A DNA stretch of 53,565 bases, from the IMG/VR virus record IMGVR_UViG_3300030463_000010; one strand, given 5' to 3'. The position numbers were made by a program, and so were the translations under genes. Of this stretch, positions 1 through 53,565 are shown one piece after another. Source of the DNA: a virus. Every line of letters begins with the position of its first letter. The stretch's first letter is position 1. Below the pieces are notes generated by a model, which saw nothing but the letters and a program-made list of their open reading frames with translations, was not told the DNA's origin and ran no database searches.

Positions 1-123
1 ATTACTGTTTCCATCTCGTCGGCGGTAAATAGTTTTCTGCTGAGGCTGTCAAGGTAAAATACCCGCAGTTCGTCGCGGCTCTTGTCCTTGTGGTGCAGTT
101 CGTAGTCATCAGCGTATTTGATA
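1..123. repeat. Terminal overlap: 1-123 is an exact copy of 53443-53565 (circular closure; unique length 53442 bp)
   Basis: Read directly: both ends read ATTACTGTTTCCATCTCGTCGG...CAGCGTATTTGATA. A minus-strand ORF stays in frame across the junction. Confidence 0.95.
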
Positions 124-281
124 TGGTGCCCATCGGCAAACACAAGAACGGAATATCCAAAATAGCCGCCAAAGTCCACAAAATAAATCTGGTGTCCTTT
201 AATCTCTGTGACCTCTATTGCCTTTGCTGCGGCCTGCGCTTCTGTCAGCGCTTCAATATCGCGGATCGTGTATTCTTTCAT
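1..281 (-). CDS. N-terminal part of a 250-aa hypothetical protein that continues across the circular junction into 52971-53442
   Basis: ATG at 281 with AGGAGGA 10 nt upstream (291-297 on the plus strand). Reads MKEYTIRDIEALTEAQ...FTADE, then in frame into METVINYQDK... at the other end of the window. Confidence 0.7.
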   Translation of the reverse strand, partial: MKEYTIRDIEALTEAQAAAKAIEVTEIKGHQIYFVDFGGYFGYSVLVFADGHHIKYADDYELHHKDKSRDELRVFYLDSLSRKLFTADEMETV

Positions 282-402
282 TTCTGTTTTCCTCCTTGTC
301 ATGGAGGGCCGCCCGTGGTATAATGGGCGTGCCCTGGTTTGGTGGTACTTGCTGGGGCTTCTCTTTGCCCTGGCCACTGTTGCGAGTAGTGGCCGGGGCT
401 TT

Positions 403-567
403 TTAATAGTCAATATATACGGTGTAATCTGTGGGGCTTGTCTTCCTGATCTTGTGTCCGCTGGCCTTGTCCAGCGCTAACCATGCGTCCCGCTCCTGTT
501 CACTCTGGTATGGCCTTCTACAATTCCATTCTTTGCGGTATTTGTAGATATATTGGATAATGCCCAT
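403..567 (-). CDS. small hypothetical protein (54 aa)
   Basis: ATG at 567 with GGAAGGG upstream. MGIIQYIYKYRKEWNCRRPYQSEQERDAWLALDKASGHKIRKTSPTDYTVYIDY. Below the 60-aa cutoff of the ORF track. Confidence 0.45.
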   Translation of the reverse strand: MGIIQYIYKYRKEWNCRRPYQSEQERDAWLALDKASGHKIRKTSPTDYTVYIDY

Positions 568-663
568 GTTTTTCCCTTCCGGTCTGTGGCCTTGCTTTCC
601 CCTGCCGGTTGTGTTATAGTGGGGGCGACATGTGGCAGGCCATGCCGCCCCGTGTTCTTTGTT

Positions 664-707
664 AGATAGCCGCTTACTTGTTCAGGGTAGGGCGGCTATC
701 TTTTTTT
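664..707 (+). terminator. intrinsic-terminator-like hairpin (15-bp stem, then T7) oriented for the plus strand
   Basis: AGATAGCCGCTTAC (664-677) pairs with GTAGGGCGGCTATCT (687-701), followed by TTTTTTT. It sits between two minus-strand genes. Confidence 0.5.
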
Positions 708-837
708 ACTGCTTGGGAATGGCTTCCCGGATAATGCGGGCCGCGTCCTGCGGGTCTTTGGCCGTGGCCTCTACCAGCTTCGCCAGGGTTTCAAGGTAAG
801 ATGCTAATTCGGTCTGGGTCATGCTATCAGTCTCCAT
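706..837 (-). CDS. small hypothetical protein (43 aa)
   Basis: ATG at 837 preceded by GGAGGTAAC. METDSMTQTELASYLETLAKLVEATAKDPQDAARIIREAIPKQ. First gene after the minus-strand promoter. Confidence 0.45.
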   Translation of the reverse strand: METDSMTQTELASYLETLAKLVEATAKDPQDAARIIREAIPKQ

Positions 838-889
838 TTCGTTACCTCCTGCCCGGTAGATTCAGCGCGGTTTCCCTTGCTGTGATTAT

Positions 890-918
890 ATAATAGCATA
901 CTTGCATTTACCTGTCAA
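890..918 (-). promoter_or_regulatory. sigma70-type promoter TTGACA-17-TATTAT driving the minus-strand island operon
   Basis: -35 at 918..913 and -10 at 895..890 on the minus strand, read directly. Confidence 0.55.
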
Positions 919-1095
919 TAAGTTAATACAAAATAATTTCAAGATTTTTTACAATTACAGGGGCGGAGGTGGGCCGGGGCCGGGGCGATGGTTAGCCAGT
1001 CAAGGCACACCGGAGGGGGATATTCGCCGGAATAATGTAGGTAGGTCAGTCCTGTCAGCACCGAAAATAGAAAAAAGGCTTGTTGCAAAAACATA

Positions 1096-1124
1096 TTGAC
1101 ATTTGCAAAAACAAATGATACAAT
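1096..1124 (+). promoter_or_regulatory. sigma70-type promoter TTGACA-17-TACAAT upstream of the recombinase/terL genes
   Basis: -35 at 1096-1101 and -10 at 1119-1124. The -35 is flanked by two TTGCAAAAACA direct repeats (1083-1093, 1103-1113). Confidence 0.6.
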
Positions 1125-1151
1125 AAGTGCAACAAGTAAGGGGTGAAAGAT

Positions 1152-1916
1152 ATGATGGAGTTCAAAAACGCCATTGGGTATATTCGGGTAAGCACGGAGG
1201 CTCAGGCCGCAGATGATAAATATGGCATTGAGGCGCAGAAGGAAAAGATACTGGCTTATGCGAACGATAATGGGTACAACATCGTCAAGTGGTTTTGCGA
1301 TGAAGAAAGCGGAACGAGTGACGAGAGGCCGGAGCTAAACAAAATACTGTATGACGAGGACATTTCTAATCCTCCGTTTGAGGCCGTGATTGCGTTCAAG
1401 AGCGACCGAGTGGCGAGGGACACCAAACTGTACTTCTACTATCTGTATGTCCTCGAAAAGCGGAACATTAAGTTGCTGAGTACGCAAGAGGTGTTCCCGG
1501 AAGGGGATTTTGCAAATATCTACCGTGCATTGATGCTATTCGTGGCGGAGCAGGAGAGAAAGAACATTGCACTCCGCACGGGAAACGGAAGGAAGATTAA
1601 GGCGGCTGCTGGAGGATATAGTGGCGGTCGTACTGCTTATGGGTATAAGGTTGATAATGGGCGGCTTGTTATCAACGAAGAAGAGCGCCCCATTGTGGAG
1701 TTTGTGTTTGCGGAACATAGGAAAGGCACACCGATGCTGACGATTGCCGACAAGCTGAATGACCTTGGCTATCGGACACGAAAGGGGACGAAGTTCCAGA
1801 ACACGAGCGTTCGGAGCATTATCAAGAATGAGCCGCTTTACCGTGGGATGTATAAGTATGGAGATATGAATTGGGTTAAGGGTGTGCATGAGCCTATTCT
1901 AAAGGAGGACGAATAA
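1152..1916 (+). CDS. serine recombinase with a truncated large-serine-recombinase layout (resolvase catalytic domain plus recombinase domain, no zinc-ribbon/coiled-coil)
   Basis: IGYIRVSTEAQ catalytic-serine motif and SDRVARD. Then GGRTAYGYKV...EERPIVEFVF...LNDLGYRTRKG...SVRSIIKNEPLYRG, ending right after GVHEPIL. ATG at 1152 is better spaced from AAGGGG than the GTG at 1143. Confidence 0.85.
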   Translation: MMEFKNAIGYIRVSTEAQAADDKYGIEAQKEKILAYANDNGYNIVKWFCDEESGTSDERPELNKILYDEDISNPPFEAVIAFKSDRVARDTKLYFYYLYVLEKRNIKLLSTQEVFPEGDFANIYRALMLFVAEQERKNIALRTGNGRKIKAAAGGYSGGRTAYGYKVDNGRLVINEEERPIVEFVFAEHRKGTPMLTIADKLNDLGYRTRKGTKFQNTSVRSIIKNEPLYRGMYKYGDMNWVKGVHEPILKEDE

Positions 1917-1992
1917 ATGACATACGGTGAGATTTTAGAAAATGCCACAGAAGAAGAACGGAGCCGGTGGTATGTAGCGGAGGCATTTAGAA

Positions 1993-3627
1993 ATGGAGAT
2001 AAAAACACTGGTAGTGAGGGCATTTCAGAGAGATTTGTCCGACCCATCTGCGCTATCTGATGCGTTTGATTCGATCAGGTTGTTGGAGCCGGAAGATTTT
2101 TCGCTGGCACACGAGCGGAACAAGGAGGTGCGGAGGATGTCTGCAAAATTTGCCGCAGAACAAAAAAGCCTCCGCATGTTCGAGCTAAACAAGCGGAGTC
2201 TGCTGTTTGATGCCCCGTATGATTTTGATGCTCATTGCAGGTACATAGAATGGAATAGGCCGAACGATAAGAGGTTTTATATTCCAAGAAGAAAGCAATT
2301 GCTTCGTGTAGCAAAATCCCTTCAAAAGCTGGCGGACGGAGATCTGGATCTGTTGGCTATCAGTTTGCCTCCTGGAGTTGGGAAAACTACATTAGCTCTG
2401 TTTTTCTTGACTTGGCTTGCTGGACGAAGCCCGGAAAAACCGATTCTTGGAGGTTCACACTCTAACGCATTTCTTCGGGGAGTATACGATGAATGTCTGC
2501 GAATTCTTGATCCGCAGGGAGAATATTTGTGGCATGATGTGTTCCCGACGGTACAGGTAGTAAAAACCAATGCACAAGATATGATGATTGACCTTGGAAC
2601 CGATAAGAAACGAGGAAAGAGGTTCGCGACACTGGAATTTAGCTCTATTGGATCTGGAAATGCTGGTAAGGTTCGAGCAGAGAACTTGCTTTATTGTGAT
2701 GACCTTGTTGACGGCCTGGAGTCTGCTCTCTCCAAGGAACGCATGGACAAGTTGTGGAATCTGTACGCAACCGATCTTAGACAGCGAAAGATTGGAGATG
2801 CCAGAGAACTCCATATTGCAACGAGGTGGTCTGTCCATGATGTTATTGGACGATTAGAGCAGATGTATGGGGAGAATGATAGAGCAGAATTTATCGTTGT
2901 ACCGGCGCTGGACGAAAACGATGAAAGCAATTTTGACTATGGAAACCATGCCGGATTTACCACAGCGTTTTACCATGAGCAACGGGATGTTATGGATGAT
3001 GCTTCTTGGCGAGCGTTATTCATGAATCAACCAATCGAGCGTGAAGGACAGCTCTACAATGAGGATGAGCTGCGCAGGTACTTTGAACTTCCTGACGGAA
3101 AACCAGATGCAGTTCTGTTTGTGTGCGATACGAAGGACAAGGGCACTGATTACTGCGTCATGCCGATTTGTTATCAGTACGGGAATGACTTTTATTGTGA
3201 AGACGTAGTATGTGACAACAGCAATCCAGAGGTTGTAGAGGCGCGGCTGGTGTCAAAACTACTTCAGCACAAGGCTCAGATGGGCCAGTTTGAAAGTAAC
3301 AGCGCTGGTGGTAAAGTAGCAGAAAAAGTTCAAAAAGAAGTGAAGGAAGCTGGCGGAATCGCAAAAATCACAACAAAATACACAACACAGGGGAAAGAGA
3401 CAAAGATCATAGTAAATTCCCCGTGGGTAAAAGAACGGGTTTTATTTAAGGACAATTCTATCATAAAGAAAGATAAGGAGTATCGCCGGATGCTAAACTT
3501 CCTATGCGGCTATACGATGGCTGGGAAAAATAAACATGACGATGTTCCTGATGCTTGGGCAATGTTTGCTGAGTATGTCCAGCAACTAGAAGGGAACAGG
3601 GTGGAGGTGTTCCGGCGCCCATTCTAA
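1993..3627 (+). CDS. terL: terminase large subunit
   Basis: 544 aa. Walker A-like LPPGVGKTT, Walker B-like LLYCDDLVD, C-terminal nuclease-type region. GGAGG 9 nt upstream. Confidence 0.9.
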   Translation: MEIKTLVVRAFQRDLSDPSALSDAFDSIRLLEPEDFSLAHERNKEVRRMSAKFAAEQKSLRMFELNKRSLLFDAPYDFDAHCRYIEWNRPNDKRFYIPRRKQLLRVAKSLQKLADGDLDLLAISLPPGVGKTTLALFFLTWLAGRSPEKPILGGSHSNAFLRGVYDECLRILDPQGEYLWHDVFPTVQVVKTNAQDMMIDLGTDKKRGKRFATLEFSSIGSGNAGKVRAENLLYCDDLVDGLESALSKERMDKLWNLYATDLRQRKIGDARELHIATRWSVHDVIGRLEQMYGENDRAEFIVVPALDENDESNFDYGNHAGFTTAFYHEQRDVMDDASWRALFMNQPIEREGQLYNEDELRRYFELPDGKPDAVLFVCDTKDKGTDYCVMPICYQYGNDFYCEDVVCDNSNPEVVEARLVSKLLQHKAQMGQFESNSAGGKVAEKVQKEVKEAGGIAKITTKYTTQGKETKIIVNSPWVKERVLFKDNSIIKKDKEYRRMLNFLCGYTMAGKNKHDDVPDAWAMFAEYVQQLEGNRVEVFRRPF

Positions 3628-3654
3628 AAACACAAAATATTGTATATAAATATA

Positions 3655-3682
3655 TTGATTTATCTATATATTGTGGTATAAT
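3655..3682 (+). promoter_or_regulatory. strong extended -10 promoter TTGATT-16-TGgTATAAT facing the non-coding RNA locus
   Basis: Read directly in the AT-rich spacer just after the terL stop (3625-3627). Confidence 0.65.
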
Positions 3683-3788
3683 ATATATGGAATAGGGTAC
3701 TTGCACTATACAATCTTGTCTTTCACCTCCTTCACACAACATATGGGGTGGTGGCGAAAACCACTGCCCCTGCTGTGTGGAACTCTAT

Positions 3789-3866
3789 GCCCTTGTAGCT
3801 CAGTAGGTAGAGCGGCCCAGGAATATGGGTGATTGAAGCGTCGCCGGTTCGAGTCCGGCCGGGGGC
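3789..3866 (+). tRNA. tRNA-like element with a non-canonical anticodon arm (6-nt loop GGAATA, 12-nt variable region)
   Basis: Acceptor GCCCTTG/CGGGGGC, D arm GCTC-AGTAGGTA-GAGC and T arm GCCGG-TTCGAGT-CCGGC are canonical. The anticodon stem GCCCA/TGGGT leaves only 6 loop nt. Confidence 0.5.
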
Positions 3867-4277
3867 TTGGCAACCCGCACCTTTCGCGGAGCCAATTTAA
3901 GCCGCCTCCTTGTGATGCCTCCCCACAATCCGGGGACAGGTAGTAACCTGGGGCAAACCGCAGGAATGCCTTTCGAGGCTGGCCCTGCAAAGCAGACCGC
4001 TCCAAAGGCCACGGAGCTGACACCCCGGAAAGACGGGGGCATGCGGAACATAGGCACCCCAAAAACGGGGAGGTCACAGCAAGCGAAGGGCACGCTGCTC
4101 TAAGTGCTAAAGCGGGGCAGGGCCGCGATGTTCCACCAGAGGCCGGGTCGCTCCCGGATGATCTGAGCGTAGCGCAATTCCTCAGAGAGAATGACAATGC
4201 CCGCTGAAAACTGCGCCAGAGTTCCGCAATCGGGGCCGATATACGGCGTGTGACAATTAAGCGGGAAGCGCACATAT

Positions 4278-4347
4278 ACGGGTGTAGCTCAATGGAGAGC
4301 GCCGGTCTCCAAAACCGGAGGTTGGGGGAACAGAGCCTTCCACCCGT
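4278..4347 (+). tRNA. tRNA-Trp(CCA)-like element with an aberrant T arm
   Basis: Acceptor ACGGGTG/CACCCGT is perfect, with D arm GCTC-AATGGA-GAGC and anticodon arm CCGGT-CTCCAAA-ACCGG. The T arm GGGGG-AACAGAG-CCTTC lacks the TTC motif. Confidence 0.55.
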
Positions 4348-4710
4348 GCCAGTGCCCTGCATGACAATGGTCTTGGTCCATATCACCTGAAAAGGCGATG
4401 GCGGCTTGCAACGCAGCGGGGCAATGATATGCCTCTCCTCGCCGCATGAGGCGGGCGGTGGCACCACGGCCCTCCCGTTTAGGGCGAAACGATATGCAGA
4501 TTGCGACGGCCTTATGGGCGAGGCGTTAATCACTGGAACGGCTTCCAGTGTCGCAAAAGCCGAAAACCATTGAGCGGTGGCGGAAAATGTAGACGCTTAC
4601 CGAGTAAGGCCATACTGGCGCCTGCGCCAGTCTCGACTGATTAGGCCATGTTAGGTGAAAATCCTCACCCGCTCAAATATGCCGCCCCGCAGTTGCGCGA
4701 GACGGGGACG

Positions 4711-4748
4711 GGAAAAGAACAGCCTGCCTTATAAAATAAAGCAGACTG
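4711..4748 (-). terminator. intrinsic terminator of the minus-strand 65-aa gene (weaker in the plus orientation)
   Basis: On the minus strand, CAGUCUGCUUU-AUUUUAU-AAGGCAGGCUG (11 bp including 2 G-U) is followed by UUCUUUUCC. Confidence 0.6.
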
Positions 4749-4763
4749 ATCTATTGTTGTTAT

Positions 4764-4961
4764 TTAAATTTCGATTTCGAGACGTTGCGCAATCTCTTCA
4801 ACGCTATACTTTTTAGATGCTTCCTCAAGAATTAACTGGATTTTTGCGGGTTTCAAAAGTGCTTCCTTTTCTGCTTGTAGTTTTTGAATTTGCGCATCAA
4901 TAGATTTTATTTTAGCCTCCGGGGAGCGGCTTCTCTTTTTAGTCACTTTGTTTTCGTCCAT
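4764..4961 (-). CDS. small coiled-coil protein (65 aa), hypothetical
   Basis: ATG with AAAGGAGGTG upstream. MDENKVTKKRSRSPEAKIKSIDAQIQKLQAEKEALL... Has its own promoter and terminator. Confidence 0.6.
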   Translation of the reverse strand: MDENKVTKKRSRSPEAKIKSIDAQIQKLQAEKEALLKPAKIQLILEEASKKYSVEEIAQRLEIEI

Positions 4962-4986
4962 AAAATCACCTCCTTTTATGTAAATT

Positions 4987-5015
4987 ATTATATTGCACTA
5001 ATAGCATAAATACAA
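4987..5015 (-). promoter_or_regulatory. sigma70-type promoter TTGTAT-17-TATAAT for the 65-aa gene
   Basis: -35 at 5015..5010 and -10 at 4992..4987 on the minus strand. Confidence 0.5.
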
Positions 5016-5042
5016 GGGGGGCTAGATGTCGATAATGGGGGT

Positions 5043-5219
5043 ATGTCAAAAGTGAAAGTGGATGTCTACTGTCCTATCTGTGCTGCTGCTGGTATCAATC
5101 ATGGCAAAGGGCGGCTTTTGATGCAGGTGGATAGCAAAACAACGGGTATAGTTTATCCATACTGCAAGGCTTGCAAGAAAAACATCAAGATTGATTTAAA
5201 TGGCGATAAAAGCGCCTGA
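5043..5219 (+). CDS. zinc-ribbon protein (58 aa), Com/cysteine-rich-KTR-like
   Basis: MSKVKVDVYCPICAAAG...GRLLMQV...YPYCKACKKNIKIDL has two CxxC pairs. GGGGG RBS. Below the ORF-track cutoff. Confidence 0.6.
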   Translation: MSKVKVDVYCPICAAAGINHGKGRLLMQVDSKTTGIVYPYCKACKKNIKIDLNGDKSA

Positions 5220-5231
5220 GAATTATAGTTT

Positions 5232-5279
5232 AGTGCCAAGTGCCAGGCCACTAGCTGGCCTCTAAGAGTGCCAAGTGCC
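5232..5279 (+). repeat. AGTGCC heptad array, site 1: AGTGCCAAGTGCC, a 6-bp hairpin, then AGTGCCAAGTGCC
   Basis: Copies at 5232-5244 and 5267-5279 flank the hairpin AGGCCA-CTAGC-TGGCCT. Lies 63 nt upstream of the portal start. Confidence 0.85.
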
Positions 5280-5341
5280 GATCAGTTACCGAGGAACCCT
5301 CGGTAGTTGGTCGGCATTTTTGCTGTTCTGGAGGTGATAAG

Positions 5342-6808
5342 GTGACGGAAAACGATACTGTTCGGGCTATATCCGAGTGGCCGGTCAATGGGCTGACTGG
5401 GCGTAGAAAAATTTACACCGCCAAAAAGCGAGTCACCCCGGAAAATGTGGTGGATGTGCTGGGAAAGGCTCTGGCTGTGCATCGAATTAACAGGGCAGAA
5501 ATGTCCTATTTGTATGACTATTACAGAGGCAAGCAGGACATCCGCCTGAAAGACAAAATCGTTCGACCGGAGATCAACAACAAGGTGATGATTAACCGGG
5601 CGAACGAAATCGTGGTATTCAAGTCTGCTTACCTTCTGGATGGCCCAATCCGTTATGTGTCCAACGGCGGAGAAGATGATATTTCTTCTAATGTGAATAC
5701 ATTGAATGAATATATGCGAGCCGAGAGCAAAGACACTCTCGACAAAGAGCTGGCCGACTGGATGCACATCTGCGGTGTTGCGGTCCGCATGGTCCTCACT
5801 GACGAAGTCGGAGAGGAAGACGGGTCCCCGGCATCCATATATACCCTTGACCCAAGAGCGGCGTTCTGCATCTACCATAGTGGTGTGGGGCAGAAAAAGG
5901 TCGCCGGGGTGCTGGAACAGGTGGACGAGGAGGGACAGCCCTACTTCTGTGTGTACACCCCTGAATGGTATTTCGAGGTGCAGAACGGCCAGATCACAAA
6001 GCAGGAAGCCCGTACAATTCCATATATTCCGATTGTTGAGTATGTGAACAACGATGCCCGCATGGGTGCGTTTGAGCCGGTCATCCCCATCCTGAACGCA
6101 ATCAACATGATTGAGTCAAATAGATTGGACAGCATTCAGGATTTCGTCAACGCTTTTGATGTGTTCCAAAACTGCGAGCTAGAGGACGGCCAATATAAGG
6201 AACTGGCAAAGGGCGGAATGGCAATTACGATCAAGAGCGTTCAGCCCGGCATGGAGGCTAAGGTCTACCGCATTGCCTCTGAGCTGAACCAGACCAACAC
6301 ACAGACCATTGTGGACGACCTAGAGGACGCATACCTGACCATCTGCGGGATGCCGAACCGGAACGGTGGTTCATCCACCAGCGATACCGGACAGGCGGTC
6401 ATTTACCGAGACGGCTGGTCCGCCGCTGAGAGCCGGGCCAAGGACACGGAAAAGACATGGGAACGGTCGGAGCGGGAGTTCCTGCGGCTGGTGCTGTATA
6501 TCTGCCGGGAGACTGGCGATTTAGGCTTGCAGCTATCCGACATTAAGCCGGAGTTCACTCGGAAGAACCTGTCCAACATCCAGTCCAAGGCGCAAGTGCT
6601 GGCGGAAATGCTGAATAACAGCAAGATTCACCCGAAGCTGGCGTTCCAGTACAGCGGGCTATTTAGCGACCCAGAGGACGCATACAGGATCAGTATGGAA
6701 TATGCAGAAGAACAGCAACGCAAGATGGAGCGGAGTTTGAGAGATGAACTGGCGGTGGAACGGGCCAACGGGAATAATCCGCAGGACGGCGGCGGTGATG
6801 CTGAATGA
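5342..6808 (+). CDS. portal protein (SPP1 gp6-like)
   Basis: 488 aa. GTG start with GGAGGTGA RBS. Size, position and sequence are typical of SPP1-type portals. Confidence 0.85.
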   Translation: MTENDTVRAISEWPVNGLTGRRKIYTAKKRVTPENVVDVLGKALAVHRINRAEMSYLYDYYRGKQDIRLKDKIVRPEINNKVMINRANEIVVFKSAYLLDGPIRYVSNGGEDDISSNVNTLNEYMRAESKDTLDKELADWMHICGVAVRMVLTDEVGEEDGSPASIYTLDPRAAFCIYHSGVGQKKVAGVLEQVDEEGQPYFCVYTPEWYFEVQNGQITKQEARTIPYIPIVEYVNNDARMGAFEPVIPILNAINMIESNRLDSIQDFVNAFDVFQNCELEDGQYKELAKGGMAITIKSVQPGMEAKVYRIASELNQTNTQTIVDDLEDAYLTICGMPNRNGGSSTSDTGQAVIYRDGWSAAESRAKDTEKTWERSEREFLRLVLYICRETGDLGLQLSDIKPEFTRKNLSNIQSKAQVLAEMLNNSKIHPKLAFQYSGLFSDPEDAYRISMEYAEEQQRKMERSLRDELAVERANGNNPQDGGGDAE

Positions 6809-7410
6809 GCGGGTTTTATGACCTAACCGACAAAGCCATCGACCTTTTGAACAGGAGGGCGGTCAAGCGGTTTGAGGATGCCAAAGATGAAGCGGCAAGA
6901 CATGGCTTCGATGAACTCAATGTTCTGGAAGTCACCCGGACACTGTATGACCAGTTGCGTAAGGACAACCAAGATGTCTTTCTTGAACTGGCGCAAGAGC
7001 GGTATCAGGAGGCCGAACCGCACGGAGAGAAACCGCCTGATTTAGTGTGGCTGCTGGCTCTGCTGGCGGCGTACAACGCTGTTACGAAAGTCATTTATGA
7101 CAACGATGTTGACCGCAAGAGGCAGTACACCGCTGAGGGCATCAATTCCAGCACGGCCAAGGTGACAGAGTTCCGGCGGGGGCTACATTACTGGGCTGAT
7201 TTGACGGCTACATACGGGGATATCGTGACCGATGAATCAACTCTGAAAGCCTATCGAGATGCCGGGGTAAAAAAGGTCAAGTGGCACACTGTACTGGATG
7301 GGAAAGAATGCGAAACCTGCAAGGAGCGGGACGGAAAGATATATCCGATTAACGCCGTTCCACCAAAGACGCATAAGAGGTGCAGGTGTTGGCTGGAGGC
7401 CGTGAAATAG
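6805..7410 (+). CDS. minor head / head morphogenesis protein (Mu F / SPP1 gp7-like)
   Basis: 201 aa. ATGA overlap with portal. VKWHTVLDGKECETCKERDGKIYPI...CRCW motif. Confidence 0.8.
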   Translation: MSGFYDLTDKAIDLLNRRAVKRFEDAKDEAARHGFDELNVLEVTRTLYDQLRKDNQDVFLELAQERYQEAEPHGEKPPDLVWLLALLAAYNAVTKVIYDNDVDRKRQYTAEGINSSTAKVTEFRRGLHYWADLTATYGDIVTDESTLKAYRDAGVKKVKWHTVLDGKECETCKERDGKIYPINAVPPKTHKRCRCWLEAVK

Positions 7411-7419
7411 GAGGGAAAT

Positions 7420-7662
7420 ATGGCGAGCCTTGATGGAACTTTGACAATTACAAACTCAGAATATCGGCCTTGCGTTGTGGATGGGAAAAAGGCAATGTTT
7501 CACAGATGGGAAAGCCTTTTAGAGCATGAAATAAAACAAACAGCTGCAATTATAGAATACGAAGACGGAACCGTAGATGAAGTTCTTCCATATAAAATCA
7601 GATTTCTTGATAGCAAAGGTTTATTTGCCCAATACCCATTTGAAAATTCAAACGGAGAATAA
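7420..7662 (+). CDS. hypothetical protein (80 aa)
   Basis: ATG with GGAGGGAAA RBS, co-oriented in the head module. Confidence 0.6.
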   Translation: MASLDGTLTITNSEYRPCVVDGKKAMFHRWESLLEHEIKQTAAIIEYEDGTVDEVLPYKIRFLDSKGLFAQYPFENSNGE

Positions 7663-7710
7663 CCGTTGAATATGGCCCCAGAGAAGGGGCGGTATAAATC
7701 TCCCAACAGC

Positions 7711-7766
7711 GAGAGAACGCTTAATAACCCAAAAACATAGTGAGAGAACACTTACAAAACCCAAAA
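7711..7766 (+). repeat. imperfect 25-nt direct repeat (period 31 bp) in the scaffold-gene leader
   Basis: GAGAGAACGCTTAATAACCCAAAA (7711-7735) and GAGAGAACACTTACAAAACCCAAAA (7742-7766). Confidence 0.8.
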
Positions 7767-7777
7767 GGAGAATTTAC

Positions 7778-8347
7778 ATGAAGATTTCCACCGACAGCAT
7801 CCAGGGGTTCGCTGAAATGAGCGATGCCGACAAGGTTACTGCCCTGCTGGGGCTTGATGTGCCTGACCCAGTAGACTTGAACGGCTATGTGAAGAAAGAA
7901 GTTTTCGATGCCAAGGCTACCGAGGCGGCCAACCTGTCCAAGCAGCTCAAATCCAAGATGACCGATGACGAGGCTGCAAAGGCGCAGGCTGACGCGGACC
8001 GCAAGGCGCTGGAGGAAAAGTACACTGAACTGCTGCGCAAGTCCACAATCGCCGAGCATACCGCCCGTTATATTGCCATGCCGGGTTATGACGAGAAGTT
8101 GGCCCGTGAGACAGCAGAGGCGTTGTTTGACGGCGATATGGAGCGGGTCTTTGCCAACCAGCAGAAGGCCAACGCCGCATATGAGAAGAAGCTGCGGGCT
8201 GATCTGGTAAAGCAAGACCCAAAGCCTGCTGGTGCTGGTGGTGGGAACGAGGAGAAAGACGAGGCCGTGGAGTTTGCCAAGAAGCTGGGCAAACAGCGAG
8301 CCGACGCCCTCAAAAATGCAAACGAAGGTTTGAAACACTACTTTTGA
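7778..8347 (+). CDS. capsid scaffolding protein
   Basis: 189 aa, charged and alpha-helical (KQLKSKMTDDEAAKAQADADRKALEEKYTELL). Position immediately before the decoration and capsid genes. Confidence 0.7.
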   Translation: MKISTDSIQGFAEMSDADKVTALLGLDVPDPVDLNGYVKKEVFDAKATEAANLSKQLKSKMTDDEAAKAQADADRKALEEKYTELLRKSTIAEHTARYIAMPGYDEKLARETAEALFDGDMERVFANQQKANAAYEKKLRADLVKQDPKPAGAGGGNEEKDEAVEFAKKLGKQRADALKNANEGLKHYF

Positions 8348-8366
8348 TTGAAAAGGAGAAAAACAG

Positions 8367-8699
8367 ATGAAGTTTACCAAGACTTCTGTTGGTGGCACCG
8401 TTGAAATTCTGGCCGCTGACGATTTTGTGGCGATCCCCATTTGTGTCACGGAAGCCGCTGCTGTCCCTGCCGGTATGCCCATGACCGCTGCGGGCAAAAA
8501 AGTAGCGACCACCTCTTATGCTACCGCTGTTGGTATGCTGCTGTATGATGTGGACCCGACCAAGAACCCCAATGGCGCTTTGTTGGTGCAAGGGGTGGTG
8601 GACAAAAAGAAGGTTGAGTCTCACGCAAGCATTACGCTGGACGATACTTTTGCTGTGCCAGGAATTATCCTGCGTGACAACATTGGCGTGAACGAGTAA
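8367..8699 (+). CDS. head decoration protein (gpD/DUF2190-like), putative
   Basis: 110 aa. AVGMLLYDVDPTKNPNGALLVQGVV pattern. Directly upstream of a gpE-like major capsid gene. Confidence 0.55.
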   Translation: MKFTKTSVGGTVEILAADDFVAIPICVTEAAAVPAGMPMTAAGKKVATTSYATAVGMLLYDVDPTKNPNGALLVQGVVDKKKVESHASITLDDTFAVPGIILRDNIGVNE

Positions 8700-8712
8700 G
8701 GAGGCGTACATA

Positions 8713-9783
8713 ATGGATTTGAGAGAAGTTTTTACCCCTGCTGCGATTGCGGCCAACTGGACTGAAGTTGCCTCCAATCAGATTCCTTACCTGGGTGCTA
8801 CCCTGTTCCCTGCCCGCAAGAAGGCCGGTCTCGACTTATCCTGGCTAAAAGGTTCCCGTGGTCTGCCTGTGTCCCTGATGCCCTCCGCTTTTGATGCAAA
8901 GGCAACCTTCCGGGACCGCATTGGGTTTGAAAAGTTGGAAACCGAAATGCCGTTTTTCCGGGAGGGTTACAAAATCAAGGAGAAGGACCGGCAGGAGATG
9001 CTTCGCGTGCAGGAGTCCAGCGACCCCTATGCCGCCGAGGTAATCGCCCGCGTGTTCGATGACACCCGTGATCTGATCGACGGTGCGAATGTTGTTCCTG
9101 AGCGGATGATCATGCAACTGCTTTTCCCTGAGAGCGGCAATGTGGGCATTGCGATTAAAGCAAACGGGATGAACTACACCTACAATTATGATACGGACGG
9201 TTCCTGGAAGACCTCTAACTACACCGCACTGACTAATACAGCCACTTGGGACAAGCCCTCTACGGCTGACCCCTTTGCAGCGTTCAAGACGGTTAAGGAC
9301 GCTATCCGATCCAAGACTGGTACTGAGCTGACGGTTGCTATTATGAATTCCTACACCTTCAATCTGCTGGCCAAGACGGATGCAGTGAAGAACCGTTACC
9401 TGACTACCAACGGCTTGTCTCTGGGCTACCTGACTGATACTGAGGTAAAGGCGATTGTGGAGTCTACTTCCGGCCTGCGTATTGCCATTTACGACAAGCA
9501 GTATCGGGATGAGAGCAAAGTTGCACATCCGTTTGTGCCCAATGGCTATGTGTGTCTGATTCCTGACGGTGCGCTCGGTGGCACATGGTATGGCACTACG
9601 CCCGAGGAGGCTGATCTGCGCGGAGCTTCCAGCGCAGAGGTTTCCATCGTGAATACAGGTGTTGCGATTACCCGTATTCTCCAGGAGCATCCCGTGAACA
9701 TCAACACCTTTGCGTCTGAAATCGTCCTGCCCTCCTTCGAGCGCATGGACGAGGTGGCTGTGCTCAACGTCCTGGGGGAATAA
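8713..9783 (+). CDS. major capsid protein (lambda gpE-like family)
   Basis: 356 aa. N-terminus MDLREVFTPAAIAANW...YLGATLFPARKK..LDLSWLKG is typical of the family. Confidence 0.85.
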   Translation: MDLREVFTPAAIAANWTEVASNQIPYLGATLFPARKKAGLDLSWLKGSRGLPVSLMPSAFDAKATFRDRIGFEKLETEMPFFREGYKIKEKDRQEMLRVQESSDPYAAEVIARVFDDTRDLIDGANVVPERMIMQLLFPESGNVGIAIKANGMNYTYNYDTDGSWKTSNYTALTNTATWDKPSTADPFAAFKTVKDAIRSKTGTELTVAIMNSYTFNLLAKTDAVKNRYLTTNGLSLGYLTDTEVKAIVESTSGLRIAIYDKQYRDESKVAHPFVPNGYVCLIPDGALGGTWYGTTPEEADLRGASSAEVSIVNTGVAITRILQEHPVNINTFASEIVLPSFERMDEVAVLNVLGE

Positions 9784-9785
9784 TT

Positions 9786-9825
9786 GGGTCTGACACCTTA
9801 ACGCTTTTCCCCGCGAGTCAGACCC
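9786..9825 (+). other. 9-bp stem hairpin after the capsid gene (no U tract): possible mRNA-stabilising or attenuating structure
   Basis: GGGTCTGAC (9786-9794) pairs with GTCAGACCC (9817-9825). Confidence 0.5.
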
Positions 9826-9866
9826 TATTGGGGAAACAAGTGTCCGAACTGGTAGGCGATGATTTG

Positions 9867-10151
9867 ATGGTCAAGGCGGATGGTTCCGTTACTGGTACAT
9901 TTCATCATGTGACAGGATATACCGAGTTCAGTTCCGAGCCGGACGAACAGGAAGGTTATTACTTTCCCTTCCACCTGACTAAGACTGGGAGCAAAATGAC
10001 CTTCAAGAAAAACGGCTCTCCTACCAAGCAGAACATTGCATTTGACCCGGACATTATTTTCCGGGTAACCAAGAACGATACTTTTGAAGTCTTGGTAGAC
10101 AACCAGAGCGTTGTGACGTTTAACTTCTCTGGAGCTACATTTGAAGGTTAA
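9867..10151 (+). CDS. hypothetical head-associated protein (start uncertain; the TTG at 9828 lies inside or just after the hairpin)
   Basis: 94 aa from the ATG at 9867. Beta-rich sequence with a weak RBS. Confidence 0.5.
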   Translation: MVKADGSVTGTFHHVTGYTEFSSEPDEQEGYYFPFHLTKTGSKMTFKKNGSPTKQNIAFDPDIIFRVTKNDTFEVLVDNQSVVTFNFSGATFEG

Positions 10152-10168
10152 GAAAAGCGGGAGGCAGC

Positions 10169-10384
10169 ATGAAGTTTATTCCAAATTACCGCGTGTGCTA
10201 TGGAGGACGGTTTTATGAAGCTGGAAATCCATTCTCTATCAAAGCCGAAGACGCGGATATGATGAAACGGCACGGGGCGGTGTTGGATGAACCGACGCCA
10301 CCTCCCGCCGCACCGAAAAAGCCAGGAAGACCGAGGAGGGCGGACAATGGACAATCTGGCGAGGCTGAAGCTCAGAACGAATGA
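10169..10384 (+). CDS. hypothetical protein (71 aa)
   Basis: ATG with GGGAGG RBS. Pro/Arg-rich C-terminus. Confidence 0.55.
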   Translation: MKFIPNYRVCYGGRFYEAGNPFSIKAEDADMMKRHGAVLDEPTPPPAAPKKPGRPRRADNGQSGEAEAQNE

Positions 10385-10652
10385 GCCAGACGAGGCCATT
10401 TTACGGGATTGCCTTGAAAGCGCGAAGGCGGCAATTATGGCAAGACGCTATCCATTTCAAGAATGGCCCTATGAGTTAGAGCGTAGATATCTGGATTTGC
10501 AGTTCAGGTGTGCGATGGACATCTACGCGAAAATCGGCGCAGAAGGAGAAATTTCCCACAACGAAAATGGCGTAAACCGTGGATATGAGTCCTCTTGGAT
10601 TTCTGAATCGCTCTTGCAGGAAGTGACGCCGCTGGCCGGGAGGGTGACGTGA
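10347..10652 (+). CDS. head-tail connector (gp6-like DNA-packaging/adaptor protein)
   Basis: 101 aa from the ATG at 10347 (GAGGAGGG RBS). MDNLARLKLRTNEPDEAILRDCLESAKAAIMARRY pattern. Confidence 0.65.
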   Translation: MDNLARLKLRTNEPDEAILRDCLESAKAAIMARRYPFQEWPYELERRYLDLQFRCAMDIYAKIGAEGEISHNENGVNRGYESSWISESLLQEVTPLAGRVT

Positions 10653-11152
10653 TGCGCAGCCTACTCCGAAATCAACAGCCGGTTTTTTACAAGCTGTATG
10701 AGGGCCAAGAGGAAATCATTGATGAATATGGGAATCCGACCGGAAGCTATCTCCCAATTTACAGCTCATTGAAATCCGCTATGCTCTGCGTCTCCCCTAA
10801 CAAAGGAAACTCTGAAGTGGAACAGTTTGGCTCTCTGGAAGATTATGACCGGACGGCAACCACTGCAGACACGACCTGCCAAATTGACGAGGATTCCGTT
10901 TTGTGGGTAGACGGTGCTGACACCAGCGGCCCATATAACTACATTGTGAAGCGGAAAGCTCCATGGAAGAATAGTGTCCAGTACGCTATCAAACGAGTCA
11001 AGGTCTCCGAGTACGAAGCGGAACAAAAACTGTTTGCTAGAAAGGCAGAAATTGAGGCGGCGATGCAAAGTGCCAAAAATCAAACTGAAGCTGAACATGG
11101 ACTCGATCAACCAAGCGTTGAAGGAAGTCAAGGCGTACCAGAAGAAGGTTAA
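10649..11152 (+). CDS. head-tail joining protein, putative
   Basis: 167 aa. GTGA/ATGA-type overlap with the upstream gene. Call rests on position. Confidence 0.5.
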   Translation: MMRSLLRNQQPVFYKLYEGQEEIIDEYGNPTGSYLPIYSSLKSAMLCVSPNKGNSEVEQFGSLEDYDRTATTADTTCQIDEDSVLWVDGADTSGPYNYIVKRKAPWKNSVQYAIKRVKVSEYEAEQKLFARKAEIEAAMQSAKNQTEAEHGLDQPSVEGSQGVPEEG

Positions 11153-11552
11153 AAAAGCCGCTGACGATTTAACGCGAAAGCTGACCGAACAGGGAGTATC
11201 TTTAGCCCAACTCAATGCATCCTATATGAATATCTACGACACTGGAGAACTGATGCGTGGCATTGAAAGCCAGTACAAAGGAAAGGTTGGATTTGTAGTT
11301 TCCACAGCAACACACTCCATCTTCTGTGAGTTCGGAACTGGCATCGTAGGGGCACGGAATCCACATCCAGAGGTAGCGATTGCCGGATGGAGATACGATG
11401 TGAATGAGCATGGGGAACTAGGCTGGTGGTACATTGGAAGAGACGGAAAAGCTCACTGGACAAAGGGTATGCCGAGCCGACCGTATATGTATGATACCGC
11501 TAAAATGCTGCGGGACATGGTGGTGCCGCTAGCAAAGGAGGTCATGCGTTGA
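11097..11552 (+). CDS. HK97 gp10-like tail-attachment protein
   Basis: 151 aa from the ATG at 11097. MDSINQALKEVKAYQKKVKKAADDLTRKL...FCEFGTG motif. Confidence 0.6.
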   Translation: MDSINQALKEVKAYQKKVKKAADDLTRKLTEQGVSLAQLNASYMNIYDTGELMRGIESQYKGKVGFVVSTATHSIFCEFGTGIVGARNPHPEVAIAGWRYDVNEHGELGWWYIGRDGKAHWTKGMPSRPYMYDTAKMLRDMVVPLAKEVMR

Positions 11553-11956
11553 TAGACATTGAATCGTTCCTTTTCAGCCGAATTGCAGGAGTGCTTCGAG
11601 CCTCCTATGAAGGGATTTTTGTGTCGGGTGAATATGTAGATAGCCCTGCGAAATTCCCAGCTGTCACCATCGTTGAAAGCGACAACAGTGTGCTTCAAAA
11701 AATGAGAACGGCAGCGCCAAATCTGGAAAACGCCGTATCGCTGATGTATGAAGTAAACATTTATACAAATACCGAGGGATTTAAAAAATCCGAGGCGAAG
11801 GATATCTTGGAAACGGTAGACAGCGAATTTTCCAAGCTGGGTTTTACCCGGACTATGAGTAATCCAATATCTAATTTGCAGGACGCCAAAATTTTCCGCA
11901 TTGTTGTCCGGTATGAGGGCGTAGCGGACAAGGATTTTAGAATCTACACAAATTAA
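11549..11956 (+). CDS. tail completion/terminator protein, putative
   Basis: 135 aa. TTG start with AAAGGAGG RBS. Position before the major tail gene. Confidence 0.5.
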   Translation: MIDIESFLFSRIAGVLRASYEGIFVSGEYVDSPAKFPAVTIVESDNSVLQKMRTAAPNLENAVSLMYEVNIYTNTEGFKKSEAKDILETVDSEFSKLGFTRTMSNPISNLQDAKIFRIVVRYEGVADKDFRIYTN

Positions 11957-11966
11957 AAGGGCTGAC

Positions 11967-11993
11967 AGTGCCAAGTGCCTCGTGCCAAGTGCC
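11967..11993 (+). repeat. AGTGCC heptad array, site 2: AGTGCCAAGTGCC-TC-GTGCCAAGTGCC
   Basis: Read directly. Ends 31 nt upstream of the major tail ATG, followed by the hairpin CCTAAAA-C-TTTTAGG that includes the RBS. Confidence 0.85.
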
Positions 11994-12023
11994 TCCCTAA
12001 AAACTTTTAGGAGGTACTATTTT

Positions 12024-12518
12024 ATGGCAGGAATCCAACTTAGCACAGCGGGCGTTACTCTCTGGTATGCTGCAGAAGCTACCGCTGGAACGCGCCCTAC
12101 AACGGGATATGAAAAGATTTCCGAGATCAAGAGCATTCCGGAGCTGAACCCGGAACCCGACAACTTAGAGACCACCACGCTGGAAGAGACGGAGTGGAAA
12201 ACCTATATCCCCGGTTTGAAGGACATCGGCGGTGCGCTTTCCTTTACCGCGAACCTGACCGAAGTTTCTATGACTGAGTGGGAGGGCGTTGTGGATGCTT
12301 ACGACACAGCAGCAGCGGACAATAAAGCCACCTGGTTTTGCATCGTAATTCCCGGCCTAACAAAGGCGCTATATTTTACCGGGCAGCCCTCTCCGATGGG
12401 TATGCCGGCCATGGAGGTCTCCGCTGTTCTGGAGACGACTCTTTACATCACCCCGACCGGAGCTCCCCAGTGGGCAGCCAAGCCTACTGATCTGGAAAGC
12501 ATGAGTCTTGATGTTTAA
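12024..12518 (+). CDS. major tail (tube) protein
   Basis: 164 aa from the ATG at 12024 (AGGAGG RBS). The track start at 11982 lies inside the repeat array. Sequence is typical of siphovirus tube proteins. Confidence 0.8.
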   Translation: MAGIQLSTAGVTLWYAAEATAGTRPTTGYEKISEIKSIPELNPEPDNLETTTLEETEWKTYIPGLKDIGGALSFTANLTEVSMTEWEGVVDAYDTAAADNKATWFCIVIPGLTKALYFTGQPSPMGMPAMEVSAVLETTLYITPTGAPQWAAKPTDLESMSLDV

Positions 12519-12534
12519 TAGGAGGCTATAACAT

Positions 12535-12906
12535 ATGAGCGATAATATCATCAATATTCAGGACCGGGTGCAGCCTGTTCGTGTCAATGACAACAAAACT
12601 GGCATGGCGTATGAGCTGGACTTTAGCAGAGAAAGCGTTAAGTTTGCAGAGAATCGAGGCTTTAAGGTAGACGAGCTGACAGTGTTCCCGGTGACTAGAA
12701 TCCCGGAGCTGTTCTACTATGCTTTCCGAAAAAATCACAAGAATGTAGCTCGGTCTCAGACTGATGCCCTGCTGGATGGTATGGGCGGCATGACGAGCGC
12801 ATTTCTGGAGCGGTTGATGCAGCTTTATAATCAGGCTGCGCTTACTCACTTGATCTCTACTGACGAGGACTCCGCAAAAAACGCGGAGGTGACTGTGGAG
12901 CTATAA
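12535..12906 (+). CDS. tail assembly chaperone (gpG-like, short product)
   Basis: 123 aa. Position between the tube and tape-measure modules. Contains a slippery heptamer near its 3' end. Confidence 0.75.
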   Translation: MSDNIINIQDRVQPVRVNDNKTGMAYELDFSRESVKFAENRGFKVDELTVFPVTRIPELFYYAFRKNHKNVARSQTDALLDGMGGMTSAFLERLMQLYNQAALTHLISTDEDSAKNAEVTVEL

Positions 12907-13340
12907 AAGGCCCACAGTCGTACACAGAACTTTTTGAGGCGGATTGCCCCTACTATCTGTCCATCGGCATGACCTGGGAACAGTATTGGTATGGCGATGT
13001 ATGGATGGTAGAGGCGGCCCGCAAGGCAAATAAACTCTGGATGCAGCGTGAAAATTCAAAGGCACATCTGCTTGGGATGTACATTTATGAAGCGTTGTGC
13101 GATGTGTCTCCTGTGCTGCAAGCATTTGCGAAAAAGGGGACAAAGCCAATTCCGTATCGGACAAGGCCATACGACATAGGAAATGAATCAAAGCCGCAAG
13201 CCGAGAAAGATCAAGAGGCCGAGAATGAAAGATTAAAAGCACAACTATTTTTCAGGAACTGGGCGCGAGCAACAAAGAAGCACTTTCAAGCATCCAAGTC
13301 CGGAAATAATAAGACGGCACCCGAAACAGGCACCGTCTGA
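12535..13340 (+). CDS. tail assembly chaperone, frameshifted long product (gpGT-like; join 12535..12882, 12882..13340)
   Basis: The -1 frame upstream of the annotated ATG (12969) reads ...YTELFEADCPYYLSIGMTWEQYWYGD. It is protein-like and has no RBS of its own. Confidence 0.65.
12876..12882 (+). promoter_or_regulatory. -1 programmed ribosomal frameshift slippery site A-AAA-AAC
   Basis: In the zero frame the codons are GCA AAA AAC. The -1 frame is open from 12864 through 13340. Confidence 0.7.
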
Positions 13341-13348
13341 GGCATTCA

Positions 13349-13750
13349 TTACTGAGCTTTTTTCAATTCTTCAATTTGCCGGGTATGTATAGCCACCGTC
13401 TTTTCAAGATCATCCACGCGATCTTCCTTGACACTCCCCACAGCTAAAGCAAGGGGTTTTACGCCACACATAATAATGTCCATAGCTTCTTGCGGGATCA
13501 ACTTCTTTTCAATATCGTCAAGGCGTTCTGAAAGAGCTTGGAATTTGGGGTCAAAGTAAGATTCCATCATGACCATCATGCGCCGTTCGGATTCTCTAAC
13601 CTTAGAATCCATGGTGGTTATCATGCGTTGTTCGGAGTCTTTGATTTTAGAATCCACGACAACGCCGACCTCGCTGATAATATCTTCCTTTTGCTGAGAC
13701 ATCAATCTTGCAAGCATTTCAATGTCCTGTTCATCTAACATCCCGCTCAC
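13349..13750 (-). CDS. coiled-coil hypothetical protein (133 aa), moron
   Basis: Opposite strand inside the tail module. Internal repeat DSKIKDSEQRM / DSKVRESERRM. Consensus promoter upstream. Confidence 0.7.
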   Translation of the reverse strand: MSGMLDEQDIEMLARLMSQQKEDIISEVGVVVDSKIKDSEQRMITTMDSKVRESERRMMVMMESYFDPKFQALSERLDDIEKKLIPQEAMDIIMCGVKPLALAVGSVKEDRVDDLEKTVAIHTRQIEELKKAQ

Positions 13751-13762
13751 CTCTTGGTAGCT

Positions 13763-13791
13763 ATTATACGGGATGACCGGATAGCTGTCAA
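13763..13791 (-). promoter_or_regulatory. perfect consensus sigma70 promoter TTGACA-17-TATAAT
   Basis: -35 at 13791..13786 and -10 at 13768..13763 on the minus strand. Confidence 0.7.
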
Positions 13792-13924
13792 GAAACTGTA
13801 CCTTGAAAACTTAATAGAGATAGCGGAGATTTTGATTGAAAATCTACCATTTGAGAGGTTACGCATGGCGGGATATACCCCCGCCGCCTCTCAAAGATAA
13901 ACTAAAAGTAGATTCAAAAATCAT

Positions 13925-14599
13925 ATGAAATCAACAGAAAGGATTGATAGAATGTTAGTGGAAATTGCGAAATTCGGAAAAGAAGAACGTGCTGTTTGCA
14001 CAAGTCTCGATATTGCCGAAACATTTGGCAAGGAACACAAAAATGTTCTGCGCGATGTCGAAAATCTGGGGTGTTCCGAAGAGTTTAATCGGCTCAATTT
14101 TGAGCCGATCTCCTACACCGATTCTATGAACCGAATGCAGAAAGCCTATACTATGACACGAGATGGATTTACTCTTCTTGTTATGGGATATACTGGAGAC
14201 CTGGCTATGAAGTTCAAAGAAGCTTATATTAAGCAATTCAACGCTATGGAAGCCGCCCTGCAAGGAAAGCGAATTGAGCGTGAGAAGGGAATTGCTGTTC
14301 GCCAGGCGTTGACAAAAGCTTTGCAGCAATCCAGTGAAAATGATCGGATGCACGGACACGCCTATTCCAATTACACCAACTGTATTTATAAAGTCCTGTT
14401 TGGGAAAAACGCCGCGCAGCTTCGATCTGATTTTGGAATTGGTAAAACAGACAATTTACGAGACTGTTTCAGCAAAGAGGAGTTGAGAGAGGTTCAGTCC
14501 ATGGAGTGTTTAGTAAGCGGACTCGTTGATTGCGGCTGGGGTTATGAAAAAGTTAAATCCTTTATTGCGCAGACGAATGTAAAGATGTTGTCAGCGTAA
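13925..14599 (+). CDS. Rha-family regulator / antirepressor (Rha N-domain plus ORF6C-like C-domain)
   Basis: 224 aa. TSLDIAETFGKEHKNVLRDVENL...YTMTRDGFTLLVMGYTG (Rha), then C-terminal HGHAYSNYTNCIYKVLFG... Confidence 0.75.
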   Translation: MKSTERIDRMLVEIAKFGKEERAVCTSLDIAETFGKEHKNVLRDVENLGCSEEFNRLNFEPISYTDSMNRMQKAYTMTRDGFTLLVMGYTGDLAMKFKEAYIKQFNAMEAALQGKRIEREKGIAVRQALTKALQQSSENDRMHGHAYSNYTNCIYKVLFGKNAAQLRSDFGIGKTDNLRDCFSKEELREVQSMECLVSGLVDCGWGYEKVKSFIAQTNVKMLSA

Positions 14600-14667
14600 A
14601 TAACAAGGTATTTCCTCCTTGCCTCCTCCCTCAGATTGTGGTAATATTTGGGGGAGGAGGGCTGAAA

Positions 14668-15546
14668 ATGAAGAAGCTAATTTCGTTTATTTTGGCTGGA
14701 TTTATGATGGCTAGGGTGGTTGGCTGTGAAGACGGAAACGCAAAAACCACCCAAAACGATGACTTAACTCAAGAAATCCAACACCCGTCTTCTTCTGATG
14801 TAGAATATGAATTTTTGCACAACGGAATTTTTCGAATCAATGTTGATTCTATTGATACCACGGAGGATGGATATGATTTAACGATTTCGTTTGTTGGAGA
14901 GGAAGAAAGGCAGGCAGACCCCAATATATGTGCATCTGATATTGATAGGCTACTTGGAACTATTCTCGAAGGCAATCAATCGGTATATGATAGTCTTGAA
15001 AATGTTATTTTTAATTGCCCGTCTGATGGAAAGAACTATCAAGCGTCTCTTTCAATTCAATCGTACCAGAGTGGCCATGACATATCTTTTTTGGAAACGA
15101 TTGGTGGCTCATCTGATGTAATTGTCGTTACGGCGGCCGATATTGAGGCAACTTTAGCTGAGGCACAACAGGAATTAGATGAGTTATTAGAACACCCGAA
15201 AGAATTAACCATAGGAAGAACGTTATACGACGACGATAAAATATCTATCGTGTATAAGGGGACAACTGAATATGAAATTATACATGCCCCCGACAACTTA
15301 GATGTACCAAAAGCTGCGATTATTTTTTCTGTTATTAACAAGACAGGAAAAAGCTTGACATTAACATTTTCAGATTTTCGTGTGAATGGTATTAACAGCG
15401 GATATGTTACAAGTCATTCCATATCATCGAATGAAAACAATTCTGTTGAAGTAAGGTTTGATGATTTGCCGAAACTTTTGGAGAATATACACTCTAGTGG
15501 GTCGATCATGTTTGATGATTATTCCACCTTTGATCTTAAATTCTAA
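14668..15546 (+). CDS. lipoprotein (292 aa), possible superinfection-exclusion/moron product
   Basis: MKKLISFILAGFMMARVVGC has a signal peptide plus lipobox. GGGGAGGAGG RBS. AT-richer than the flanks. Confidence 0.75.
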   Translation: MKKLISFILAGFMMARVVGCEDGNAKTTQNDDLTQEIQHPSSSDVEYEFLHNGIFRINVDSIDTTEDGYDLTISFVGEEERQADPNICASDIDRLLGTILEGNQSVYDSLENVIFNCPSDGKNYQASLSIQSYQSGHDISFLETIGGSSDVIVVTAADIEATLAEAQQELDELLEHPKELTIGRTLYDDDKISIVYKGTTEYEIIHAPDNLDVPKAAIIFSVINKTGKSLTLTFSDFRVNGINSGYVTSHSISSNENNSVEVRFDDLPKLLENIHSSGSIMFDDYSTFDLKF

Positions 15547-15560
15547 GGCTATATTAACCA

Positions 15561-15597
15561 ACCCTCCGCTCACTTTTGAGCGGAGGGTAAATTTTTT
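15561..15597 (+). terminator. intrinsic terminator
   Basis: ACCCTCCGCTC-ACTTTT-GAGCGGAGGGT followed by AAATTTTTT. Confidence 0.8.
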
Positions 15598-15790
15598 ATG
15601 GAAACCTCTTGACTTTTTGTGTACATAAAAATAGGCTGCAACGCCAACGAGCTGAAAAGCGAGGAATACGGAGCGAGATTTAACGACAAAGCGAAAAGCA
15701 GTAACAAAGAGGTTCAGAGTTTTCGATACTTTGAAAGTGCGATTCCTGTCATTCGAGATATCCTGAATCAACATACTGTATAAAGCAGAG

Positions 15791-15830
15791 TCCCCGCTAT
15801 CTCTATTAAGTAGGTAGCGGGGAATTTTTA
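15791..15830 (+). terminator. intrinsic-terminator-like hairpin
   Basis: TCCCCGCTA (15791-15799) pairs with TAGCGGGGA (15815-15823), then ATTTTTA. Confidence 0.5.
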
Positions 15831-15847
15831 TTGGTGGAGGCAAAACA

Positions 15848-16084
15848 ATGGCAACAATTGAAATTAAAACAAAAGGGCCAAGTGGGAAAATATTTATTAA
15901 TGGTAAAGAAGTGCCAGATGTGCGTGGATATTTGATTTCACATAAGGCTGGGAGACTTCCGGTATTTAGGATGGACATCATTGCATCTGATATAACGTTT
16001 AATGGAAGTGAATTTTTGCCAGAGCTGCCGGAAGTGTTCAAAGATTTCTATGAACAGAAAAAATCGAAACGTAAAGATTTTTAG
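15848..16084 (+). CDS. hypothetical protein (78 aa); paralogue-like to 38995-39159
   Basis: GGTGGAGG RBS. ...KIFINGKEVPDVRGYLISHKAGRLPVFRMDIIASDITFNG. Confidence 0.6.
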   Translation: MATIEIKTKGPSGKIFINGKEVPDVRGYLISHKAGRLPVFRMDIIASDITFNGSEFLPELPEVFKDFYEQKKSKRKDF

Positions 16085-16095
16085 CGAATAAGTAT

Positions 16096-16123
16096 AGTGC
16101 CAAGTGCCACAGTGCCGAGTGCC
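16096..16123 (+). repeat. AGTGCC heptad array, site 3: AGTGCCAAGTGCC-AC-AGTGCCGAGTGCC
   Basis: Read directly. Ends 24 nt upstream of the tape-measure ATG. Confidence 0.85.
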
Positions 16124-16146
16124 GAACATTGAAAGGTGGTGGCAAC

Positions 16147-19100
16147 ATGGCCGTTAATATCGACAGCCTGCAAATTGAAATTGAAGCAACATCGAGCGAA
16201 GCTGCGAAACGAGTGCAAGATTTGGCGGATGCTCTGACCAACTTGAAAGCAGCGGCTAAAGGCGGAGCCGGACTAACAACCGTATCAAAGCAGCTTCAAG
16301 CACTTGCGTCTGCCGCAGCCAGTTTGAACAACACAGGAATTGGAAAGCTGAAAAAGATTGCCCCAGCATTAAATGCCTTATCCGGTGTTCAGAAATCAAG
16401 TGGACTGACCTCAACGGTAAATGCGATCTCCAAATTATCTACAGTTAGCAAATCACTAAAAGGGGATGCCATAAAAGAGTTTGCGACACAAATGAACCAA
16501 GTAGCCGCAGCTATTCGCCCACTTGCCACAGAGATGCAGAAAGTAGCTAATGGTTTTTCAGCTTTCCCGATAAGGATTCAGAAGATCATCCAAAGTAATG
16601 CGGGGTTGGCTGCTTCTAATAATAGAGCGGCAAAGAGTTTTGGCGTGCTTGGCAGCGGAATCAGAAGCGTACAGGCGAAGTTCGGAATTTATTCAGTAGT
16701 TTTTCAACAGATCGCGAAGATAGCGTCCAGTTGGGTCAAAGAGAGCAACGATTATGTTGAAAACTTGAATCTATTTACGGTAGCGATGGGTGATGCAGCT
16801 GAAAGTGCCCTTGAGTACGCTGAAACAGTAAGAGATGCCGTTGGCATTGACCCCTCTGAGTGGATTAGAAATCAGGGCGTATTTAAGCAAATTACAAGTG
16901 GGTTTGGCGTGATGGAGGAAAAGGCAAACCTCATGTCACAAAACCTGACACAACTCGGGTATGATATTTCTTCTTTCTATAACATCTCTATTGAAGAGGC
17001 TATGGAAAAACTGCAATCTGGTATAGCCGGAGAGATTGAACCGCTTCGACGTTTGGGATATGCAATCGATGTTGCGACACTTCAACAGGTTGCGTATGAA
17101 CACGGGATTCAGCAAAGCGTTAATACCATGAACCAGGCCCAAAAGTCTCAGCTCCGCTATATTGCGATCATGGAGCAGAGCGGGAACGCTATGCAGGACC
17201 TTGCTCGTACTTCCATGACGCCTTCAAATGCTTTGCGCATCTTGAATCAGCAGATCACTCAGCTATCTCGTGCGCTTGGCAATCTTCTGATTCCGTTGCT
17301 CCAGAAAATTATTCCGTGGGTACAAGCATTTGTAGAGGTTATCACAGATGCCATTCAGGCACTAGCAGTTTTCTTCGGCTTTGAGTTGCCAACCATTGAC
17401 TACTCTGGGATGGACGGAATTGCGTCAGGTGCAAACGATGTGGAGGACGCTATTTCCGGAGCCACCGGTGCGGCAAAAGAGATGAAGAAGGCCCTTCTTG
17501 GAATCGACGAACTGACCATTTTAGAACCAACCAAAACAGGAGGAGCAGGCGGTGCTGGTGGAATTGGAAACGGTGATCTTGGGCTGGAACTTCCGGAGTA
17601 TGACTTCCTTGCAGGCTTAAAAGAACAGACAGATGATCTAAAAACCAGAATGAAAGACCTTCTGGAGAATTATATCATTCCGATTGGTGCCGGTTTAGAA
17701 GCCTGGAGAATTGCAAAGACCCTGATACCAGACCTGAGACTTCTGCAAGGTATTTTGGGAGCAGGTTTAATTGCCATCGGAGTTTCGCTTTTGATTGACA
17801 GCATCCAAGATATCATTATTAGCGGGAAATTGACATGGAAAAACATTCTGACCGGTGCCGCTGGAGGCGCGGCTGTTGGCGGCGGGCTTGGATTCATGCT
17901 GGCAAAAAAACTTGGACTTACCTGGGCGCAAGGAATGCTTACAGGAGCTGTTATTGGAGTCGGTTTGTTTTTGTTAATTGCCGGTATCACTGCGCAGATA
18001 TTGGAAGGACTTAATATCAAAAACGTTCTTATTACGGCAGTGGGCGGAGCATTGGCCGGAGCCACCCTTGGGCGTTATTTAGCGTTCAAGAAAAACTTAA
18101 ATCCCGCGAGTGGGTTAATCGGCGGATTGGTTGCCGGTGTAGGTTTGTCTCTTCTGATTTCTTCAATAGTTTCGATTGTTAAAGATGGTCTGAATGTTGG
18201 AAACGGTATTATGGGAGCTATTGGCGGAGCATTGGCTGGTTTTGGAATCGGCGCGATAGTAAGAGGTGGTGCCGGCGCGGCATTCGGACTGATTATTGGC
18301 TTAGGTGTGTCTCTCGTAATTGAAGGAATCACAGCGCAAATCAGCTCTGGTGCAGCGAGCCTCAGTGGAGGACTTATGACCATTCTTGGCTCTGCCCTGG
18401 CAGGAGCAGGGATTGGAGCCACGATGGGACCTATCGGAACCGCTGCCGGTGCTGTTCTCGGATTTACCGTTGGTGTCATTCTTGAAATTGTCGGAATCAA
18501 GGAAGCGGGAAAGGCTGCTTATGAAGCAACAGAAGATTTTAAGGTTATGGAAAACATCCTGGATAGGTGTGCCGATGCTTCTGGAAGAGCTGATGCCGCG
18601 ATGGACAACCTAAAATCTGGTATTGAAAATCTGGAGTCTGTGTCTCTTGATTATGCGCTTGCAAGCACACTTGTAGACGAAATTTATGCTATCAATGATA
18701 ATGCTAACGCCACCAATTATGAACTGGAACTTATGGCGGCAAAGGTCGATGTTCTAAACGGACTGAATATTGATGGCCTATCTCTTTCCATTGATGAAAC
18801 AACGGGGCGCGTCATTGAGACCAGAGAAGAGGTAGAAAGTCTTATTTCGTCGCTTGAACAGGAAGCCAAAATGGAAGCTATGCGCGATATTTTGGTTCAA
18901 AGCTATAAAGATCAGTACCAAGCCATAGTCGATGCAGAGAGGGCGACACGAGATTATACCGCAGCAACGCAAGCACTTGATGATGCAAATAGAGAACTCT
19001 ACAATACACCTTTACTTGATCTGACAAAGCGAGCTGAGATTAAAGCGGCAATAGATAAAGAAACAGAGGCCGTAAATGCTTCCAGAGATGCCTACAACGA

Positions 19101-20010
19101 CGCGAAAACAACACTTAATGAACTAGACGGAACCATTGACACATTCTTGGGTCAACTCGTCAATCTTCAAACAGGCCAGGGAGACCTTAAAGACAGCACC
19201 TATGATTGGGCCGATACGCAAAAGACTCTGCTCCAAGATGCTGGCATTGATATTCAGGCATACAGTGCGATTGTAGATGAGTCTTTTGGAGACTTGCCAG
19301 AACGCATGCGAGACTATGGTGGAAGTTCGATTACGGAATTTCAAAGCGCTATAGATGCAAATACACCTGCGCTGAAAAACACCATGAAAGATTTGGGTGT
19401 TGATGTATCAAATGAGTTGGTGTCTGGAGCAAACTCTGTTGATATTGCAACAAAGGGCGTTGGAATTGGCGTTGCATTAGGTGATGGTGTTGCGTCAGGA
19501 ATTGAAATCAGCACGTCTAAGGTAGCAAAAGCGGCTGAAAAAATGATTAGTACTGCAAACTATCGTGCCAAGAACGCTGCAAAGATTCATTCTCCTTCAA
19601 GACTCTTCAGAGACGAGGTTGGCTTAAACATTGGACTTGGCGTAGCGGTTGGACTGGAAGATAGCAAATATGCCATCCTTTCTGAAATGTCCAGCATTAA
19701 TCGCGAAATGGAAAATTTGTTTACATCGGGTGCGTTTAACCAAATGCCGACGACATTCTCTGTTAAACAAACGAGCAGCATCAACCAAGAACTCGCAAAC
19801 ACGGTGATGCTGAAAAACGGAAGGGAAAGCCAGCAAGAGGACAACATAAATCTGGTAAACACGCTTTATGCGGTTACACAGCAGATCATTTCCGCCATCG
19901 AGGAAAACAGCGGAGATGTCTACATGGACGGCGACAAGGTTGGAGAACGGGTAACGGCCTATCAGAACAGACAAAACCGGATGTACGGAAAGACGCTCCA
20001 ACGCGTATAA
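16147..20010 (+). CDS. tail tape measure protein
   Basis: 1287 aa. Helical N- and C-terminal regions, central Gly-rich multi-TM block, C-terminal KIHSPSRLF motif. Confidence 0.9.
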   Translation: MAVNIDSLQIEIEATSSEAAKRVQDLADALTNLKAAAKGGAGLTTVSKQLQALASAAASLNNTGIGKLKKIAPALNALSGVQKSSGLTSTVNAISKLSTVSKSLKGDAIKEFATQMNQVAAAIRPLATEMQKVANGFSAFPIRIQKIIQSNAGLAASNNRAAKSFGVLGSGIRSVQAKFGIYSVVFQQIAKIASSWVKESNDYVENLNLFTVAMGDAAESALEYAETVRDAVGIDPSEWIRNQGVFKQITSGFGVMEEKANLMSQNLTQLGYDISSFYNISIEEAMEKLQSGIAGEIEPLRRLGYAIDVATLQQVAYEHGIQQSVNTMNQAQKSQLRYIAIMEQSGNAMQDLARTSMTPSNALRILNQQITQLSRALGNLLIPLLQKIIPWVQAFVEVITDAIQALAVFFGFELPTIDYSGMDGIASGANDVEDAISGATGAAKEMKKALLGIDELTILEPTKTGGAGGAGGIGNGDLGLELPEYDFLAGLKEQTDDLKTRMKDLLENYIIPIGAGLEAWRIAKTLIPDLRLLQGILGAGLIAIGVSLLIDSIQDIIISGKLTWKNILTGAAGGAAVGGGLGFMLAKKLGLTWAQGMLTGAVIGVGLFLLIAGITAQILEGLNIKNVLITAVGGALAGATLGRYLAFKKNLNPASGLIGGLVAGVGLSLLISSIVSIVKDGLNVGNGIMGAIGGALAGFGIGAIVRGGAGAAFGLIIGLGVSLVIEGITAQISSGAASLSGGLMTILGSALAGAGIGATMGPIGTAAGAVLGFTVGVILEIVGIKEAGKAAYEATEDFKVMENILDRCADASGRADAAMDNLKSGIENLESVSLDYALASTLVDEIYAINDNANATNYELELMAAKVDVLNGLNIDGLSLSIDETTGRVIETREEVESLISSLEQEAKMEAMRDILVQSYKDQYQAIVDAERATRDYTAATQALDDANRELYNTPLLDLTKRAEIKAAIDKETEAVNASRDAYNDAKTTLNELDGTIDTFLGQLVNLQTGQGDLKDSTYDWADTQKTLLQDAGIDIQAYSAIVDESFGDLPERMRDYGGSSITEFQSAIDANTPALKNTMKDLGVDVSNELVSGANSVDIATKGVGIGVALGDGVASGIEISTSKVAKAAEKMISTANYRAKNAAKIHSPSRLFRDEVGLNIGLGVAVGLEDSKYAILSEMSSINREMENLFTSGAFNQMPTTFSVKQTSSINQELANTVMLKNGRESQQEDNINLVNTLYAVTQQIISAIEENSGDVYMDGDKVGERVTAYQNRQNRMYGKTLQRV

Positions 20011-20022
20011 GGAGGCAAATGG

Positions 20023-20388
20023 ATGGTATTGAAAATTGACGGAACCGACATTGCTCCTTATATCGCGTATGGAGGGTTGAAGTGGCAAAGATCAGATGTA
20101 GACGGGGAAGGCGCGGGCCGCATGCTGGACGGAACTTTGGAACGGAACCGCATGGCAACGAAGATTCGACTGGATGTGACCTGCCGCCCCCTCAAAGCGG
20201 CTGAGGCAAGTATTGTACTTTCCGCTATTATGCCGGAATGGGTTTCGGTTACATATTACGACCCGCAAATGGGGAGTACGGTTACAAAAACCATGTATGC
20301 AAACAATAACCCGGCATCCTACCTTATCAAGCATCCGGACGGAACAGAGTGGTGGAGCGGGATTACATTTCCGCTGATTGAGAAGTGA
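20023..20388 (+). CDS. tail tip/distal tail component, putative
   Basis: 121 aa. AAGGAGG RBS. Immediately after the tape measure. Confidence 0.5.
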   Translation: MVLKIDGTDIAPYIAYGGLKWQRSDVDGEGAGRMLDGTLERNRMATKIRLDVTCRPLKAAEASIVLSAIMPEWVSVTYYDPQMGSTVTKTMYANNNPASYLIKHPDGTEWWSGITFPLIEK

Positions 20389-20391
20389 GCT

Positions 20392-21006
20392 ATGCGATAT
20401 AAAGTTGTCATTGACAATACGGAATACACAGATGCGGACATCCGATCTGCCAATATAGAGCGACCGCTGTTTGATCAGCTTGGCATCGGAAACGCATGTG
20501 AAGCTACTTTGAAAATTGTGTTCCGGCAGAAAACAGTTATTCCGACGATGGCAAAGATGATTCCTTATGCACTGGTCAATAACCAATGGGAGCAGCTTGG
20601 CGTATTTTACCTGGATGAACGGTCAATAAAGCCGACCGGAATCATGACAGTGGTTGCCTATGACTCTATGCTGAAAGCGGACAAAATATGGGTTCCAGAT
20701 CAGTCTTTGGAGTTCCCCATGCCGATGCCGGATGCCGTTGGTGTAATTGCCGACCTTATGGGCATCCAGGTTGATAGCAGGACTGTGTTGAATCCGGCCT
20801 ATACGATTGATTATCCGGCAAATGACTATACGCTGCGGGATGTTTTGAAGTTTATTGCCGTTGCGCATGGCGGAAACTGGACGATCACTCGCGAGGATAA
20901 ACTACTCCTTGTGCCGCTGGTCGGAAGCATGCCTCCAGAAACAAACTATTTGGTGACGGAAGACGGGGACGCTATCACCTTTGGAGGTGACAGAATCTTA
21001 GTATGA
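20392..21006 (+). CDS. tail tip/distal tail component, putative
   Basis: 204 aa. Call rests on position only. Confidence 0.5.
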   Translation: MRYKVVIDNTEYTDADIRSANIERPLFDQLGIGNACEATLKIVFRQKTVIPTMAKMIPYALVNNQWEQLGVFYLDERSIKPTGIMTVVAYDSMLKADKIWVPDQSLEFPMPMPDAVGVIADLMGIQVDSRTVLNPAYTIDYPANDYTLRDVLKFIAVAHGGNWTITREDKLLLVPLVGSMPPETNYLVTEDGDAITFGGDRILV

Positions 21007-22361
21007 ATGGCAAGCATTACATAGGGGCGAAAGCCTTGTCTCTTACAAAGTATGAGACCGCTCCGCCGATCAGTAAGATCATCCTCCTGCTAGATGACAA
21101 CAATTACTACGAAGCAGGAGACGACACTGGAACTGTAATTGAAGAACCATGCCCTTATGCTACACAAGAAGTGGCGAACACGCTTCTGGCTGCGCTGAAA
21201 GATTACGAGTATCAACCCGTGGATGCGGATGGGGCGAAGTTGACACCACTTGCTGAACTTGGAGACGGCATAACAGTTGGCGGGTTATATAGTCAGCTGG
21301 CTTATCAGAATATCCGGTTTAGCACAGGGGAGGTCATGGACGTTTCCGCGCCTGGAAGCACAGAAACGCGGCACGAATATAAAACGGAAGGCGAGACTAC
21401 CAGGACCTTTGACCGCAAGATTGCAGAGACCCGTTCCACGATCACAAAAACGGCGGAAGAAATCCGTCTGGAAGTGGAAAACGAAATTGAAGGTCTGTCG
21501 TCCAGCATTTCCGTTCAGTTGGACAGCATTACATCCACAGTGCAGGGGTTGAATGGACAGGTTTCCACGATTTCGCAAAAGGTGAACAACATCACACTCA
21601 CAGTGCAGAACGGCACGGACCGCTCGTATATTGATCTCTCTGTGGGCGGCGTTACGGTTGCCTCGCAGGTCATTCGATTTACTGGGGATGTGGTGTTTGA
21701 GTCCAGCCTGACCGACGGCTCCACCATGATTTCCGGAGACAACATTTTGACTGGCGAGGTCTCCGCAGAATATATCCGGCTGGGCGGAGAAATGGCAGTC
21801 TATGAGAGCCTTAGTTCCAGGGCTGACCTGGGCGGCTATATCGGGTATGTGACCAGCTACGATTACAACGGCTCCCGCACCTATGGGATGGGTATGATTG
21901 AAGCTGTCAGTGAAAATCAGGTAGTTGCTACTAGCGGCGGCGTTCGTATGACCACCGATAATGGCGAGGTCGTTGTGGCAACCAATATTACACTGGACAC
22001 CCGAAATGCCGTCAATGTGTACGCAAACCGCTTTACATCAGATGTGGAGCTGAATGTGACTTCTGACCGAAACGCAAAGGATGACATTCGGTATGATGTT
22101 GCTGAAAAATATATCTCCCTGTTTGACCGGCTGAACCCAGTGAGCTTTCTCTATAAAGGGAAAGAAGCCAAGCGCCACCTGGGCTTTATCGCACAGGATG
22201 TGGAGGATATTTTAAATGAAATCGGGATGCCGCTGGATGATTTCGCGGCCTTGTCCGTAGATGACGAGGGGCGGTATGGCCTTTCTTATGGAGAGTTTGT
22301 CGCGGTGCTGACGGCGAAAATTCAGCAGCTGGAACAACGATTGAAAGCTTTGGAGGGCTGA
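21003..22361 (+). CDS. tail spike/fibre protein with a C-terminal intramolecular-chaperone (peptidase S74) domain
   Basis: 452 aa. C-terminus SDRNAKDDI...NPVSFLYK...HLGFIAQDVEDIL...YGLSYGEFVAVLTAKIQQLEQRL. Confidence 0.8.
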   Translation: MNGKHYIGAKALSLTKYETAPPISKIILLLDDNNYYEAGDDTGTVIEEPCPYATQEVANTLLAALKDYEYQPVDADGAKLTPLAELGDGITVGGLYSQLAYQNIRFSTGEVMDVSAPGSTETRHEYKTEGETTRTFDRKIAETRSTITKTAEEIRLEVENEIEGLSSSISVQLDSITSTVQGLNGQVSTISQKVNNITLTVQNGTDRSYIDLSVGGVTVASQVIRFTGDVVFESSLTDGSTMISGDNILTGEVSAEYIRLGGEMAVYESLSSRADLGGYIGYVTSYDYNGSRTYGMGMIEAVSENQVVATSGGVRMTTDNGEVVVATNITLDTRNAVNVYANRFTSDVELNVTSDRNAKDDIRYDVAEKYISLFDRLNPVSFLYKGKEAKRHLGFIAQDVEDILNEIGMPLDDFAALSVDDEGRYGLSYGEFVAVLTAKIQQLEQRLKALEG

Positions 22362-22362
22362 T

Positions 22363-22512
22363 ATGGAAGAGACAAAGAAATTGATTGATGATGCGATTGC
22401 CATTCTTTCAACGCTTTCTGTGAATGGAGACGCGGTAGAAGTGATGGCAGCAGCCAAGAGCAAGCTGCGGAAAGCATCCGCAAATCTCAAGGAGGAACCC
22501 GATGGCCGATAA
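22363..22512 (+). CDS. small hypothetical protein (49 aa)
   Basis: ATG 1 nt after the upstream stop. MEETKKLIDDAIAILSTLSVNGDAVEVMAAAKSKL... Confidence 0.45.
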   Translation: MEETKKLIDDAIAILSTLSVNGDAVEVMAAAKSKLRKASANLKEEPDGR

Positions 22513-23116
22513 GAATATCAGCACACTCCCGGCAGTGGAGAGCATCGACAATGACTCCCTCTTTGTTGCGGAGCAGCAGGGAGTGGCTTCCAAAGTGACG
22601 GGCGCGCAGGTTGCGTCATTTGCCAAGGAAGCAGCTAACGCCAATGTACAAGCGGCTGTGGACGCGGCGAAAAAAGCGCAAGAGGCCGCAGAGACCGCAG
22701 AAGCGGCGGCGCGGGTAACAGCCCACCCGCCCCAGGTGAACGAGGAGACGGGCTTCTGGCAGGTATGGAACAGCGGAACCGGGGCCTATGAAGATACTAC
22801 CATTCAGGCGGAGGGTCCTGTCGGCCCGCAGGGAACGTCTGTAAAGAGCATTACGCGCACCAGCGGTACCGGAGCGGCGGGAACCACAGACACCTACACG
22901 ATGTACGATTCGGACGATGAAGCGATTGGAACATTTACCGTGTACAATGGCGCGGACGGCATCGGCTCCGGCGACATGCTGAAAAGCGTATACGACACGA
23001 AGAATAAGAACATGGATATTTTTACTTACACGGACGGGATTCTGGACTCCGCGAAAAGCTACACAGATACCTCTATTCAGGCGGCGATTCTGGACAGTTG
23101 GGAGGCGAGCTATTGA
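22502..23116 (+). CDS. tail fibre protein
   Basis: 204 aa. N-terminus MADKNISTLPAVESIDNDSLFVAEQ..., Ala-rich coiled coil, PVGPQGTS segment. Confidence 0.6.
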   Translation: MADKNISTLPAVESIDNDSLFVAEQQGVASKVTGAQVASFAKEAANANVQAAVDAAKKAQEAAETAEAAARVTAHPPQVNEETGFWQVWNSGTGAYEDTTIQAEGPVGPQGTSVKSITRTSGTGAAGTTDTYTMYDSDDEAIGTFTVYNGADGIGSGDMLKSVYDTKNKNMDIFTYTDGILDSAKSYTDTSIQAAILDSWEASY

Positions 23117-23880
23117 GCACTCAGGGGGACAAGCTGAAAGCGATTGCGGACGCTATTAGAGCGAAAGAAGGCAGCTCTGACCCTATTGCTGCCAATGATT
23201 TCCCGGCGAGAATCGCGGCGATTGAGACGGGGACGCAGCTTCCAACATTGACAAATCCCGGCACGGCGGCAGATATGGCACAGGGGAAGCAGCTGATTGA
23301 CCAGAATGGCGAGATTGTGACGGGGACATTAAGAGAAAGTACCGCAGGTTCCGGTTATACGGTGATAGATACGACCCCAACACTAAACAGTACCAATCTT
23401 CAGCTGGACTACACATTTGAAATGGACAGAATCATGCGAAAAGATTCGATACTTAATATGATGTGTCCAATTAGCAACTTCGGCAACGCCACTGCCGCAG
23501 ACGTAGCCGCAGGAAAGACCTTTACCAGTGAGGCGGGAGTAAAGGTGAGTGGTACAGGACAATTATCACAGTTTTTCACAGGCACCCTTCGTGTTAGAAG
23601 CGCGACGGATATTGTTGAGTTTGTATCACCCGCAGGACTTATACAAAGATATAATCAAGTTGTTAATGATGTCATATCGGTTTATGTTCCTGGTACTGTT
23701 ATTTTTGTTAACATTATGGACTCAAACAACAATCAGTTTCGCCCTAAAGTTATTGAAGGCTTTGATAATACATACTGGGTAGACACTACTAAGGACGTTT
23801 CTGGATATAGAATTTCCTACGGAGCCTTTATCGCAAAACCTGGCTACAGTGTGTATAACATTGAATTCGACATATTTTAA
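23113..23880 (+). CDS. tail fibre-associated protein with an AT-rich C-terminal cassette
   Basis: 255 aa from the TTG at 23113 (GGGAGG RBS). DKLKAIADAIRAKEG motif. Composition changes after about 23560. Confidence 0.55.
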   Translation: MSTQGDKLKAIADAIRAKEGSSDPIAANDFPARIAAIETGTQLPTLTNPGTAADMAQGKQLIDQNGEIVTGTLRESTAGSGYTVIDTTPTLNSTNLQLDYTFEMDRIMRKDSILNMMCPISNFGNATAADVAAGKTFTSEAGVKVSGTGQLSQFFTGTLRVRSATDIVEFVSPAGLIQRYNQVVNDVISVYVPGTVIFVNIMDSNNNQFRPKVIEGFDNTYWVDTTKDVSGYRISYGAFIAKPGYSVYNIEFDIF

Positions 23881-23943
23881 TTGCCTTTGTGCGGAGTTAT
23901 TCCAGTAATTTATTCCTAATTCAGCGTCCGAAAGAGGTGCATC

Positions 23944-24621
23944 ATGTTCCATCTACAAGCCAACAAAATATATTTGGAAGTCTGCGCAAAAGAGGGCGTG
24001 ACCAGTGGTTCCGTTAATGTCTACACGGTTCGATTTTCCTTCAACTCGGATTGGGATGGCCTGGACAGGACGGCGGTATTCCACGCGGGCGACGATCAAA
24101 TTTCCGTGGTGTTGGACGACTCCAGCGAGTGCCAAATCCCGTGGGAGGTATTGGAGAATCCGGGGCGAAACCTGTCGGTTGGCGTATATGGAACAAAGGG
24201 CGGCACAGTCGTTCTCCCCACCATCTGGGCGCAGCTGGGAGAAATCCGGGAGGGCGTGTCGCTGGGCAGCAACGCGCAGCCTCCCACACCAGATGTGTAC
24301 AGTCAGATTTTAGAAGCCGCCAAACAGGCGGAAAAGATTGCGCAGAGTGTACGGGATGACGCGGACGCCGGAAAGTTTGACGGAGAACCCGGCCCGGAGG
24401 GGCCACAGGGACCGCCCGGAGATGGAGTGCCGGAGATTACCCCAGAGGACGAAGGAAAGTTTCTGGGTGTTCTGGACGGCGCTGCGGAGTGGGTTTTGGG
24501 AGGCTCCGGTTCCGGCAATGTATCATCTCCGGAGATATCAGTGATCCGTGTGATGGACAGGCAGGAATATGAGGAGCTTCCCACAAAGAGCCCCACCACG
24601 CTCTATCTGATTCGGGGGTAG
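23944..24621 (+). CDS. tail fibre protein with a short collagen-like segment
   Basis: 225 aa. GEPGPEGPQGPPGDG. Confidence 0.55.
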   Translation: MFHLQANKIYLEVCAKEGVTSGSVNVYTVRFSFNSDWDGLDRTAVFHAGDDQISVVLDDSSECQIPWEVLENPGRNLSVGVYGTKGGTVVLPTIWAQLGEIREGVSLGSNAQPPTPDVYSQILEAAKQAEKIAQSVRDDADAGKFDGEPGPEGPQGPPGDGVPEITPEDEGKFLGVLDGAAEWVLGGSGSGNVSSPEISVIRVMDRQEYEELPTKSPTTLYLIRG

Positions 24622-24625
24622 CAAA

Positions 24626-24769
24626 ATGATTTATGCAGGAACAGAGACCATAGAGACCTTGATGCTGGGAGAGATGGGGATTAAAACCATCATGGCTGGC
24701 AGCGAGAATGTTTATGAAAGGCCAGGGGCCTATGTATATATCCAACTTGACACAAAGGAGAGTCAGTAA
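24626..24769 (+). CDS. small hypothetical protein (47 aa)
   Basis: ATG at 24626, stop at 24767-24769, abutting the next start. Confidence 0.4.
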   Translation: MIYAGTETIETLMLGEMGIKTIMAGSENVYERPGAYVYIQLDTKESQ

Positions 24770-25432
24770 ATGGCAAGCTATTTTAACCTAACTCTTGATA
24801 CCACCGCACCGTCTGGCCTGACACTGCAAATCAATGATGGGGCACTGTATGCGACCAGTACAGCGGTAAAGCTGACCATTGGAGTCAGCGACGAGCAGAC
24901 CACCGGCTACCAGATGAAAATCTGGGGAATTAATGGTGTTGCGGAGGAAGAGTCCGCCAGCTGGGAGACCTTTGCCACCAGCAAGAGCGTCAACCTGACT
25001 TCTGGGGATGGCCTGAAGACTGTACATATCAAGGTCCGTGACGATGTGGGCAACGAGAGCGCCGAGGTGACGGATGATATCACTCTCAACACTACGGTTC
25101 CCGTGGTCACAGTCACCGGCCCGGACAAGAGCAAGATTTCCAAGATTGCGGGATTCAATCAGTCTGTTATCAACTTTACTTCCGATGTGGAGTTTGACGA
25201 GTACAAGGTTTGCGTGGTTCCTGCCAATTCCAGCGAGCAGGATGCGGGCACCCTGATCCCCACCACTGGCGGCTCCATCAACACCAGCGGAAACGAGGGC
25301 AATTATCCCGCCACCACTAATATCCAGGTTACGATTAACGGAACCGATTTGGAGAGCGCGTCTACCGGAGACGGCGTGAAGATTGTCAAGGTCTTCGTCA
25401 AGACTGCCGCAGGCATTTGGAGTGTGGCATAA
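24770..25432 (+). CDS. tail-associated beta-rich (Ig-like) protein
   Basis: 220 aa. AAGGAGAG RBS. T/V/S-rich repeats. Confidence 0.5.
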   Translation: MASYFNLTLDTTAPSGLTLQINDGALYATSTAVKLTIGVSDEQTTGYQMKIWGINGVAEEESASWETFATSKSVNLTSGDGLKTVHIKVRDDVGNESAEVTDDITLNTTVPVVTVTGPDKSKISKIAGFNQSVINFTSDVEFDEYKVCVVPANSSEQDAGTLIPTTGGSINTSGNEGNYPATTNIQVTINGTDLESASTGDGVKIVKVFVKTAAGIWSVA

Positions 25433-25806
25433 TGGCGGCCCCAAAGCTGACATTCTCTATTTCTGGAGAAAAGGTCTCCGCCGTGTCTGGCTTTGATTAT
25501 ATCATTGTGGCGTTTCAGTCAGATATTCCCTATCAGGCGTTTGAGTGCCGCGCTACGAAGGCTGGGGAGGAGTACGGCGTGGGGAAGGGGGCGCTGATCG
25601 CGTCCTTCTCCACCACCCCGGCGAACACACAGCGGAGTTTCGAGGTGTATGACGATTACCTTGTTCATGGAGACGGGAACTATCGAATTTCCCTCTTTGC
25701 ACAGGGGGAAGACGGAAGCTGGAACGACAACTACTATTATATTCCTGTTGGCAGCACAGCCTACATTACCGCCGATGGGGAGCCATATCTCTGCATGAGG
25801 GAGTGA
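25432..25806 (+). CDS. hypothetical tail-associated protein
   Basis: 124 aa from the ATG at 25432 (overlaps the upstream stop). Confidence 0.5.
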   Translation: MAAPKLTFSISGEKVSAVSGFDYIIVAFQSDIPYQAFECRATKAGEEYGVGKGALIASFSTTPANTQRSFEVYDDYLVHGDGNYRISLFAQGEDGSWNDNYYYIPVGSTAYITADGEPYLCMRE

Positions 25807-25810
25807 TCAT

Positions 25811-26509
25811 ATGCCGACAACAGATGGATATAACGGGGCCTACACGGGACCGGAAATTGACAAGGGAATCGCAAGAGCGAATCAGGCCGTTACGGTTCCC
25901 GGAAGCGGAACGGCTTCTATGTCCGAAACCCTCGGCTCCGGCCCATACACGATTGAGTTTACGGAGGAGGCGGACCCGCAAGATGTAAGCGCCTCCAAGA
26001 TCGCCTATGACAACACGGAGTCCGGTATGACCGCTACCAACGTACAGAACGCCATTACAGAGCTGAGCACAGCGCCAAAAGGAGGCGCCAGCGTTCCGGT
26101 AGGGTCTGTATTCTGGCTGGCGACACAGACAGCGCCGGAGGGGTACTTAATTTGCGATGGAAGCGCGGTAAGTCGTACAGAATACGCAGACCTGTTTGCG
26201 GCGATTGGAACCACGTTTGGGACTGGCGATGGAAGCACGACCTTTGCCCTTCCAAACTTGCAGGCGGCGTTTATTCGTGGCGCCGGGTCTCAGAACGGAT
26301 ATAGTGCTACGTTTGGGCAGAAACAGGAAGCGACCCAAATTGCTAATCGAGATCAATATATGAGTAATATAATAGTTAGTAATGTTGATAAATTCAGCAA
26401 GATTAACCTCGCGAATACTGCCAGCCAAAATGCTACAGCAACTGTTGAGACATCACATTGTTCAGTCCGCCCCTATAATATCGCCCTAACCCCCATCATC
26501 AAGTATTAG
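25811..26509 (+). CDS. tail fibre protein with a phage tail-collar domain
   Basis: 232 aa. GSVFWLATQTAPEGYLICDGSAVSRTEYADLFAAIGTTFGTGDGSTTFALPNL. Confidence 0.8.
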   Translation: MPTTDGYNGAYTGPEIDKGIARANQAVTVPGSGTASMSETLGSGPYTIEFTEEADPQDVSASKIAYDNTESGMTATNVQNAITELSTAPKGGASVPVGSVFWLATQTAPEGYLICDGSAVSRTEYADLFAAIGTTFGTGDGSTTFALPNLQAAFIRGAGSQNGYSATFGQKQEATQIANRDQYMSNIIVSNVDKFSKINLANTASQNATATVETSHCSVRPYNIALTPIIKY

Positions 26510-26518
26510 GAGGTCTCT

Positions 26519-26911
26519 ATGGCACTCTACGTAAACGGAAAAAAAGTGGCCGGGATTGGACTTCCCGGCAAATCAGCTTATCAGTATGCGGTTGATGGGG
26601 GATATACGGGGACGGAGGAAGAATTTCAGGAAGTACTCGCCAATGCGGGCGGAAAGCCGATGGTCCATGGTGTGACGCTTCTCGCGTCTGCATGGGCTGG
26701 AAATTCTCAGACAATCACTGTTCCAGGAGTACTTGCAGACGAGACAAAGCAGCTGATTCAGCCTGTGCCTGCTATCGCCTCGCAAGCCGCTTACCTCGCC
26801 GCAGGAGTCCTCTGCACGAAACAAGCTGCCAATAATCTGACCTTCACCTGCCAGACGGTTCCGGAAGCGGATTTGACGGTGTATGTGGTAATAACTGATG
26901 TTAAAAGCTAA
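26519..26911 (+). CDS. tail fibre-associated protein
   Basis: 130 aa. GKSAYQYAVDGGYTGTEEEF motif common in fibre proteins. Confidence 0.5.
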   Translation: MALYVNGKKVAGIGLPGKSAYQYAVDGGYTGTEEEFQEVLANAGGKPMVHGVTLLASAWAGNSQTITVPGVLADETKQLIQPVPAIASQAAYLAAGVLCTKQAANNLTFTCQTVPEADLTVYVVITDVKS

Positions 26912-26920
26912 GGAGGACAC

Positions 26921-27289
26921 ATGATTGCAAATCAAGTGAATGTGACAAGCAAGACTGAAATAGCTAACTCCAACAAAATTGTTAAGGGAGAAGATGATAT
27001 GATTTATGATTTTAGTGAGTGGACCCACGTATATTCAGGGAATTTCCAAACCTCATATATTGAATTACCAGATACGGCAAACGCTAAAGTGATAGCCATT
27101 ATGGCTGCAAATAACAGTACATCATTTGTACCTGTCGACGTAATCAACTTAATACAAGGAAATGGCGTAACAGTTCTTCAATATCCCCCAAATTCTATAA
27201 ATGTATTTATTTTCTCTCATAACAATAACTTAGGTATTAAAATTAGTAGCAACTCCTCGTTATCTTTTCATATTTTTATAAAAAAATGA
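26921..27289 (+). CDS. hypothetical protein (122 aa), AT-rich; possible fibre tip/assembly factor
   Basis: AAGGAGGA RBS. N/S/I-rich. Marked composition shift. Confidence 0.5.
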   Translation: MIANQVNVTSKTEIANSNKIVKGEDDMIYDFSEWTHVYSGNFQTSYIELPDTANAKVIAIMAANNSTSFVPVDVINLIQGNGVTVLQYPPNSINVFIFSHNNNLGIKISSNSSLSFHIFIKK

Positions 27290-27302
27290 GGGTTTATGGC
27301 AT

Positions 27303-27494
27303 CTAATTTAGCGGCTTCCCGGTTTTCCAGTCCCGACCTGGTTCGTGGGCAACCCATGAAGTTTCCCCGCAAAAGGAACAGGGATGATGCCAGTCCCAAG
27401 AACCCCATATATTGGAACCATCTGGCAGAGTGAAAGGGGCCATTCGTCCACACTTTGAGCAGATCACGGTAACTTTATACAAATCCATATCCAT
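27303..27494 (-). CDS. zinc-ribbon protein (63 aa), moron
   Basis: CSKCG...CSFCG. GAGGTGA RBS. TGgTATAAT extended -10 upstream on the minus strand. Confidence 0.6.
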   Translation of the reverse strand: MDMDLYKVTVICSKCGRMAPFTLPDGSNIWGSWDWHHPCSFCGETSWVAHEPGRDWKTGKPLN

Positions 27495-27539
27495 ATCATC
27501 ACCTCAAAAAGATTATACCACAGATAGGCGGTGCTGCCC

Positions 27540-27881
27540 ATGAGTAATGAAAAATGTATCATAGACCCACAGCGGGATTGTTTGGGCCTGCAAAAAGCGG
27601 ATATGCTGGAAAAGCAGATAACGGAACTCCGAGAATCCGCGCGAGGGACTCATAAAGAGATGTTTGACCGCATTCGGGAGCTTGAAAAGGTAGAAGCCGC
27701 CCGGAACGAACAGTATAACAACATCATGAAAAAACTGGACAAGCTGATCGAGTGGCAGGAGACAGAACAGCAAAAGCCTGGAAGACAATGGAGCGATATT
27801 AAAAGCAAAGTGGTTGTTGCGGTGCTTTCCTCCATTTTGACAGCAGCGGCGCTTGCGGTTCTAAGCTTGATTGTTCCCTAA
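27540..27881 (+). CDS. XhlA-like lysis-associated membrane protein
   Basis: Coiled coil (HKEMFDRIRELEKVEAARNEQYNNIMKKLDKLIEW) plus a C-terminal TM (VVVAVLSSILTAAALAVLSLIV). Start is ATG 27540 or GTG 27531. Confidence 0.55.
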   Translation: MSNEKCIIDPQRDCLGLQKADMLEKQITELRESARGTHKEMFDRIRELEKVEAARNEQYNNIMKKLDKLIEWQETEQQKPGRQWSDIKSKVVVAVLSSILTAAALAVLSLIVP

Positions 27882-27936
27882 TCAACAGTTTGTTATCAAC
27901 CGGCACAGCCGGAAATTTAGAAAGGAAGTACATATT

Positions 27937-28527
27937 ATGAACAAGACTATCAACGAGATCATTAACAATTACACCAGTGGCAAGACTCCCGTGGAGGACA
28001 CCAACAAGGCACTGAAAGAGGCCGGTGCTGGATTTTCCTTTCAGCCTGGAAAGAATGCCCTGACAGCTGAGGAGATCGCGGCTACTCATGTGGGTCCCCG
28101 ACCCAACGACGCCACAGGCTACGGCCTGATGTCCAGCGGCACCGGTACGATGGACAAGGTGCATGTCGTAAAGGGAAAGCTGCAGGGTGGAGCCGTCAAC
28201 ACCGTCGGCTCCGATGGTATGCCTAACGAGTGCGATATTGTCTATATTGGCGGTCAGGTGTGGCAGGTGTACGGTGACGAACTGGGCAATCTTGCACCTG
28301 AAAAGGCTCCCTGGTGGGCCTCCATGCACACCTTCACCGGCGCTGTCGCGTGGCAGGAGGAGATCGACAAGTACATCCCCGAACAGGATATGGTGTACAA
28401 CCGGCCCAAGTATCACGGCCAGGAAGTGGTGAAGGGCGCTCTGCGGTACATCTACGCTGAGGACGGGTCCTGCAAGTATCAGCCCAAGTCTATGGCGGAT
28501 TACGACAAGGACCACGGGAGGGTTTAA
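27937..28527 (+). CDS. hypothetical protein (196 aa) inside the lysis cassette
   Basis: ATG at 27937 with AAAGGAAG RBS. No recognised motif. Confidence 0.6.
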   Translation: MNKTINEIINNYTSGKTPVEDTNKALKEAGAGFSFQPGKNALTAEEIAATHVGPRPNDATGYGLMSSGTGTMDKVHVVKGKLQGGAVNTVGSDGMPNECDIVYIGGQVWQVYGDELGNLAPEKAPWWASMHTFTGAVAWQEEIDKYIPEQDMVYNRPKYHGQEVVKGALRYIYAEDGSCKYQPKSMADYDKDHGRV

Positions 28528-28530
28528 TCT

Positions 28531-28809
28531 ATGGATGTTTCTTCTCTCGGCATCACCGGTGTGGCGGCAATCACCGTCATTTGCCTGCTGATCGGGCAAG
28601 GCGTGAAGGCATCCGGGCTTGACAACAAGTGGATTCCCATTGTCTGCGGAGTGTTCGGCGGCGTTCTGGGTGTTGCGGGCATGTTCATTATGCCGGAATT
28701 CCCCGCCACGGATTACATCACCGCTGCGGCTGTCGGCATCGTGTCTGGCCTGGCGGCTACCGGTGCAAATCAGGTTTTCAAGCAGCTGGGGAGTGGTGGA
28801 AATGCCTGA
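28531..28809 (+). CDS. holin
   Basis: 92 aa, three hydrophobic segments. Overlaps the endolysin start by 8 nt. Confidence 0.8.
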   Translation: MDVSSLGITGVAAITVICLLIGQGVKASGLDNKWIPIVCGVFGGVLGVAGMFIMPEFPATDYITAAAVGIVSGLAATGANQVFKQLGSGGNA

Positions 28810-30136
28810 CCATCTGGCGGTAACAATCCCCCTGAAAGATATCCAGCGCATCCAGCTCTGCATCAACACCGCTCGCCGGTCTCTCTCTCAAATTCAGAGG
28901 GAGACCGGGGCGGATTACATCCTCAACGGCACGCTCTACAACATGAGCACGTTTGTACCTAATTGCCACTTGAAAGCAGATGGGAAGGTACTCTGCAAAC
29001 CGGATTACACAGTCTCCGGCTACTCCTGGAATGATGGGCCGGACATTTCTATGAACACGCTGCCAGACGCCTCTCAGCGCAATTATATCACTTGCACACC
29101 GCTGATTGTTTCCGGAAAGCCACTCTCCAAATTGATCTATGACGAGGGGCAGGGCGGCAAACGGGGACGCTCTGCCATTGGCGTCAAGGGCGGCTCTCTG
29201 GCCCTGTACTGTACGAGGGACGGAGGGAGTATAACCCGGACGCCGGAATCGCTCAGGGACGATCTGACAGCGGCAGGATGGGATTCCGCAGTCATGCTGG
29301 ATGCCGGCGGCTCTAGCCAGTGTTATTTCAATGGAGCGGTCATCCAGAGCAGCAGGAACGTGCATGATTTGATTCTGGTCTATCTCAAGAAAGGGGAGAC
29401 AACTGTGGAAAAGAAAAAGGTGGTCCTGGACCCAGGCCATGATGCGGGAAACCTCGCCAACAAAAGCCCGGACGGAACCTATTATGAGCATGAGTTTGCC
29501 CTGGACATGGGGAAACGCATTCAGAGCATCCTGGAGCGGCATAGCGTTGCTGTCACCATGACCAGGACTGGCGGCGGGGAAGTCAGCCTTGCGCAGCGGT
29601 GTACGATTGCAAACGCCATCAAAGACCTGGATTTGTTCGTGAGCCTGCACAGCAACGCCGCTGGAGATGGAGGCTGGTCCTCTGCCTCCGGATGGAGCGC
29701 ATATGTCTACAAGACCAGCGGGAGCGGCTATAAGGCGGCAAAGGATATCCTGGAGGCCGTCAAAGACGCCGGAATTACTGTCAGGTCTACACCGATTGTG
29801 GCGGACCCGTCGCTGTATGTCTTGAAAGGCACCGTGGCTCCGGCTGTTCTGATCGAGCATGGCTTCCACACCAATCAAACAGACACCGCAAATCTCAAAA
29901 ATTCCGCATACCGGCAGAAACTGGCGGAAGCGGAAGCAAAGGGCGTCCTGAACTATTTGGGGATTGCCTGGAAGGAGGAAACTGTGGACAATCCTTCTGA
30001 AAGTGATCTGGCGGTCCAGTGGGTGCAGGAGAACGGCATTATGCTGGGCAACACGAACGGCGACATGATGCTGGACCAGCCCGTTACCCGCAGACAGTTT
30101 GCCGTGATGCTGTACAGGTATCACAATTTGAAGTAA
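28802..30136 (+). CDS. endolysin: phosphodiester-glycosidase-like (DUF2233) domain, N-acetylmuramoyl-L-alanine amidase, then an SLH-like C-terminus
   Basis: 444 aa from the ATG at 28802. Motifs: RSAIGVKGGSLALYCTRDG, MLDAGGSSQ; VVLDPGHDAGN...LFVSLHSNAAG...IEHGFHTN; C-terminal PVTRRQFAVMLYRY. Confidence 0.85.
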   Translation: MPDHLAVTIPLKDIQRIQLCINTARRSLSQIQRETGADYILNGTLYNMSTFVPNCHLKADGKVLCKPDYTVSGYSWNDGPDISMNTLPDASQRNYITCTPLIVSGKPLSKLIYDEGQGGKRGRSAIGVKGGSLALYCTRDGGSITRTPESLRDDLTAAGWDSAVMLDAGGSSQCYFNGAVIQSSRNVHDLILVYLKKGETTVEKKKVVLDPGHDAGNLANKSPDGTYYEHEFALDMGKRIQSILERHSVAVTMTRTGGGEVSLAQRCTIANAIKDLDLFVSLHSNAAGDGGWSSASGWSAYVYKTSGSGYKAAKDILEAVKDAGITVRSTPIVADPSLYVLKGTVAPAVLIEHGFHTNQTDTANLKNSAYRQKLAEAEAKGVLNYLGIAWKEETVDNPSESDLAVQWVQENGIMLGNTNGDMMLDQPVTRRQFAVMLYRYHNLK

Positions 30137-30150
30137 AAGGACGTGAACCA

Positions 30151-30396
30151 ATGAGCGCAAGAGTGAAATTACCACCACCGCTAGATAAACTCTTGCGCTC
30201 TCAAATGGAGACGGCTATTCGGGAAGCTAACCTGGGAAACGATGACACGGACATTGCTAAACGCTACTTGATTGATCAAATCCCGCAGATTGAGATTGCC
30301 GCGGAGTTTGGATGGGAGCGCTCTACGATCAGCCGCAGGATTTCAAGAATCCTTCTAAAAGTAGAAAACGCCGCAGATAAATTAAAATATTTTTGA
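30151..30396 (+). CDS. small sigma-70 region-4-like HTH protein (81 aa), candidate transcription regulator
   Basis: IAKRYLIDQIPQIEIAAEFGWERSTISRRISRILLKV. Confidence 0.6.
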   Translation: MSARVKLPPPLDKLLRSQMETAIREANLGNDDTDIAKRYLIDQIPQIEIAAEFGWERSTISRRISRILLKVENAADKLKYF

Positions 30397-30401
30397 AGAG
30401 G

Positions 30402-30435
30402 TCCGTGGAATCTTAAGATTCCACGGATTTTCTTT
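30402..30435 (+). terminator. intrinsic terminator
   Basis: TCCGTGGAATC-TTAA-GATTCCACGGA followed by TTTTCTTT. Confidence 0.85.
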
Positions 30436-30525
30436 GGCGAATAGAATACAATATTGCATAGTAGCGTATACTTTTTTATAAAGCCCAAAGGTACACAAAT
30501 ACTAGGGAAAATTTACAGTTTGATG

Positions 30526-30554
30526 TTGCATTTAATATTGGGAGATGATATGAT
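30526..30554 (+). promoter_or_regulatory. candidate promoter TTGCAT-17-TATGAT for the toxin-antitoxin pair
   Basis: Read directly; moderate match to consensus. Confidence 0.4.
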
Positions 30555-30604
30555 TGGCACAGGAGGAAGCCAGTATAATTAAAAGGAGGAAAGGGGGCAT
30601 TCAA

Positions 30605-30808
30605 ATGGCACTGTTGGCAGCACCTATTAAAACGGCCTTTCGAATTGATGCAAAAGACGCTAAAATACTAACACAAAAAACGGATGCTGTTCTGAACGCC
30701 TTTCGAAAGGTGAGGAAAGCAGAAGCTGAAAGCGGAGATACCGTGCGACTGGAACAGCTGGATGCGCAAATTCGCATATTACAAGAGGAATGTGATTCTG
30801 GCAAATGA
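30605..30808 (+). CDS. putative antitoxin (67 aa) of a GNAT-type toxin-antitoxin pair
   Basis: AAAGGAGGAAAGGGGG RBS. Its stop overlaps the downstream ATG (ATGA). Confidence 0.5.
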   Translation: MALLAAPIKTAFRIDAKDAKILTQKTDAVLNAFRKVRKAEAESGDTVRLEQLDAQIRILQEECDSGK

Positions 30809-31314
30809 TTTGTCTATCTGCGACATCAGATGACATCAGAGGGGTTTCCTTCAAATGTGGTCACAAAGAAATTGATAAGTATTTTGAAGAGAATTTGCTC
30901 ACAGATAGTGACGCTGTTTCCTATTGCTTCTGGGCGGATGCCGATAAGAAAGAGCTTATAGGGATAGCGTCATTATCATGCAGCGGTATTATAGTTCATT
31001 CCCGGACAAGGTTTAATATTACTCCAGCTATTGAAGTTAAGATTTTTGCTATAGATGAGAGGTATCAACACCAGGTTTTCTTAACAGATGAATCCGGAGA
31101 ACAACACTGGAGTGACTTGTGTCTATGCTATTTGATAATGGAGATATATAAAATTTCTGAGTCTGTATGCGGAGCAAGCCATGTTGTTTTATATTCTGTG
31201 CCAGAAGCTGTTTCATTTTACCAGCGAAACGGCTTTAATAAGTTTATAGGAGATATGGAGATGCCATCCAATATGTTTGTTGAAGGATGTACGCCCATGT
31301 TTCTGAATTTGTAG
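30805..31314 (+). CDS. GNAT-fold acetyltransferase, putative toxin (TacT/AtaT-like arrangement)
   Basis: 169 aa. FKCGHKEIDKYFEENL, IFAIDERYQ, AVSFYQRNGFNKF. The CoA-binding loop is divergent. Confidence 0.6.
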   Translation: MICLSATSDDIRGVSFKCGHKEIDKYFEENLLTDSDAVSYCFWADADKKELIGIASLSCSGIIVHSRTRFNITPAIEVKIFAIDERYQHQVFLTDESGEQHWSDLCLCYLIMEIYKISESVCGASHVVLYSVPEAVSFYQRNGFNKFIGDMEMPSNMFVEGCTPMFLNL

Positions 31315-31423
31315 ATTTCAAGTTAACTATCACATAACCTATATAGCCTTATCAGAAAAGGGAAGTGAGCCGTTTGTCACAACCAGACAGCTCATTATTC
31401 TTTTCACATAACTTCACACAACT

Positions 31424-31456
31424 CCCGCATGGATGCCACCCATGCGGGGATTTTTT
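31424..31456 (+). terminator. intrinsic terminator
   Basis: CCCGCATGG-ATGCCAC-CCATGCGGG followed by GATTTTTT. Confidence 0.8.
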
Positions 31457-31472
31457 ATGCGACAATAGAGAC

Positions 31473-31730
31473 ATGGAGGACGTGAGGATTCAAGGGCTGT
31501 ACACGTCGCAGTCCTCCTCACGGACTCCTTATTTTTGTTGCAAAGGACGTGTTATTTTGCTTGTGAATGGGTCTGAGCTTGTCAAGCGGCTGGTAGCCTG
31601 CGGATGGACCATATCCAACGCCGCTGACACCTGTTTTCAGTATGCGGCAGAGGGGAAATTTTCAGAATTGGAGGCGTTCATCCGGCAGCAGGAATTGTTG
31701 TTCGATGACCGGCGTGAATATGCGGTTTGA
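31473..31730 (+). CDS. hypothetical protein (85 aa; start uncertain)
   Basis: The track ORF 31365-31730 spans the terminator. The first ATG after it is 31473, with a weak RBS. Confidence 0.35.
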   Translation: MEDVRIQGLYTSQSSSRTPYFCCKGRVILLVNGSELVKRLVACGWTISNAADTCFQYAAEGKFSELEAFIRQQELLFDDRREYAV

Positions 31731-32085
31731 ATTTTACAACGAAAACCCAGCCGGACGTAATGTTGGGGATTGCACAGTCAGAGCGATTTCTAAAGCCCTG
31801 GGCCAAAGCTGGGACGCTACCTATTGGAATCTCTGTATTGAAGGAAACCTGCTCAAAGATATGCCGTCAAGCAACGCTGTTTGGGGAGCCTATCTGCGCA
31901 GGCAGGGCTTCGAGAGGGACATTGTCAGAGATGATATGTCTGTAGCGGATTTCGCAGCAGAGAACCCACATGGGACCTATATTCTTGCTCTGTCTGGCCA
32001 TGTGGTCTGTATCCAGGATTCTATTATATATGACACCTGGGACAGCGGGAATGAGATCGTTTTGTATTATTGGCAGAAGGAGTGA
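31720..32085 (+). CDS. putative papain-like cysteine peptidase/amidase fold protein (121 aa)
   Basis: NVGDCTVRAISKAL (candidate Cys) and LSGHVVCI (candidate His). Confidence 0.45.
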   Translation: MRFEFYNENPAGRNVGDCTVRAISKALGQSWDATYWNLCIEGNLLKDMPSSNAVWGAYLRRQGFERDIVRDDMSVADFAAENPHGTYILALSGHVVCIQDSIIYDTWDSGNEIVLYYWQKE

Positions 32086-32091
32086 CGTGAT

Positions 32092-32565
32092 ATGGCCTAT
32101 TATCCGCAGTATTACCCTCAGCAGCCCTATCCCTACCAGCCACCCATGATGGATAACCTTGCCCAGCTCCGGGCGGGGCAGTATCAGCAGCCGGTTCCCC
32201 CGCAGACGCCGCAGCCTATGCCGCAGCAGAGCGGTCAGAGCATGGTGTGGGTCAGCGGACAGGCGGAGGCTATGTCCTATCTGGTGGCTCCCAACAGTGC
32301 TGTTGCTTTATGGGACAGCAATGCGCCCACCATCTATCTCAAACAAGCGGACGCATCTGGTAAGCCCAGCATCAAAATTTATGATCTGGTGGAGCGCGGA
32401 AATACTGCGCAGACGGTCCAGGCGGCCCCTCAGACGCCCCACGTGCGCTATGCCACACAGGATGACTTGGAGGCACTTGCGGCCCGTGTAGACGCTCTGA
32501 GCGCGAAGGAGATGACTCAGGCGAGACCGACCAACAAAAAGCCTGCAAAGGAGGATGCTGAATGA
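32092..32565 (+). CDS. Tyr/Pro/Gln-rich N-terminus protein (157 aa), hypothetical
   Basis: MAYYPQYYPQQPYPYQPP..., then VWVSGQAEAMSYLVAPNSAVALWDSNAPTIYLKQADASGKPSIKIYDL. Confidence 0.65.
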   Translation: MAYYPQYYPQQPYPYQPPMMDNLAQLRAGQYQQPVPPQTPQPMPQQSGQSMVWVSGQAEAMSYLVAPNSAVALWDSNAPTIYLKQADASGKPSIKIYDLVERGNTAQTVQAAPQTPHVRYATQDDLEALAARVDALSAKEMTQARPTNKKPAKEDAE

Positions 32566-32783
32566 ATCCGTTTTTCAACGCTATGGGCGGAAATAAACAG
32601 CCCAACATGATGCAGCAGTTTCAGCAGTTTATGAACCAGATGAAGGGCAAAGACCCAAATGCAGTGATTCAGGACATGATGCAGTCCGGGAAAATCACCC
32701 AGGACCAATACAACCAGGCCCGCCAGCAGGCACAGCAGATGCAGGGCATGTTTGAGGGGATGCGGGGAATGTTCGGAAAGTAA
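32562..32783 (+). CDS. Met/Gln-rich small protein (73 aa), hypothetical
   Basis: ATGA overlap. NMMQQFQQFMNQMKGKDPNAVIQDMMQSGKITQDQYNQARQQAQQMQGMFEGMRGMF. Confidence 0.6.
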   Translation: MNPFFNAMGGNKQPNMMQQFQQFMNQMKGKDPNAVIQDMMQSGKITQDQYNQARQQAQQMQGMFEGMRGMFGK

Positions 32784-32822
32784 CCATTTCCAAACCAATT
32801 ATTAAACCAATTCAAACCATTT
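32782..32822 (+). repeat. four phased AACCA(A/T)TT repeats (about 10-12 bp period)
   Basis: Copies at 32782, 32793, 32805 and 32815, followed by the palindromic hairpin AAAATCCGTGGCCACGGTTTT (32827-32847). Confidence 0.7.
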
Positions 32823-32875
32823 AATCAAAATCCGTGGCCACGGTTTTGAAATAAATCTACAAAGGAGATTACATC

Positions 32876-33673
32876 ATGAGTCTTTCTTCTGACGGCGGCA
32901 CTGTTATGACAATGCCGGTTACTCCCGCTTATCAGGGCGGCGGTTATGGTGGCAATGGCTCCATGTGGGGTGGAGACTGGTCTGCCTGGATTATTTTGTT
33001 CCTCATTTGGGGAGCCTTTGGGGGCGGCTGGGGCAATGGCTTCGGCGGAGGTTTTGGCGGAGCAAACGGGCCTGGCTTCCAGGGTTATGCCACACGCTCC
33101 GACATTAACGAGGGCTTTGCTCTGAACAACCTCCAGAGCGGCATCAATTCCATCCAGAACGGAATCTGTGATAGTACCTACAGCCTGACCAACGCCATCA
33201 ACAATGGATTCCACGGTGTGGACACCGCCATGTGCAATCTGGGCACCCAGCTCCAGCAGTGCTGCTGCGACAACGCCCGGGCTATTGACGGCGTAAACTA
33301 CAACCTGGCAACCCAGACCAACGGCATTCAGACTGCCATTCAGGGCGTTCGGTATGATATGGCTACTCAGGCTTGCGACACCCGCAACACCATTCAGAAC
33401 AGCACGCGGGACATTATTGACAACGCCAACGCCAACAGCAGAGCCATTCTGGACTTCCTGACTCAGGACAAGATCGCCACGCTGACTGCTGAGAACCAGT
33501 CCCTGAAATTCCAGGCTTCTCAGGCGGCTCAGAATGCGTTCATTACTGCCAACCAGGAGGCGCAGACCGCCGAGCTGATTCGCCGCATCAATCCTATGCC
33601 CGTTCCGGCCTATCAGGTTCCGAACCCCTATGCCGGTTGTGGGTGCTATAGCTCCTGCGGTTGCGGCTGCTAA
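32876..33673 (+). CDS. Gly-rich, single-TM, N/Q-rich helical protein with a Cys-rich C-terminus (265 aa), hypothetical
   Basis: GGGYGGNGSMWGGDWSAWIILFLIWGAFGGGWGNGFGGGFGG (YjcZ-like composition), internal CCC, C-terminal GCGCYSSCGCGC. Confidence 0.7.
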   Translation: MSLSSDGGTVMTMPVTPAYQGGGYGGNGSMWGGDWSAWIILFLIWGAFGGGWGNGFGGGFGGANGPGFQGYATRSDINEGFALNNLQSGINSIQNGICDSTYSLTNAINNGFHGVDTAMCNLGTQLQQCCCDNARAIDGVNYNLATQTNGIQTAIQGVRYDMATQACDTRNTIQNSTRDIIDNANANSRAILDFLTQDKIATLTAENQSLKFQASQAAQNAFITANQEAQTAELIRRINPMPVPAYQVPNPYAGCGCYSSCGCGC

Positions 33674-33737
33674 AATCACATACATCAGCTTTCCGGCATG
33701 ATCGGAATGTTCGGCCCCGTGCCGATACTACAACAAC

Positions 33738-33770
33738 GCGGCGGGGCAATGGCTCCGCCGTATTCTTTTA
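33738..33770 (+). terminator. terminator-like hairpin
   Basis: CGGCGG (33739-33744) pairs with CCGCCG (33755-33760), followed by TATTCTTTT. Confidence 0.4.
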
Positions 33771-33788
33771 TGAGAAAGGATTGATTTT

Positions 33789-34211
33789 ATGGCTGAATTT
33801 ACAAATGTATTTGTTCAGCAGATCGCGGCTAATGGGAATGCAGTTTTCAGCGAAACGCCCGTTTCCGGCTCTAATTGTATTGTTCATCGGGATGGTTCTG
33901 GCATCATCACTCTGCGGGGGATGACGAATCAGTGCCGTGCCCGTTACAAGGTGGTATTTGGCGGGAATATTGCCATCCCGACTGGTGGGGCAGTGGGCCC
34001 CATCTCCGTCGCTATCGCCGTGGAGGGCGAGGCCCTTGGAAGTGCGACAGCTGTTGTGACGCCTGCGGCAGTCGAGGACTTTTTCAATGTATTCGCTGCC
34101 GCATTTATTGAGGTTCCCCGGGGCTGCTGTGTGACAGTGGCTGTCAAAAACACCTCCACTGAGACGATCGAGCTGGAAAATGCCAACGTGATCGTTGAGC
34201 GTGTATGCTGA
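33789..34211 (+). CDS. beta-rich, 5-Cys protein (140 aa); BclA-C-terminal/Ena-like jelly-roll suspected
   Basis: Alternating beta pattern ...IITLRG...YKVVFGGNIAI...ISVAIAVEGEAL...CCVTVAVKN...IVERVC. Similarity is judged by eye only. Confidence 0.6.
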   Translation: MAEFTNVFVQQIAANGNAVFSETPVSGSNCIVHRDGSGIITLRGMTNQCRARYKVVFGGNIAIPTGGAVGPISVAIAVEGEALGSATAVVTPAAVEDFFNVFAAAFIEVPRGCCVTVAVKNTSTETIELENANVIVERVC

Positions 34212-34225
34212 AAGGAGATAACAAA

Positions 34226-34645
34226 ATGAAAGCACTGTATGAGCTGAAAGAGAAGTTTGAGATGGAGCTGGAGGAACTAGCTCGGAAGGGAGAGTTGGGC
34301 GCCGGCGATTTGGAGCTGGCACACAAGCTCACCGACACCATCAAGAACATTGACAAAATCTGTGCTCTGGAGGAAGATGGTGGTTACTCCGAGGCAGGAG
34401 ACTGGGAAGGGCGCGGGTCTTACAATCGCGGTTCCAGCTATGCCAATCGCGGCAAGCACTACGTTCGGGGCCATTACTCCCGAGATGGTTACAGCAATCG
34501 CGGCTACAGCCGTGAAAGCGGTTACAGCCGACATGACGCAAAAGAGCAGATGATGGTCCAGTTGGAGGATATGATGGGCTCTGTGTCGAATGAGCGGGAG
34601 CGTGAGGCTATCCGCCGCTGCATGGAACAGCTGGACCGTGAGTAA
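34226..34645 (+). CDS. hypothetical protein with a central Arg/Gly/Tyr/Ser-rich disordered region (139 aa)
   Basis: AAAGGAGA RBS. ...GSYNRGSSYANRGKHYVRGHYSRDGYSNRGYSRESGYSRHD... Confidence 0.65.
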   Translation: MKALYELKEKFEMELEELARKGELGAGDLELAHKLTDTIKNIDKICALEEDGGYSEAGDWEGRGSYNRGSSYANRGKHYVRGHYSRDGYSNRGYSRESGYSRHDAKEQMMVQLEDMMGSVSNEREREAIRRCMEQLDRE

Positions 34646-34657
34646 GGGGGTGCCGCC

Positions 34658-35140
34658 ATGAATGGCACCAACGAAGCGCGGGAGGGCTCCCGAGAATGGC
34701 TCCTTTTAAAAATTGCGGAATGCATGGTTGAACCAATGAGCGAACGGACGGCAGAACGTTTAAGTACTTACAGCGGAGCGTACAACGCTATCTGCCAATG
34801 GGAAAACGGAAAACCTCCCGATTCCAATTCAGCTAAACCGTTCACCCAGGAAGAGGCGAAAGAGTGGACCAGCGCAATGCAGAATGTAGACGGCACTACC
34901 GGTCCACACTGGACGTTGGAACAAACCAACCAGATCATGACGCAGAGGGGAATCAACTGCGACCCATATCAATGGTGGGTAGCTATGAACATGGTCTATT
35001 CCGATTACAGTAAGGTTGCTAAGAAGCTCAATGTCAGCAACATCGACTTCTATGCCGAAATTGCGAAAGCGTTTCTGGATGATCAGGACGCCGCTCCCGA
35101 CAAGCTTGCTCGGTACTATGAGTTTGTCGTGAAGCACTGA
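34658..35140 (+). CDS. hypothetical protein (160 aa)
   Basis: AAGGGGG RBS. ...DGTTGPHWTLEQTNQIM...WWVAMNMVYSDY... Confidence 0.65.
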   Translation: MNGTNEAREGSREWLLLKIAECMVEPMSERTAERLSTYSGAYNAICQWENGKPPDSNSAKPFTQEEAKEWTSAMQNVDGTTGPHWTLEQTNQIMTQRGINCDPYQWWVAMNMVYSDYSKVAKKLNVSNIDFYAEIAKAFLDDQDAAPDKLARYYEFVVKH

Positions 35141-35177
35141 TGATAGTCCCCGCTCTCTCATGAGGGCGGGGATTATA

Positions 35178-35221
35178 TTACATAATATTACTGCAACTAC
35201 AGAGGAAGTAATATTAAGTAA
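35178..35221. other. candidate attP: 15-bp imperfect inverted arms around a 14-bp core
   Basis: TTACATAATATTACT-GCAACTACAGAGGA-AGTAATATTAAGTAA (1 mismatch between arms). Lies directly beside the 3' end of the integrase gene. Confidence 0.4.
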
Positions 35222-35241
35222 TAAACTTTTGGAAATTTTTT

Positions 35242-36582
35242 TCACACATTTAAGGAATATTCTATGTGCCTATCAGGGTATATTTTGATTTCTTTGACAA
35301 TAATTCTCCAAAATTCTCGTTTTTCTTCGCGGTTGAGTCCGTCGTAAGATTCTTTCCAGTTTTCGGTTAACACCCTATCAATACTCTCGAAGTCTTGCTT
35401 TTGCTCAGGGAGTGCTGCTTTCTCCAAATCACTGATTTTTGCAAGCAATGCTTCACGGTCTGTCTTTAATTCTTCTAGTGTGATGATATCATTCAAATAT
35501 AAATCCTTCAGTTTGTTTAACTTTGACTTTGCAGCAGAGATTTCCGCACGTGACCTTTTGTTGATTTCCGCATTTTTGAGAGCGGAAAAGTTGGCCTTGT
35601 ATTCGTGAAATTTGTTGGCTACTGTCGCAAGAAGATACTCTTCAATTTTCCTTTCACCAAGATTAACGCGATTTTGGCATCCATTCTGCTTTGTATAGTG
35701 TCCGTTGCAATTGTAGAACACATACGTCTGCTTTGTGTTAATACGAGCACCCATCCTGTTGCCGCACTCCGGGCAAACCACTAATCCGGAAAACAGATAG
35801 GTACGATTATTCTTTGCCTTTCGGACAACCTTCCTCCGCATAGCTTGAATTTGTTCATGATCTTCTTTAGTGATATAGGCAGGACACATTCCGTCCATAT
35901 TGTAATATTTCCCATAATATGTAGTGCTGCGCAGCATCTTATCAATAAGATGGTATCTCATTAAAACACCATATTTTTCTCTGATAAATTCGGAAGTTTT
36001 AGAAATGGAACCGGAGGCTAAATACTTCTTAAAGAAATCGTTAACAAGAGCCTCTTTGGATTCGTCTTTTTTGAATGATTTTCCTTCAATTTTATAACCA
36101 AAAGGTATATTCCCGGTAAGAGGCTCCAACCGCGCCCGCTTTCCCTCAAAAACGAATTTGATACGCTCACTGGTCCGGTCTGCTTCATCTTGGGCAACGG
36201 ACAACATGATATTTACTTTCAGCCGCCCGGATGCGGTTGTCGTCTCATAATCCTCTTGTGTCGCCTGCCAAGATACACCATATTGATCTAGGATTTCCTG
36301 AACAGCATAGTAGTTCCCCACATTTCTAAACCATCGGTCCAGTTTTATAAACAATATCAGATCAATTTTTCCAACCCTGCAATCATCCAGAAGTTTTAGG
36401 AGTGCAGGGCGTTTCTTATATGGTTTTCTGGCGGAGATGCCAGCATCTTCATAGATGCCGACAATCTTCATTCCATGGGATTTTGAAAATTGGGTCAGAC
36501 TATTTTTTTGGTCTTCCAGAGACAAGCCATGCCGGGCTTGTTCTTCTGTACTAACCCTTATATATAATGCAGCTCGTTGCAT
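35242..36582 (-). CDS. int: large serine recombinase (integrase)
   Basis: 446 aa from the ATG at 36582 (AGGAGGTGGAG RBS). AALYIRVSTEEQ..., recombinase domain, zinc ribbon CPECGNRM...YNCNGHY, coiled coil. Confidence 0.9.
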   Translation of the reverse strand: MQRAALYIRVSTEEQARHGLSLEDQKNSLTQFSKSHGMKIVGIYEDAGISARKPYKKRPALLKLLDDCRVGKIDLILFIKLDRWFRNVGNYYAVQEILDQYGVSWQATQEDYETTTASGRLKVNIMLSVAQDEADRTSERIKFVFEGKRARLEPLTGNIPFGYKIEGKSFKKDESKEALVNDFFKKYLASGSISKTSEFIREKYGVLMRYHLIDKMLRSTTYYGKYYNMDGMCPAYITKEDHEQIQAMRRKVVRKAKNNRTYLFSGLVVCPECGNRMGARINTKQTYVFYNCNGHYTKQNGCQNRVNLGERKIEEYLLATVANKFHEYKANFSALKNAEINKRSRAEISAAKSKLNKLKDLYLNDIITLEELKTDREALLAKISDLEKAALPEQKQDFESIDRVLTENWKESYDGLNREEKREFWRIIVKEIKIYPDRHIEYSLNV

Positions 36583-36824
36583 AGCTCCACCTCCTAAGAT
36601 CACGCCGCCAGGTGATTCCTGACGGCGGCTTTTCACTAGAATGAAAACCTATCGTAAAAAGTAAAATTGTGGTATAAAAATAAAGACCACTAGATATAGG
36701 TCAATACAAAATATAAATGGAAAAAATTGTGAAAATCTGCTGATTGCCTTATATTATCCTCGGTGCTATGATATTATCAAATCACTAGAACAAATGTTCT
36801 TGAACGAGGAGGGGCAACTGGAAT

Positions 36825-36974
36825 ATGGATGAACGAGATATGACCTGCGGTGAATTGCTCTGTAGTGAGGACTACAACGAACGAGAGTTATTAATTAACA
36901 TGATATTAAATCTTAGCGAAGAAGAAATAAAACGAGTTATTGGTCTCTCTGGTCAATTACTTGTTCCACAATGA
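36825..36974 (+). CDS. small hypothetical ORF (49 aa) convergent with, and overlapping, the repressor 3' end
   Basis: GAGGAGGGG upstream but 11-nt spacing; overlap of 38 nt. Confidence 0.3.
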   Translation: MDERDMTCGELLCSEDYNERELLINMILNLSEEEIKRVIGLSGQLLVPQ

Positions 36975-37284
36975 TTCTGAGTTTATGAACATTTTCATCT
37001 GACATCTTATAAATGCAGCTTATAAGATATTTTTTCTCATCAGAAAGCCCGCTTCCAGATTTGGTGGCGGGTATTTCACTTTCATCATCCCATCCCATTA
37101 AATATATTGGAGATGTGCCAAGAGCTGATGCAAGTTTTGAAATAGTAGACCTTTTTAAATTTACAACAATATCAGTTTCATATTTGTTAATTGCAGCCTT
37201 TTTAACGCCAATCATTTTTCCAAGTTCCTCTTGAGACAATCCTTTGTTGATTCTTAAATTTTTTATTCTTTGCCCCGTTGTCAC
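36937..37284 (-). CDS. CI-like repressor (XRE-family HTH)
   Basis: 115 aa. TGQRIKNLRINKGLSQEELGKMIGVKKAAINKYE. Divergent from the cro-like gene. Confidence 0.85.
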   Translation of the reverse strand: MTTGQRIKNLRINKGLSQEELGKMIGVKKAAINKYETDIVVNLKRSTISKLASALGTSPIYLMGWDDESEIPATKSGSGLSDEKKYLISCIYKMSDENVHKLRIIVEQVIDQRDQ

Positions 37285-37314
37285 ATATTCACCCCCCTCA
37301 CAAACTGTATCTAA

Positions 37315-37342
37315 ATATTATCACATTTTTCAAAAAAATCAA
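37315..37342 (-). promoter_or_regulatory. candidate repressor promoter TTGATT-16-TAATAT
   Basis: -35 at 37342..37337 and -10 at 37320..37315 on the minus strand. Confidence 0.4.
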
Positions 37343-37347
37343 GAAAA

Positions 37348-37364
37348 ATATCTTGACAAGAAAC
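37348..37364. promoter_or_regulatory. degenerate operator dyad ATATCT-N5-AGAAAC overlapping the -35
   Basis: Two mismatches relative to GTATCT-N5-AGATAC. Confidence 0.4.
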
Positions 37365-37380
37365 CGGAATGTGCTATAAT
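37353..37380 (+). promoter_or_regulatory. early rightward promoter TTGACA-16-TGcTATAAT
   Basis: Read directly. Overlapped and flanked by operator-like dyads. Confidence 0.7.
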
Positions 37381-37384
37381 CGAA

Positions 37385-37401
37385 GTATCTTAAACAGATA
37401 C
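37385..37401. promoter_or_regulatory. operator dyad GTATCT-TAAAC-AGATAC
   Basis: Perfect 6-bp inverted half-sites between the -10 and the cro-like RBS. Confidence 0.65.
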
Positions 37402-37413
37402 GGAGGTGAACAA

Positions 37414-37632
37414 ATGAACAAATTGCTCTTGAAGTCGCACATGGCAAAGAAGGGGGAGACACAAGCGGTTCTTGCGGAAGCTATGGGCCTTAGTTTGTCT
37501 CGTTTAAACGCAAAAATTAACGGAACAGGGGGCGCAGAGTTTACACAAACTGAAATTGCGTTCATCTCTGAACGGTATAAACTTTCTGGCAGCGAAACCA
37601 TGCGTATTTTTTTTAGCGAAAAAGTATCTTAA
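37414..37632 (+). CDS. Cro-like HTH regulator
   Basis: 72 aa from the ATG at 37414 (GGAGGTG RBS). GETQAVLAEAMGLSLSRLNAKING. Confidence 0.75.
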   Translation: MNKLLLKSHMAKKGETQAVLAEAMGLSLSRLNAKINGTGGAEFTQTEIAFISERYKLSGSETMRIFFSEKVS

Positions 37633-37640
37633 ATAGATAC
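37624..37640. promoter_or_regulatory. operator dyad GTATCT-TAAAT-AGATAC
   Basis: Perfect second copy overlapping the cro-like stop codon. Confidence 0.6.
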
Positions 37641-37661
37641 AATTGAGGAGGAGGTGAACAC

Positions 37662-37799
37662 ATGCCAAACACTTGCTTAACCGCAGAAATCGACATTTCC
37701 AATATCGATGAGGCAACAGAAAAAGTGAACCGATTACTGGAGCTTTTGAAAGAGGTGACCAGTATTATCAGTTCACTTTCTGAGGGAATAAAAAATTAG
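37662..37799 (+). CDS. small hypothetical protein (45 aa); paralogue-like to 38838-39002
   Basis: GAGGAGGAGGTG RBS. ...IDISNIDEATEKVNRLLELLKEV... Confidence 0.5.
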   Translation: MPNTCLTAEIDISNIDEATEKVNRLLELLKEVTSIISSLSEGIKN

Positions 37800-38122
37800 A
37801 GCCCTAATTTCCGGGCGGCATATTCTTTTACGGCGGTATGCAACATTTCTTCCCATGTTTTGAATCGTGTTGTAGCCGCAATATGGCGGTCAAATGGTTC
37901 GTTTGGAATATTCCTAAAATCTTCCTGCGAACCAACATGAAATCCACCATTATCCAATAGCTCAGACATGGAAGAAAACTTTGTGTATTTACACATGAAG
38001 TCAGAAGGAAACAGTTCAGAAAAAGAAACGGAGTGCTTTCCATCCAACTCTTTTAATCCCTTTTGCGTCTGTTCCAACTTCCTCTGAGCTTCGTCCAAAC
38101 CTTTAATTTTGATTTTTGCCAT
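37796..38122 (-). CDS. hypothetical protein (108 aa)
   Basis: Minus strand inside the early region. MAKIKIKGLDEAQRKLEQTQKGLKELDGK... Confidence 0.6.
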   Translation of the reverse strand: MAKIKIKGLDEAQRKLEQTQKGLKELDGKHSVSFSELFPSDFMCKYTKFSSMSELLDNGGFHVGSQEDFRNIPNEPFDRHIAATTRFKTWEEMLHTAVKEYAARKLGL

Positions 38123-38251
38123 TGATTATACCCCGATTCGTTTTTCTTAAATATAACATATTTCTTTTCAAAAATCAACAATCCGAAATAAACGCTTGAC
38201 AACTTCAGCGTAACCGTAGACGAGCTTCTTTCAGAAGACCAGGGTGCATGA

Positions 38252-38260
38252 GGGGGGGGG
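38252..38260 (+). repeat. G9 homopolymer tract
   Basis: Read directly: A then GGGGGGGGG then TG. Confidence 0.9.
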
Positions 38261-38268
38261 TGAAAGGG

Positions 38269-38403
38269 ATGGAAGTCATTTTGAAAGGCGAACCGAAAGA
38301 GATCGCCGCTCTTGTGGTGGAGTTACAAGAGCGGCGGGAGTTGATTATTAATCCTGATCGTCTTGCCAAAGCCATTTGTGGTACAGACCCAAAAGCTCAA
38401 TAG
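38269..38403 (+). CDS. small hypothetical protein (44 aa, or 51 aa if started at the ATG at 38248, which would place the G9 tract in-frame)
   Basis: MEVILKGEPKEIAALVVELQERRELIINPD... The G-tract plus GAAAGGG acts as the RBS. Confidence 0.4.
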   Translation: MEVILKGEPKEIAALVVELQERRELIINPDRLAKAICGTDPKAQ

Positions 38404-38563
38404 CAATTGTGTAGCTTAATGCTCCAATTTGATTTCCGAAATAGTCTGGGCTTCCGGGAGTTGTCACGCTTCTTATTTCTGCAACTTTCAAAGAAGCGTC
38501 TTCCATGATCGCAGCAGCATCTTCTTTAGAAATCGAAGATATAAAGTCATTAAAATTTTTCAA
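38348..38563 (-). CDS. hypothetical protein (71 aa from TTG 38563)
   Basis: GGAAAGGAGGG RBS 8 nt before the TTG. MKNFNDFISSISKEDAAAIMEDASLKVAEIR... Confidence 0.5.
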   Translation of the reverse strand: MKNFNDFISSISKEDAAAIMEDASLKVAEIRSVTTPGSPDYFGNQIGALSYTIAIELLGLYHKWLWQDDQD

Positions 38564-38672
38564 AACACTCACCCTCCTTTCCCTGCCAGTATAGCACGGC
38601 ATAGCAGGGAGGACAACCCAATAAAGATGCCCCGCCGCACTGCCAGCATGACGGGAGCGACAGGAGATTGAA

Positions 38673-38825
38673 ATGGCGGTTTTTAAAACGATTGTGTTTA
38701 TGATCTATATTTTATGTGCAGCAGCCGCCACCTATTTTAAATATGAGAAAGAGAATGACGAGGCATTATGGTGGCTTGGGTGGGCTATCATTTTTTACAT
38801 GACATTCGTTTCTTATGGATGGTGA
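38673..38825 (+). CDS. small membrane protein (50 aa, two hydrophobic segments)
   Basis: MAVFKTIVFMIYILCAAAATYF...WWLGWAIIFYMTFVSYGW. Confidence 0.45.
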   Translation: MAVFKTIVFMIYILCAAAATYFKYEKENDEALWWLGWAIIFYMTFVSYGW

Positions 38826-38837
38826 GGAGGTGAAAGG

Positions 38838-39002
38838 ATGGCCGATGTAAAACTCAATGTTACGCTGAACGGAGTAGATGAAGCTCAGCGTAAAGCAGAG
38901 CTGCTTGAGAACACAATAAAAAGGGCCATGTCGTTGGCGGGCGACCTGGCTGGATTACTCAAGGATTTATCAGTTGAAGTTAGAGGTAAAACCGATGAAT
39001 AG
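38838..39002 (+). CDS. small hypothetical protein (54 aa)
   Basis: GAGGAGGTGAAAGG RBS. MADVKLNVTLNGVDEAQRKAELLENTIKRAMSL... Confidence 0.5.
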   Translation: MADVKLNVTLNGVDEAQRKAELLENTIKRAMSLAGDLAGLLKDLSVEVRGKTDE

Positions 39003-39159
39003 CTTTAAAGTAACAAAAGATCACCGTATTTTACTGAATGACGTGGAGATTGATCATGTTCTTGGCTTTGATTTTCACATTGAAGCAGGAGAAGACCCGG
39101 AAGTTGTTCTGCGATTCTTGGCGTCAAACATTGATATTGATGATTACAGAGACTACTGA
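38995..39159 (+). CDS. small hypothetical protein (54 aa)
   Basis: The ATG at 38995 overlaps the upstream stop. ...ILLNDVEIDHVLGFDFHIEAGEDPEVVLRFLASNIDID. Confidence 0.5.
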   Translation: MNSFKVTKDHRILLNDVEIDHVLGFDFHIEAGEDPEVVLRFLASNIDIDDYRDY

Positions 39160-39311
39160 TACAAGAGCTAGGCGAAAGGAACAATAAAAAGCGGGCTGCC
39201 TCTGGCGGTAACAGAGGACAGCCCATGACACCACGTGAAAGGGCCACGAGGTATCGGAGACAGTATAACACATCCTCCGGCCTCTGGCAAGAATAGGAGG
39301 ATATTTTTAAC

Positions 39312-39578
39312 ATGAAAAAGGAACCGACAACAATTCAGGAATTAAGAGGTATGGCCCGGTACGTGAACCGCGAGTTTGATAATCTCTGCCGCGATTGGAA
39401 GGGCCAGACATGGGAGGAGGCACATATGAATTATTCGTTTGAAGATTATCGCAGGGCACTAGAGGGAGCTGGCCCCAAGTTGAAGGAACTGATTCTTGAT
39501 CGAGCGGCACAGGACCCTGGCATTCATTTGATGGAACTGAAGGAGCTGGTGTCCAGTGCATACCCGGAGGATGCCTAA
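39312..39578 (+). CDS. hypothetical protein (88 aa)
   Basis: AGGAGGA RBS. Confidence 0.6.
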   Translation: MKKEPTTIQELRGMARYVNREFDNLCRDWKGQTWEEAHMNYSFEDYRRALEGAGPKLKELILDRAAQDPGIHLMELKELVSSAYPEDA

Positions 39579-39724
39579 AAAATCCCCCGCCGTGTTCGCA
39601 GCACGACGAGGGTAAGGATTGAGGCACCACACGACAATCCCTTTTACACTATATCACTTCCGAAGGGATTGGACAAGATGCAATCACATAAAATTTACCA
39701 AGTTCTTGAGGAGGTTAGTTTGCT

Positions 39725-39847
39725 ATGGAAGAAAATCTGGATTGCTTTCAGAAAGCGCTGATTTACTTAAAGACAAAGCGTTTGGAGCAGCTAGGCGTTA
39801 CAGCAGAAATTACTGTTACAAAGGTTGAGAAAGATGACAACGATTGA
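39725..39847 (+). CDS. small hypothetical protein (40 aa)
   Basis: GAGGAGG 10 nt upstream. Confidence 0.35.
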   Translation: MEENLDCFQKALIYLKTKRLEQLGVTAEITVTKVEKDDND

Positions 39848-39929
39848 ACTGGTTTTCGTTTTGATTGGAATAGGGACAGCCACAAGCTGGCTGTTCCGCC
39901 CAGTGGACAAGCTGGAGGGGCGGGCATGA
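39834..39929 (+). CDS. small hydrophobic peptide (31 aa)
   Basis: MTTIELVFVLIGIGTATSWLF... ATGA overlap with the next gene. Confidence 0.3.
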   Translation: MTTIELVFVLIGIGTATSWLFRPVDKLEGRA

Positions 39930-40441
39930 AGCGACGACAGATTCTTACATATCTTTGCTTCGTCGGGCTTCTGGCAATCTGGTTAATTGGATTCCTGGCG
40001 CTGAATGTGGATGCCAAGCCTCCGCGCCCGGAACACACAAAAGCCGCCATGCCGGAGATCACGTTGGACGAGCTGGAGGCCGCAGAGAATGAGCTTATTG
40101 AGGCCGCGCTGTTGGCCCGCTCAACCAAGCTGGAGGACGTGACCATCACCTTCTACTGCTGCGAAGAACGGCCCCACATCTGCGGGACAGGCTCCGGCAT
40201 CACTGCCAGCGGACGGCGTGTGACTCCGTATGTGAGCTGTGCTGTAGACCCTGCCGTGATTTCGCTGGGCAGCACCATCATGATCGAGCACAATGGCGAA
40301 ATGCTGTATCTGCGGGCGGACGATACCGGCCCTGCTATCCGGGGAAACAGGCTGGACATTGCGGTACAAGGTCATCAGGAGGCTTTATCTTTGGGCGTGA
40401 AAACGGCTGATATTTGGTGGTGCGAGGAAGGGGTGTCCTGA
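39926..40441 (+). CDS. membrane-anchored 3D-domain (RlpA/MltA-like) cell-wall-binding protein
   Basis: 171 aa. N-terminal TM. TFYCCEE...CGTGSGITASGRRVTP..VSCAVDPAVISLGSTIMIE...LRADDTGPAIRGNRLDIAV. Confidence 0.75.
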   Translation: MKRRQILTYLCFVGLLAIWLIGFLALNVDAKPPRPEHTKAAMPEITLDELEAAENELIEAALLARSTKLEDVTITFYCCEERPHICGTGSGITASGRRVTPYVSCAVDPAVISLGSTIMIEHNGEMLYLRADDTGPAIRGNRLDIAVQGHQEALSLGVKTADIWWCEEGVS

Positions 40442-40442
40442 A

Positions 40443-40679
40443 ATGAGCATGGAAAAGCTGATTCAGGACTCCGTTGATTGTAGGAAAGACCACAAGACAT
40501 ACGGGAAATGGAAGCCAGATCATCCTGGAGACCCACCGCCAAGAAAAGGACATCCATCAATTGGAACCCGGTACTGTGAGGTGTGCGGCGCAGTTCTTCG
40601 CCCCCGTCAGCACCACTTTTGCAGTGCGGATTGCCGGGACGTCGCAACTAAACGAAATAAGCGAAAGAAACCAACTTGA
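40443..40679 (+). CDS. zinc-ribbon/basic protein (78 aa)
   Basis: CEVCG...FCSADC. Lys/Arg-rich tail. Confidence 0.55.
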   Translation: MSMEKLIQDSVDCRKDHKTYGKWKPDHPGDPPPRKGHPSIGTRYCEVCGAVLRPRQHHFCSADCRDVATKRNKRKKPT

Positions 40680-40693
40680 GGGGGAGATAAAAC

Positions 40694-40855
40694 ATGTACC
40701 GCTGCATGATCTGCGGGCTTGAATTCGATCATCCGCTTCTGGTCATACGTGATGAAATTGTGGATAGCGATGGAAACCGGGAGCGGCAAATCAAGGCTGT
40801 GTGCCCCTCCTGTTGGATGGGAGAACAATATTTTGAAAATACGGAGGAATCTTAA
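40694..40855 (+). CDS. zinc-ribbon protein (53 aa)
   Basis: CMICG...CPSC. GGGGAG RBS. Confidence 0.5.
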   Translation: MYRCMICGLEFDHPLLVIRDEIVDSDGNRERQIKAVCPSCWMGEQYFENTEES

Positions 40856-40858
40856 AAT

Positions 40859-41803
40859 ATGGCAGTCAAGAAACCAGCTGAATTGGATTTCAGCAACAAG
40901 AAATTTATGATGATTATCAGCGGCCAACCCGGCCTGGGAAAGACTACGCTGGCGCTGTCAGCCCCCAAACCGTTCCTGTTTGATACAGATAACGGAATTG
41001 CCCGCGTCAAAGCGGAACACCGCTGTGTAACTTCCACCACGGCATCCTATGAAGAGCTGTTGGAGGACATGAGCAGCGAAGAATACAAAGCTGCTGAGAC
41101 CATCATCATTGATACCGGCGGCACCCTTGTTCAGCTGATGAAGTCGTGGGCCAGAAAACAGGACGCTAAAGCGGCAAAGGACGGCAGGGCTATGTACGGC
41201 GTGATCAAGACGGAGTTTGACCGGCTGTGCTGGCAAATCCGCAATCAGGATAAAAAACATTTGGTAGTCGTTTTCCATACTACTGAGCAGGCAAAAGGAG
41301 AATCCGTTCAAACCCGCATTTCCTGCGAGGGGTCCACAAAGGATATTGTCTGGACGCCAGCCGATTTTGGGGGCCATATGTTCATGATGGGCAGCAAGCG
41401 TGTCATTGGATTTACGCCTACAGAAGAATATTTTGCGAAAGGGTGCTTCGGTGTCTCCGGCGTCATGGAGGTTCCTATTCTGAAAGACGGACAGGCCAAT
41501 ACTTTTTTGACAGACCTTTTCAAATCCGCACAGGCAAGCATTGATTTGGAAATGGAGCGGTACAGTGAAGAAAAGGCGGCGTATGCGGCGGCGATGGAAA
41601 CTGGCTTTGCCGCAATTGCCGCTGTGGAAGACCCGGAAAGTGCTAAAACGGCCCAGGACGCGATTGAAGGAATTGCCCACGCGCTGACCAGCCAGGCGGA
41701 ACTCCGCGCCGCGTTTAGGCGCCGCTTGAAAGAGGCCGGTTTGAAATGGGACAAGGAGGCAGGCGCCTATGTCGTATTGGCTGACACAAAGTCTGCTAAG
41801 TAG
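40859..41803 (+). CDS. Sak4-like RecA-fold ATPase (AAA_24 recombination protein)
   Basis: 314 aa. Walker A GQPGLGKTT and Walker B TIIIDT. Confidence 0.8.
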   Translation: MAVKKPAELDFSNKKFMMIISGQPGLGKTTLALSAPKPFLFDTDNGIARVKAEHRCVTSTTASYEELLEDMSSEEYKAAETIIIDTGGTLVQLMKSWARKQDAKAAKDGRAMYGVIKTEFDRLCWQIRNQDKKHLVVVFHTTEQAKGESVQTRISCEGSTKDIVWTPADFGGHMFMMGSKRVIGFTPTEEYFAKGCFGVSGVMEVPILKDGQANTFLTDLFKSAQASIDLEMERYSEEKAAYAAAMETGFAAIAAVEDPESAKTAQDAIEGIAHALTSQAELRAAFRRRLKEAGLKWDKEAGAYVVLADTKSAK

Positions 41804-42401
41804 CTGGCGGTACTGGATGGAGGCGGGGGACGCTCAGGCGGACCAGGCCAGAGAGGCGTTTTGCTCTTCACTTCGCCGGGAAAAGCAGCCCAAAACGGAC
41901 GCCATGCTGCGGGGCATCCGGTTTGAGGATGCGATCAACCGTGTGGTGGCCGGGAAGACTGCAGAACTGTCGGATGAGTACACGGAAAAAGCCGTCAGGC
42001 GGTTTTCACGCCTTTGCATGGGCGGACAGCCGCAGGTACCTATATCCGGAAACCTGTTTGTCAGCGGGCTTGATTTAACACTTTATGGCGTCTGCGACTA
42101 CGTGAAGGCTGGAATCATCTATGACATCAAGCGTGTTTCCCGCTACGAATACGGAAAGTATCAGACAAGCCCACAGCATCCCCTGTATTTACATCTGCTT
42201 CCCAAAGCTACACGGTTTGATTACCTGATCTTTGACGGAAGATTCTGCTATCGGGAGACATACCGTCGGGGAGACTTCCCGCCGATTGAAACGACGGTGG
42301 ATAGATTCATCCAGTCCTTGCGGGAAGCGAATCTGCTGGACGATTATAAGACGTATTGGAATATGAACGAAACAAGGGAGGAATTGATTCATGGCCTTTA
42401 G
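41769..42401 (+). CDS. PD-(D/E)XK-type nuclease, putative
   Basis: 210 aa. GVCDYVKAGIIYDIK motif. Sits between Sak4 and SSB, as in known modules. Confidence 0.55.
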   Translation: MSYWLTQSLLSSWRYWMEAGDAQADQAREAFCSSLRREKQPKTDAMLRGIRFEDAINRVVAGKTAELSDEYTEKAVRRFSRLCMGGQPQVPISGNLFVSGLDLTLYGVCDYVKAGIIYDIKRVSRYEYGKYQTSPQHPLYLHLLPKATRFDYLIFDGRFCYRETYRRGDFPPIETTVDRFIQSLREANLLDDYKTYWNMNETREELIHGL

Positions 42402-42855
42402 AAGTGTAGAAAACGACAACGAGCTGATGAAAGAAGGAGAATACGAGGTTTATGTGAAAGACTGCTGCCGAAGCGAAACGCAAAGCCACATCCCAGTCAT
42501 CAAATTTGAGTTTGTCGTCCGGGCGGATTCCGGTATTGAGCAGGCATATAAAAACAAGCATGTGTTTAAGAACTTTTTTCCGGATGAAGAGACCGGTAAC
42601 TTCCCGGAGGAAAAGATCGGAAAGTATGCTAATGCGCTTGGCATTCCAAAGGGTCAGGAATTTGAGCTGGATGATCTGATTGGAAGAAACTGTGTGATCG
42701 TCATTAAACATTATACCAATGAAAAGACCGGTGAGAAAAAGGACTGTATCTTTTATACAAAGACCAGCAAAGCGGAGCCGTACATGAACACAACGCCAGT
42801 TGGAGGACAGGATTTCGCAGATATTTCAGAGGAAGATGGCGAGCTGCCGTTTTAA
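42391..42855 (+). CDS. single-stranded DNA-binding protein (DUF669-like)
   Basis: 154 aa. Acidic C-terminal tail EEDGELPF. Confidence 0.65.
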   Translation: MAFRSVENDNELMKEGEYEVYVKDCCRSETQSHIPVIKFEFVVRADSGIEQAYKNKHVFKNFFPDEETGNFPEEKIGKYANALGIPKGQEFELDDLIGRNCVIVIKHYTNEKTGEKKDCIFYTKTSKAEPYMNTTPVGGQDFADISEEDGELPF

Positions 42856-42867
42856 GGCGGTGGGCAT

Positions 42868-43476
42868 GTGAGACGTGAACAATTTACTTTTTACCGCAGT
42901 TACTATGAGGCATTGAAGAACCTGCCAAAAAGAGACCAGACAGCGGTGTTGATGGCGGTCATTGGCTATGCTCTTGACGAAACAGAACCAGCCCTGTCCG
43001 GAGTTCCTCTTTCCGTTTTTACGTTGATTCGCCCAACGCTGGACAGTGGAAGGAACAAAGCAAAAAACCGCATGAACAAACGAGGAACAAACGAAGGCCA
43101 AAGCGAGAACAAACAGGAAACAAATCAGGAACAAACACGTAAAGAGGGAGAGAAAGAGAAGGAGAAAGAGGGGGAGAGTGAGATAGAGGTAGAGGGAGAG
43201 AACGATAGTTCTCTCCCCCCACCCCCCCTCTCCGGGGGGAGATCGAAACGGTTTGTCCCTCCCACCGTGGAGGAAGTTCAAACATACTGCCGGGAACGAA
43301 ACAACGGAATAGATGCCGCTGCCTTCATAGACTTCTATGCTGCCAGGGGGTGGAAGTATGGGCAAGGCCGACCGATGGTGGACTGGAAAGCGGCTGTCCG
43401 AACTTGGGAGTCCCGAGAGAAAAAGCAGGAAAATGGCGGAAATATCTTCCTGAAAATGTTGGAGGAACAGGAATGA
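42868..43476 (+). CDS. replisome organiser-like protein
   Basis: 202 aa. N-terminus FTFYRSYYEALKNLPKRDQ, C-terminus VEEVQTYCRERNNGIDAAAFIDFYAARGW. Contains the iteron array. Confidence 0.65.
   Translation: MRREQFTFYRSYYEALKNLPKRDQTAVLMAVIGYALDETEPALSGVPLSVFTLIRPTLDSGRNKAKNRMNKRGTNEGQSENKQETNQEQTRKEGEKEKEKEGESEIEVEGENDSSLPPPPLSGGRSKRFVPPTVEEVQTYCRERNNGIDAAAFIDFYAARGWKYGQGRPMVDWKAAVRTWESREKKQENGGNIFLKMLEEQE
43053..43136 (+). repeat. iteron-like array: GAACAAAC x4 plus 2 variants at 10-22 bp spacing (candidate origin)
   Basis: Exact copies at 43074, 43085, 43107 and 43129; variants at 43053 and 43117. Followed by a GA-rich tract and the palindrome TCTCCCCCC (43212-43220) / GGGGGGAGA (43234-43242). 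Confidence 0.6.
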
Positions 43477-44012
43477 ATCAAACAGAAACCTTGCAGATTA
43501 TGGCCGTTCTCCGCGGTGCATATCCGGCATTTTACCGGGATATGGTGCGAAAAGATGCAGAAAGTGTAGTCGCTCTATGGACGGAGATGTTTGCGGAGGA
43601 AGATGTTGCGATTGTGGCCGCTGCGGTTAAAGCGTTGATTGCAACGGATGATAAGGGTTTCCCTCCGCACATCGGGGCTGTCAAAGCTAAGGTCCGGCAG
43701 ATCACACAGCCAGCCGGGATGACGGCGCAAGAAGCCTGGAACCTTGTGGCAAGGGCCATTCGTAACAGCGGCTATGAGAGCCGGAAGGAGTACGACAATC
43801 TTCCGCCAGACATCCAGAGACTAGTTGGTTCCCCTGAACAGCTCCGGGACTGGGCTATGATGGACAGCAGCACGGTGCATAGCGTGGTTGCATCTAATTT
43901 CCAACGAGCTTTTACAGCGAGGCAAAAGGCAGACCATGATTACAAGGCACTGCCCAGGGATGTGCAGGAACTTGTCGGAACTATGGCAGAGAGGATGGCG
44001 CTGCATGACTAA
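43473..44012 (+). CDS. G39P-like helicase-loader family protein
   Basis: 179 aa. MNQTETLQIMAVLRGAYPAFYRDM...VALWTEMFAEEDVAIVAAAVKALI. Confidence 0.6.
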   Translation: MNQTETLQIMAVLRGAYPAFYRDMVRKDAESVVALWTEMFAEEDVAIVAAAVKALIATDDKGFPPHIGAVKAKVRQITQPAGMTAQEAWNLVARAIRNSGYESRKEYDNLPPDIQRLVGSPEQLRDWAMMDSSTVHSVVASNFQRAFTARQKADHDYKALPRDVQELVGTMAERMALHD

Positions 44013-44349
44013 AACGATCAACAGCAAGCGCAAGGGAAAAGAGGGAGAGCTGCGTCTGGTCCACTTCCTGCGAGAGCAGGGCTATGAGTGCCGCAGAACA
44101 GCGCAGTACTGCGGAAAAACCGGAGAGGCAGCGGACGTGATCGGGCTTCCGGGCCTCCATATCGAGTGCAAGGCCGTTGAACGGCTGAATGTTCGGGAGG
44201 CATTGAAGCAAGCTGTCAGGGACGCGGTTGCCTCTTTGATTCCCGTGGTATTTCACAGGCACAGCCGGGAGGAGTGGCTTGTAACGCTCCGGGCAGAGGA
44301 TTTCATGACCATTTACCGGGAGTGGGAGGCTGGACGACATGAAAAGTAA
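44005..44349 (+). CDS. Holliday-junction-resolvase-like PD-(D/E)XK nuclease
   Basis: 114 aa. RKGKEGELRLVHFLREQGY...ADVIGLPGLHIECK. Confidence 0.6.
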   Translation: MTKTINSKRKGKEGELRLVHFLREQGYECRRTAQYCGKTGEAADVIGLPGLHIECKAVERLNVREALKQAVRDAVASLIPVVFHRHSREEWLVTLRAEDFMTIYREWEAGRHEK

Positions 44350-44668
44350 AACGCTTCTGCGCGTGGTGGAAATGGCGCGGAGCGGATGCACAGACAGAGA
44401 GATCGGGAAAGCGGTGGGCGCTGCCCCATCGACGGTCAGCTACCACAGGAAGAAAGCCGGAATCGAGAGGGCCCGCGGTCAAACATACCACACTCTGTAC
44501 ACGCTCTATGACCGGGATGGGCAGTACCTGTTTGAAGGCAGCGTGAAGGAATGCGCAAATTTCCTGGAAATTCAGGAGCACACGGTCCGGGAATATCTGT
44601 CCAGATTCCGCGCCGGAAGGAAAACGCCTGTTGAGATTTACGCAGAGCCAGTCAGGAGGATGAGATGA
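44339..44668 (+). CDS. HTH DNA-binding protein (109 aa)
   Basis: GCTDREIGKAVGAAPSTVSYHRKK. Confidence 0.6.
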   Translation: MKSKTLLRVVEMARSGCTDREIGKAVGAAPSTVSYHRKKAGIERARGQTYHTLYTLYDRDGQYLFEGSVKECANFLEIQEHTVREYLSRFRAGRKTPVEIYAEPVRRMR

Positions 44669-44949
44669 CAGACGAAAGGCGCGCCCTGCTGGGCGACCGC
44701 GAGGCAAGTAAAAGACTGAGCGAGGCGGGGGTGCTGGTACCATGCCCGTTCTGCAAAGGCGAGGTACGCAGAGTAATTGGCTTTGGTGGGCTGAATTTTT
44801 TCAAGTGCAGGAAATGCGGGGCGGTGGTGAGCTTTGACAACGACTATTTCAATGAGCACCCGAATGAAGCCCGCCTCGCCTGGAACACCAAAGCCCAGGT
44901 TCTGAGCTCTGAGGAGATGGAGAAAATCTATGGAAAAGAAAATTCTTGA
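44665..44949 (+). CDS. Lar-family restriction alleviation protein
   Basis: 94 aa. CPFCKGE...CRKCGA...ARLAWNT. Confidence 0.7.
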   Translation: MTDERRALLGDREASKRLSEAGVLVPCPFCKGEVRRVIGFGGLNFFKCRKCGAVVSFDNDYFNEHPNEARLAWNTKAQVLSSEEMEKIYGKENS

Positions 44950-45439
44950 TGTGACCTGTGGAGCAAGGTCTATCTGGTTTGACAAGCACCATCCGGCGAC
45001 GGTCTACTGTGATAAGCGTCGGGAGCAGTACCATCATCTTTGGAAGAACGCCAGTAACTGTATGCTGGACATCAATCCTGATGTGGTATGTGATTTTACA
45101 AACCTGCCGTTCACAGATAACTCATTCCATCTGGTGGTATTTGACCCGCCCCATCTGACCGGGGCGAAAGAGACGGCTTGGCTCGTCAAGAAATATGGAA
45201 AACTGGACGAGAGCTGGCCGAAGATGCTCCATGACGGTTTCAGGGAGTGTATGCGAGTGCTTAAACCGGATGGGGTGCTTATCTTTAAGTGGTCTGAGTA
45301 TGACATTCCGGCGGCGGATGTTTGGAAAGCCATTGGGCAAAAACCTCTATTTGGGCATCACAGCGGGAAGCAAAGCCGTACTTTCTGGGCGTGCTTTATG
45401 AAGTTGGAGGAGATGGAGATGCTGGAGGGGATGGAATGA
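44930..45439 (+). CDS. SAM-dependent DNA methyltransferase (DPPH motif), putative
   Basis: 169 aa. ILDVTCGARS (motif I-like) and VVFDPPHL (motif IV). Confidence 0.7.
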   Translation: MEKKILDVTCGARSIWFDKHHPATVYCDKRREQYHHLWKNASNCMLDINPDVVCDFTNLPFTDNSFHLVVFDPPHLTGAKETAWLVKKYGKLDESWPKMLHDGFRECMRVLKPDGVLIFKWSEYDIPAADVWKAIGQKPLFGHHSGKQSRTFWACFMKLEEMEMLEGME

Positions 45440-45687
45440 AGAACCCAGGAGAATATGTTGACATTGGGGACCCAGCCTTGCAAGTCAGAACAGACGAGGA
45501 TGGAAACACTGTAGCCTCTGCAACGATACAGGCGGTTGTCCTCTGGAAAGAAGATATCAAAAACCACATCATGGACGAGATCATCAAGATGTGCAAGGAG
45601 CACGGAATTACGGACCTGTATGTGCTGAACCGGGATTTCATCCTGTCGGCTATCAAGGAGAAGATGGAAAAGGAGGCCCACCAATGA
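45436..45687 (+). CDS. hypothetical protein (83 aa)
   Basis: ATGA-type overlap with the upstream gene. Confidence 0.55.
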   Translation: MKNPGEYVDIGDPALQVRTDEDGNTVASATIQAVVLWKEDIKNHIMDEIIKMCKEHGITDLYVLNRDFILSAIKEKMEKEAHQ

Positions 45688-46010
45688 CGCGGGAAGAAGC
45701 GATTAAGGTCTTGAACAATTTTCCGATAGATTTTCGGAACTCTGGAGGCTTTGAAGCGATGGAAGCCTTGAAAATTGCTATCTTAGCCCTCCGCCCCGTC
45801 AGCCGGGAGAAGGTGAAAAAGGCCGAGTGGATATGGAGCACAGGAGACGTATATAGTTGCTCATCCTGCGGCGAGAAAACGCATGTAGACGAGTGCATGG
45901 AAAGCCCGATATATAACTTTTGCCCGTTTTGCATGGCTCCCATGACGGACGAGGCAGTGGAGATGGTGATGGAGAGATTGGAGGCGCTGAAAGATGGCAA
46001 GGGCGATTGA
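45684..46010 (+). CDS. hypothetical zinc-binding protein (108 aa)
   Basis: CSSCG...CPFC. Confidence 0.55.
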   Translation: MTREEAIKVLNNFPIDFRNSGGFEAMEALKIAILALRPVSREKVKKAEWIWSTGDVYSCSSCGEKTHVDECMESPIYNFCPFCMAPMTDEAVEMVMERLEALKDGKGD

Positions 46011-46284
46011 TGTTGTGCAGGTCAAAGCAGAGATAGCAGCTGAAAAACTGGCTGTCATTATTGAAAATGGGAGCGTTTTGCTAAAAGATATGCAAAGCGG
46101 CGAGGCGGTTAAAATTGCCACCCTCACCCCGCCGAACGAGCCGCTGATATGCGATGGGTGTCTATGGGCGGAAATGGGGGCACTTGAGAAATGCTCGTCT
46201 TGTATGAGAGACAAAAAAGATAATTACTATCGCCGCCTGCCAGAGGGAGAGGAGAACCCTGATGGACTACGAAAAGCTGATTGA
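45994..46284 (+). CDS. hypothetical protein (96 aa)
   Basis: Co-oriented, overlapping starts and stops. Confidence 0.5.
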   Translation: MARAIDVVQVKAEIAAEKLAVIIENGSVLLKDMQSGEAVKIATLTPPNEPLICDGCLWAEMGALEKCSSCMRDKKDNYYRRLPEGEENPDGLRKAD

Positions 46285-46891
46285 GCAATTAAAACAAAAA
46301 GACGGGCTGTGGTGTTCTGTGCCTACAGGAGAAAAACTTGTCACTGACGCTGCCGACGCCCTCACCGCCCTGCTGGCCGAAAACGAGAGGCTGAAAAACA
46401 AATTGTCCGAACTGGCACACCTGCCATTTGATAATCCTGGGGTCGGAGAGCGGACAAGGCTGATGGCTGAAAACGCCCAACTGCGGGACGAACTAGAGCA
46501 GGCCAAGACAGAGATCACCCGCCTGAAGCACTACGAGGACAAATGCCATGACTGTCCCATCGTCTGTGCCAAAACGGAAATCATCAAGGCGCACGAGGAG
46601 TTGGAAGCGGTACAAGCCGAACTGGAGCAGGTGAAGCGGGAACTACAGGCATATAAGGACACGGGCTTGGAGCCGGAGGACTTCAAACGGGCATTTCATG
46701 AGGATGCTGTTTTGAAACTGGCCGGACAAGCCCTTGGCATAGCACCTGACCGCCTGCGCGAACTGGCCCAGGCGCACAAGGAAAATCGGGTATTGCCCGA
46801 GGGAAGTGGCTGGTTTGTTACATGTAGCGGGAAGAAGTTGACGGTTGTCATGGACATTGAGGCCGCACTACGGAGGGAGCAGGATGGCTGA
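46262..46891 (+). CDS. coiled-coil hypothetical protein (209 aa)
   Basis: Long heptad-like segments. Confidence 0.6.
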   Translation: MDYEKLIEQLKQKDGLWCSVPTGEKLVTDAADALTALLAENERLKNKLSELAHLPFDNPGVGERTRLMAENAQLRDELEQAKTEITRLKHYEDKCHDCPIVCAKTEIIKAHEELEAVQAELEQVKRELQAYKDTGLEPEDFKRAFHEDAVLKLAGQALGIAPDRLRELAQAHKENRVLPEGSGWFVTCSGKKLTVVMDIEAALRREQDG

Positions 46892-47246
46892 ATACATCGC
46901 AAAAGAGAAAGCCGTGGAAATTATTGAGCAACGGCAAAAAGAACTCTGCCCAGTTGGCAGATATGGCCGGAACTATGTGTATGGGTCTGACCGGGAAAAA
47001 TATGATGCCTGGGAAGAAATCATAGACGAGATTGAAAATATGGACGCCGCCGACGTTGCGGAGGTGAGGCACGGGTGGTGGGAAATAAAAGTGCTCGCCT
47101 TTTCTCGCTGCAAAAAAATAAGCTGTAGCATTTGCGGCTACAGCGAAAATAGAGGGCCTGCATGGGATGAGGGATACGGGTTGGCTAATTACTGCCTCAA
47201 CTGCGGCGCTCGCATGGACGAGGAGGACGAGCATGAGGCTGATTGA
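46884..47246 (+). CDS. hypothetical zinc-binding protein (120 aa)
   Basis: ATG at 46884. CSICG...CLNCG. Confidence 0.55.
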   Translation: MAEYIAKEKAVEIIEQRQKELCPVGRYGRNYVYGSDREKYDAWEEIIDEIENMDAADVAEVRHGWWEIKVLAFSRCKKISCSICGYSENRGPAWDEGYGLANYCLNCGARMDEEDEHEAD

Positions 47247-47676
47247 AGGGCGGTCATTCTATAAAGAGCCGTGGTACGGCAGCTATCATGCCATGATGGA
47301 CAGATGCTATCGAGAGAAAGCAAAGAACTATCCGATGTATGGCGGTAGAGGTATTAGCGTCTGCGAAGAATGGCATGACATTGAAGCCTTCGAGAAGTGG
47401 GCGGAGCAATCTGGATTCCAAAGCGGTCTTACCTTGGAGCGTAAAAATGTCAATGGAGACTATTGCCCGGAAAACTGCAAATGGGCAACGAAAAAAGAAC
47501 AAGCCAACAACCGAAGAAACACGGTGTATTTGGAATTTGATGGAGAATGTCACACTGTTAGCGAGTGGGCAAATATTCTCGGTATTAACAGAAGTACATT
47601 GAATAACCGTGTCCATAGAGGATGGCCTGTTGAAAAGGCGCTTGGAAGGGGGAATTATCGTGTCTCGGCTGATTGA
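47233..47676 (+). CDS. DNA-binding protein (HNH/AP2-like module plus C-terminal HTH)
   Basis: 147 aa from the ATG at 47233 (AGGAGGA RBS). LERKNVNGDYCPENCKWATKKEQANNRR; TVSEWANILGINRSTLNNRVHRGW. Confidence 0.55.
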   Translation: MRLIEGRSFYKEPWYGSYHAMMDRCYREKAKNYPMYGGRGISVCEEWHDIEAFEKWAEQSGFQSGLTLERKNVNGDYCPENCKWATKKEQANNRRNTVYLEFDGECHTVSEWANILGINRSTLNNRVHRGWPVEKALGRGNYRVSAD

Positions 47677-47974
47677 TGCTGATAATTTAGATTTCACATT
47701 TGATAGGCGTTGTTTTTCGGAGGGTGATACCCAGTATGTGCGCGGAGTGGACGATGCCATTGGGGTGGTAAACAACGCCCCCACCATCGACGCCGTGCCT
47801 GTGGTCAGATGCCGGGAGTGCAAGTTTTACCGGGAGTTCCGCACCAAACGGCACCACCAGATTATGCGGATGTGCTACCGGATGGGCAAGCATGATATGG
47901 AATACCCGGTCAAGCCAGACAATTTCTGTTCCTACGGCCAGCGAAAGGAGGCCAACCATGAAGTTTCGGAGTAA
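47660..47974 (+). CDS. hypothetical protein (104 aa)
   Basis: GTG at 47660 with GGAAGGGGGA RBS. CRECKF motif. Confidence 0.5.
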   Translation: MSRLIDADNLDFTFDRRCFSEGDTQYVRGVDDAIGVVNNAPTIDAVPVVRCRECKFYREFRTKRHHQIMRMCYRMGKHDMEYPVKPDNFCSYGQRKEANHEVSE

Positions 47975-48956
47975 GACGGGGGAAGTGCTTGAAACTCATT
48001 GCGAAATCTGCGGAGCTGGGAGCTCTCCCTGCAAATTAGAGTACCTTGGAGCACCATGTGGGATGCTTAGGGGCAAATCAGCATACTTTGTTGCCCGCCT
48101 GATGGGGTACGAGGTGTTGGAGGACGAGGCGGAATACTATAAGTTTGAAATCCGTCTTTGTGATACCAAGATTGATAGAGATTTTGAGAAGTTTACACTT
48201 CCGTGTTTGCGTAAACTGTCTGAAATGTTTGTCGGTAAAAACGGTTTTGTAGGCCAAGACAGTATTGCAAAAATTCTTTCCACAGTAGTCCTTAAAGGGA
48301 AAGACGGCGAGTGGTTTATCAAGGCCAATGCGTCCATCAAGAATATCCCGGAAAATTTCAAGGTCATCGAGGAAATCAAGAGCGGAAAAAAGAAAGAAGT
48401 CAGCATTGGATGCTCAGTAGCAACAAGAACTTGTTCTATTTGCGGAGATAGTACCGGGAGTTGCAATCATAAACCCGGAGAATATTACAACGGGAAACAA
48501 TGTTTTATGGAATTGAACGATCCAACAGATGTCTTTGAATGGTCGTTTGTTGCGACACCGGTTAAGGAGGAGGCCAACATGGACAAGCCGCTGAAGGACT
48601 GGACGTTTTCTGAGGTACAGAAATATTGTAAAAAACAGAGGAACACTCCTGAATTGTGCAGCGCGTGCAAAATTAAAAAATTCTGCGACAAATACCTCGG
48701 AGGAAAAGGAGAATCCGCAAGCCCCAAATATTGGGACCTGTCTGAACCGTCCCGCTGGACGGAGCAGGAGGTGGAGAGGGCGAAGGCGATCAAACTTATT
48801 TATCCAAATGCTGAAAAACTGGAATTAATACCATGTGCTATTCGTGTTTACACGGATATTGGGGCAATAGCCTATCTGCATACTGACCTATTTCCAAGCA
48901 TGAAAAATGGACAAATTTCCACCCTTGACGAGATCATCGGAGGTGAAACGAAGTGA
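47958..48956 (+). CDS. hypothetical Cys-rich protein (332 aa)
   Basis: ATG at 47958 with AAAGGAGG RBS. Several CxxC pairs. Confidence 0.6.
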   Translation: MKFRSKTGEVLETHCEICGAGSSPCKLEYLGAPCGMLRGKSAYFVARLMGYEVLEDEAEYYKFEIRLCDTKIDRDFEKFTLPCLRKLSEMFVGKNGFVGQDSIAKILSTVVLKGKDGEWFIKANASIKNIPENFKVIEEIKSGKKKEVSIGCSVATRTCSICGDSTGSCNHKPGEYYNGKQCFMELNDPTDVFEWSFVATPVKEEANMDKPLKDWTFSEVQKYCKKQRNTPELCSACKIKKFCDKYLGGKGESASPKYWDLSEPSRWTEQEVERAKAIKLIYPNAEKLELIPCAIRVYTDIGAIAYLHTDLFPSMKNGQISTLDEIIGGETK

Positions 48957-49261
48957 CTAAAGAAGAATACGAAAAGAAAATTGCGGCATTGGAACCACTG
49001 GACGATGAGAAGCGGAAAAGCGTGACCTGTGCGCTCCTTGGGCATAGCCATATTACCACAGGTTTCTTCGGGTATGTCTACTGTGCACGGTGTGGAGAAC
49101 AAATTGGGGATGTTCTGGGCGGCTGTTTTTATGACCCACTGGAAGTCCGTGTAGGTCATAACTGCCCGATATGCAGAGCCAACTATGAGAAATTGGGATG
49201 GGAGGACAAAATCCTGACCCCTGACCCGTTTGCGGATGAGAACGGCGGAGGTGCCCAATGA
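48953..49261 (+). CDS. hypothetical zinc-binding protein (102 aa)
   Basis: CARCG...CPIC. Confidence 0.55.
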   Translation: MTKEEYEKKIAALEPLDDEKRKSVTCALLGHSHITTGFFGYVYCARCGEQIGDVLGGCFYDPLEVRVGHNCPICRANYEKLGWEDKILTPDPFADENGGGAQ

Positions 49262-49578
49262 GCGAAGTCATCATTACCAAAACATGGGGACATGAAGATG
49301 ACCAGCAGGCAAAAGCCGACGCGGGGAAGCCTCGCCCCACGCTGGTCCCTGTCTCCCTGATCGAGGCTGTGACGGCGGTCCGAATGTACGGGAACGAAAA
49401 GTACCACGACCCGGAGAATTGGCGGCAGGTGGAGCCGCAGCGATATCAGGATGCTTTGTACCGGCACTGGCTGTCCTATCTCAAGGGGGAGCAATGCGAT
49501 CCGGAAAGCGGCCTGCCTCACCTGTGGCATCTGGCTTGTAATGCGGCATTTTTGATTGAGATGGAGGGCAAAGAATGA
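49258..49578 (+). CDS. dATP/dGTP pyrophosphohydrolase-like (DUF5664/MazG-like) protein
   Basis: 106 aa. KADAGKPRPTLVP...YGNEKYHDPENW...RHWLSY...DPESGLPHLWHLACNAAF. Confidence 0.65.
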   Translation: MSEVIITKTWGHEDDQQAKADAGKPRPTLVPVSLIEAVTAVRMYGNEKYHDPENWRQVEPQRYQDALYRHWLSYLKGEQCDPESGLPHLWHLACNAAFLIEMEGKE

Positions 49579-50054
49579 GAGATATCCTTTTCAAAGCCAA
49601 GCGGCTGAGTGATGGCGAATGGGTAGAAGGATTCCCGTACTGGGGAGAATACAGTGTGGCATTTATCCTTCAAAACAAGGCTTACAGACGTAGGAACGCA
49701 CGAACAGGTGAAATTTCAATGGGTGATGATATCGTACCGATTGAGGTTGACCCCTCCACGGTCTGCCAGTACACCAACATCGACACACGGCGGGAAGCGT
49801 GGCCGTCATCCGAAGTACACAAAATTTTTACTGGCGACTACCTCGGAGAATGGGGAACGGATGAGGATGGTAACGAGTGTGTTTGCATCCTCGGCGTTGT
49901 GACCTATTGGGAGAGCGAAGGACGCTATGTGCTGACAGATGAAAATGGCCTGTGTAACGACTGGACGCTGGAGGACGAGGCGAAACCGGAAAACTGGCCG
50001 AACCTGATTCACTGCGGCTCCATCCACGACGGGGAGGGCGGACAGTGTGAGTGA
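49575..50054 (+). CDS. YopX-family protein
   Basis: 159 aa. MRDILFKAKRLSDGEWVEGFPYW. Confidence 0.7.
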   Translation: MRDILFKAKRLSDGEWVEGFPYWGEYSVAFILQNKAYRRRNARTGEISMGDDIVPIEVDPSTVCQYTNIDTRREAWPSSEVHKIFTGDYLGEWGTDEDGNECVCILGVVTYWESEGRYVLTDENGLCNDWTLEDEAKPENWPNLIHCGSIHDGEGGQCE

Positions 50055-50265
50055 GTGGATCAGCGTCAAGGAGAGGCTGCCAGAAGTTGCCGGAGAATAT
50101 CTTGTCGTCTACCATCCCTGCTACTGGGACGATGTGAAAGAAGATCTGCGCGTTGGTATTGATTCGTTTCGGGGAAAAACGGCATGGGCAAAGAAAAAAT
50201 ATCAGCGTGTCACCCACTGGATGCCCCTCCCCGAACCACCAAAGGAGAATCAGCAGCATGAGTAA
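50047..50265 (+). CDS. DUF551-like protein
   Basis: 72 aa. WISVKERLPE...VTHWMPLPEPP. Confidence 0.65.
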   Translation: MSEWISVKERLPEVAGEYLVVYHPCYWDDVKEDLRVGIDSFRGKTAWAKKKYQRVTHWMPLPEPPKENQQHE

Positions 50266-50539
50266 AAAAGTCAACCCCCGCAGACAGCCGGCGTCAAAGG
50301 CAGATGTAAAACGGGCTGAGCTTCGTGGGCGGGATGATGGCATCAAATTCGCAAGCGCTCTATTTTTGATGGCCCTGCGCGATAAGGAGGGCTTTGATCT
50401 GGAAGCTCTGCAAAAGGTCTGGAAAGAGGTTGGAGACTTGGCGGATAGCATTGCGGAAGGCTATTGCAACATCGAGGATTTACATACCGTCCTGGAGTCT
50501 GAAGTAGGCGCCAGAATTGTGGGAGGGATAGCCACATGA
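50258..50539 (+). CDS. hypothetical protein (93 aa)
   Basis: ATG at 50258, AAAGGAGAA RBS. Confidence 0.5.
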   Translation: MSKKVNPRRQPASKADVKRAELRGRDDGIKFASALFLMALRDKEGFDLEALQKVWKEVGDLADSIAEGYCNIEDLHTVLESEVGARIVGGIAT

Positions 50540-50673
50540 CCGAATGGTGTCTTGCCCATCCGTGGATGACCTTTTTCTTGCTAACATTTGCTCTGCTCGT
50601 CATCGACGAAATAGTATGCACGATTGCGAATGCCCTTGCAAACAAGAGCAGAGACAAACATGAGGAGGGATAG
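50536..50673 (+). CDS. small membrane protein (45 aa)
   Basis: ATGA overlap. WMTFFLLTFALLVIDEIV. Confidence 0.4.
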   Translation: MTEWCLAHPWMTFFLLTFALLVIDEIVCTIANALANKSRDKHEEG

Positions 50674-50712
50674 CCCTTGAATGAGTTCCCGGATAGGCTG
50701 AGGAGGTGAATT

Positions 50713-50931
50713 ATGCAGTACAATGAAATCTATCCTTTGCTAAAACATGCGATTAAGTGGCTTCAGGAAAACTATCCGCACGACACGTATTTTGTCATCA
50801 ACTCAAACAGCGCGACGATGTATCACAAAATGGGCATTTTTGCAATGAATGGAGTTGAGTCAGACAACGGAACAAACAAATATACGGCAGAACAGATATT
50901 GGAAATAACAAAGAAAGCATTTGAGGCTTGA
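50713..50931 (+). CDS. hypothetical protein (72 aa)
   Basis: GAGGAGGTG RBS. Confidence 0.6.
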   Translation: MQYNEIYPLLKHAIKWLQENYPHDTYFVINSNSATMYHKMGIFAMNGVESDNGTNKYTAEQILEITKKAFEA

Positions 50932-50956
50932 CAGGTTGGAAGTTCTATTGTATGAT
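50928..50956 (+). promoter_or_regulatory. sigma70-type promoter TTGACA-17-TATGAT upstream of the terS region
   Basis: Read directly. Confidence 0.55.
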
Positions 50957-51120
50957 ATAAAAGGGGATATATAAGAAAAAATGAGATATAGTAATCCTGC
51001 ATGGGAGCCTTACTTCAAAAACATCTCTCCTATCCTATCAAAACTCTACTTTCTGACCAACTCAGGGACTATCAGATACATTGTTGCGACTATGATCTTC
51101 AAGAAGAAGTTCTTTCTCGA

Positions 51121-51435
51121 ATGGAGGAACGAACATTGGACTTAACAAAATATGAAATGGAAACTATCTACAACTACAATCAGGAAGATCCTCTTGCCTC
51201 CTGCTACACGATGGACCGTGCCCTGATCCGCCGCTTAGATGTACTTGCCGAAAAACACAAAGAAATTACTTTACTTAGAAGTGGTGAAGGAATGAGGGAA
51301 TATACTTTCCCCAAGAAGTGGATTAAAGTCCGCGCTCCAAAGGAACTATCGGAAGAACAGCGGGAAAACATGGCAAAGAGAGCAAGAGAGAGGTTTGGGT
51401 TTGCGAAGGAAGGTGACAACTCTGAACAAGAATGA
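51121..51435 (+). CDS. hypothetical protein (104 aa) immediately upstream of terS (the usual position of late activators)
   Basis: First ATG with plausible context in the track ORF 51001-51435. No HTH recognised. Confidence 0.5.
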   Translation: MEERTLDLTKYEMETIYNYNQEDPLASCYTMDRALIRRLDVLAEKHKEITLLRSGEGMREYTFPKKWIKVRAPKELSEEQRENMAKRARERFGFAKEGDNSEQE

Positions 51436-51442
51436 TGCGACT

Positions 51443-51982
51443 ATGGAGCAGGGGAAGGAACTCGTTAAGCGGAAGATGAAACCCCGTGGTGGGAACTCTC
51501 CTGTGATTGGAGATAACGGCGTACATACCAAACCGGGTGACAACTCCAAGATTGCCGGGTTCCTTATGGAAGTCGGAAAGTGGGGCCCTGTTGATAAGTC
51601 CGATGTTCAGGCTATGGAAAAGCGATTTTGGGACTATGTTTCACTCTGCTTTGAAAGGGATGTTCGTGTCACAAACCAGGTAGCTTACTTTGCTATGGGT
51701 ATCACCCGCGATGATGTTTACGACTGGGAAAATGGACGTTCACGCAGTCCAGAACATTCCGCCCTCATTAAAAAAGTGAAGATTTTTTGTGGTTCTTACC
51801 GTGAAATGTTAGGGGCTGATGGCAAGCTCAACCCTGTTACTCTGGTCTGGTGGCAAAAGAACTATGACGGCCTTGTGGACAAGTCCGAAGTGGTGCTCAC
51901 GCCCAACAACCCGTTAGGGACTATTGCTGACCAAAAGCAGCTTGAAGAGCGGATCGCCGGCTCTGTGGTGGTGGAGGAGTAA
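51443..51982 (+). CDS. terS: terminase small subunit
   Basis: 179 aa. ...VAYFAMGITRDDVYDWENG... (HTH-like) and NPVTLVWWQKNYDGLVDK, typical of TerS. Start is uncertain (TTG 51395 is the alternative). Confidence 0.7.
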   Translation: MEQGKELVKRKMKPRGGNSPVIGDNGVHTKPGDNSKIAGFLMEVGKWGPVDKSDVQAMEKRFWDYVSLCFERDVRVTNQVAYFAMGITRDDVYDWENGRSRSPEHSALIKKVKIFCGSYREMLGADGKLNPVTLVWWQKNYDGLVDKSEVVLTPNNPLGTIADQKQLEERIAGSVVVEE

Positions 51983-51983
51983 A

Positions 51984-52088
51984 CGACTATTAGCGACTAT
52001 TTCAGGAACTTTCTGGAAGTCAAACAACTATAAAACGACTTTTTGGAGGCTACGACTATGGATGAAACTCTGGAAGACCAGCGACTAT
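51984..52088 (+). repeat. CGACTAT repeat cluster (4 exact plus 2 near copies): candidate pac/TerS recognition region
   Basis: Exact copies at 51984, 51994, 52053 and 52082. Variants are CAACTAT at 52025 and CGACTTT at 52036. Confidence 0.55.
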
Positions 52089-52246
52089 GCCCGTTAATGG
52101 ATTTGGCCCGTGTGGTGGCTCTGGGCGCTTCCTGCGGGCGGGCCTCCGTCGAGTTGGAGGCCATCCAATGCAAAGGCGGCTCCTGCGCCTGGTGGGACGC
52201 TGACAAAAACTGTTGCGCCGTCCTCTCCCTGGCCCGGAACAAATGA
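52058..52246 (+). CDS. small Cys-rich protein (62 aa)
   Basis: GGAGG RBS. CPLMD...C...CKGGSCAWWD...CCAV. Confidence 0.55.
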   Translation: MDETLEDQRLCPLMDLARVVALGASCGRASVELEAIQCKGGSCAWWDADKNCCAVLSLARNK

Positions 52247-52251
52247 CAATG

Positions 52252-52290
52252 CCCCGGCTTGCTCCTGACGGAGTGGGCCGGGGTTGCTTT
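52252..52290 (+). terminator. terminator-like hairpin
   Basis: CCCCGGC (52252-52258) pairs with GCCGGGG (52277-52283), then TTGCTTT. Confidence 0.4.
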
Positions 52291-52382
52291 ATGCCTTGTG
52301 TGGCGCTGCGCGGGCCTCTGTACGGCGTTTTGTGGCGTGAGAATATAGGGACACTGCTAGAAGAAAAAATGCCGTGTAGAGC

Positions 52383-52415
52383 CTGTAAATGCTCTTTACA
52401 GCGGTTTTTCTTTTT
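52383..52415 (+). terminator. intrinsic terminator
   Basis: CTGTAAA-TGCTC-TTTACAG, then CGG and TTTTTCTTTTT. Confidence 0.55.
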
Positions 52416-52523
52416 GGGGCTTGTTCCGCTCTGCTGAACATGGGCGCAAAAATGACGCCTGCGGGCCACTGGAGGGCCTACAAGCGGCGGGGCGATGGCG
52501 TGGAGTATATAGGAGGCATGGGC

Positions 52524-52557
52524 AAGAGAAAACCCGCCCCAGAAAGCCCAGGACGGG
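52524..52557 (-). terminator. terminator of the minus-strand island operon
   Basis: On the minus strand, CCCGUCC...GGGCGGG (including G-U) is followed by UUUUCUCU. Confidence 0.45.
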
Positions 52558-52569
52558 CACTGGCGGTAT

Positions 52570-52635
52570 TCAAGATTTTTTCGCCGTCTCCCAGATAATC
52601 ATAATCGGGAGCAGCAGGATAAACAGAATAATCAA
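52570..52635 (-). CDS. 21-aa hydrophobic peptide (LIILFILLLPIMIIWETAKKS), speculative
   Basis: TTG start 8 nt after GGAGGTG. Last ORF before the minus-strand terminator. Confidence 0.3.
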   Translation of the reverse strand: MIILFILLLPIMIIWETAKKS

Positions 52636-52667
52636 GCGGGGGTCACCTCCATTCTCCGGCGGGCGGG

Positions 52668-52955
52668 TCAAAAGCGGGTGATTTCCTGCCCCTCGCTGGC
52701 CACGCAGGGAAGAAATGTTCCCAGGCGGGCCGGGTCTGTAAACAGGTTATAGCCGTCAATGCCCACGAACTGGGCAATTTCCACGACGTCCCCGTGTGCG
52801 TCCTTGTTGATGTAGCGGCGCAGGGTGTAGGCTCTGCCCTCGTAGATGTACCGCCCGCCGTCCTGATAGTAGGCGTTGGCCTCGTCCAGCGTGGCGGCGG
52901 CGATCTCGTCAACGGTCATTGTCAGCCGCCCGGCGGCGTCTCTGTATCGTTTCAT
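52668..52955 (-). CDS. hypothetical protein (95 aa)
   Basis: ATG with GGAGGG-like RBS. Co-oriented with the junction-spanning gene. Confidence 0.65.
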   Translation of the reverse strand: MKRYRDAAGRLTMTVDEIAAATLDEANAYYQDGGRYIYEGRAYTLRRYINKDAHGDVVEIAQFVGIDGYNLFTDPARLGTFLPCVASEGQEITRF

Positions 52956-52970
52956 CGTGCGGCCCTCCGT

Positions 52971-53565
52971 TTAGTAAAGTTCGGCGCTCTGCTTGCTATA
53001 TTCGCGCCGCGCGGCCATGTATGCGGCCCGCTGCACGTCGCTAAAGTTGCAGGCATCGAAAAACGCGTTGAGATCGTCGATATTTGCCACGCCGGAGCAG
53101 TTGCCGAAGCAAGAACACACGTCAAAATCGGCTTGCCAGTTTATACCGTATTCGTGATTAAACATCTCACGGAGAAATGCGTCTTTCCAGTATTCCGCAT
53201 GATCCTTTTCGGGCTCGGCTTTTTCAAGCGTGGAAAGAAGGCTTTCCCCGATTTTCACAAAATCAGCGTCCTTTTGGTCGTAGTACGCCATAAATACGGG
53301 GCTGAAAATCATAGTTTTGATTTTCTTTTTCAGTTTTTCCCGCTCCTGATCTGGGCCGCAGAAAAACATGGAAATGTGGTCCCGGCGCAGTCCGTAGTAA
53401 TTGCGGATGTAGTATTCTTTCGTTTGCTTGTCCTGGTAGTTGATTACTGTTTCCATCTCGTCGGCGGTAAATAGTTTTCTGCTGAGGCTGTCAAGGTAAA
53501 ATACCCGCAGTTCGTCGCGGCTCTTGTCCTTGTGGTGCAGTTCGTAGTCATCAGCGTATTTGATA
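52971..53565 (-). CDS. C-terminal part of the 250-aa junction-spanning hypothetical protein (same gene as 1-281)
   Basis: The frame is open to the window end and in phase with 1-281 through the 123-bp overlap. Confidence 0.7.
   Translation of the reverse strand, partial: IKYADDYELHHKDKSRDELRVFYLDSLSRKLFTADEMETVINYQDKQTKEYYIRNYYGLRRDHISMFFCGPDQEREKLKKKIKTMIFSPVFMAYYDQKDADFVKIGESLLSTLEKAEPEKDHAEYWKDAFLREMFNHEYGINWQADFDVCSCFGNCSGVANIDDLNAFFDACNFSDVQRAAYMAARREYSKQSAELY
53443..53565. repeat. Second copy of the 123-bp terminal overlap
   Basis: Identical to 1-123. Confidence 0.95.

What the first reader, a model, noticed from the sequence alone, without database searches (positions are those of the whole stretch)
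1..1992. terS and terL are separated by a ~3.1 kb island spanning the circular junction, with terminators and divergent consensus promoters
Seen in sequence:
- terS (51443-51982) and a 62-aa Cys-rich gene are followed by two plus-strand terminators (52252-52290, 52383-52415).
- Next comes a minus-strand operon with five ORFs. These are a 43-aa gene (706-837), a 54-aa gene (403-567), a 250-aa junction-spanning gene (281 through the junction to 52971), a 95-aa gene (52668-52955) and a 21-aa hydrophobic peptide.
- That operon has its own TTGACA-17-TATTAT promoter (890-918) and a terminator (52524-52557).
- Divergently, TTGACA-17-TACAAT (1096-1124) drives a recombinase gene followed directly by terL.

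Established knowledge: small and large terminase genes are normally adjacent and co-transcribed.

Inference: an accessory cassette has inserted into the packaging module, and terL and everything downstream may now depend on the recombinase promoter. This is an unusual wiring of late-gene expression.
Basis: partly seen in the sequence, partly recalled or inferred. Interest (0 to 1): 0.7.

Follow-up and report, generated by a model that had tools for sequence, protein, structure and literature searches.

The report
Variable accessory region inside phage packaging module
The genes that split this gut phage's two DNA-packaging genes are not a fresh insertion but a swap-prone accessory region shared by the whole phage lineage, and it holds a short recombinase that is found at this same spot, just before the large packaging gene, in at least 72 other viral contigs.

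Summary
terS (51443-51982) and terL (1993-3627) lie 3.45 kb apart across a 123-nt assembly overlap. All five leftward ORFs, both near-consensus divergent promoters and the main terminators are present.

This is not a recent insertion:
- All 61 IMG/VR relatives and all 14 bacterial-genome prophages that hold both genes keep them 2.7-6.7 kb apart. None has them adjacent.
- The content is mosaic. p250, p95, p54 and the recombinase vary between relatives.
- A scaffold is conserved: the promoter, leader and 43-aa gene; a 21-aa membrane peptide; and non-coding linkers.

Two of those linkers are composite promoter-hairpin-terminator units on the opposite strand. They look like antisense small RNAs and act as exchange points.

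The 257-aa serine recombinase has catalytic and recombinase domains but no zinc ribbon. It belongs to a family that sits between terS and terL, with terL a median 864 nt downstream, in 72 of 79 other viral contigs. It is 71-76% identical where TerL is only 35-59% identical.

HMM and fold searches gave no function for the other island proteins. Whether terL depends on the recombinase promoter is untested; plus-strand terminators elsewhere suggest read-through.

The parts
1..123 (.). Exact copy of 53443-53565: the assembly overlap that marks a circular or terminally repeated contig, not a biological junction
   Evidence: the sequence is contiguous in L003 and other contigs
50928..50956 (+). Promoter-like site TTGACA-17-TATGAT ahead of the 144-aa gene and terS
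51001..51435 (+). 144-aa gene upstream of terS (phrog_1709, function unknown)
   Evidence: 85-93% identical in many relatives
51443..51982 (+). Small terminase subunit (terS). Its body exists as several alleles about 40% identical; the 5' edge and the C-terminal tail DQKQLEERIAGSVVVEE are shared
   Evidence: phrog_606 E 2e-8; GP3_package in 7 of 10 family members; alleles
52058..52246 (+). 62-aa Cys-rich gene directly after terS; the position is conserved but the sequence varies (39-72% identity)
   Evidence: no family hit
52248..52570 (.). Conserved non-coding module A (about 35 loci, 75-86% identity). It holds the plus-strand hairpin 52251-52284 (-30.5 kcal/mol), the weak hairpin 52383-52415 and the minus-strand terminator 52558-52532
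   Evidence: little covariation outside the first hairpin
52570..52635 (-). 21-aa hydrophobic peptide MIILFILLLPIMIIWETAKKS, the last gene of the leftward operon
   Evidence: intact, 21 aa, with only conservative changes in at least 29 loci
52668..52955 (-). 95-aa variable cassette gene, function unknown
   Evidence: in 7 of the relatives' loci; 62 database homologues; model pLDDT 92, no PDB match
52971..53442 (-). 250-aa variable cassette gene, 3' part (continues at 281-1)
   Evidence: model pLDDT 91.7, no PDB fold match; weak DUF7659 match
1..281 (-). 250-aa variable cassette gene, 5' part
296..405 (+). Module B: plus-strand promoter TTGTCA-17-TATAAT (296-324), then a transcribed stretch of about 75 nt ending in hairpin 367-399 plus T5. 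Candidate antisense small RNA and cassette linker
   Evidence: The 15-bp hairpin is kept in 18 of 18 sequences, with 4 U-G positions and 2 compensatory pairs on the + strand. Alignment fold -37.5 on + versus -19.2 kcal/mol on -
403..567 (-). 54-aa variable cassette gene, function unknown
   Evidence: only in L003 and L032
592..708 (+). Module C: plus-strand promoter TTGCTT-17-TATAGT (592-620), a hairpin with conserved loop UGGCAGGC, and terminator hairpin 664-701 plus T7. Candidate antisense small RNA and cassette linker
   Evidence: promoter invariant in 25 distinct copies; three compensating stem variants; terminator replaced by an unrelated hairpin plus T-run in some loci
706..837 (-). 43-aa gene, the first gene of the leftward operon, with a highly conserved leader (838-889)
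   Evidence: 91-100% identical in about 30 loci; leader alignment; weak DpnD/PcfM-like match only
890..918 (-). Leftward promoter TTGACA-17-TATTAT. The hexamers are conserved while the spacer varies among 21 distinct relatives
902..1133 (+). Divergent control region that travels with the recombinase gene. It holds three same-strand copies of TTGCAWWWAC (902, 1083, 1103), an AT-rich block, a GC-rich block with GGGGGATAT and an A-tract
   Evidence: these are the only 3 matches in the window; the same architecture lies upstream of family members in unrelated contexts
1096..1124 (+). Rightward promoter TTGACA-17-TACAAT ahead of the recombinase
1143..1916 (+). 257-aa serine recombinase: catalytic domain plus recombinase domain, no zinc-ribbon or coiled-coil domain
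   Evidence: family of more than 1,100 proteins of about 255 aa; placed between terS and terL in 72 of 79 viral contigs
1993..3627 (+). Large terminase subunit (terL), 76 nt after the recombinase with no terminator between
   Evidence: phrog_38 E 1e-56
5275..5317 (+). 20-bp hairpin plus T-run, 24 nt before the portal gene (5342); bears on how late genes are transcribed
   Evidence: -34.6 kcal/mol

Best explanation
The stretch between terS and terL is this phage's version of a lineage-wide, swap-prone accessory region built into the packaging module of temperate siphoviruses of gut Oscillospirales. It has three units.

1. The tail of the terS transcription unit: a Cys-rich 62-aa gene and a conserved non-coding block of about 330 nt with hairpins.

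2. A leftward, self-contained operon.
- Its two ends are conserved: promoter, leader and 43-aa gene at the start; 21-aa membrane peptide and terminator at the end.
- Its interior holds interchangeable cassettes, here the 54-, 250- and 95-aa genes.
- The cassettes are separated by conserved composite promoter-hairpin-terminator units that face the other way.
- Inferred: these units make short antisense RNAs and stop plus-strand transcription from running into the operon.
- Shown by the mosaic pattern: they are the points at which cassettes are exchanged by homologous recombination.
- Inferred: the operon is expressed from the prophage, as morons are.

3. A conserved cassette made of the divergent control region and a serine recombinase of about 255 aa. 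This cassette is found at the same place, just upstream of terL, in many other phages. The recombinase promoter can read into terL (shown: no terminator between them).

Inferred for late expression: full late expression of terL, portal and the rest more likely comes from terminator read-through of a late transcript started upstream of terS.
For: Separation is universal:
- 61 of 61 IMG/VR loci, 2.7-6.7 kb.
- 14 of 14 bacterial-genome prophages, including isolate Flavonifractor sp. An92.
- Clostridium phage Maintenon, which has 12 small genes and 2 tRNAs between the two genes.

Mosaic with conserved linkers:
- blastn coverage alternates between segments shared by 25-38 loci (52200-52650, 258-400, 558-900) and segments shared by 2-16 loci.
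- L003 is 100% identical from p95 to terL but its terS is only 39% identical. L038 has terS at 99% with terL at 76%.

Conserved scaffold: p43 with its leader and promoter hexamers, and the 21-aa peptide.

Opposite-strand units:
- Promoters are invariant.
- Stems show compensatory and U-G changes that fit only the + strand.
- The terminator is replaced by a non-homologous one in some loci.

Promoter enrichment: 4 of the genome's 6 best sigma-70 matches lie here.

Recombinase cassette:
- terL lies downstream in 72 of 79 contigs, median 864 nt, and terS lies 1.8-4.8 kb upstream.
- The same layout occurs in L083, L152, L154, L157 and L158.
- The recombinase is 71-76% identical where TerL is 35-59% and TerS 27-33% identical.
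- The upstream region is conserved along with the gene.

Gap content in relatives fits a defence and counter-defence hotspot: Mrr-type nuclease, RtcB, DUF551 and small resolvases.

Precedents:
- In Pseudomonas phage JBD26, Tab (minus strand, own promoter) and anti-Tab (right after terS) lie between the two terminase genes (PMC10884400).
- Variable genes lie between TerS and TerL in a Heliusvirales subfamily (bioRxiv 10.64898/2026.05.11.724261).
Against: - No expression data exist. All promoters, terminators and small RNAs are sequence predictions.
- None of the leftward-operon proteins has a recognisable function, so 'prophage-expressed moron' is argued from architecture only.
- The leftward operon is not universal. 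In the largest group of recombinase-carrying contigs the terS-to-recombinase interval holds plus-strand genes.
- About 60% of close relatives have no recombinase in the gap, so it is dispensable.
- Module A shows little covariation; its conservation is unexplained.
- My ORF calling in relatives was crude and includes spurious ORFs.
Confidence: 0.7

Rival explanations
1. One reading: a single accessory cassette recently inserted between formerly adjacent terS and terL, leaving terL and the late genes dependent on the recombinase promoter.
For: - The content differs between close relatives.
- A strong promoter-like site lies at 1096-1124, with no terminator before terL.
- Plus-strand hairpins follow terS.
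Against: - No relative has adjacent genes: 0 of 61 and 0 of 14.
- The window's gap (3.45 kb) is among the shorter ones.
- Scaffold elements are conserved lineage-wide.
- No flanking direct or inverted repeats were found.
- The portal gene is preceded by its own strong hairpin and a separate variable zone, so 'everything downstream' cannot hang on this promoter alone.
Confidence: 0.1
2. The recombinase and its upstream site form a Cre/loxP-like module. It sits next to the packaging start so that its site falls within the terminal redundancy of packaged DNA. The injected linear genome could then be circularised, or concatemers resolved, without host recombination.
For: - The position between terS and terL is fixed across phages whose terminases have diverged to 35% identity.
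- The phage already has a full-length serine integrase next to its repressor for lysogeny.
- A co-travelling upstream region has three same-strand repeats found nowhere else in the genome.
- Two unrelated recombinase types occupy the same slot, each with its own promoter-region repeats.
- The P22 gp3-type TerS suggests headful packaging.
- The P1 analogy is from my own knowledge, not from a tool.
Against: - The recombinase is dispensable in most close relatives.
- The family also occurs in a non-phage chromosomal context.
- No crossover site was identified.
- The packaging mode and the genome ends are unknown.
- The phage has a Sak4-type annealase that could do the job.
Confidence: 0.2
3. The recombinase cassette is a selfish mobile unit that spreads between phages and lands upstream of terL, alongside the homing-endonuclease-like genes seen there in relatives. 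It would bring no benefit to the phage.
For: - It is much better conserved than the backbone: 71-76% against 35-59% for TerL.
- Presence and absence are patchy among close relatives.
- A chromosomal copy exists outside any phage.
- A protein with a GIY-YIG-like N-terminal motif (read by eye; Pfam matched only an HTH domain) and Cys-rich endonuclease-like genes share the slot.
Against: - No target-site duplications or terminal repeats were found.
- The catalytic motifs are intact and the family is very large and uniform in length, which fits purifying selection for a function.
- Exchange through conserved flanks explains the mobility without site-specific transposition.
Confidence: 0.2
4. The conserved intergenic units B and C are not small-RNA genes. 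They would be structured leaders or processing sites of the leftward mRNA, or simply recombination linkers.
For: - They lie directly upstream of the ribosome-binding sites of leftward genes.
- CCUCC...GGAGG ahead of the 250-aa gene could mask its ribosome-binding site.
- Unit C folds about equally well on both strands in the window itself.
Against: - U-G pairs, which would be A-C mismatches on the other strand, are kept at four positions of the unit B hairpin in 16-17 of 18 sequences.
- T-runs follow the hairpins only on the + strand.
- A non-homologous hairpin plus T-run replaces the unit C terminator in some loci.
- The -35 and -10 hexamers, spacing and TG motif are invariant.
Confidence: 0.3
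5. The terS call is wrong and the true small terminase lies next to terL.
For: The window's own protein has no Pfam hit and only a modest PHROG match.
Against: - 7 of 10 family members hit GP3_package.
- The homologue in phage Maintenon is annotated as the small terminase.
- The invariant C-terminal tail across divergent alleles fits a TerL-contact segment.
- The only genes next to terL are the recombinase and an overlapping 47-aa ORF with no hits.
- The genes next to terL differ between relatives.
Confidence: 0.04

Closest known systems
Tab / anti-Tab moron locus of Pseudomonas phage JBD26 (PMC10884400)
   Same: [quoted passage not shown]
- One gene lies on the opposite strand with its own promoter, so it can be made from the prophage.
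- One small gene lies on the late strand right after terS.
- Presence varies among phages whose terminases are more than 90% identical.
   Different: - No sequence relation was shown.
- Here the region is 3-6 kb, holds many cassettes, is present in every relative, and carries conserved linkers and a recombinase.
- The function of the leftward genes is unknown.
Variable genes between TerS and TerL in Candidatus Heliusvirales vSUBFAM7 (bioRxiv 10.64898/2026.05.11.724261)
   Same: Gut Clostridia prophages with a variable set of genes, differing in site and content, inside the packaging module.
   Different: - The window lacks ORFs long enough to be the Heliusvirales markers DNA polymerase I and SNF2 helicase (no ORF above 354 aa in 39-50 kb; markers listed in PMC9226167).
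- That preprint reports metabolic genes, not the scaffold, the linkers or the recombinase.
PeSL composite promoter-terminator motifs of T4-like phages (PMC2839356, PMC4122927)
   Same: Short conserved promoter-plus-stem-loop units flank variable ORFs in a hyperplastic region and mark the exchange points between otherwise unrelated sequences.
   Different: - PeSLs face the same way as the ORFs they flank and occur in lytic myoviruses of Gram-negative hosts.
- Here the units face against the flanked genes and enclose about 75-85 nt, so they would produce antisense RNAs.
Lambda OOP RNA and similar cis-antisense phage RNAs (own knowledge)
   Same: A transcript of about 77 nt with its own promoter and intrinsic terminator, made opposite to an mRNA and overlapping the end of a gene.
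   Different: - No homology.
- Here there are two such units per operon and they are exchangeable modules.
- Expression has not been shown.
Large serine recombinases (phage integrases such as A118, TP901-1, Bxb1) and Tn3/gamma-delta resolvase with its res site
   Same: - The catalytic domain has the RVST and DRxxR motifs.
- The recombinase domain aligns with that of the A118 integrase.
- As with tnpR/res, the gene sits beside a divergent promoter region that carries repeated motifs.
   Different: - The protein ends after the recombinase domain, with no zinc ribbon or coiled coil. These define large serine recombinases and are needed for att-site synapsis.
- It has no C-terminal helix-turn-helix of the resolvase type.
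- No three-subsite res was recognised.
P1 Cre/loxP (own knowledge)
   Same: A site-specific recombinase and its site are kept close to the packaging start of a headful phage.
   Different: - Cre is a tyrosine recombinase.
- Here no site, no terminal redundancy and no activity have been shown.

Membership tests
Phage moron (Juhala/Hendrix sense) | Gene(s) present in some phages and absent from close relatives | tested here: met
   Among the relatives' loci, p250 is in 16, p95 in 7, p54 in 2 and this recombinase in 5 of the close set
Phage moron (Juhala/Hendrix sense) | Own promoter and terminator flanking the gene(s) | tested here: met
   Promoter at 918-890 and terminator at 52558-52532 by consensus scan; the promoter hexamers are conserved in 21 relatives
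Phage moron (Juhala/Hendrix sense) | Inserted between two genes that are adjacent in related phages | tested here: not met
   terS and terL are never adjacent in 75 related loci
Phage moron (Juhala/Hendrix sense) | Expressed from the repressed prophage | not testable with these tools
   Needs transcript data from a lysogen
Large serine recombinase (phage integrase type) | N-terminal catalytic domain with the nucleophilic serine | tested here: met
   PF00239 E 2e-25; YIRVST and SDRVAR motifs
Large serine recombinase (phage integrase type) | Recombinase domain | tested here: met
   PF07508 E 8e-10; aligns with A118 integrase chain 4kis residues 22-110
Large serine recombinase (phage integrase type) | Zinc-ribbon domain with coiled coil | tested here: not met
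   The protein ends at residue 257, matching phrog_95 positions 82-347 of 651. The whole family is about 253-260 aa. The window's true integrase is 464 aa
Small serine recombinase (resolvase/invertase) | C-terminal helix-turn-helix directly after the catalytic domain; length about 180-210 aa | tested here: not met
   257 aa with a recombinase domain instead. Relatives carry a separate resolvase type of about 200 aa in the same slot
Invertible DNA switch (inverton) | Inverted repeats flanking a segment next to the recombinase, with both orientations seen | tested here: not met
   No inverted repeat longer than 12 nt around the island. Every relative has the same orientation
Small terminase, P22 gp3-like (PF16677) | Profile match over the DNA-binding and oligomerisation region | tested here: met
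   7 of 10 family members match, best E 1.7e-9. The window's own protein falls below the reporting limit but matches phrog_606
Candidatus Heliusvirales | Nine marker genes including DNA polymerase I, SNF2-like helicase, VRR-NUC nuclease, DUF2800 and DUF2815 (PMC9226167) | tested here: inconclusive
   No ORF long enough for PolA or an SNF2 helicase in the replication region, and the recombination gene is Sak4-like. I did not run the marker HMMs
cis-antisense small RNA | Own promoter and intrinsic terminator on the strand opposite an mRNA | tested here: met
   Units B and C
cis-antisense small RNA | The transcript is detected | not testable with these tools
   No RNA data; no Rfam family matches
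Type I toxin-antitoxin | Small hydrophobic toxin peptide | tested here: met
   Conserved 21-aa peptide with a charged C-terminus
Type I toxin-antitoxin | Antisense RNA overlapping the toxin mRNA | tested here: inconclusive
   No promoter-like site was found facing the peptide gene in module A, and module A shows little covariation
Known anti-phage defence systems (PADLOC) | Profile match of any island protein | tested here: not met
   0 hits for all six window proteins. In relatives only the Mrr-type nuclease matches

The most novel reading that the evidence does not exclude
A family of more than a thousand serine recombinases of about 255 aa (catalytic plus recombinase domain, no zinc ribbon) forms, with its co-travelling control region, a dedicated part of the packaging module of many gut Clostridia phages. 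It would work like Cre/loxP of P1. Its site lies just downstream of the packaging start, so it is duplicated in the terminal redundancy of packaged DNA. The recombinase would then circularise the injected genome, or resolve concatemers, independently of host recombination. In the same region, opposite-strand promoter-terminator units would act both as antisense RNA valves and as the joints for cassette exchange.
Probability: 0.2. Interest if true: 0.7.

Novelty: new variant of a known kind. Interest (0 to 1): 0.5.

Why it matters
- Packaging modules are treated as the most stable, co-transcribed part of tailed-phage genomes and are used as anchors for annotation and classification. Here a whole lineage of abundant gut prophages keeps a 3-6 kb exchangeable region inside that module.
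- The region has a defined scaffold and defined exchange joints. That makes it a good place to look for new prophage-encoded defence or counter-defence genes.
- It also shows that 'terS next to terL' is a poor annotation rule for these phages.
- The fixed position of a short serine recombinase just before terL in at least 72 other viral contigs is not explained by current knowledge. It points to a testable role in genome circularisation or resolution.
- Short serine recombinases with small sites could also be of interest as genome-engineering tools.

Tried and rejected
- **Inverted or direct repeats bounding the island (inverton or att scars).** None longer than 12-13 nt, which is chance level.
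- **Rfam.** Only two tRNAs at gathering score, plus one sub-threshold hit (anti-hemB, 20 bits against a cut-off of 49.5) over unit B.
- **HMM searches of all island proteins** in Pfam, PHROGs, NCBIfam and PADLOC.
  - Only sub-threshold hints: DUF7659 for p250; DpnD/PcfM for p43; SH3_7 and YHYH for p95.
  - No anti-restriction or ICE family was found.
- **Structure models.**
  - p250 (pLDDT 91.7) and p95 (pLDDT 92.0) have no PDB match at E below 0.3.
  - BFVD gives only a 58%-identical homologue of p250 labelled 'Queuosine biosynthesis protein'. Nothing I ran supports that label.
- **Module A as a structured RNA.** The consensus fold has almost no covariation beyond the invariant first hairpin.
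- **Module A as the TerS-specific packaging site.** It recombines independently of the terS allele: the window and L003 share module A but have different terS, while the window and L038 share terS but have different module A.
- **The conserved element upstream of the rightward promoter (ACACCGG.GGGGGAT) as a universal late promoter.** It is present in only about 12 loci and is tied to the recombinase/HTH cassettes.
- **Heliusvirales membership.** Marker-sized genes are absent.
- **A 192-aa leftward gene in relatives as ToxN/AbiQ-like.** This was my recollection; no Pfam or PADLOC hit supports it.
- **MAFFT alignment of the unit C hairpin for pair counting.** The alignment shifted register, so I describe the stem variants from single-sequence folds instead.
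- **One context look-up failed for lack of capacity** and was repeated.

Full report
**1. What is in the sequence**

The window is a 53,442-nt unit with an exact 123-nt repeat at both ends. The 'circular junction' is therefore an assembly overlap. Reading across it gives an uninterrupted 250-aa ORF on the minus strand. The same gene is contiguous in independent contigs: L003 at 100% identity and 15 others at 80-87%.

- terS at 51443-51982
- a 62-aa Cys-rich gene at 52058-52246
- on the minus strand, a 43-aa gene (706-837), a 54-aa gene (403-567), the 250-aa gene, a 95-aa gene (52668-52955) and a 21-aa hydrophobic peptide (52570-52635)

The two divergent promoter-like sites are 11/12 matches with a TG extension. 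The main plus-strand hairpin after the Cys-rich gene and the minus-strand terminator are picked up by the scan. The second plus-strand 'terminator' is weak.

The promoter clustering is more than chance. The whole genome has only six sites with at least 11 of 12 matches, and four lie between 50928 and 1124.

**2. Gene identities**

- terL matches phrog_38 at E 1e-56.
- The terS call is sound.
  - It matches phrog_606 at E 2e-8.
  - Seven of ten diverse family members hit Pfam GP3_package.
  - The homologue in Clostridium phage Maintenon is annotated as the small terminase.
  - terS alleles that are only about 40% identical share the tail DQKQLEERIAGSVVVEE.
- The recombinase has the serine-recombinase catalytic domain and the 'recombinase' domain of large serine recombinases, and stops there at 257 aa.
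- It is not the phage's integrase. A 464-aa serine integrase lies next to the repressor at 35242-37284.
- The other island proteins have no significant match in Pfam, PHROGs, NCBIfam or PADLOC.
- Confident models of the 250-aa and 95-aa proteins (pLDDT 91.7 and 92.0) match nothing in the PDB.
- The suspected anti-restriction or ICE families are not supported.

**3. Relatives: the separation is a lineage trait**

A scan of IMG/VR with TerL returned 80 loci at 64-100% identity.
- In all 61 loci that hold both genes, terS and terL are 2.7-6.7 kb apart (median about 5 kb). The window's 3.45 kb is on the short side.
- The same is true of 14 prophages in bacterial genomes. These are mostly Oscillospirales and include the isolate Flavonifractor sp. 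An92.
- The nearest cultured phage, Maintenon (TerL 44%), has twelve small genes and two tRNAs between the two.

There are none.

**4. Mosaic interior, conserved scaffold**

DNA coverage along the region alternates sharply.
- The body of terS, the Cys-rich gene, and the 95-, 250- and 54-aa genes and the recombinase are each shared with only 2-16 loci.
- The stretches 52200-52650, 258-400 and 558-900 are shared with 25-38 loci.
- Exchange is evident. L003 is identical from the 95-aa gene to terL but has a terS only 39% identical. L038 has terS at 99% with terL at 76%.

The conserved parts form a frame for the leftward operon:
- the promoter hexamers, with a variable spacer, and an almost invariant leader and 43-aa gene at its start
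- the 21-aa peptide with only conservative substitutions, in at least 29 loci, at its end

In relatives the variable slots hold an Mrr-type nuclease, RtcB, DUF551 proteins, small resolvases and Cys-rich endonuclease-like proteins. One has a GIY-YIG-like N-terminal motif. I read that motif by eye; Pfam matched only an HTH domain in it. This is the kind of content seen in defence and counter-defence hotspots.

**5. The intergenic linkers face the other way**

Two of the conserved linkers (296-405 and 592-708) share one design on the plus strand, opposite to the genes they separate. Each has a promoter, about 75-85 nt with a 5' hairpin, and a strong hairpin followed by a T-run.

Unit C:
- The promoter is invariant in 25 distinct copies.
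- The 5' hairpin has an invariant loop (UGGCAGGC) on three different, mutually compensating stems.
- In several loci the terminator is replaced by an unrelated hairpin that again ends in a T-run.

Unit B:
- The 15-bp terminator stem is kept in all 18 distinct sequences.
- Four positions are U-G on the plus strand, which would be mismatches on the minus strand.
- Two pairs have compensatory changes.
- The alignment folds at -37.5 kcal/mol on the plus strand against -19.2 on the minus strand.

No Rfam family matches. I read these units as antisense small-RNA genes that also insulate the leftward operon from plus-strand transcription. The mosaic pattern shows they are also the joints at which cassettes are exchanged. 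They resemble the PeSL promoter-terminator motifs of T4-like phages (PMC2839356, PMC4122927) except for their orientation. Their expression is not shown.

**6. The recombinase belongs with the packaging module**

- The family has more than 1,100 clusters of 253-260 aa at 70% identity or more.
- Six genomic contexts were sampled from public assemblies. Five show the same order: terS (GP3_package), accessory genes (often a leftward operon), a divergent region, the recombinase, 0-2 small genes, terL, an SPP1-type portal.
- The sixth context is chromosomal, without phage genes.
- A scan of IMG/VR with the recombinase gave 79 further loci. terL lies downstream on the same strand in 72, at 155-2976 nt (median 864).
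- The other seven contigs end within 2.3 kb of the recombinase.
- terS lies 1.8-4.8 kb upstream wherever there is room.
- The recombinase is 71-76% identical in phages whose TerL is 35-59% and whose TerS is 27-33% identical to the window's.
- About 300 nt upstream travel with the gene and keep their architecture.
  - This stretch holds both promoters, an AT-rich block, a GC-rich block and an A-tract.
  - It also holds three same-strand copies of TTGCAWWWAC. In the window these are the only three matches to that pattern.
- In the window's own clade the slot is filled by this recombinase in 5 loci, by an unrelated resolvase of about 200 aa in about 21 loci, and by nothing in the rest. In at least three further distinct loci that resolvase is preceded by a related upstream element. 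The gene is therefore dispensable and replaceable, yet position-bound.

**7. How terL is expressed**

Nothing terminator-like lies in the 76 nt between the recombinase and terL, so the recombinase promoter can reach terL. The late strand is nevertheless studded with hairpin-plus-T-run signals:
- two after terS
- two inside the leftward operon
- a 20-bp stem (-34.6 kcal/mol) 24 nt before the portal gene, with no promoter between

terL is also followed by a second variable zone with its own promoter and two tRNAs. Portal expression must therefore involve terminator read-through. The simplest inference is that a late transcript starting upstream of terS reads through the whole region, running antisense to the leftward operon. 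This is inference only, and transcript mapping would settle it.

**8. Comparison with what is known**

- Accessory genes between the terminase genes are documented in Pseudomonas phage JBD26.
  - The defence gene tab lies on the minus strand with its own promoter.
  - Its antidote lies on the late strand right after terS (PMC10884400).
- A 2026 preprint notes variable genes between TerS and TerL in a Heliusvirales subfamily (10.64898/2026.05.11.724261). The window does not appear to be a Heliusvirales phage, because marker-sized replication genes are missing (markers in PMC9226167).

The general phenomenon is therefore known. Four text searches, which cover only part of the literature, turned up no description of the following:
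- the conserved scaffold
- the opposite-strand linker units
- the fixed association of a zinc-ribbon-less serine recombinase with the terS-terL interval

**9. Verdict**

- Observation: confirmed.
- Interpretation: partly supported. The region is accessory and mosaic, but it is not a recent insertion, and the claimed rewiring is untested.
- Best explanation: a lineage-wide exchangeable accessory region with a defined frame, plus a packaging-linked recombinase cassette of unknown role.
- Most novel reading not excluded: a Cre/loxP-like circularisation or resolution module kept within the terminal redundancy (probability about 0.2).

Noticed in passing
window 3655-4650: About 1 kb of GC-rich non-coding DNA follows terL. 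It has its own promoter-like site (3655-3682) and two tRNAs. One is a tRNA-Trp (CCA) at 4278-4348, found by Rfam but missed by ARAGORN. The other, at 3789-3867, has an oversized anticodon region that ARAGORN could not assign. The zone from terL to the portal gene (3650-5050) is a second hypervariable region in relatives.
   Followed up: partly
window 5048-5218 and 5275-5317: A 57-aa protein with two CxxC pairs (zinc-ribbon-like). After it comes a 20-bp hairpin plus T-run, only 24 nt before the portal start codon. The region is conserved in about 40 relatives.
   Followed up: partly
window 51395-51450 and 51900-51982: terS exists as several alleles about 30-45% identical in phages with near-identical neighbours. 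The first few codons and the last 17 residues (DQKQLEERIAGSVVVEE) are shared, so the gene body itself is an exchangeable cassette.
   Followed up: partly
window 52285-52530: Non-coding block conserved in about 35 loci, including invariant motifs such as GGA-ATATA-GGG-ACAC and GCGCAAAAATGCCGCC. It shows little RNA covariation and does not track the terS allele. L011 and L042 carry two or three ORF-like copies spaced about 264 nt apart, which suggests tandem repeats of this block. Its function is unexplained.
   Followed up: partly
window 13763-13791 (-) and 37353-37380 (+): The only two perfect 12/12 sigma-70 consensus sites in the genome. The second lies beside the repressor gene and is probably the early lytic promoter. 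The first is inside the structural region on the opposite strand.
   Followed up: no
L085 8001-8777 and L086: A recombinase of the same family (73% identical) with the same upstream architecture sits in a bacterial chromosome between a rhamnosidase gene and a polysaccharide deacetylase gene, with no phage genes nearby.
   Followed up: partly
L152, L157, L158 (leftward operons between terS and the recombinase): In other phage lineages the leftward operon at this position repeatedly carries an FtsK/SpoIIIE-like ATPase of about 220-250 aa, and in L152 and L158 also a GP88-family protein.
   Followed up: no
L008-L010, just after the recombinase: A 175-aa membrane-anchored protein with an Mrr-type restriction-endonuclease domain (Pfam E 7e-32; it also matches the nuclease end of Zorya ZorD). 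It follows the recombinase in three close relatives. Other relatives carry RtcB RNA ligase just before terL.
   Followed up: partly
BFVD entry A0A8S5V079: The only structural match of the 250-aa protein is a 58%-identical viral homologue labelled 'Queuosine biosynthesis protein'. No HMM or fold result here supports that name.
   Followed up: partly
L134, L141, L151: Prophage contigs of this Clostridia phage lineage are filed under Bacteroidaceae or Prevotella metagenome bins. These are probably binning errors rather than a real host jump.
   Followed up: no

Follow-up and report, generated by a model that had tools for sequence, protein, structure and literature searches.

Introduction

The tRNA cluster of phage T4 also yields small stable RNAs. 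In the tRNA-like domains of YrlA, a bacterial Y RNA (RF02553), and of tmRNA, the acceptor, D and T parts are kept and the anticodon region is replaced. To our knowledge, tRNA punctuation is not known from phages. ROOL and GOLLD are large RNAs that are tied to tRNAs and are found in phages and prophages (PMC5737381). In plant mitochondria, tRNA-like t-elements mark the ends of mRNAs (PMC1920247), and the tRNA punctuation of mitochondrial polycistronic transcripts has been reviewed (PMC4394434). Bacterial RNase P cleaves short hairpin minihelix substrates with a 3' RCCA (PMC6614837; PMC12710915).

The locus described here lies in a 53,565-nucleotide stretch of viral DNA (IMG/VR record IMGVR_UViG_3300030463_000010), which as a whole is called the window, between terL (ORF 1993-3627, with a tblastn match to phage terminases) and the portal gene (5342-6808; Pfam SPP1_portal, E=2e-25, and 2e-66 for the whole protein). 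Judged from its sequence, the interval 3655-4750 is a non-coding, strand-specific region with a strong promoter at its head. It was compared with 184 related loci, drawn from IMG/VR phage contigs, Oscillospiraceae-type prophages and the Flavonifractor phage Chenonceau.

The original prediction took this interval for either an RNA of the ROOL/GOLLD class or an undescribed tRNA-scaffolded phage RNA. The locus resembles GOLLD (RF01998) and ROOL (RF03087) in its position in a phage late region, in the tRNAs of its relatives' arrays and in its large size, a likeness of context that is insufficient for membership; it differs in having neither a covariance-model match nor a constant multi-domain core, and in consisting of independent cassettes. 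The ROOL/GOLLD assignment failed at the gathering score over the whole window, at E<=10 over 3500-5400 and in 16 related loci, and a single large ornate RNA does not accord with modules that are separable, reordered and found in nearly every combination across the 184 loci. What stands of the second possibility is that the RNA is structured, carries tRNA modules and is absent from Rfam 15; the one scaffolded molecule gives way to separate cassettes. Models for tmRNA, RNase P RNA, group I and II introns, the T-box and int-alpA RNA (RF02996) also found no match in the window at the gathering score or over 3500-5400 at E<=10; those other than int-alpA likewise matched nothing in the 16 related loci. 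Above noise, Rfam 15 returned two tRNA matches only over that interval at E<=10, and sub-threshold matches of 16-19 bits (AaHKsRNA96, P31, P33 and YrlA) were taken as noise. Literature searches on phage minihelices, phage tRNA punctuation, T4 stable RNAs and int-alpA yielded no description of the array family.

The arrays are an extension of known phage tRNA islands and tRNA-like processing elements. They share with phage tRNA clusters such as that of T4 their co-oriented, presumably co-transcribed units, their encoded CCA and the presence of non-tRNA RNAs among tRNAs. They differ in that the window is without a canonical tRNA, that conservation is highest in a unit reduced to an acceptor-type hairpin, and that there is a leader with a string like the 3' end of 16S rRNA, the array often abutting the start of a late gene. 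As in tRNA punctuation and the t-elements, tRNA-like units border other RNAs or mRNAs at predicted RNase P and RNase Z cut points, and a degenerate unit and a true tRNA interchange in one slot. The described system is organellar, whereas processing of the array is predicted from sequence.

Organization of the locus

The modules of the array and the elements that frame it are as follows.

3655-3682, plus strand: sigma-A-type promoter with extended -10, TTGATT (3655-3660), 16 nt, TGgTATAAT (3674-3682)
3689-3788, plus strand: leader RNA, a CU-rich single-stranded tract and then a hairpin; ends CUAU just before cassette A
3789-3867, plus strand: tRNA-like cassette A, with canonical acceptor, D and T arms and an extra arm; no encoded CCA
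3868-3995, plus strand: structured spacer, little conserved (only in L080, ~78% identity); fold z = -2.2
3996-4044, plus strand: unit X 5' block, hairpins GCUCC-AAAGGCCAC-GGAGC (3999-4017) and CCCCGG-AAAGA-CGGGGG (~4023-4039)
4045-4138, plus strand: tRNA-like cassette B, a 7-bp acceptor-type stem GGAACAU/AUGUUCC around three arms, then A-CCA (4135-4138)
4139-4277, plus strand: unit X 3' domain, helix CCCGCU (4200-4205)/AGCGGG (4260-4265); ends AUAU (4274-4277)
4278-4351, plus strand: tRNA-like cassette C, a cloverleaf of the Trp(CCA) type; the discriminator is G and CCA is encoded
4352-4426, plus strand: spacer, kept in few relatives (L079/L034 95%, L029 87%)
4427-4466, plus strand: universal minihelix cassette, AUAU (4427-4430), hairpin GCCUCUCCUCGCC-GCAUGA-GGCGGGCGGUGGC (4431-4462), single-stranded ACCA (4463-4466)
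4467-4569, plus strand: window-specific module, hairpin CACUGGAA-CGGC-UUCCAGUG (4531-4550); ends AACCA; fold z = -0.6
4570-4677, plus strand: tRNA-derived cassette b, 8-bp closing stem UUGAGCGG/CCGCUCAA; no CCA; AUAU after it
4678-4713, plus strand: second minihelix type (terminal hairpin), UAU followed by GCCGCCCCG-loop-CGGGGACGG
4720-4748, no strand assigned: 13-bp hairpin, likely a two-way terminator of the array transcript; scored on the minus strand, with a moderately U-rich plus-strand tail

The promoter, proposed originally as a near-consensus extended -10 site, matches the consensus at 10 of 12 positions and has the extended -10 TG. It is the sole plus-strand promoter-like site within 3400-5500, and we infer a transcription start near 3689-3691. 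The same promoter, ATATTGTG(G/A)TATAAT, also heads the arrays of about 20 related loci. The GC-richness reported for 3655-4750 is borne out by windowed values of 0.55-0.63 across 3701-4700, against 0.385-0.395 at 3501-3800 and 0.35-0.39 at 4701-5100; the array as a whole has 0.579 (~58%), against 0.489 (~49%) for the whole window. The predicted hairpins were all found, together with the two enclosing pairings (3733-3740 with 3772-3779, and 4570-4577 with 4669-4676).

The two long open reading frames, 3706-4533 on the minus strand (275 aa) and 3867-4103 on the plus strand (78 aa), are as noted originally: a Pfam search with both gave no match, and in alignments to homologous loci their frames are broken by indels of 1, 2, 5 and 8 nt and third-position bias is absent. 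It had been claimed that no frame possesses a start codon with a ribosome-binding site. There is indeed no credible ORF: a single plus-strand start with an SD-like motif leads into an ORF of at least 20 codons, which has 23 codons and begins inside the minihelix. The hairpin at 4720-4748 sits between the array and a convergent ORF, 4764-4961 on the minus strand, and window-type phages keep a strong terminator hairpin between array and portal. The Zn-ribbon ORF at 5043-5219 was considered as phage Mu Com and set aside, the resemblance being by eye and without Pfam or PHROGs support.

The tRNA-derived cassettes

Five tRNA-derived units are found in the window (3789-3867, 4045-4138, 4278-4351, 4570-4677 and the minihelix at 4431-4466), and a canonical tRNA is not among them. 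Three of these, 4045-4138, 4431-4466 and 4570-4677, had been overlooked in the original prediction, as had the modularity of the whole region. The two elements that it did describe are upheld. Cassette A, described as tRNA-shaped with a 6-nt anticodon loop, scores 43.5 bits with the Rfam tRNA model (gathering score 29) and is called by ARAGORN as 'tRNA-???', the anticodon being given as two bases. That 6-nt loop is carried on an anticodon stem of 5 bp, and the T loop, UUCGAGU, is of the UUCRANY type that makes the elbow with the D loop. It aligns with Ile(GAT)-like elements bearing U37 in relatives, and its acceptor stem is preserved across G-U to A-U exchanges. In Chenonceau, the cassette A slot is filled by a tRNA-Thr derivative without an anticodon arm. 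Cassette C, described by its anticodon CCA and its T loop AACAGAG, reaches 53.9 bits over 4278-4348 and is missed by ARAGORN. Its anticodon loop, CUCCAAA, is canonical and its T loop is aberrant (not UUCRANY), and a perfect 7-bp stem is followed by G-CCA. More than 17 loci have this odd T loop, covariation is seen in the anticodon stem (CCGGU/ACCGG in the window, UCGGA/UCCGG in L024), and the cassette is found at differing junctions from locus to locus.

Cassette B has seven of seven Watson-Crick pairs in its acceptor-type stem followed by NCCA, and a cloverleaf-like minimum free energy (MFE) fold (z = -2.8). Compensatory changes are seen in this stem among relatives; the homologue in L035/L080, which ARAGORN calls as tRNA-Arg(ccg), pairs GGAAUCU with AGGUUCC in its stem and has CCA and a T arm of canonical form. 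Cassette b has a frame common to 19 variants of 105-177 nt, in which a D-arm-like GGCG-GAAAAUGUAGA-CGCU is followed by a middle part that varies and by GUUAGG-UGAAAAU-CCUCAC, a hairpin resembling a T arm. Its D-like stem changes from GGCG/CGCU to GCUG/CAGU by two compensatory pairs, and the fold has z = -2.2. The Rfam tRNA model gave no match (E<=10) on 4045-4138 or 4570-4677, and ARAGORN with introns and relaxed thresholds made inconsistent calls and left cassettes B and b unrecognised. Cassettes A and b alter the anticodon region, as YrlA and tmRNA do, but the YrlA match in the window is 16 bits against a threshold of 69 and tmRNA has no match.

An acceptor-type helix with a single-stranded 3' NCCA is present in the minihelix and in cassettes B (A-CCA) and C (G-CCA), and not in A, b or the terminal hairpin. 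When '7-bp stem + NCCA' was scanned for over all arrays, there was no plus-strand excess (98 distinct cases, against 123 on the minus strand), so this statistic was dropped and the recurrent conserved cases were kept.

The minihelix and the terminal hairpin

The minihelix is the most widely shared piece of the arrays and is conserved above any flank. Its 36-base consensus, GCCKCUCCUCGCC-GCAUGA-GGCGGGCGGUGGC-ACCA, is preceded by AUAU and has 13 stacked positions, two mismatches and a 6-nt loop, and U(-1) can pair with A73. All 119 of its BLAST matches end at 4466 and 67 of the 119 start at 4427; conservation breaks exactly at G+1 and at CCA, and the element has at least 36 different neighbours on its right and at least 24 on its left. 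Among 21 sequence variants, three make up 137 occurrences. Both arms are constant, with variation concentrated in the central 6 bases, and the non-Watson-Crick positions are mostly G-U on the plus strand. The fold has an MFE of -19.5 kcal/mol (z = -2.2). The stem is nearly invariant, so its pairing is hardly tested by covariation; the pairing evidence is limited to the single variants L141, L058, L091 and L038, of which L141 is a diverged minihelix with several compensated pairs. A sequence this constant is as compatible with a sequence-specific partner, or with a DNA site, as it is with a simple RNase P handle.

The minihelix has the strand of true array tRNAs and is flanked, as they are, by AUAU and CCA. 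With the RNase P substrate pMini3bpUG (PMC6614837) it shares a single-stranded 3' RCCA and a pyrimidine at -1, here ACCA and U(-1); it differs in being natural rather than engineered and in its 13 stacked positions, two mismatches and 6-nt loop. An acceptor/T minihelix has 12 bp, compared with these 13 stacked positions with two mismatches.

In relatives, the minihelix lies 9-31 nt upstream of the SD and start of varied late genes, with at least 11 junction types, and either it or a true tRNA-Met stands directly upstream of the same Zn-ribbon ORF. The genes that follow it in the shortest relatives include terS, a methyltransferase and others, and in many arrays further RNA modules follow it. 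A role as a cos or pac site was rejected on finding the minihelix upstream of terS and also between terL and portal. The terminal hairpin occurs in 73 of the 184 loci; it is without CCA in the window and is followed by ACCA or CCCA in other loci. In L001, L007 and L008, int-alpA RNA (RF02996) comes directly after it.

Leader, unit X and spacers

The leader has an invariant unpaired CCUCCUUCAC at 3726-3735, which overlaps the CACCTCCTT at 3724-3732 that had been picked out originally as identical to the anti-Shine-Dalgarno 3' end of 16S rRNA and that is indeed present there. A hairpin follows at 3731-3781, its inner stem formed by 3745-3754 and 3761-3770; the leader folds at z = -4.9 and leaves its CCUCC tract unpaired. 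CCTCCTTCA is kept in 19 leader variants. From 17 variants, RNAalifold predicted 17 pairs, among which G-U/A-U/G-C exchanges are numerous and 2 pairs are compensatory.

The 5' block of unit X is found in more than 50 loci, its second hairpin being swapped for UGUGG-AAAGA-CACUA in other variants. In the 3' domain, the conserved joints GAAAAC (4206-4211) and UGACAAUUA (4251-4259) accompany a variable hairpin closed by UGCGCC (4212-4217)/GGCGUG (4245-4250). Across 38 sequence variants of this domain, 90.3% of cells are paired, compared with 28-54% for slid partners, and there are 6 double-change cells against 1.1 in shuffles, none of 500 shuffles reaching 6. A T-box-like pairing of the CACCA tail with UGGUG of unit X was also considered and was discarded, UGGUG being unconserved and absent from the window. 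The module at 4467-4569 has no homologue in any fetched locus (coverage 0).

The array family

The aligned loci indicate that the arrays are a mosaic family in gut phages and prophages of Oscillospiraceae-type Clostridia. An exact 22-mer of the minihelix occurs in at least 119 IMG/VR stretches and the leader pattern in 82, of which 57 were new; among 59 new loci fetched via the leader alone, 37 have the minihelix. Six genome contigs, including Flavonifractor plautii, Muriventricola and Intestinimonas, carry arrays, and a homologue is found in Chenonceau, a prophage that can be induced in F. plautii YL31, a culturable strain from the mouse gut (PMC10197239). The arrays are located at the head of packaging and structural genes. 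They join a conserved leader, true tRNAs, degenerate tRNA-like units, the CCA-tailed minihelix and structured spacers, all on one strand, in nearly every combination of presence and absence and in varied orders. Relatives range from ~40 nt to more than 1 kb, the shortest having just promoter, leader (~130 nt) and minihelix directly before a gene.

True tRNAs in the relatives' arrays comprise Met, Thr, Gln, Pro, Arg and Trp. AUAU precedes 13 of 31 distinct true tRNAs, which typically end in encoded CCA, and 80 of the 81 ARAGORN tRNAs inside arrays are on the minihelix strand. Array stems stay paired via G-U intermediates, for which the other strand would have A-C mismatches. The MFE of the whole region is alike on both strands (-430.9 and -429.8 kcal/mol) and is uninformative, and against dinucleotide shuffles the z-scores of the modules run from 0 to -2.8, mostly unremarkable, with -4.9 for the leader hairpin. 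Since fold energy is just modestly better than in shuffles, the support is comparative, through conservation, strand bias and covariation. Because every array member belongs to a single narrow phage population, recent common descent accounts for some of the conservation. Raw counts of 4-mers at BLAST HSP ends proved too noisy (ACCA and ATAT ~3-fold enriched) and were replaced by an analysis of context-switch breakpoints.

Proposed processing and alternative explanations

The explanation that we prefer, with about an even chance of being correct, is that the array is transcribed as one polycistronic non-coding RNA, punctuated by tRNA units, which RNase P cuts and whose 3' ends are then trimmed. 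The interval 3655-4750 would be one transcription unit made of tRNA-derived cassettes, and its primary transcript would be handled like a multimeric tRNA precursor. RNase P would cut on the 5' side of each tRNA-shaped unit, with a predicted cut at U4430/G4431 for the minihelix, and 3' ends would be trimmed as far as the encoded CCA or, in units that lack it, generated by RNase Z. These steps would free the structured spacers and several small tRNA-like RNAs, along with a leader RNA of ~100 nt in which CCUCCUUCAC is exposed. The final cassette in relatives, a minihelix or tRNA-Met, lies 9-31 nt before a ribosome-binding site, so that cleavage would split the array from the late mRNA and would give that mRNA a defined, hairpin-protected 5' end. 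The window array is uncoupled by a convergent small gene and a hairpin terminator, and would therefore yield small RNAs only.

The leader and minihelix might instead stay in place as a late-operon leader or cis-regulator, acting on the nascent transcript or the downstream mRNA without being released. They could work by processive antitermination, as the HK022 put RNA does, or through a CCUCCU tract that masks the downstream Shine-Dalgarno sequence until the leader is removed. Such a role would suit the shortest members, in which promoter, ~130-nt leader and minihelix run into an SD and gene start, as well as the place of the arrays before packaging and structural genes, the strong terminator hairpin conserved in window-type phages, and the invariant, unpaired CCUCCUUCAC; a near-invariant minihelix would also suit contact with a conserved host machine. 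We nevertheless consider it rather doubtful, given that a convergent ORF and a hairpin cut the window array off from downstream genes, that real tRNAs can take the minihelix slot and that many arrays have more RNA modules after it. A decaying tRNA island, in which pseudogenes and spacers are kept by recent descent, shuffled by recombination and functionless in the window phage, is an unlikely account. It would explain why canonical tRNAs, of which relatives have six kinds, are missing from the window, and it agrees with the Ile-like element behind cassette A, with a unit in L035 that has a canonical T arm behind B, with the Chenonceau tRNA-Thr from which the anticodon arm is deleted, with a module (4467-4569) unique to the window and with confinement of the family to a narrow phage group. 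Decay sits poorly with degenerate units whose stems still pair via compensatory or wobble changes, with a minihelix conserved beyond any flank in at least 36 contexts and kept in 37 of 59 new loci retrieved by leader only, and with an intact promoter.

The processed array could also flood the cell with decoys (tRNA top halves, CCA ends and tRNAs with altered loops) that soak up or escape tRNA-targeting immunity. Phage tRNAs are known to counter tRNA-cleaving defences (PMC11555353), and acceptor stems are the target of some immune RNases (bioRxiv 10.64898/2025.12.03.690598). Conservation in the arrays covers the acceptor/D/T 'top half' and CCA, where the anticodon region is deleted, shortened or expanded, and altered anticodon and T loops are stable across loci. 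However, this argument proceeds by analogy, names no defence system or target, and leaves the leader and the fixed position before late genes unexplained, so that we regard it as quite unlikely. That the whole kilobase forms a single architecture of the ROOL/GOLLD class is very improbable: at ~1.06 kb the array is GC-rich, helix-filled, phage-borne and tRNA-associated, yet Rfam finds no ROOL or GOLLD match at E<=10, no conserved long-range pairing was found between modules, and these are individually dispensable and reorderable in relatives of ~40 nt to more than 1 kb. Lowest of all we place a DNA-level site, in which the 13-6-13 imperfect palindrome would be a recombination core or packaging site whose flanks are reassorted by exchange. 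Its palindromic geometry, constant arms, variable central 6 bases and reassorted left and right contexts are what such a site would have, but junctions without palindromes are equally reassorted, the AUAU/CCA flanks and strand match true tRNAs, and the non-Watson-Crick positions are mostly G-U on the plus strand.

Wider significance

Gene callers translate these motifs into spurious proteins, and the leader, unit X, cassette b and the two minihelix types therefore merit RNA family entries. The 275-aa shadow ORF in the window and the 'hypothetical proteins' over the homologous region of Chenonceau are examples.

A broader and tentative reading, possible though improbable, is a dedicated and mobile 'tRNA top-half' toolkit in Oscillospiraceae gut phages, in which a near-invariant CCA-tailed minihelix would hijack a conserved host reader of tRNA acceptor ends and a leader small RNA would display the sequence of the 16S rRNA 3' end, the two jointly timing late genes or disarming tRNA-directed immunity. 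Candidate targets of the minihelix are RNase P, the CCA-adding enzyme, a synthetase or a CCA-targeting immune toxin. If true, the arrays would not be a by-product of tRNA genes; they would represent phage RNAs of a new class, with a regulatory or an anti-defence role.

The tRNA genes of phages are usually read as codon-usage helpers and lately as replacements for tRNAs destroyed by immunity. The array family suggests a third use of the tRNA fold, in which stripped-down shapes appear to serve as punctuation and as free-standing small RNAs in a phage transcript. If the 36-nt minihelix is cut by RNase P at the 5' ends of late mRNAs, this would be organelle-style 'tRNA punctuation' in phages, and the minihelix would be a compact natural processing tag, reusable in Clostridia. 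If it binds a CCA-reading enzyme or toxin, it would represent a new principle of RNA anti-defence.

Setting and coding status

The array, the RNA region at 3655-4750, lies as the original prediction had placed it, between terL, an ORF of 544 aa (1993-3627) that matches phage large terminases by tblastn, and the portal gene (5342-6808; Pfam SPP1_portal, E=2e-66). All of the sequence features that had been listed for it were present on re-examination. The near-consensus extended -10 promoter (TTGATT-16-TGgTATAAT, 3655-3682) matches at 10 of 12 positions in addition to the TG, and is the sole promoter-like site on the plus strand within 3400-5500. The GC-rich stretch has a GC content of 0.55-0.63 over 3701-4700, with values below 0.40 in both flanks, and the array stands at 0.579 against 0.489 for the whole window. 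Also recovered were the listed hairpins, both enclosing pairings, and, at 3724-3732, the CACCTCCTT string.

The long ORFs had been read as shadow frames, and this reading holds: they have no Pfam match, alignments of homologous loci contain frame-breaking indels of 1, 2, 5, and 8 nt, and third-position bias is absent. Of the plus-strand starts preceded by a Shine-Dalgarno (SD) sequence, just one leads into an ORF of 20 codons or more. By these criteria the region is judged to be non-coding. In the Flavonifractor phage Chenonceau (L001, ON453904), two deposited 'hypothetical protein' CDS overlie the RNA array (3787-4270), and the 275-aa shadow ORF of the window is the same type of artefact.

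Modules of the array and neighboring features (window positions)
3689-3788, plus strand: leader, the RNA between promoter and first cassette, kept in 19 variants
3789-3867, plus strand: cassette A; its alignment partners in relatives are Ile(GAU)-like and have an abnormal U37 already in place
3996-4277, plus strand: unit X, structured sequence enclosing cassette B
4045-4138, plus strand: cassette B, with a perfect 7-bp stem GGAACAU/AUGUUCC followed by A-CCA
4278-4351, plus strand: cassette C, retaining a canonical Trp anticodon loop
4427-4466, plus strand: minihelix unit, AUA(U/C) followed by GCC(G/U)CUCCUCGCC-GCAUGA-GGCGGGCGGUGGC-ACCA
4570-4677, plus strand: cassette b, with an 8-bp closing stem and a D-arm-like GGCG-GAAUAGGUAGA-CGCU
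4681-4713, plus strand: terminal hairpin, a minihelix of a second type, with ACCA or CCCA after it at some loci
4720-4748: 13-bp hairpin after the terminal hairpin and before the convergent ORF
4764-4961, minus strand: 65-aa ORF, convergent with the array, with a strong RBS, AAGGAGGTGA
5043-5219: zinc-ribbon ORF, 58 aa, CxxC...CxxC, MKIDIYCPVCAAAGI..., conserved directly after minihelix or tRNA-Met in relatives

Compared with shuffled sequences, fold energies give module z-scores of 0 to -2.8, and the leader hairpin alone stands out, at -4.9. Single-sequence folding beats shuffling by a modest margin only, and the question of whether the structure is more than chance therefore needs comparison between loci.

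The family and its hosts

A blastn search against 50,697 phage records returned short pieces only, from Chenonceau and from a faecal phage contig that carries no annotation. The Chenonceau blocks are colinear, span just ~310 nt, and lie elsewhere in the genome, ahead of an anti-repressor and terS. The best-conserved 22-mer (4440-4461) has exact copies in at least 119 IMG/VR stretches and is present in six species-representative genome contigs, including those of Flavonifractor plautii, Muriventricola aceti, and an Intestinimonas MAG, all from Clostridia within or near Oscillospiraceae. A second scan, anchored on the leader and independent of the 22-mer, gave 82 stretches, 57 of them new; in 37 of 59 new leader-anchored loci, a minihelix with no more than 3 substitutions follows downstream at 300-1150 nt. 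The family is phylogenetically narrow, so part of its conservation is plain recent ancestry. At 7721-8182 of one locus (L068), the Rfam motifs skipping-rope, gut-2, and GP20-b cluster a few kb from the array, which suggests that phages of this family are rich in orphan structured RNA motifs.

A mosaic of cassettes

The original prediction had considered an RNA of the ROOL/GOLLD class, an identity that is rejected by covariance-model searches. With Rfam 15, the whole window gives two tRNA matches and nothing else at gathering score (3789-3867, 43.5 bits; 4278-4348, 53.9 bits), and the region 3500-5400 at E<=10 adds 16-19-bit noise alone. Sixteen related loci contain tRNAs, plus the int-alpA motif after some arrays, and neither ROOL nor GOLLD was found in them. 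The int-alpA motif lies directly 3' of the terminal hairpin in L001 (4214-4283), L007 (3402-3472, minus strand), and L008 (8323-8393), such that a known orphan motif appears to be a further cassette of these arrays.

The idea of a single large RNA did not survive the comparison either. BLAST of the window against the related loci returns discrete conserved blocks with unconserved stretches between them, and the order of the blocks differs among loci; cassette C, for example, follows the 4649-4677 block in L104-type loci. When five motifs (leader, unit-X 3' domain, minihelix, cassette b, and terminal hairpin) are counted in 184 loci, nearly every combination of presence and absence occurs. Leader and minihelix are ~120 to >1100 nt apart, and the shortest members consist of promoter, leader, and minihelix, with a gene immediately after. 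For the module at 4467-4569 of the window, BLAST found no homologue in related loci. The comparison thus indicates that the array is a mosaic of cassettes and not one RNA.

The minihelix

The predicted fold of the minihelix (-19.5 kcal/mol, z = -2.2) is a hairpin of 13 positions, two of them mismatched, from which the ACCA tail hangs free; this is the layout of a tRNA acceptor/T-arm minihelix. Among the BLAST matches listed, all 119 end at 4466, the A of CCA, and 67 begin at 4427, whilst the context in which the unit is found switches between at least 36 different right-hand and at least 24 different left-hand sequences. The unit itself is nearly invariant, with 21 variants, three of which account for 137 occurrences. 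Most changes affect the loop, where GCUUGA or GCACGA replaces GCAUGA, or the mismatch positions. Pairing survives in the few 5'-strand variants, with G·U or A-U in place of U·U at position 4 and U·G in place of C-G at position 3. A diverged form in the leader-anchored locus L141, GCCGCUCCUAUCU-GCAUGA-GGAUAUGGACGGC, lacks the CCA and shows compensation at several pairs. The minihelix varies too little for a covariation test, an invariance that argues for a sequence-reading partner.

The last seven paired bases, CGGUGGC, are identical to the 3' acceptor strand of the tRNA-Thr(UGU) that occurs in these arrays, and Chenonceau carries a tRNA-Thr that has no anticodon arm. From these two observations, the minihelix looks like the end point of tRNA reduction. 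In L146 and L150, a chimera of an internal unit-X hairpin (CCCGCCUGUCAUGGAGGCGG) and the 3' half of the minihelix is found directly before a methyltransferase gene, showing that a minihelix paralogue is present within unit X.

Other tRNA-derived modules and the leader

The remaining modules are, judging from alignments and folds, likewise tRNA-derived. The 6-nt anticodon loop and extra arm of the first predicted element, cassette A, and the AACAGAG T loop of the second, cassette C, are borne out by both approaches. ARAGORN calls the first alone, giving it a two-base anticodon and the label 'tRNA-???', and makes no call for the second. The acceptor stem of cassette A is kept by G·U to A-U exchanges. 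A tRNA-like element in L002 (MT836871, 5457-5546) has canonical acceptor, D, and T arms and a CCA, with the anticodon region expanded to ~40 nt, and has the string GAUUGAA in common with cassette A. Cassette B, which was absent from the original list of elements, folds as a cloverleaf-like four-way junction (z = -2.8), and its homologue in L035 and L080 has a compensated stem, GGAAUCU/AGGUUCC, together with a canonical T arm. Between loci, the anticodon stem of cassette C covaries and its odd T loop is constant. Cassette b contains a T-arm-like GUGAGG-UGCAAAU-CCUCAC, its D-arm-like stem shows two compensatory pairs in L009 and L048, and its middle varies from ~30 to 100 nt.

A formal pair count for the 3' domain of unit X finds 90.3% of cells paired, versus 28-54% with slid partners. 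Double-change cells number 6 versus 1.1 in shuffles, and none of 500 shuffles reaches 6. The leader is ordered as promoter, 5' hairpin, CU-rich tract with an invariant CCUCCUUCAC, covarying hairpin, and CUGUGUG-AAUAU before the first cassette.

The array tRNAs called by ARAGORN lie on the minihelix strand in 80 of 81 cases. True tRNAs in the arrays are preceded by AUAU in 13 of 31 distinct cases and commonly end with an encoded CCA, flanks that they have in common with the minihelix. Many stem positions switch between G·U and A-U or G-C, an alternation that fits RNA on the minihelix strand only. A naive scan of the arrays for CCA cassettes found no strand excess.

Position relative to genes

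The genes downstream of the arrays are mostly packaging or late genes, encompassing three kinds of terS, HNH, DNA methyltransferases, portal, and anti-repressor. At least 11 distinct junction types place an SD sequence and start codon 9-31 nt after the minihelix. In phages of the window type, with the array between terL and portal, the minihelix (L034, L038) directly precedes a small Zn-ribbon ORF, and in L014-type loci a bona fide tRNA-Met(CAU) directly precedes the Zn-ribbon ORF before portal. In the window this continuity is broken, as the unique module, cassette b, and the terminal hairpin come after the minihelix, with the 13-bp hairpin (4720-4748) and the convergent 65-aa ORF beyond them. 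For this ORF (4764-4961) no family match was found. It is missing in relatives where the Zn-ribbon ORF runs directly on from the minihelix or tRNA-Met, and it has the look of a recent insertion by which the array was cut off from the genes downstream.

The zinc-ribbon ORF resembles phage Mu Com by eye; Pfam and PHROGs gave no support, and the assignment was rejected. Between this ORF and the portal start (5220-5341), two GTGCCAAGTGCC copies flank a hairpin that covaries, being AGGCCACTAGCTGGCCT in the window and TCCGGGCAATGCCTGGA in L023, L024, L032, L038, L066, and L153. A 20-bp terminator-like hairpin with a T run lies at 5273-5319, in an arrangement kept in relatives. Rfam contains nothing for 5220-5341, which looks like an attenuator before portal.

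Just upstream of terL, positions 1143-1916 encode a 257-aa N-terminal part of a large serine recombinase (Pfam Resolvase and Recombinase; PHROG 95). The only terS-like ORF of the window is near its other end (51395-51982), and a full-length serine integrase is encoded on the minus strand at 35242-36636. If the genome is circularly permuted, the recombinase fragment by terL and the distant terS-like ORF make it seem that an insertion has split the packaging module.

Proposed processing and its alternatives

At the level of comparative sequence analysis, the array is established as a non-coding, strand-specific, promoter-headed set of tRNA-derived cassettes under partial structural constraint, with sharp cassette borders at G+1 and CCA. 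We consider it an even call that its transcript is processed like a multimeric tRNA precursor. RNase P would cut at each +1; 3' ends would be trimmed back as far as an encoded CCA, and cassettes lacking one would have theirs made by RNase Z. On this model, transcription would begin ~7 nt beyond the -10, the cuts would give 5'-monophosphate ends at 3789, 4045, 4278, 4431, and, with less certainty, 4570 and 4681, the 3' ends at CCA would be 4138, 4351, and 4466, and the minihelix would be released as a 36-nt species. In relatives, the cut at the final cassette would separate the non-coding part from the late mRNA, which would keep a 5'-terminal hairpin. More speculatively, the released leader, with an exposed CCUCCUU like the 3' end of 16S rRNA, could pair with Shine-Dalgarno sequences. 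This model draws on the fact that RNase P substrates include hairpin minihelices with a 3' RCCA (PMC6614837, PMC12710915). Its other basis is an analogy, with the tRNA punctuation of mitochondria and the t-elements of plants (PMC1920247, PMC4394434).

Several of the alternatives are compatible with processing, and differ from the precursor model in purpose only. A cis-acting leader or antitermination role, set beside a conserved leader and a place ahead of late genes, is unlikely, though the least so of the alternatives. Next comes a decaying tRNA island, to which a tRNA-Thr without its anticodon arm would not be foreign; yet, against a decaying reading, the 3' domain of unit X pairs in 90.3% of cells, far beyond its slid partners. 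Closely behind it in our estimation is anti-defence tRNA mimicry, which is similarly doubtful. A monolithic ornate RNA would suit a GC-rich, helix-rich region, but the reordering of the blocks leaves it highly improbable. A DNA-level site would be served by a near-invariant sequence, but the G·U alternation in the stems fits RNA, and this reading has the slightest chance of all.

Phage tRNA clusters and tRNA-like processing signals are kinds of element that are already known. Beyond these, and neither in Rfam 15 nor found by literature searches, the arrays appear to add a series of tRNA reductions that ends in a CCA-tailed minihelix of very high conservation, the use of this minihelix as a portable element ahead of late genes, and a group of conserved leader and spacer motifs.

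What the first reader, a model, noticed from the sequence alone, without database searches (positions are those of the whole stretch)
5232..5279. Strand-specific AGTGCC heptad arrays confined to the leaders of the portal, major tail and tape-measure genes
Seen in sequence: three intergenic sites each carry four copies of (A)GTGCC arranged as two AGTGCCAAGTGCC units.
- Site 1 is 5232-5244 and 5267-5279, split by the hairpin AGGCCA-CTAGC-TGGCCT.
- Site 2 is 11967-11979 and 11982-11993.
- Site 3 is 16096-16108 and 16111-16123.
- All are on the coding strand, 24-63 nt upstream of the start codons of portal, major tail protein and tape measure.
- By eye I found no other full unit. There is a compressed GTGCCAGTGCC at 4346-4356, abutting the 3' end of the Trp-like tRNA module.
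- Sites 1 and 3 lie exactly at the downstream edge of inserted islands that end in terminators (4711-4748; 15561-15597 and 15791-15830).
- No shared -10-like hexamer follows the arrays.

Inference: the structural genes downstream of sites 1 and 3 need transcription to restart or to read through the terminators. The arrays may be binding sites for a phage late activator; candidates are the sigma-region-4-like protein at 30151-30396, the HTH protein at 44339-44668, or the protein at 51121-51435. Alternatively they are an RNA-level element acting in antitermination, processing or translation. I do not recognise this motif from described phage regulatory systems.
Basis: partly seen in the sequence, partly recalled or inferred. 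Interest (0 to 1): 0.75.

Follow-up and report, generated by a model that had tools for sequence, protein, structure and literature searches.

The report
GUGCC repeats guarding phage late-gene terminators
The repeats are real and belong to an undescribed RNA switch found in many human-gut phages: tandem GUGCC copies sit directly in front of, and overlap, a terminator or ribosome-site-hiding hairpin ahead of key virion genes, and the most likely opener is a tiny zinc-ribbon protein encoded next to them.

Summary
GTGCCRAGTGCC occurs six times, all on the + strand, at three intergenic sites; 0.03 are expected by chance.

The same arrays occur in more than 100 related viral contigs. They lie upstream of the large terminase subunit (TerL), portal, major tail and tape-measure genes.

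The last GUGCC copy always forms the 5' base of a hairpin that closes with GGCAC or a wobble variant. The hairpin is usually followed by a U-run and often contains the Shine-Dalgarno (SD) sequence. Hairpin interiors differ completely between lineages while pairing is kept. Long spacers between the repeat doublets are always small hairpins with differing stems. The element therefore works as RNA, not as a DNA activator site.

A conserved 50-58 aa CxxC...CxxC zinc-ribbon gene (window 5052-5219) lies between TerL and portal in every array-bearing lineage examined. It is absent, together with the arrays, from 80 of 80 loci of the sister lineage. Protein subfamilies go with different array layouts.

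Best model, inferred and not shown: this protein binds the repeats and blocks hairpin closure, giving antitermination and translational activation, much as phage Mu Com does at mom. Homology to Com was tested and not demonstrated. I found no Rfam family, Pfam family at threshold, or paper describing it.

The parts
5232..5279 (+). Site 1 array (portal leader). GUGCC copies at 5233-37, 5240-44, 5268-72 and 5275-79. Spacer hairpin AGGCCA-CUAGC-UGGCCU at 5245-5261, then single-stranded tail CUAAGA at 5262-5267.
   Evidence: All 21 distinct long spacers in relatives are hairpins at this same position with different stems.
5275..5322 (+). Intrinsic-terminator-like hairpin of 20 bp whose 5' base is the fourth GUGCC copy and whose 3' base is GGCAU, followed by UUUUU. 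The portal SD GGAGGUG (5330-5336) and GTG start (5342) follow.
   Evidence: terminator scan; dG -31.7 kcal/mol, z -7.66. At least 7 unrelated stem interiors in portal leaders of relatives.
5052..5219 (+). Gene for a 55-aa CxxC...CxxC zinc-ribbon protein (MKVDVYCPICAAAGINHGKGRLLMQVDSKTTGIVYPYCKACKKNIKIDLNGDKSA), net basic. It is the candidate repeat-binding factor. Its stop codon lies 12 nt before the A of the first AGUGCC (13 nt before the first GUGCC copy).
   Evidence: 78 of 79 homologous loci carry an array on the same strand; 0 of 80 sister-lineage loci have gene or array.
11967..11993 (+). Site 2 array (major-tail leader). Copies at 11968-72, 11975-79, 11982-86 and 11989-93, with a 2-nt spacer UC between the doublets.
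   Evidence: the same architecture in relatives.
11988..12023 (+). Hairpin AGUGCCUCCCUAAAA...UUUUAGGAGGUACU whose 5' arm starts with the fourth copy and whose 3' arm contains the SD AGGAGG (12009-12014). UAUUUU follows, then ATG 12024.
   Evidence: dG -15.4 kcal/mol, z -4.87.
16096..16123 (+). Site 3 array (tape-measure leader). Copies at 16097-101, 16104-08, 16112-16 and 16119-23, with spacer AC(A).
   Evidence: relatives.
16120..16149 (+). Weak hairpin UGCC...GGCA (16120-16144) with the SD AGGUGG (16134-16139) inside it, and ATG at 16147. Relatives have GUGCCA...UGGCAC; the window carries GGCAA, which weakens the stem.
   Evidence: dG -7.9 kcal/mol, z -1.45, not significant alone; relatives.

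Best explanation
Each site is a cis-acting RNA module in the late (virion) transcript. It consists of two to four single-stranded GUGCC repeats followed at once by a hairpin whose 5' base is the last repeat.

**Default state.** The hairpin forms. It acts as an intrinsic terminator (TerL and portal leaders, and most major-tail leaders) and/or hides the Shine-Dalgarno sequence or start codon (TerL, major-tail and tape-measure leaders).

**Activated state.** A trans-acting factor binds the repeats, probably at the CC-N2-3-GUG junctions. It holds the last copy single-stranded, so the bottom base pairs next to the U-tract cannot close. RNA polymerase then reads through and the ribosome site is exposed.

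**Candidate factor.** The most likely factor is the 50-58 aa zinc-ribbon protein encoded between TerL and portal (window 5052-5219). Because it lies downstream of the TerL-leader module in relatives, it would give a self-reinforcing switch for virion-gene expression.

**Shown versus inferred.**
- Shown: the repeats, the hairpin and its register, RNA-level covariation, the conserved positions, and the co-occurrence with the zinc-ribbon gene.
- Inferred: that a protein binds the repeats, that it is this protein, and that the effect is activating.
For:
- **Hairpin register.** In 74 of 95 distinct sites, a single hairpin with dG <= -10 kcal/mol followed by >=5 T in 8 nt is anchored 0 to 2 nt before the last repeat. 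The count falls to 11 of 95 at +4 nt and 21 of 95 at -4 nt.
- **Closing pairs.** GUGCC/GGCAC 48, /GGCAU 11, /GGCGC 9, /GGUAC 4, and GUGCU/AGCAC 2, the last being compensatory.
- **Covariation.** For the outer 9 bp of 33 distinct terminators, 97.6% of cells are paired against 76.5% in shuffles. There are 58 double-change cells against 17.7 +/- 3.7, and slid registers give 34-54%.
- **Spacers.** Long spacers between doublets are hairpins at a fixed position in 11 of 11 stem classes, against 6% of shuffles.
- **Window hairpins.** z = -7.7 and -4.9 for sites 1 and 2.
- **Linkage to the zinc-ribbon gene.** The gene ends 0-75 nt before the portal-leader array in all lineages. 78 of 79 loci have an array and the 79th has a degenerate one. 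The sister lineage, with portal about 51% identical, has 0 of 80 genes and 0 of 80 arrays, and its TerL stop abuts the portal start.
- **Protein subfamily matches array layout.**
  - CPxCAAAGI proteins go with (GUGCC-N2-GUGCC)x2.
  - CPxC[EA]S[KR]G[FY]...VPVCR proteins go with a single GUGCC-N3-GUGCC at 11 of 11 sites in three phages.
  - The most divergent protein, P0118, goes with GAGCC x3 + GUGCC.
- **No other shared small protein.** It is the only small non-structural protein shared by all lineages in the regions held.
- **Precedent.** Mu Com is a 62-aa CCCC zinc finger encoded just upstream of mom. It binds 5'-CC(N)2-3GAG-3' (SELEX motif GAGNNCC(N)2-3GAGNNCC) beside an inhibitory hairpin and opens it (PMC6483171).
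Against: - No binding or expression data exist.
- The protein has no Pfam, PHROG or NCBIfam assignment at threshold. It has no significant PDB fold match and no demonstrable homology to Com (hhalign probability 48%, misregistered).
- Gene and array co-occur within one phage clade, so the 2x2 table and the array layouts rest on few independent evolutionary events. Synteny alone could produce the adjacency.
- A regulator placed downstream of its own first target terminator needs leaky read-through or another trigger.
- Site 3 in this window has only a marginal hairpin (z -1.45).
- The island terminators at 15561-15588 and 15791-15830 have no arrays. Local antitermination therefore cannot by itself explain how polymerase reaches the tape-measure gene in this phage.
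- The hairpins were picked by energy while anchored at the repeat, which inflates the 'percent paired' figure. It does not inflate the double-change counts in the same way.
Confidence: 0.5

Rival explanations
1. The cis logic is the same (repeat-guarded conditional terminator or SD-occluding hairpin), but the repeat-binding factor is not the zinc-ribbon protein. It would be another phage early or middle protein, or a host RNA-binding protein. The zinc-ribbon gene would then be a conserved neighbour with a different role, for example in packaging.
For: - The loci held cover only about 4-10 kb around the arrays, so other conserved regulators elsewhere in these genomes cannot be excluded.
- A regulator encoded behind its own target terminator is awkward.
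- Sigma-region-4-like small proteins lie upstream of TerS in some relatives (L408) and occur in the window (30151-30396).
Against: - The zinc-ribbon is the only small non-structural protein shared by all array-bearing lineages in the regions seen.
- It is lost together with the arrays in the sister lineage.
- Its subfamilies track the array layout.
Confidence: 0.2
2. The arrays are loading sites for a processive antitermination complex (nut- or put-like). Factor plus repeat RNA would modify RNA polymerase so that it ignores the adjacent terminator and others further downstream, including the island terminators.
For: - In the window, non-array terminators (4720-4748, 15561-15588, 15791-15830) interrupt the virion operon and must be passed.
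- The site 2 array lies upstream of the second island.
- Some relatives have a canonical sigma-70 promoter directly upstream of the first array, followed by a terminator. This resembles lambda PR'-tR'.
Against: - A processive system needs one or two loading sites. Here a module is repeated before each of 3-4 genes.
- The last repeat is always built into the terminator stem, which points to direct local competition.
- The tape-measure modules lack a U-run and only hide the SD or start codon.
Confidence: 0.13
3. The hairpins are ordinary constitutive terminators or mRNA-stabilising hairpins that set the ratios of virion proteins. The conserved repeats would serve another RNA-level role (endonuclease processing signal, ribosome standby site) or act as conserved linker sequence that promotes module exchange and moron insertion between phages.
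For: - Variable islands are inserted just upstream of array modules in the window and in relatives.
- The arrays are 26-47 nt of near-identical sequence shared by otherwise diverged phages.
- The arrays are flanked by A/U-rich unstructured sequence.
Against: - A strong terminator directly in front of essential portal and TerL genes, with the SD inside the stem, would be harmful if it could not be relieved.
- The precise overlap of the last repeat with the stem base, and the fixed spacer geometry, argue for a regulated structural switch.
- The layout changes in step with the protein subfamily.
Confidence: 0.12
4. DNA-level element: direct-repeat binding sites for a late activator (Ogr/Delta-like zinc finger) or for a repressor acting as an oriented roadblock (stoperator-like).
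For: - The sites are strand-specific and intergenic, and a small zinc-binding protein is encoded nearby.
- 4 of 57 family members give weak Ogr_Delta matches (best E 0.014).
Against: - A 7-8 nt repeat period does not match the helical repeat of DNA.
- 17-29 nt insertions between doublets are tolerated only as hairpins, with at least 9 different stems.
- The last repeat covaries with a downstream complement.
- There is no room for a promoter between the array and the SD at sites 2 and 3.
- No shared -10/-35 element is present.
- There are only 3 sites per genome, whereas the mycobacteriophage L5 system has roughly 24-30 stoperators (recalled from memory, not tested here).
Confidence: 0.05

Closest known systems
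Phage Mu Com / mom translational activation
   Same: - A small (about 60 aa) CCCC zinc-binding protein is encoded immediately upstream of the regulated gene in the same operon.
- Its RNA site lies directly 5' of an inhibitory hairpin that hides the translation signals.
- The recognised motif is bipartite and repeated: 5'-CC(N)2-3GAG-3', SELEX motif GAGNNCC(N)2-3GAGNNCC (PMC6483171). This resembles the CC-AA-GUG, CC-NNN-GUG and CC-CA-GAG junctions here.
   Different: - No detectable sequence homology.
- Here there are 3-4 target sites per genome, ahead of virion genes rather than a DNA-modification gene.
- Most of the hairpins here are intrinsic terminators with U-tracts.
- The repeats appear single-stranded rather than presented in a hairpin loop.
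- The host is a Clostridia gut bacterium, not an enterobacterium.
Protein-mediated antitermination by RNA-binding proteins at intrinsic terminators (BglG/SacY/LicT-RAT, HutP, and TRAP as the mirror case)
   Same: - The protein-binding RNA overlaps the 5' part of a terminator, so binding and terminator folding exclude each other.
- HutP and TRAP read short tandem repeats (UAG or GAG triplets) with oligomeric proteins. This is general knowledge of those systems.
   Different: - There is no CAT/PRD, HutP or TRAP domain.
- The repeats are pentamers at a 7-8 nt period.
- No alternative antiterminator helix is present.
- The system is phage-encoded and distributed along one operon.
Lambda N-nut / Q-qut and HK022 put processive antitermination
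   Same: Phage late genes sit behind terminators that are overcome by a phage-specified element. In some relatives a sigma-70-type promoter is followed by array plus terminator, as with PR'-tR'.
   Different: - The modules are repeated before several genes and physically overlap each terminator.
- There is no boxB-like or put-like structure, and no N or Q homologue was seen.
Mycobacteriophage cluster A stoperators
   Same: Short asymmetric sites in intergenic regions, all oriented with transcription.
   Different: Stoperators are DNA sites for the repressor, are numerous across the genome, and have no associated RNA structure. Here RNA-level covariation is strong and there are only three sites.
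Pfam PF14205 Cys_rich_KTR (small Firmicutes CxxC...CxxC proteins of unknown function)
   Same: Similar size and zinc-ribbon layout; 26 of 57 family members give sub-threshold matches (best E 3.9e-4).
   Different: No member reaches a significant score (best E 3.9e-4), and the window protein gives no match at all. The function of that family is itself unknown.

Membership tests
Mu Com-type RNA-binding zinc-finger translational activators | Small protein with four zinc-coordinating cysteines (CxxC...CxxC) | tested here: met
   C7, C10 and C38 are invariant and C41 is >=90% conserved across 57 homologues. The AlphaFold model is a zinc-ribbon-like beta fold, mean pLDDT 88.
Mu Com-type RNA-binding zinc-finger translational activators | Sequence or profile homology to Com (Pfam Mu-like Com family) | tested here: not met
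   No Com-family hit in Pfam for the window protein or for 57 members.
Mu Com-type RNA-binding zinc-finger translational activators | Gene immediately upstream of the target, with the target site 5'-adjacent to a hairpin that occludes translation signals | tested here: met
   The gene ends 12 nt before the site 1 array. The SD lies inside the hairpin at sites 2 and 3 and in the TerL leaders of relatives.
Mu Com-type RNA-binding zinc-finger translational activators | Specific binding of the protein to the RNA motif | not testable with these tools
   Needs EMSA or footprinting. Only motif resemblance (CC-N2-3-GNG) to the published Com SELEX motif is available.
Intrinsic (Rho-independent) terminator | GC-containing stem-loop directly followed by a U-tract | tested here: met
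   Site 1: 20-bp stem plus UUUUU. 74 of 95 distinct sites in relatives meet dG <= -10 kcal/mol with >=5 T in 8 nt. Site 3 in the window does not meet it.
Structured cis-regulatory RNA (conserved structure with covariation) | Base pairs maintained through compensatory changes across homologues | tested here: met
   Terminator base: 58 double-change cells against 17.7 expected, and 0 of 500 shuffles reach the observed covariation score. Spacer hairpin: 11 of 11 stem classes against 6% of shuffles.
Any described RNA family (Rfam 15) | Match to a curated covariance model | tested here: not met
   Only two tRNA matches in the whole window at gathering score. Nothing at E <= 0.1 across 1-5400, which includes site 1.
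DNA-binding late activators of the Ogr/Delta type, or stoperator-type repressor sites | Site functions as double-stranded DNA placed upstream of a promoter (activator) or as many oriented repressor sites | tested here: not met
   No promoter space or shared -10/-35. Insertions are tolerated only as RNA hairpins. There are only 3 sites. Ogr_Delta matches are weak, in 4 of 57 members.
BglG/LicT, HutP, TRAP, ANTAR antiterminator systems | Characteristic RNA-binding domain (CAT/PRD, HutP, TRAP, ANTAR) encoded by the element | tested here: inconclusive
   The ten window proteins scanned show none of these domains. The rest of the window's proteome was not scanned.

The most novel reading that the evidence does not exclude
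A previously undescribed family of about 50-aa zinc-ribbon RNA-binding proteins binds tandem GUGCC pentamers cooperatively. By doing so it opens a set of intrinsic terminators and SD-occluding hairpins distributed through the virion operon (TerL, portal, major tail, tape measure). The protein family is only fold-level similar to Com and Cys-rich-KTR proteins. The system occurs in a widespread clade of human-gut Oscillospirales phages, and protein and repeat layout co-evolve (N2 x4, N3 x2 and GAGCC variants). It would be a new, multi-site, self-reinforcing late-gene switch that combines antitermination with translational activation.
Probability: 0.45. Interest if true: 0.8.

Novelty: new variant of a known kind. 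Interest (0 to 1): 0.7.

Why it matters
- **Unexplored regulation.** Late-gene control in temperate phages of gut Clostridia is essentially unstudied. This module is compact and clearly delimited, and it recurs in hundreds of uncultivated gut phage contigs and prophages. Source names attached to zinc-ribbon family members include Anaeromassilibacillus, Ruminococcus and Eubacterium, and one array-bearing genome contig is from Agathobaculum.
- **If the model holds:**
  - It adds a new RNA-binding protein family and a new RNA motif.
  - It shows that virion operons can be gated at several internal points rather than once at the operon start.
  - It gives a function to a common class of tiny 'cysteine-rich' phage ORFs.
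- **Possible tool.** The pair (a 13-nt repeat unit plus a 55-aa protein) would make a very small orthogonal terminator switch for Firmicutes.
- **Directly testable.** The proposal can be tested with oligonucleotides and one small recombinant protein.

Tried and rejected
1. **DNA activator or promoter reading.** Rejected on geometry and RNA covariation.
2. **Antisense partner RNA.** There is no GGCAC doublet on the + strand anywhere in the window, so no complementary trans RNA is evident.
3. **tRNA-adjacent 'compressed' site at 4346.** It is the tRNA acceptor/CCA end plus a window-specific chance copy.
4. **Known RNA families.** None match.
5. **Known protein families for the zinc-ribbon.**
   - Pfam, NCBIfam and PHROGs give nothing at threshold.
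   - PDB sequence search and Foldseek against the PDB give nothing significant.
   - BFVD returns only family members and generic zinc-ribbons.
   - hhalign against Mu Com is inconclusive.
6. **Host range through the genome collection.** Only one phage-type hit was recovered, L220 from Agathobaculum.
7. **Cultured or deposited phages.** No DNA or protein match in the 50,697-record phage collection. The closest portal relatives there (MT835537, MT836094, Clostridium phage Maintenon) lack both gene and arrays.
8. **Literature.** The repeat sequence appears only as unrelated primer sequence. Nothing on the function of Cys_rich_KTR was evident from the titles and abstracts returned.
9. **Two context look-ups (P0104, P0102) failed for lack of capacity**. 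P0104 succeeded later; P0102 was not repeated.
Full report
**1. Observation**

The pattern GTGCCRAGTGCC occurs six times in the 53.6-kb window. All six are on the + strand, at 5233, 5268, 11968, 11982, 16097 and 16112. Dinucleotide-preserving shuffles give 0.03 per sequence, and none of 100 reaches six.

Relaxed searches add nothing credible on either strand. The single hexamer AGTGCC is only mildly enriched, 35 against 24, so the signal lies in the arrangement.

The three sites lie 63, 31 and 24 nt (array end to first base of the start codon) upstream of genes that PHROGs identify as portal, major tail protein and tape measure.

**2.

- **Site 1.** The fourth GUGCC copy (5275-5279) is the 5' base of a 20-bp hairpin, 5275-5317. 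The hairpin closes with GGCAU and is followed by UUUUU; then come the portal SD and the GTG start. Folded alone it gives -31.7 kcal/mol, z = -7.7.
- **Site 2.** The fourth copy starts a hairpin whose 3' arm contains the SD AGGAGG, followed by UAUUUU and the AUG (-15.4 kcal/mol, z = -4.9).
- **Site 3.** The window has only a marginal stem, UGCC/GGCA, with the SD in the loop (z = -1.45). Relatives have GUGCCA...UGGCAC ending 1-3 nt before the AUG.

**3. Relatives**

An exact-pattern scan of the viral contig collection returned 118 stretches before hitting its cap. Almost all show one architecture:

[GUGCC-N2-GUGCC] - spacer - [GUGCC-N2-GUGCC] - hairpin that begins with the last copy and ends with GGCAC, GGCAU or GGCGC - U-run - start codon.

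The downstream genes fall into a few classes: TerL (homologous to window 1993-3627), portal, major tail, tape measure, and occasionally other genes inserted at those places. The window itself lacks the TerL-leader module. A serine recombinase gene (1143-1916) sits directly upstream of its TerL.

**4. The element is RNA**

- *Hairpin interiors are unrelated between lineages.* There are at least seven different portal-leader stems, yet the base pairing with the last repeat is kept.
- *The hairpin register is fixed.* Over 95 distinct sites, a terminator-like single hairpin (dG <= -10 kcal/mol, >=5 T in the next 8 nt) is found in 74 when anchored 0 to 2 nt before the last repeat. The count is 11 at +4 nt and 21 at -4 nt.
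- *Covariation is strong.* I counted the outer nine pairs of 33 distinct terminators on an ungapped alignment (A3).
  - 97.6% of cells are paired, against 76.5% after shuffling.
  - There are 58 double-change cells, against 17.7 +/- 3.7.
  - Slid registers give 34-54% (one search is the wrong register and serves as a control).
  - This includes GUGCU/AGCAC at the repeat itself.
  - Caveat: the hairpins were chosen by energy with the anchor imposed, which favours pairing as such.
- *The spacer behaves as RNA.* It is either 2-3 nt or 17-29 nt. All 21 distinct long spacers fold into a hairpin that starts 0-1 nt after copy 2 and is followed by a 5-7 nt tail (CUAACA, CGAACA, CGAAGC or CUAAGA). There are at least 9 different stems. 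By class that is 11 of 11, against 6% of shuffles. A helix insertion keeps the two doublets adjacent in RNA. In DNA it would move them two turns apart.
- *There is no room for a promoter.* At sites 2 and 3 the array is followed almost at once by the SD. The sequence upstream of the arrays is merely A/U-rich, with A at -1 in 66 of 83, and has no common -35/-10.

**5. The candidate trans factor**

The small ORF just upstream of site 1 (5052-5219; 55 aa; CxxC-27-CxxC; net basic; conserved YPYCKxCKKN) had homologues in 49 of the first loci, more than the portal itself.

- *Position.* In every lineage its stop codon lies 0-75 nt before the portal-leader array.
- *Family.* A profile search found at least 125 clusters of 46-94 aa proteins without a Pfam domain. 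They are annotated at most as 'cysteine-rich protein [Caudoviricetes]'. Source names include Anaeromassilibacillus, Ruminococcus and Eubacterium.
- *Co-occurrence.* Of 79 viral loci fetched through the protein, 78 carry a GUGCC doublet on the same strand and the last carries a degenerate one.
- *Sister lineage.* It was represented by 80 loci found with the MT835537 portal (about 51% identical to the window's). It has neither the gene nor a single GUGCC doublet, and its TerL stop abuts the portal start.
- *No other shared candidate.* In the regions held for the most distant array-bearing phages, the zinc-ribbon is the only small non-structural protein shared with the window.

**6. Array layouts track protein subfamilies**

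| Protein subfamily | Array layout |
|---|---|
| CPxCAAAGI | (GUGCC-N2-GUGCC) x2 |
| CPxC[EA]S[KR]G[FY]...VPVCR | single doublet GUGCC-N3-GUGCC |
| P0118 (most divergent; second knuckle CKCH) | AGAGCC-C-AGAGCC-UUU-GAGCC-AA-GUGCC before the portal terminator |

- The N3 layout holds at all 11 sites (TerL, portal, a tail gene, tape measure) in three phages: L324/L325, L406 and L409. In these phages the portal-leader array lies inside the 3' end of the zinc-ribbon ORF.
- These correlations fit co-evolution of a protein and its RNA site. Each layout is also a clade, so the number of independent events is small.

**7. Mechanism proposed**

The bottom base pairs of a terminator stem, next to the U-tract, are the ones that matter most for termination (established knowledge of intrinsic termination). 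A factor that holds the last GUGCC single-stranded should therefore abolish termination and free the SD.

No alternative antiterminator helix is present, and no complementary GGCAC-rich RNA is encoded. A protein is therefore the simplest effector.

The nearest precedent is phage Mu Com (PMC6483171):
- It is a 62-aa CCCC zinc finger encoded just upstream of mom.
- It binds RNA beside the translation-inhibition hairpin.
- SELEX gives GAGNNCC(N)2-3GAGNNCC, with recognition of 5'-CC(N)2-3GAG-3'.

The junctions here read CC-AA-GUG, CC-NNN-GUG and, in the divergent phage, CC-CA-GAG and CC-UUU-GAG.

This is a resemblance in how it works, not membership. Pfam finds no Com domain, and hhalign against Com (sequence from memory) gives 48% probability in the wrong register. 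The AlphaFold model (pLDDT 88) has no significant PDB neighbour. In BFVD it matches only family members and generic small zinc-ribbons.

**8. Open problems**

- The regulator would sit behind its own first target, the TerL leader in relatives. This implies leaky read-through and positive feedback, or an additional trigger.
- In some relatives a canonical sigma-70 promoter lies 10-16 nt upstream of the first array. That resembles lambda PR'-tR' and leaves room for a processive variant.
- In this window two strong + strand terminators in the low-GC island (15561-15588, 15791-15830) and the bidirectional-looking terminator at 4720-4748 carry no arrays. Local antitermination alone does not explain how polymerase reaches the tape-measure gene.
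- Binding, direction of effect and the identity of the factor are all inferred.

**9. Novelty**

- No Rfam family matches.
- No paper in the searchable library contains the motif in this context.
- No deposited phage genome contains the region or the protein.

The logic, an RNA-binding protein competing with a terminator or SD hairpin, is known. The repeat motif, the protein family and the multi-site distribution inside a virion operon are not. I rate it a new variant of a known kind, with interest 0.7.

**10. Limits of this analysis**

- Most related loci are 2-20 kb fragments, so genome-wide co-occurrence could not be tested.
- Lineages are not independent.
- No host genome was available.

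Noticed in passing
window 4278-4348 and 3789-3867: Two aberrant tRNA-like genes lie in the island between TerL and the zinc-ribbon gene. The first is a tRNA-Trp(CCA)-like gene with encoded CCA and a non-canonical T-loop; Rfam scores it 53.9 bits but ARAGORN does not call it. The second is a 79-nt 'tRNA-???' with an odd anticodon call. The Trp-like gene is conserved in at least 13 related loci.
   Followed up: partly
window 51983-53565 plus 1-1142: About 2.7 kb between TerS and the recombinase/TerL has no convincing ORF. Its spurious ORFs nevertheless hit 5-15 related loci, meaning the nucleotide sequence is conserved. There is no Rfam match at E <= 0.1. It may be a large non-coding RNA or decayed genes.
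   Followed up: partly
window 1143-1916; L321 5636-6223; L407 4047-4763; L408 4590-5165; L110 1389-2213: A small serine recombinase (Resolvase + Recombinase domains) recurs next to the terminase genes in several lineages. Where it sits immediately upstream of TerL (the window and L321), the TerL-leader array is missing. A second, large serine recombinase lies at 35242-36636 (-).
   Followed up: partly
L119-L238 (genome-contig hits): (AAGTGCC)n heptamer tandem repeats, often followed by an inverted array and flanked by arrays of other heptamers, occur in many unrelated phyla: Longimicrobium, Phycisphaerae, Acidobacteriota, Muribaculaceae, Verrucomicrobiota and Paenibacillus. This looks like a separate microsatellite-like phenomenon, and I have no explanation for it.
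   Followed up: no
L324 10136-10200; L406 about 9135-9200; L409 7136-7200: In the B-type phages, the portal-leader doublet and the 5' arm and loop of its terminator lie inside the 3' end of the zinc-ribbon ORF (the doublet encodes ...VPVCR...), and the stop codon falls in the 3' arm. Translation of the regulator gene itself could therefore open that terminator.
   Followed up: partly
L013 (- strand, about 1604), L111 692, L113 3461, L107 about 100-210: A degenerate array (GUGCCAAGUGCUUAAUUGCCAAGUGCC) plus terminator precedes a DNA-methyltransferase-like gene (MKLHCADCM...) upstream of TerS. It is itself preceded by a canonical TTGCAT-17-TATAAT promoter. This is a further parallel with the Mu com-mom (DNA modification) arrangement.
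   Followed up: partly
L320 5799-5965 (Clostridium phage Maintenon): A distant relative has, at the same position between TerL and portal, an unrelated 46-aa cysteine-rich ORF followed by a short terminator-like hairpin (GCAC-UAUAU-GUGC + UUUUUU). It has no GUGCC array. This may be a positional analogue.
   Followed up: partly
window 13349-16084: A low-GC island (0.38-0.44) lies between the tail-chaperone genes and the tape-measure leader. It holds a strong consensus promoter on the - strand (13791-13763, 12/12 match) and two strong + strand terminators. In relatives, other variable genes occupy the same slot just upstream of the tape-measure array.
   Followed up: partly
repeat unit itself: From memory: GUGCCAG is identical to the universally conserved 16S rRNA segment at positions 515-521 (the 515F primer site, 530-loop helix), and GUGCCA equals the 3' end of the phage tRNA-Trp-like gene. 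Mimicry of an rRNA or tRNA site was not tested and could be chance for a 6-7-mer.
   Followed up: no
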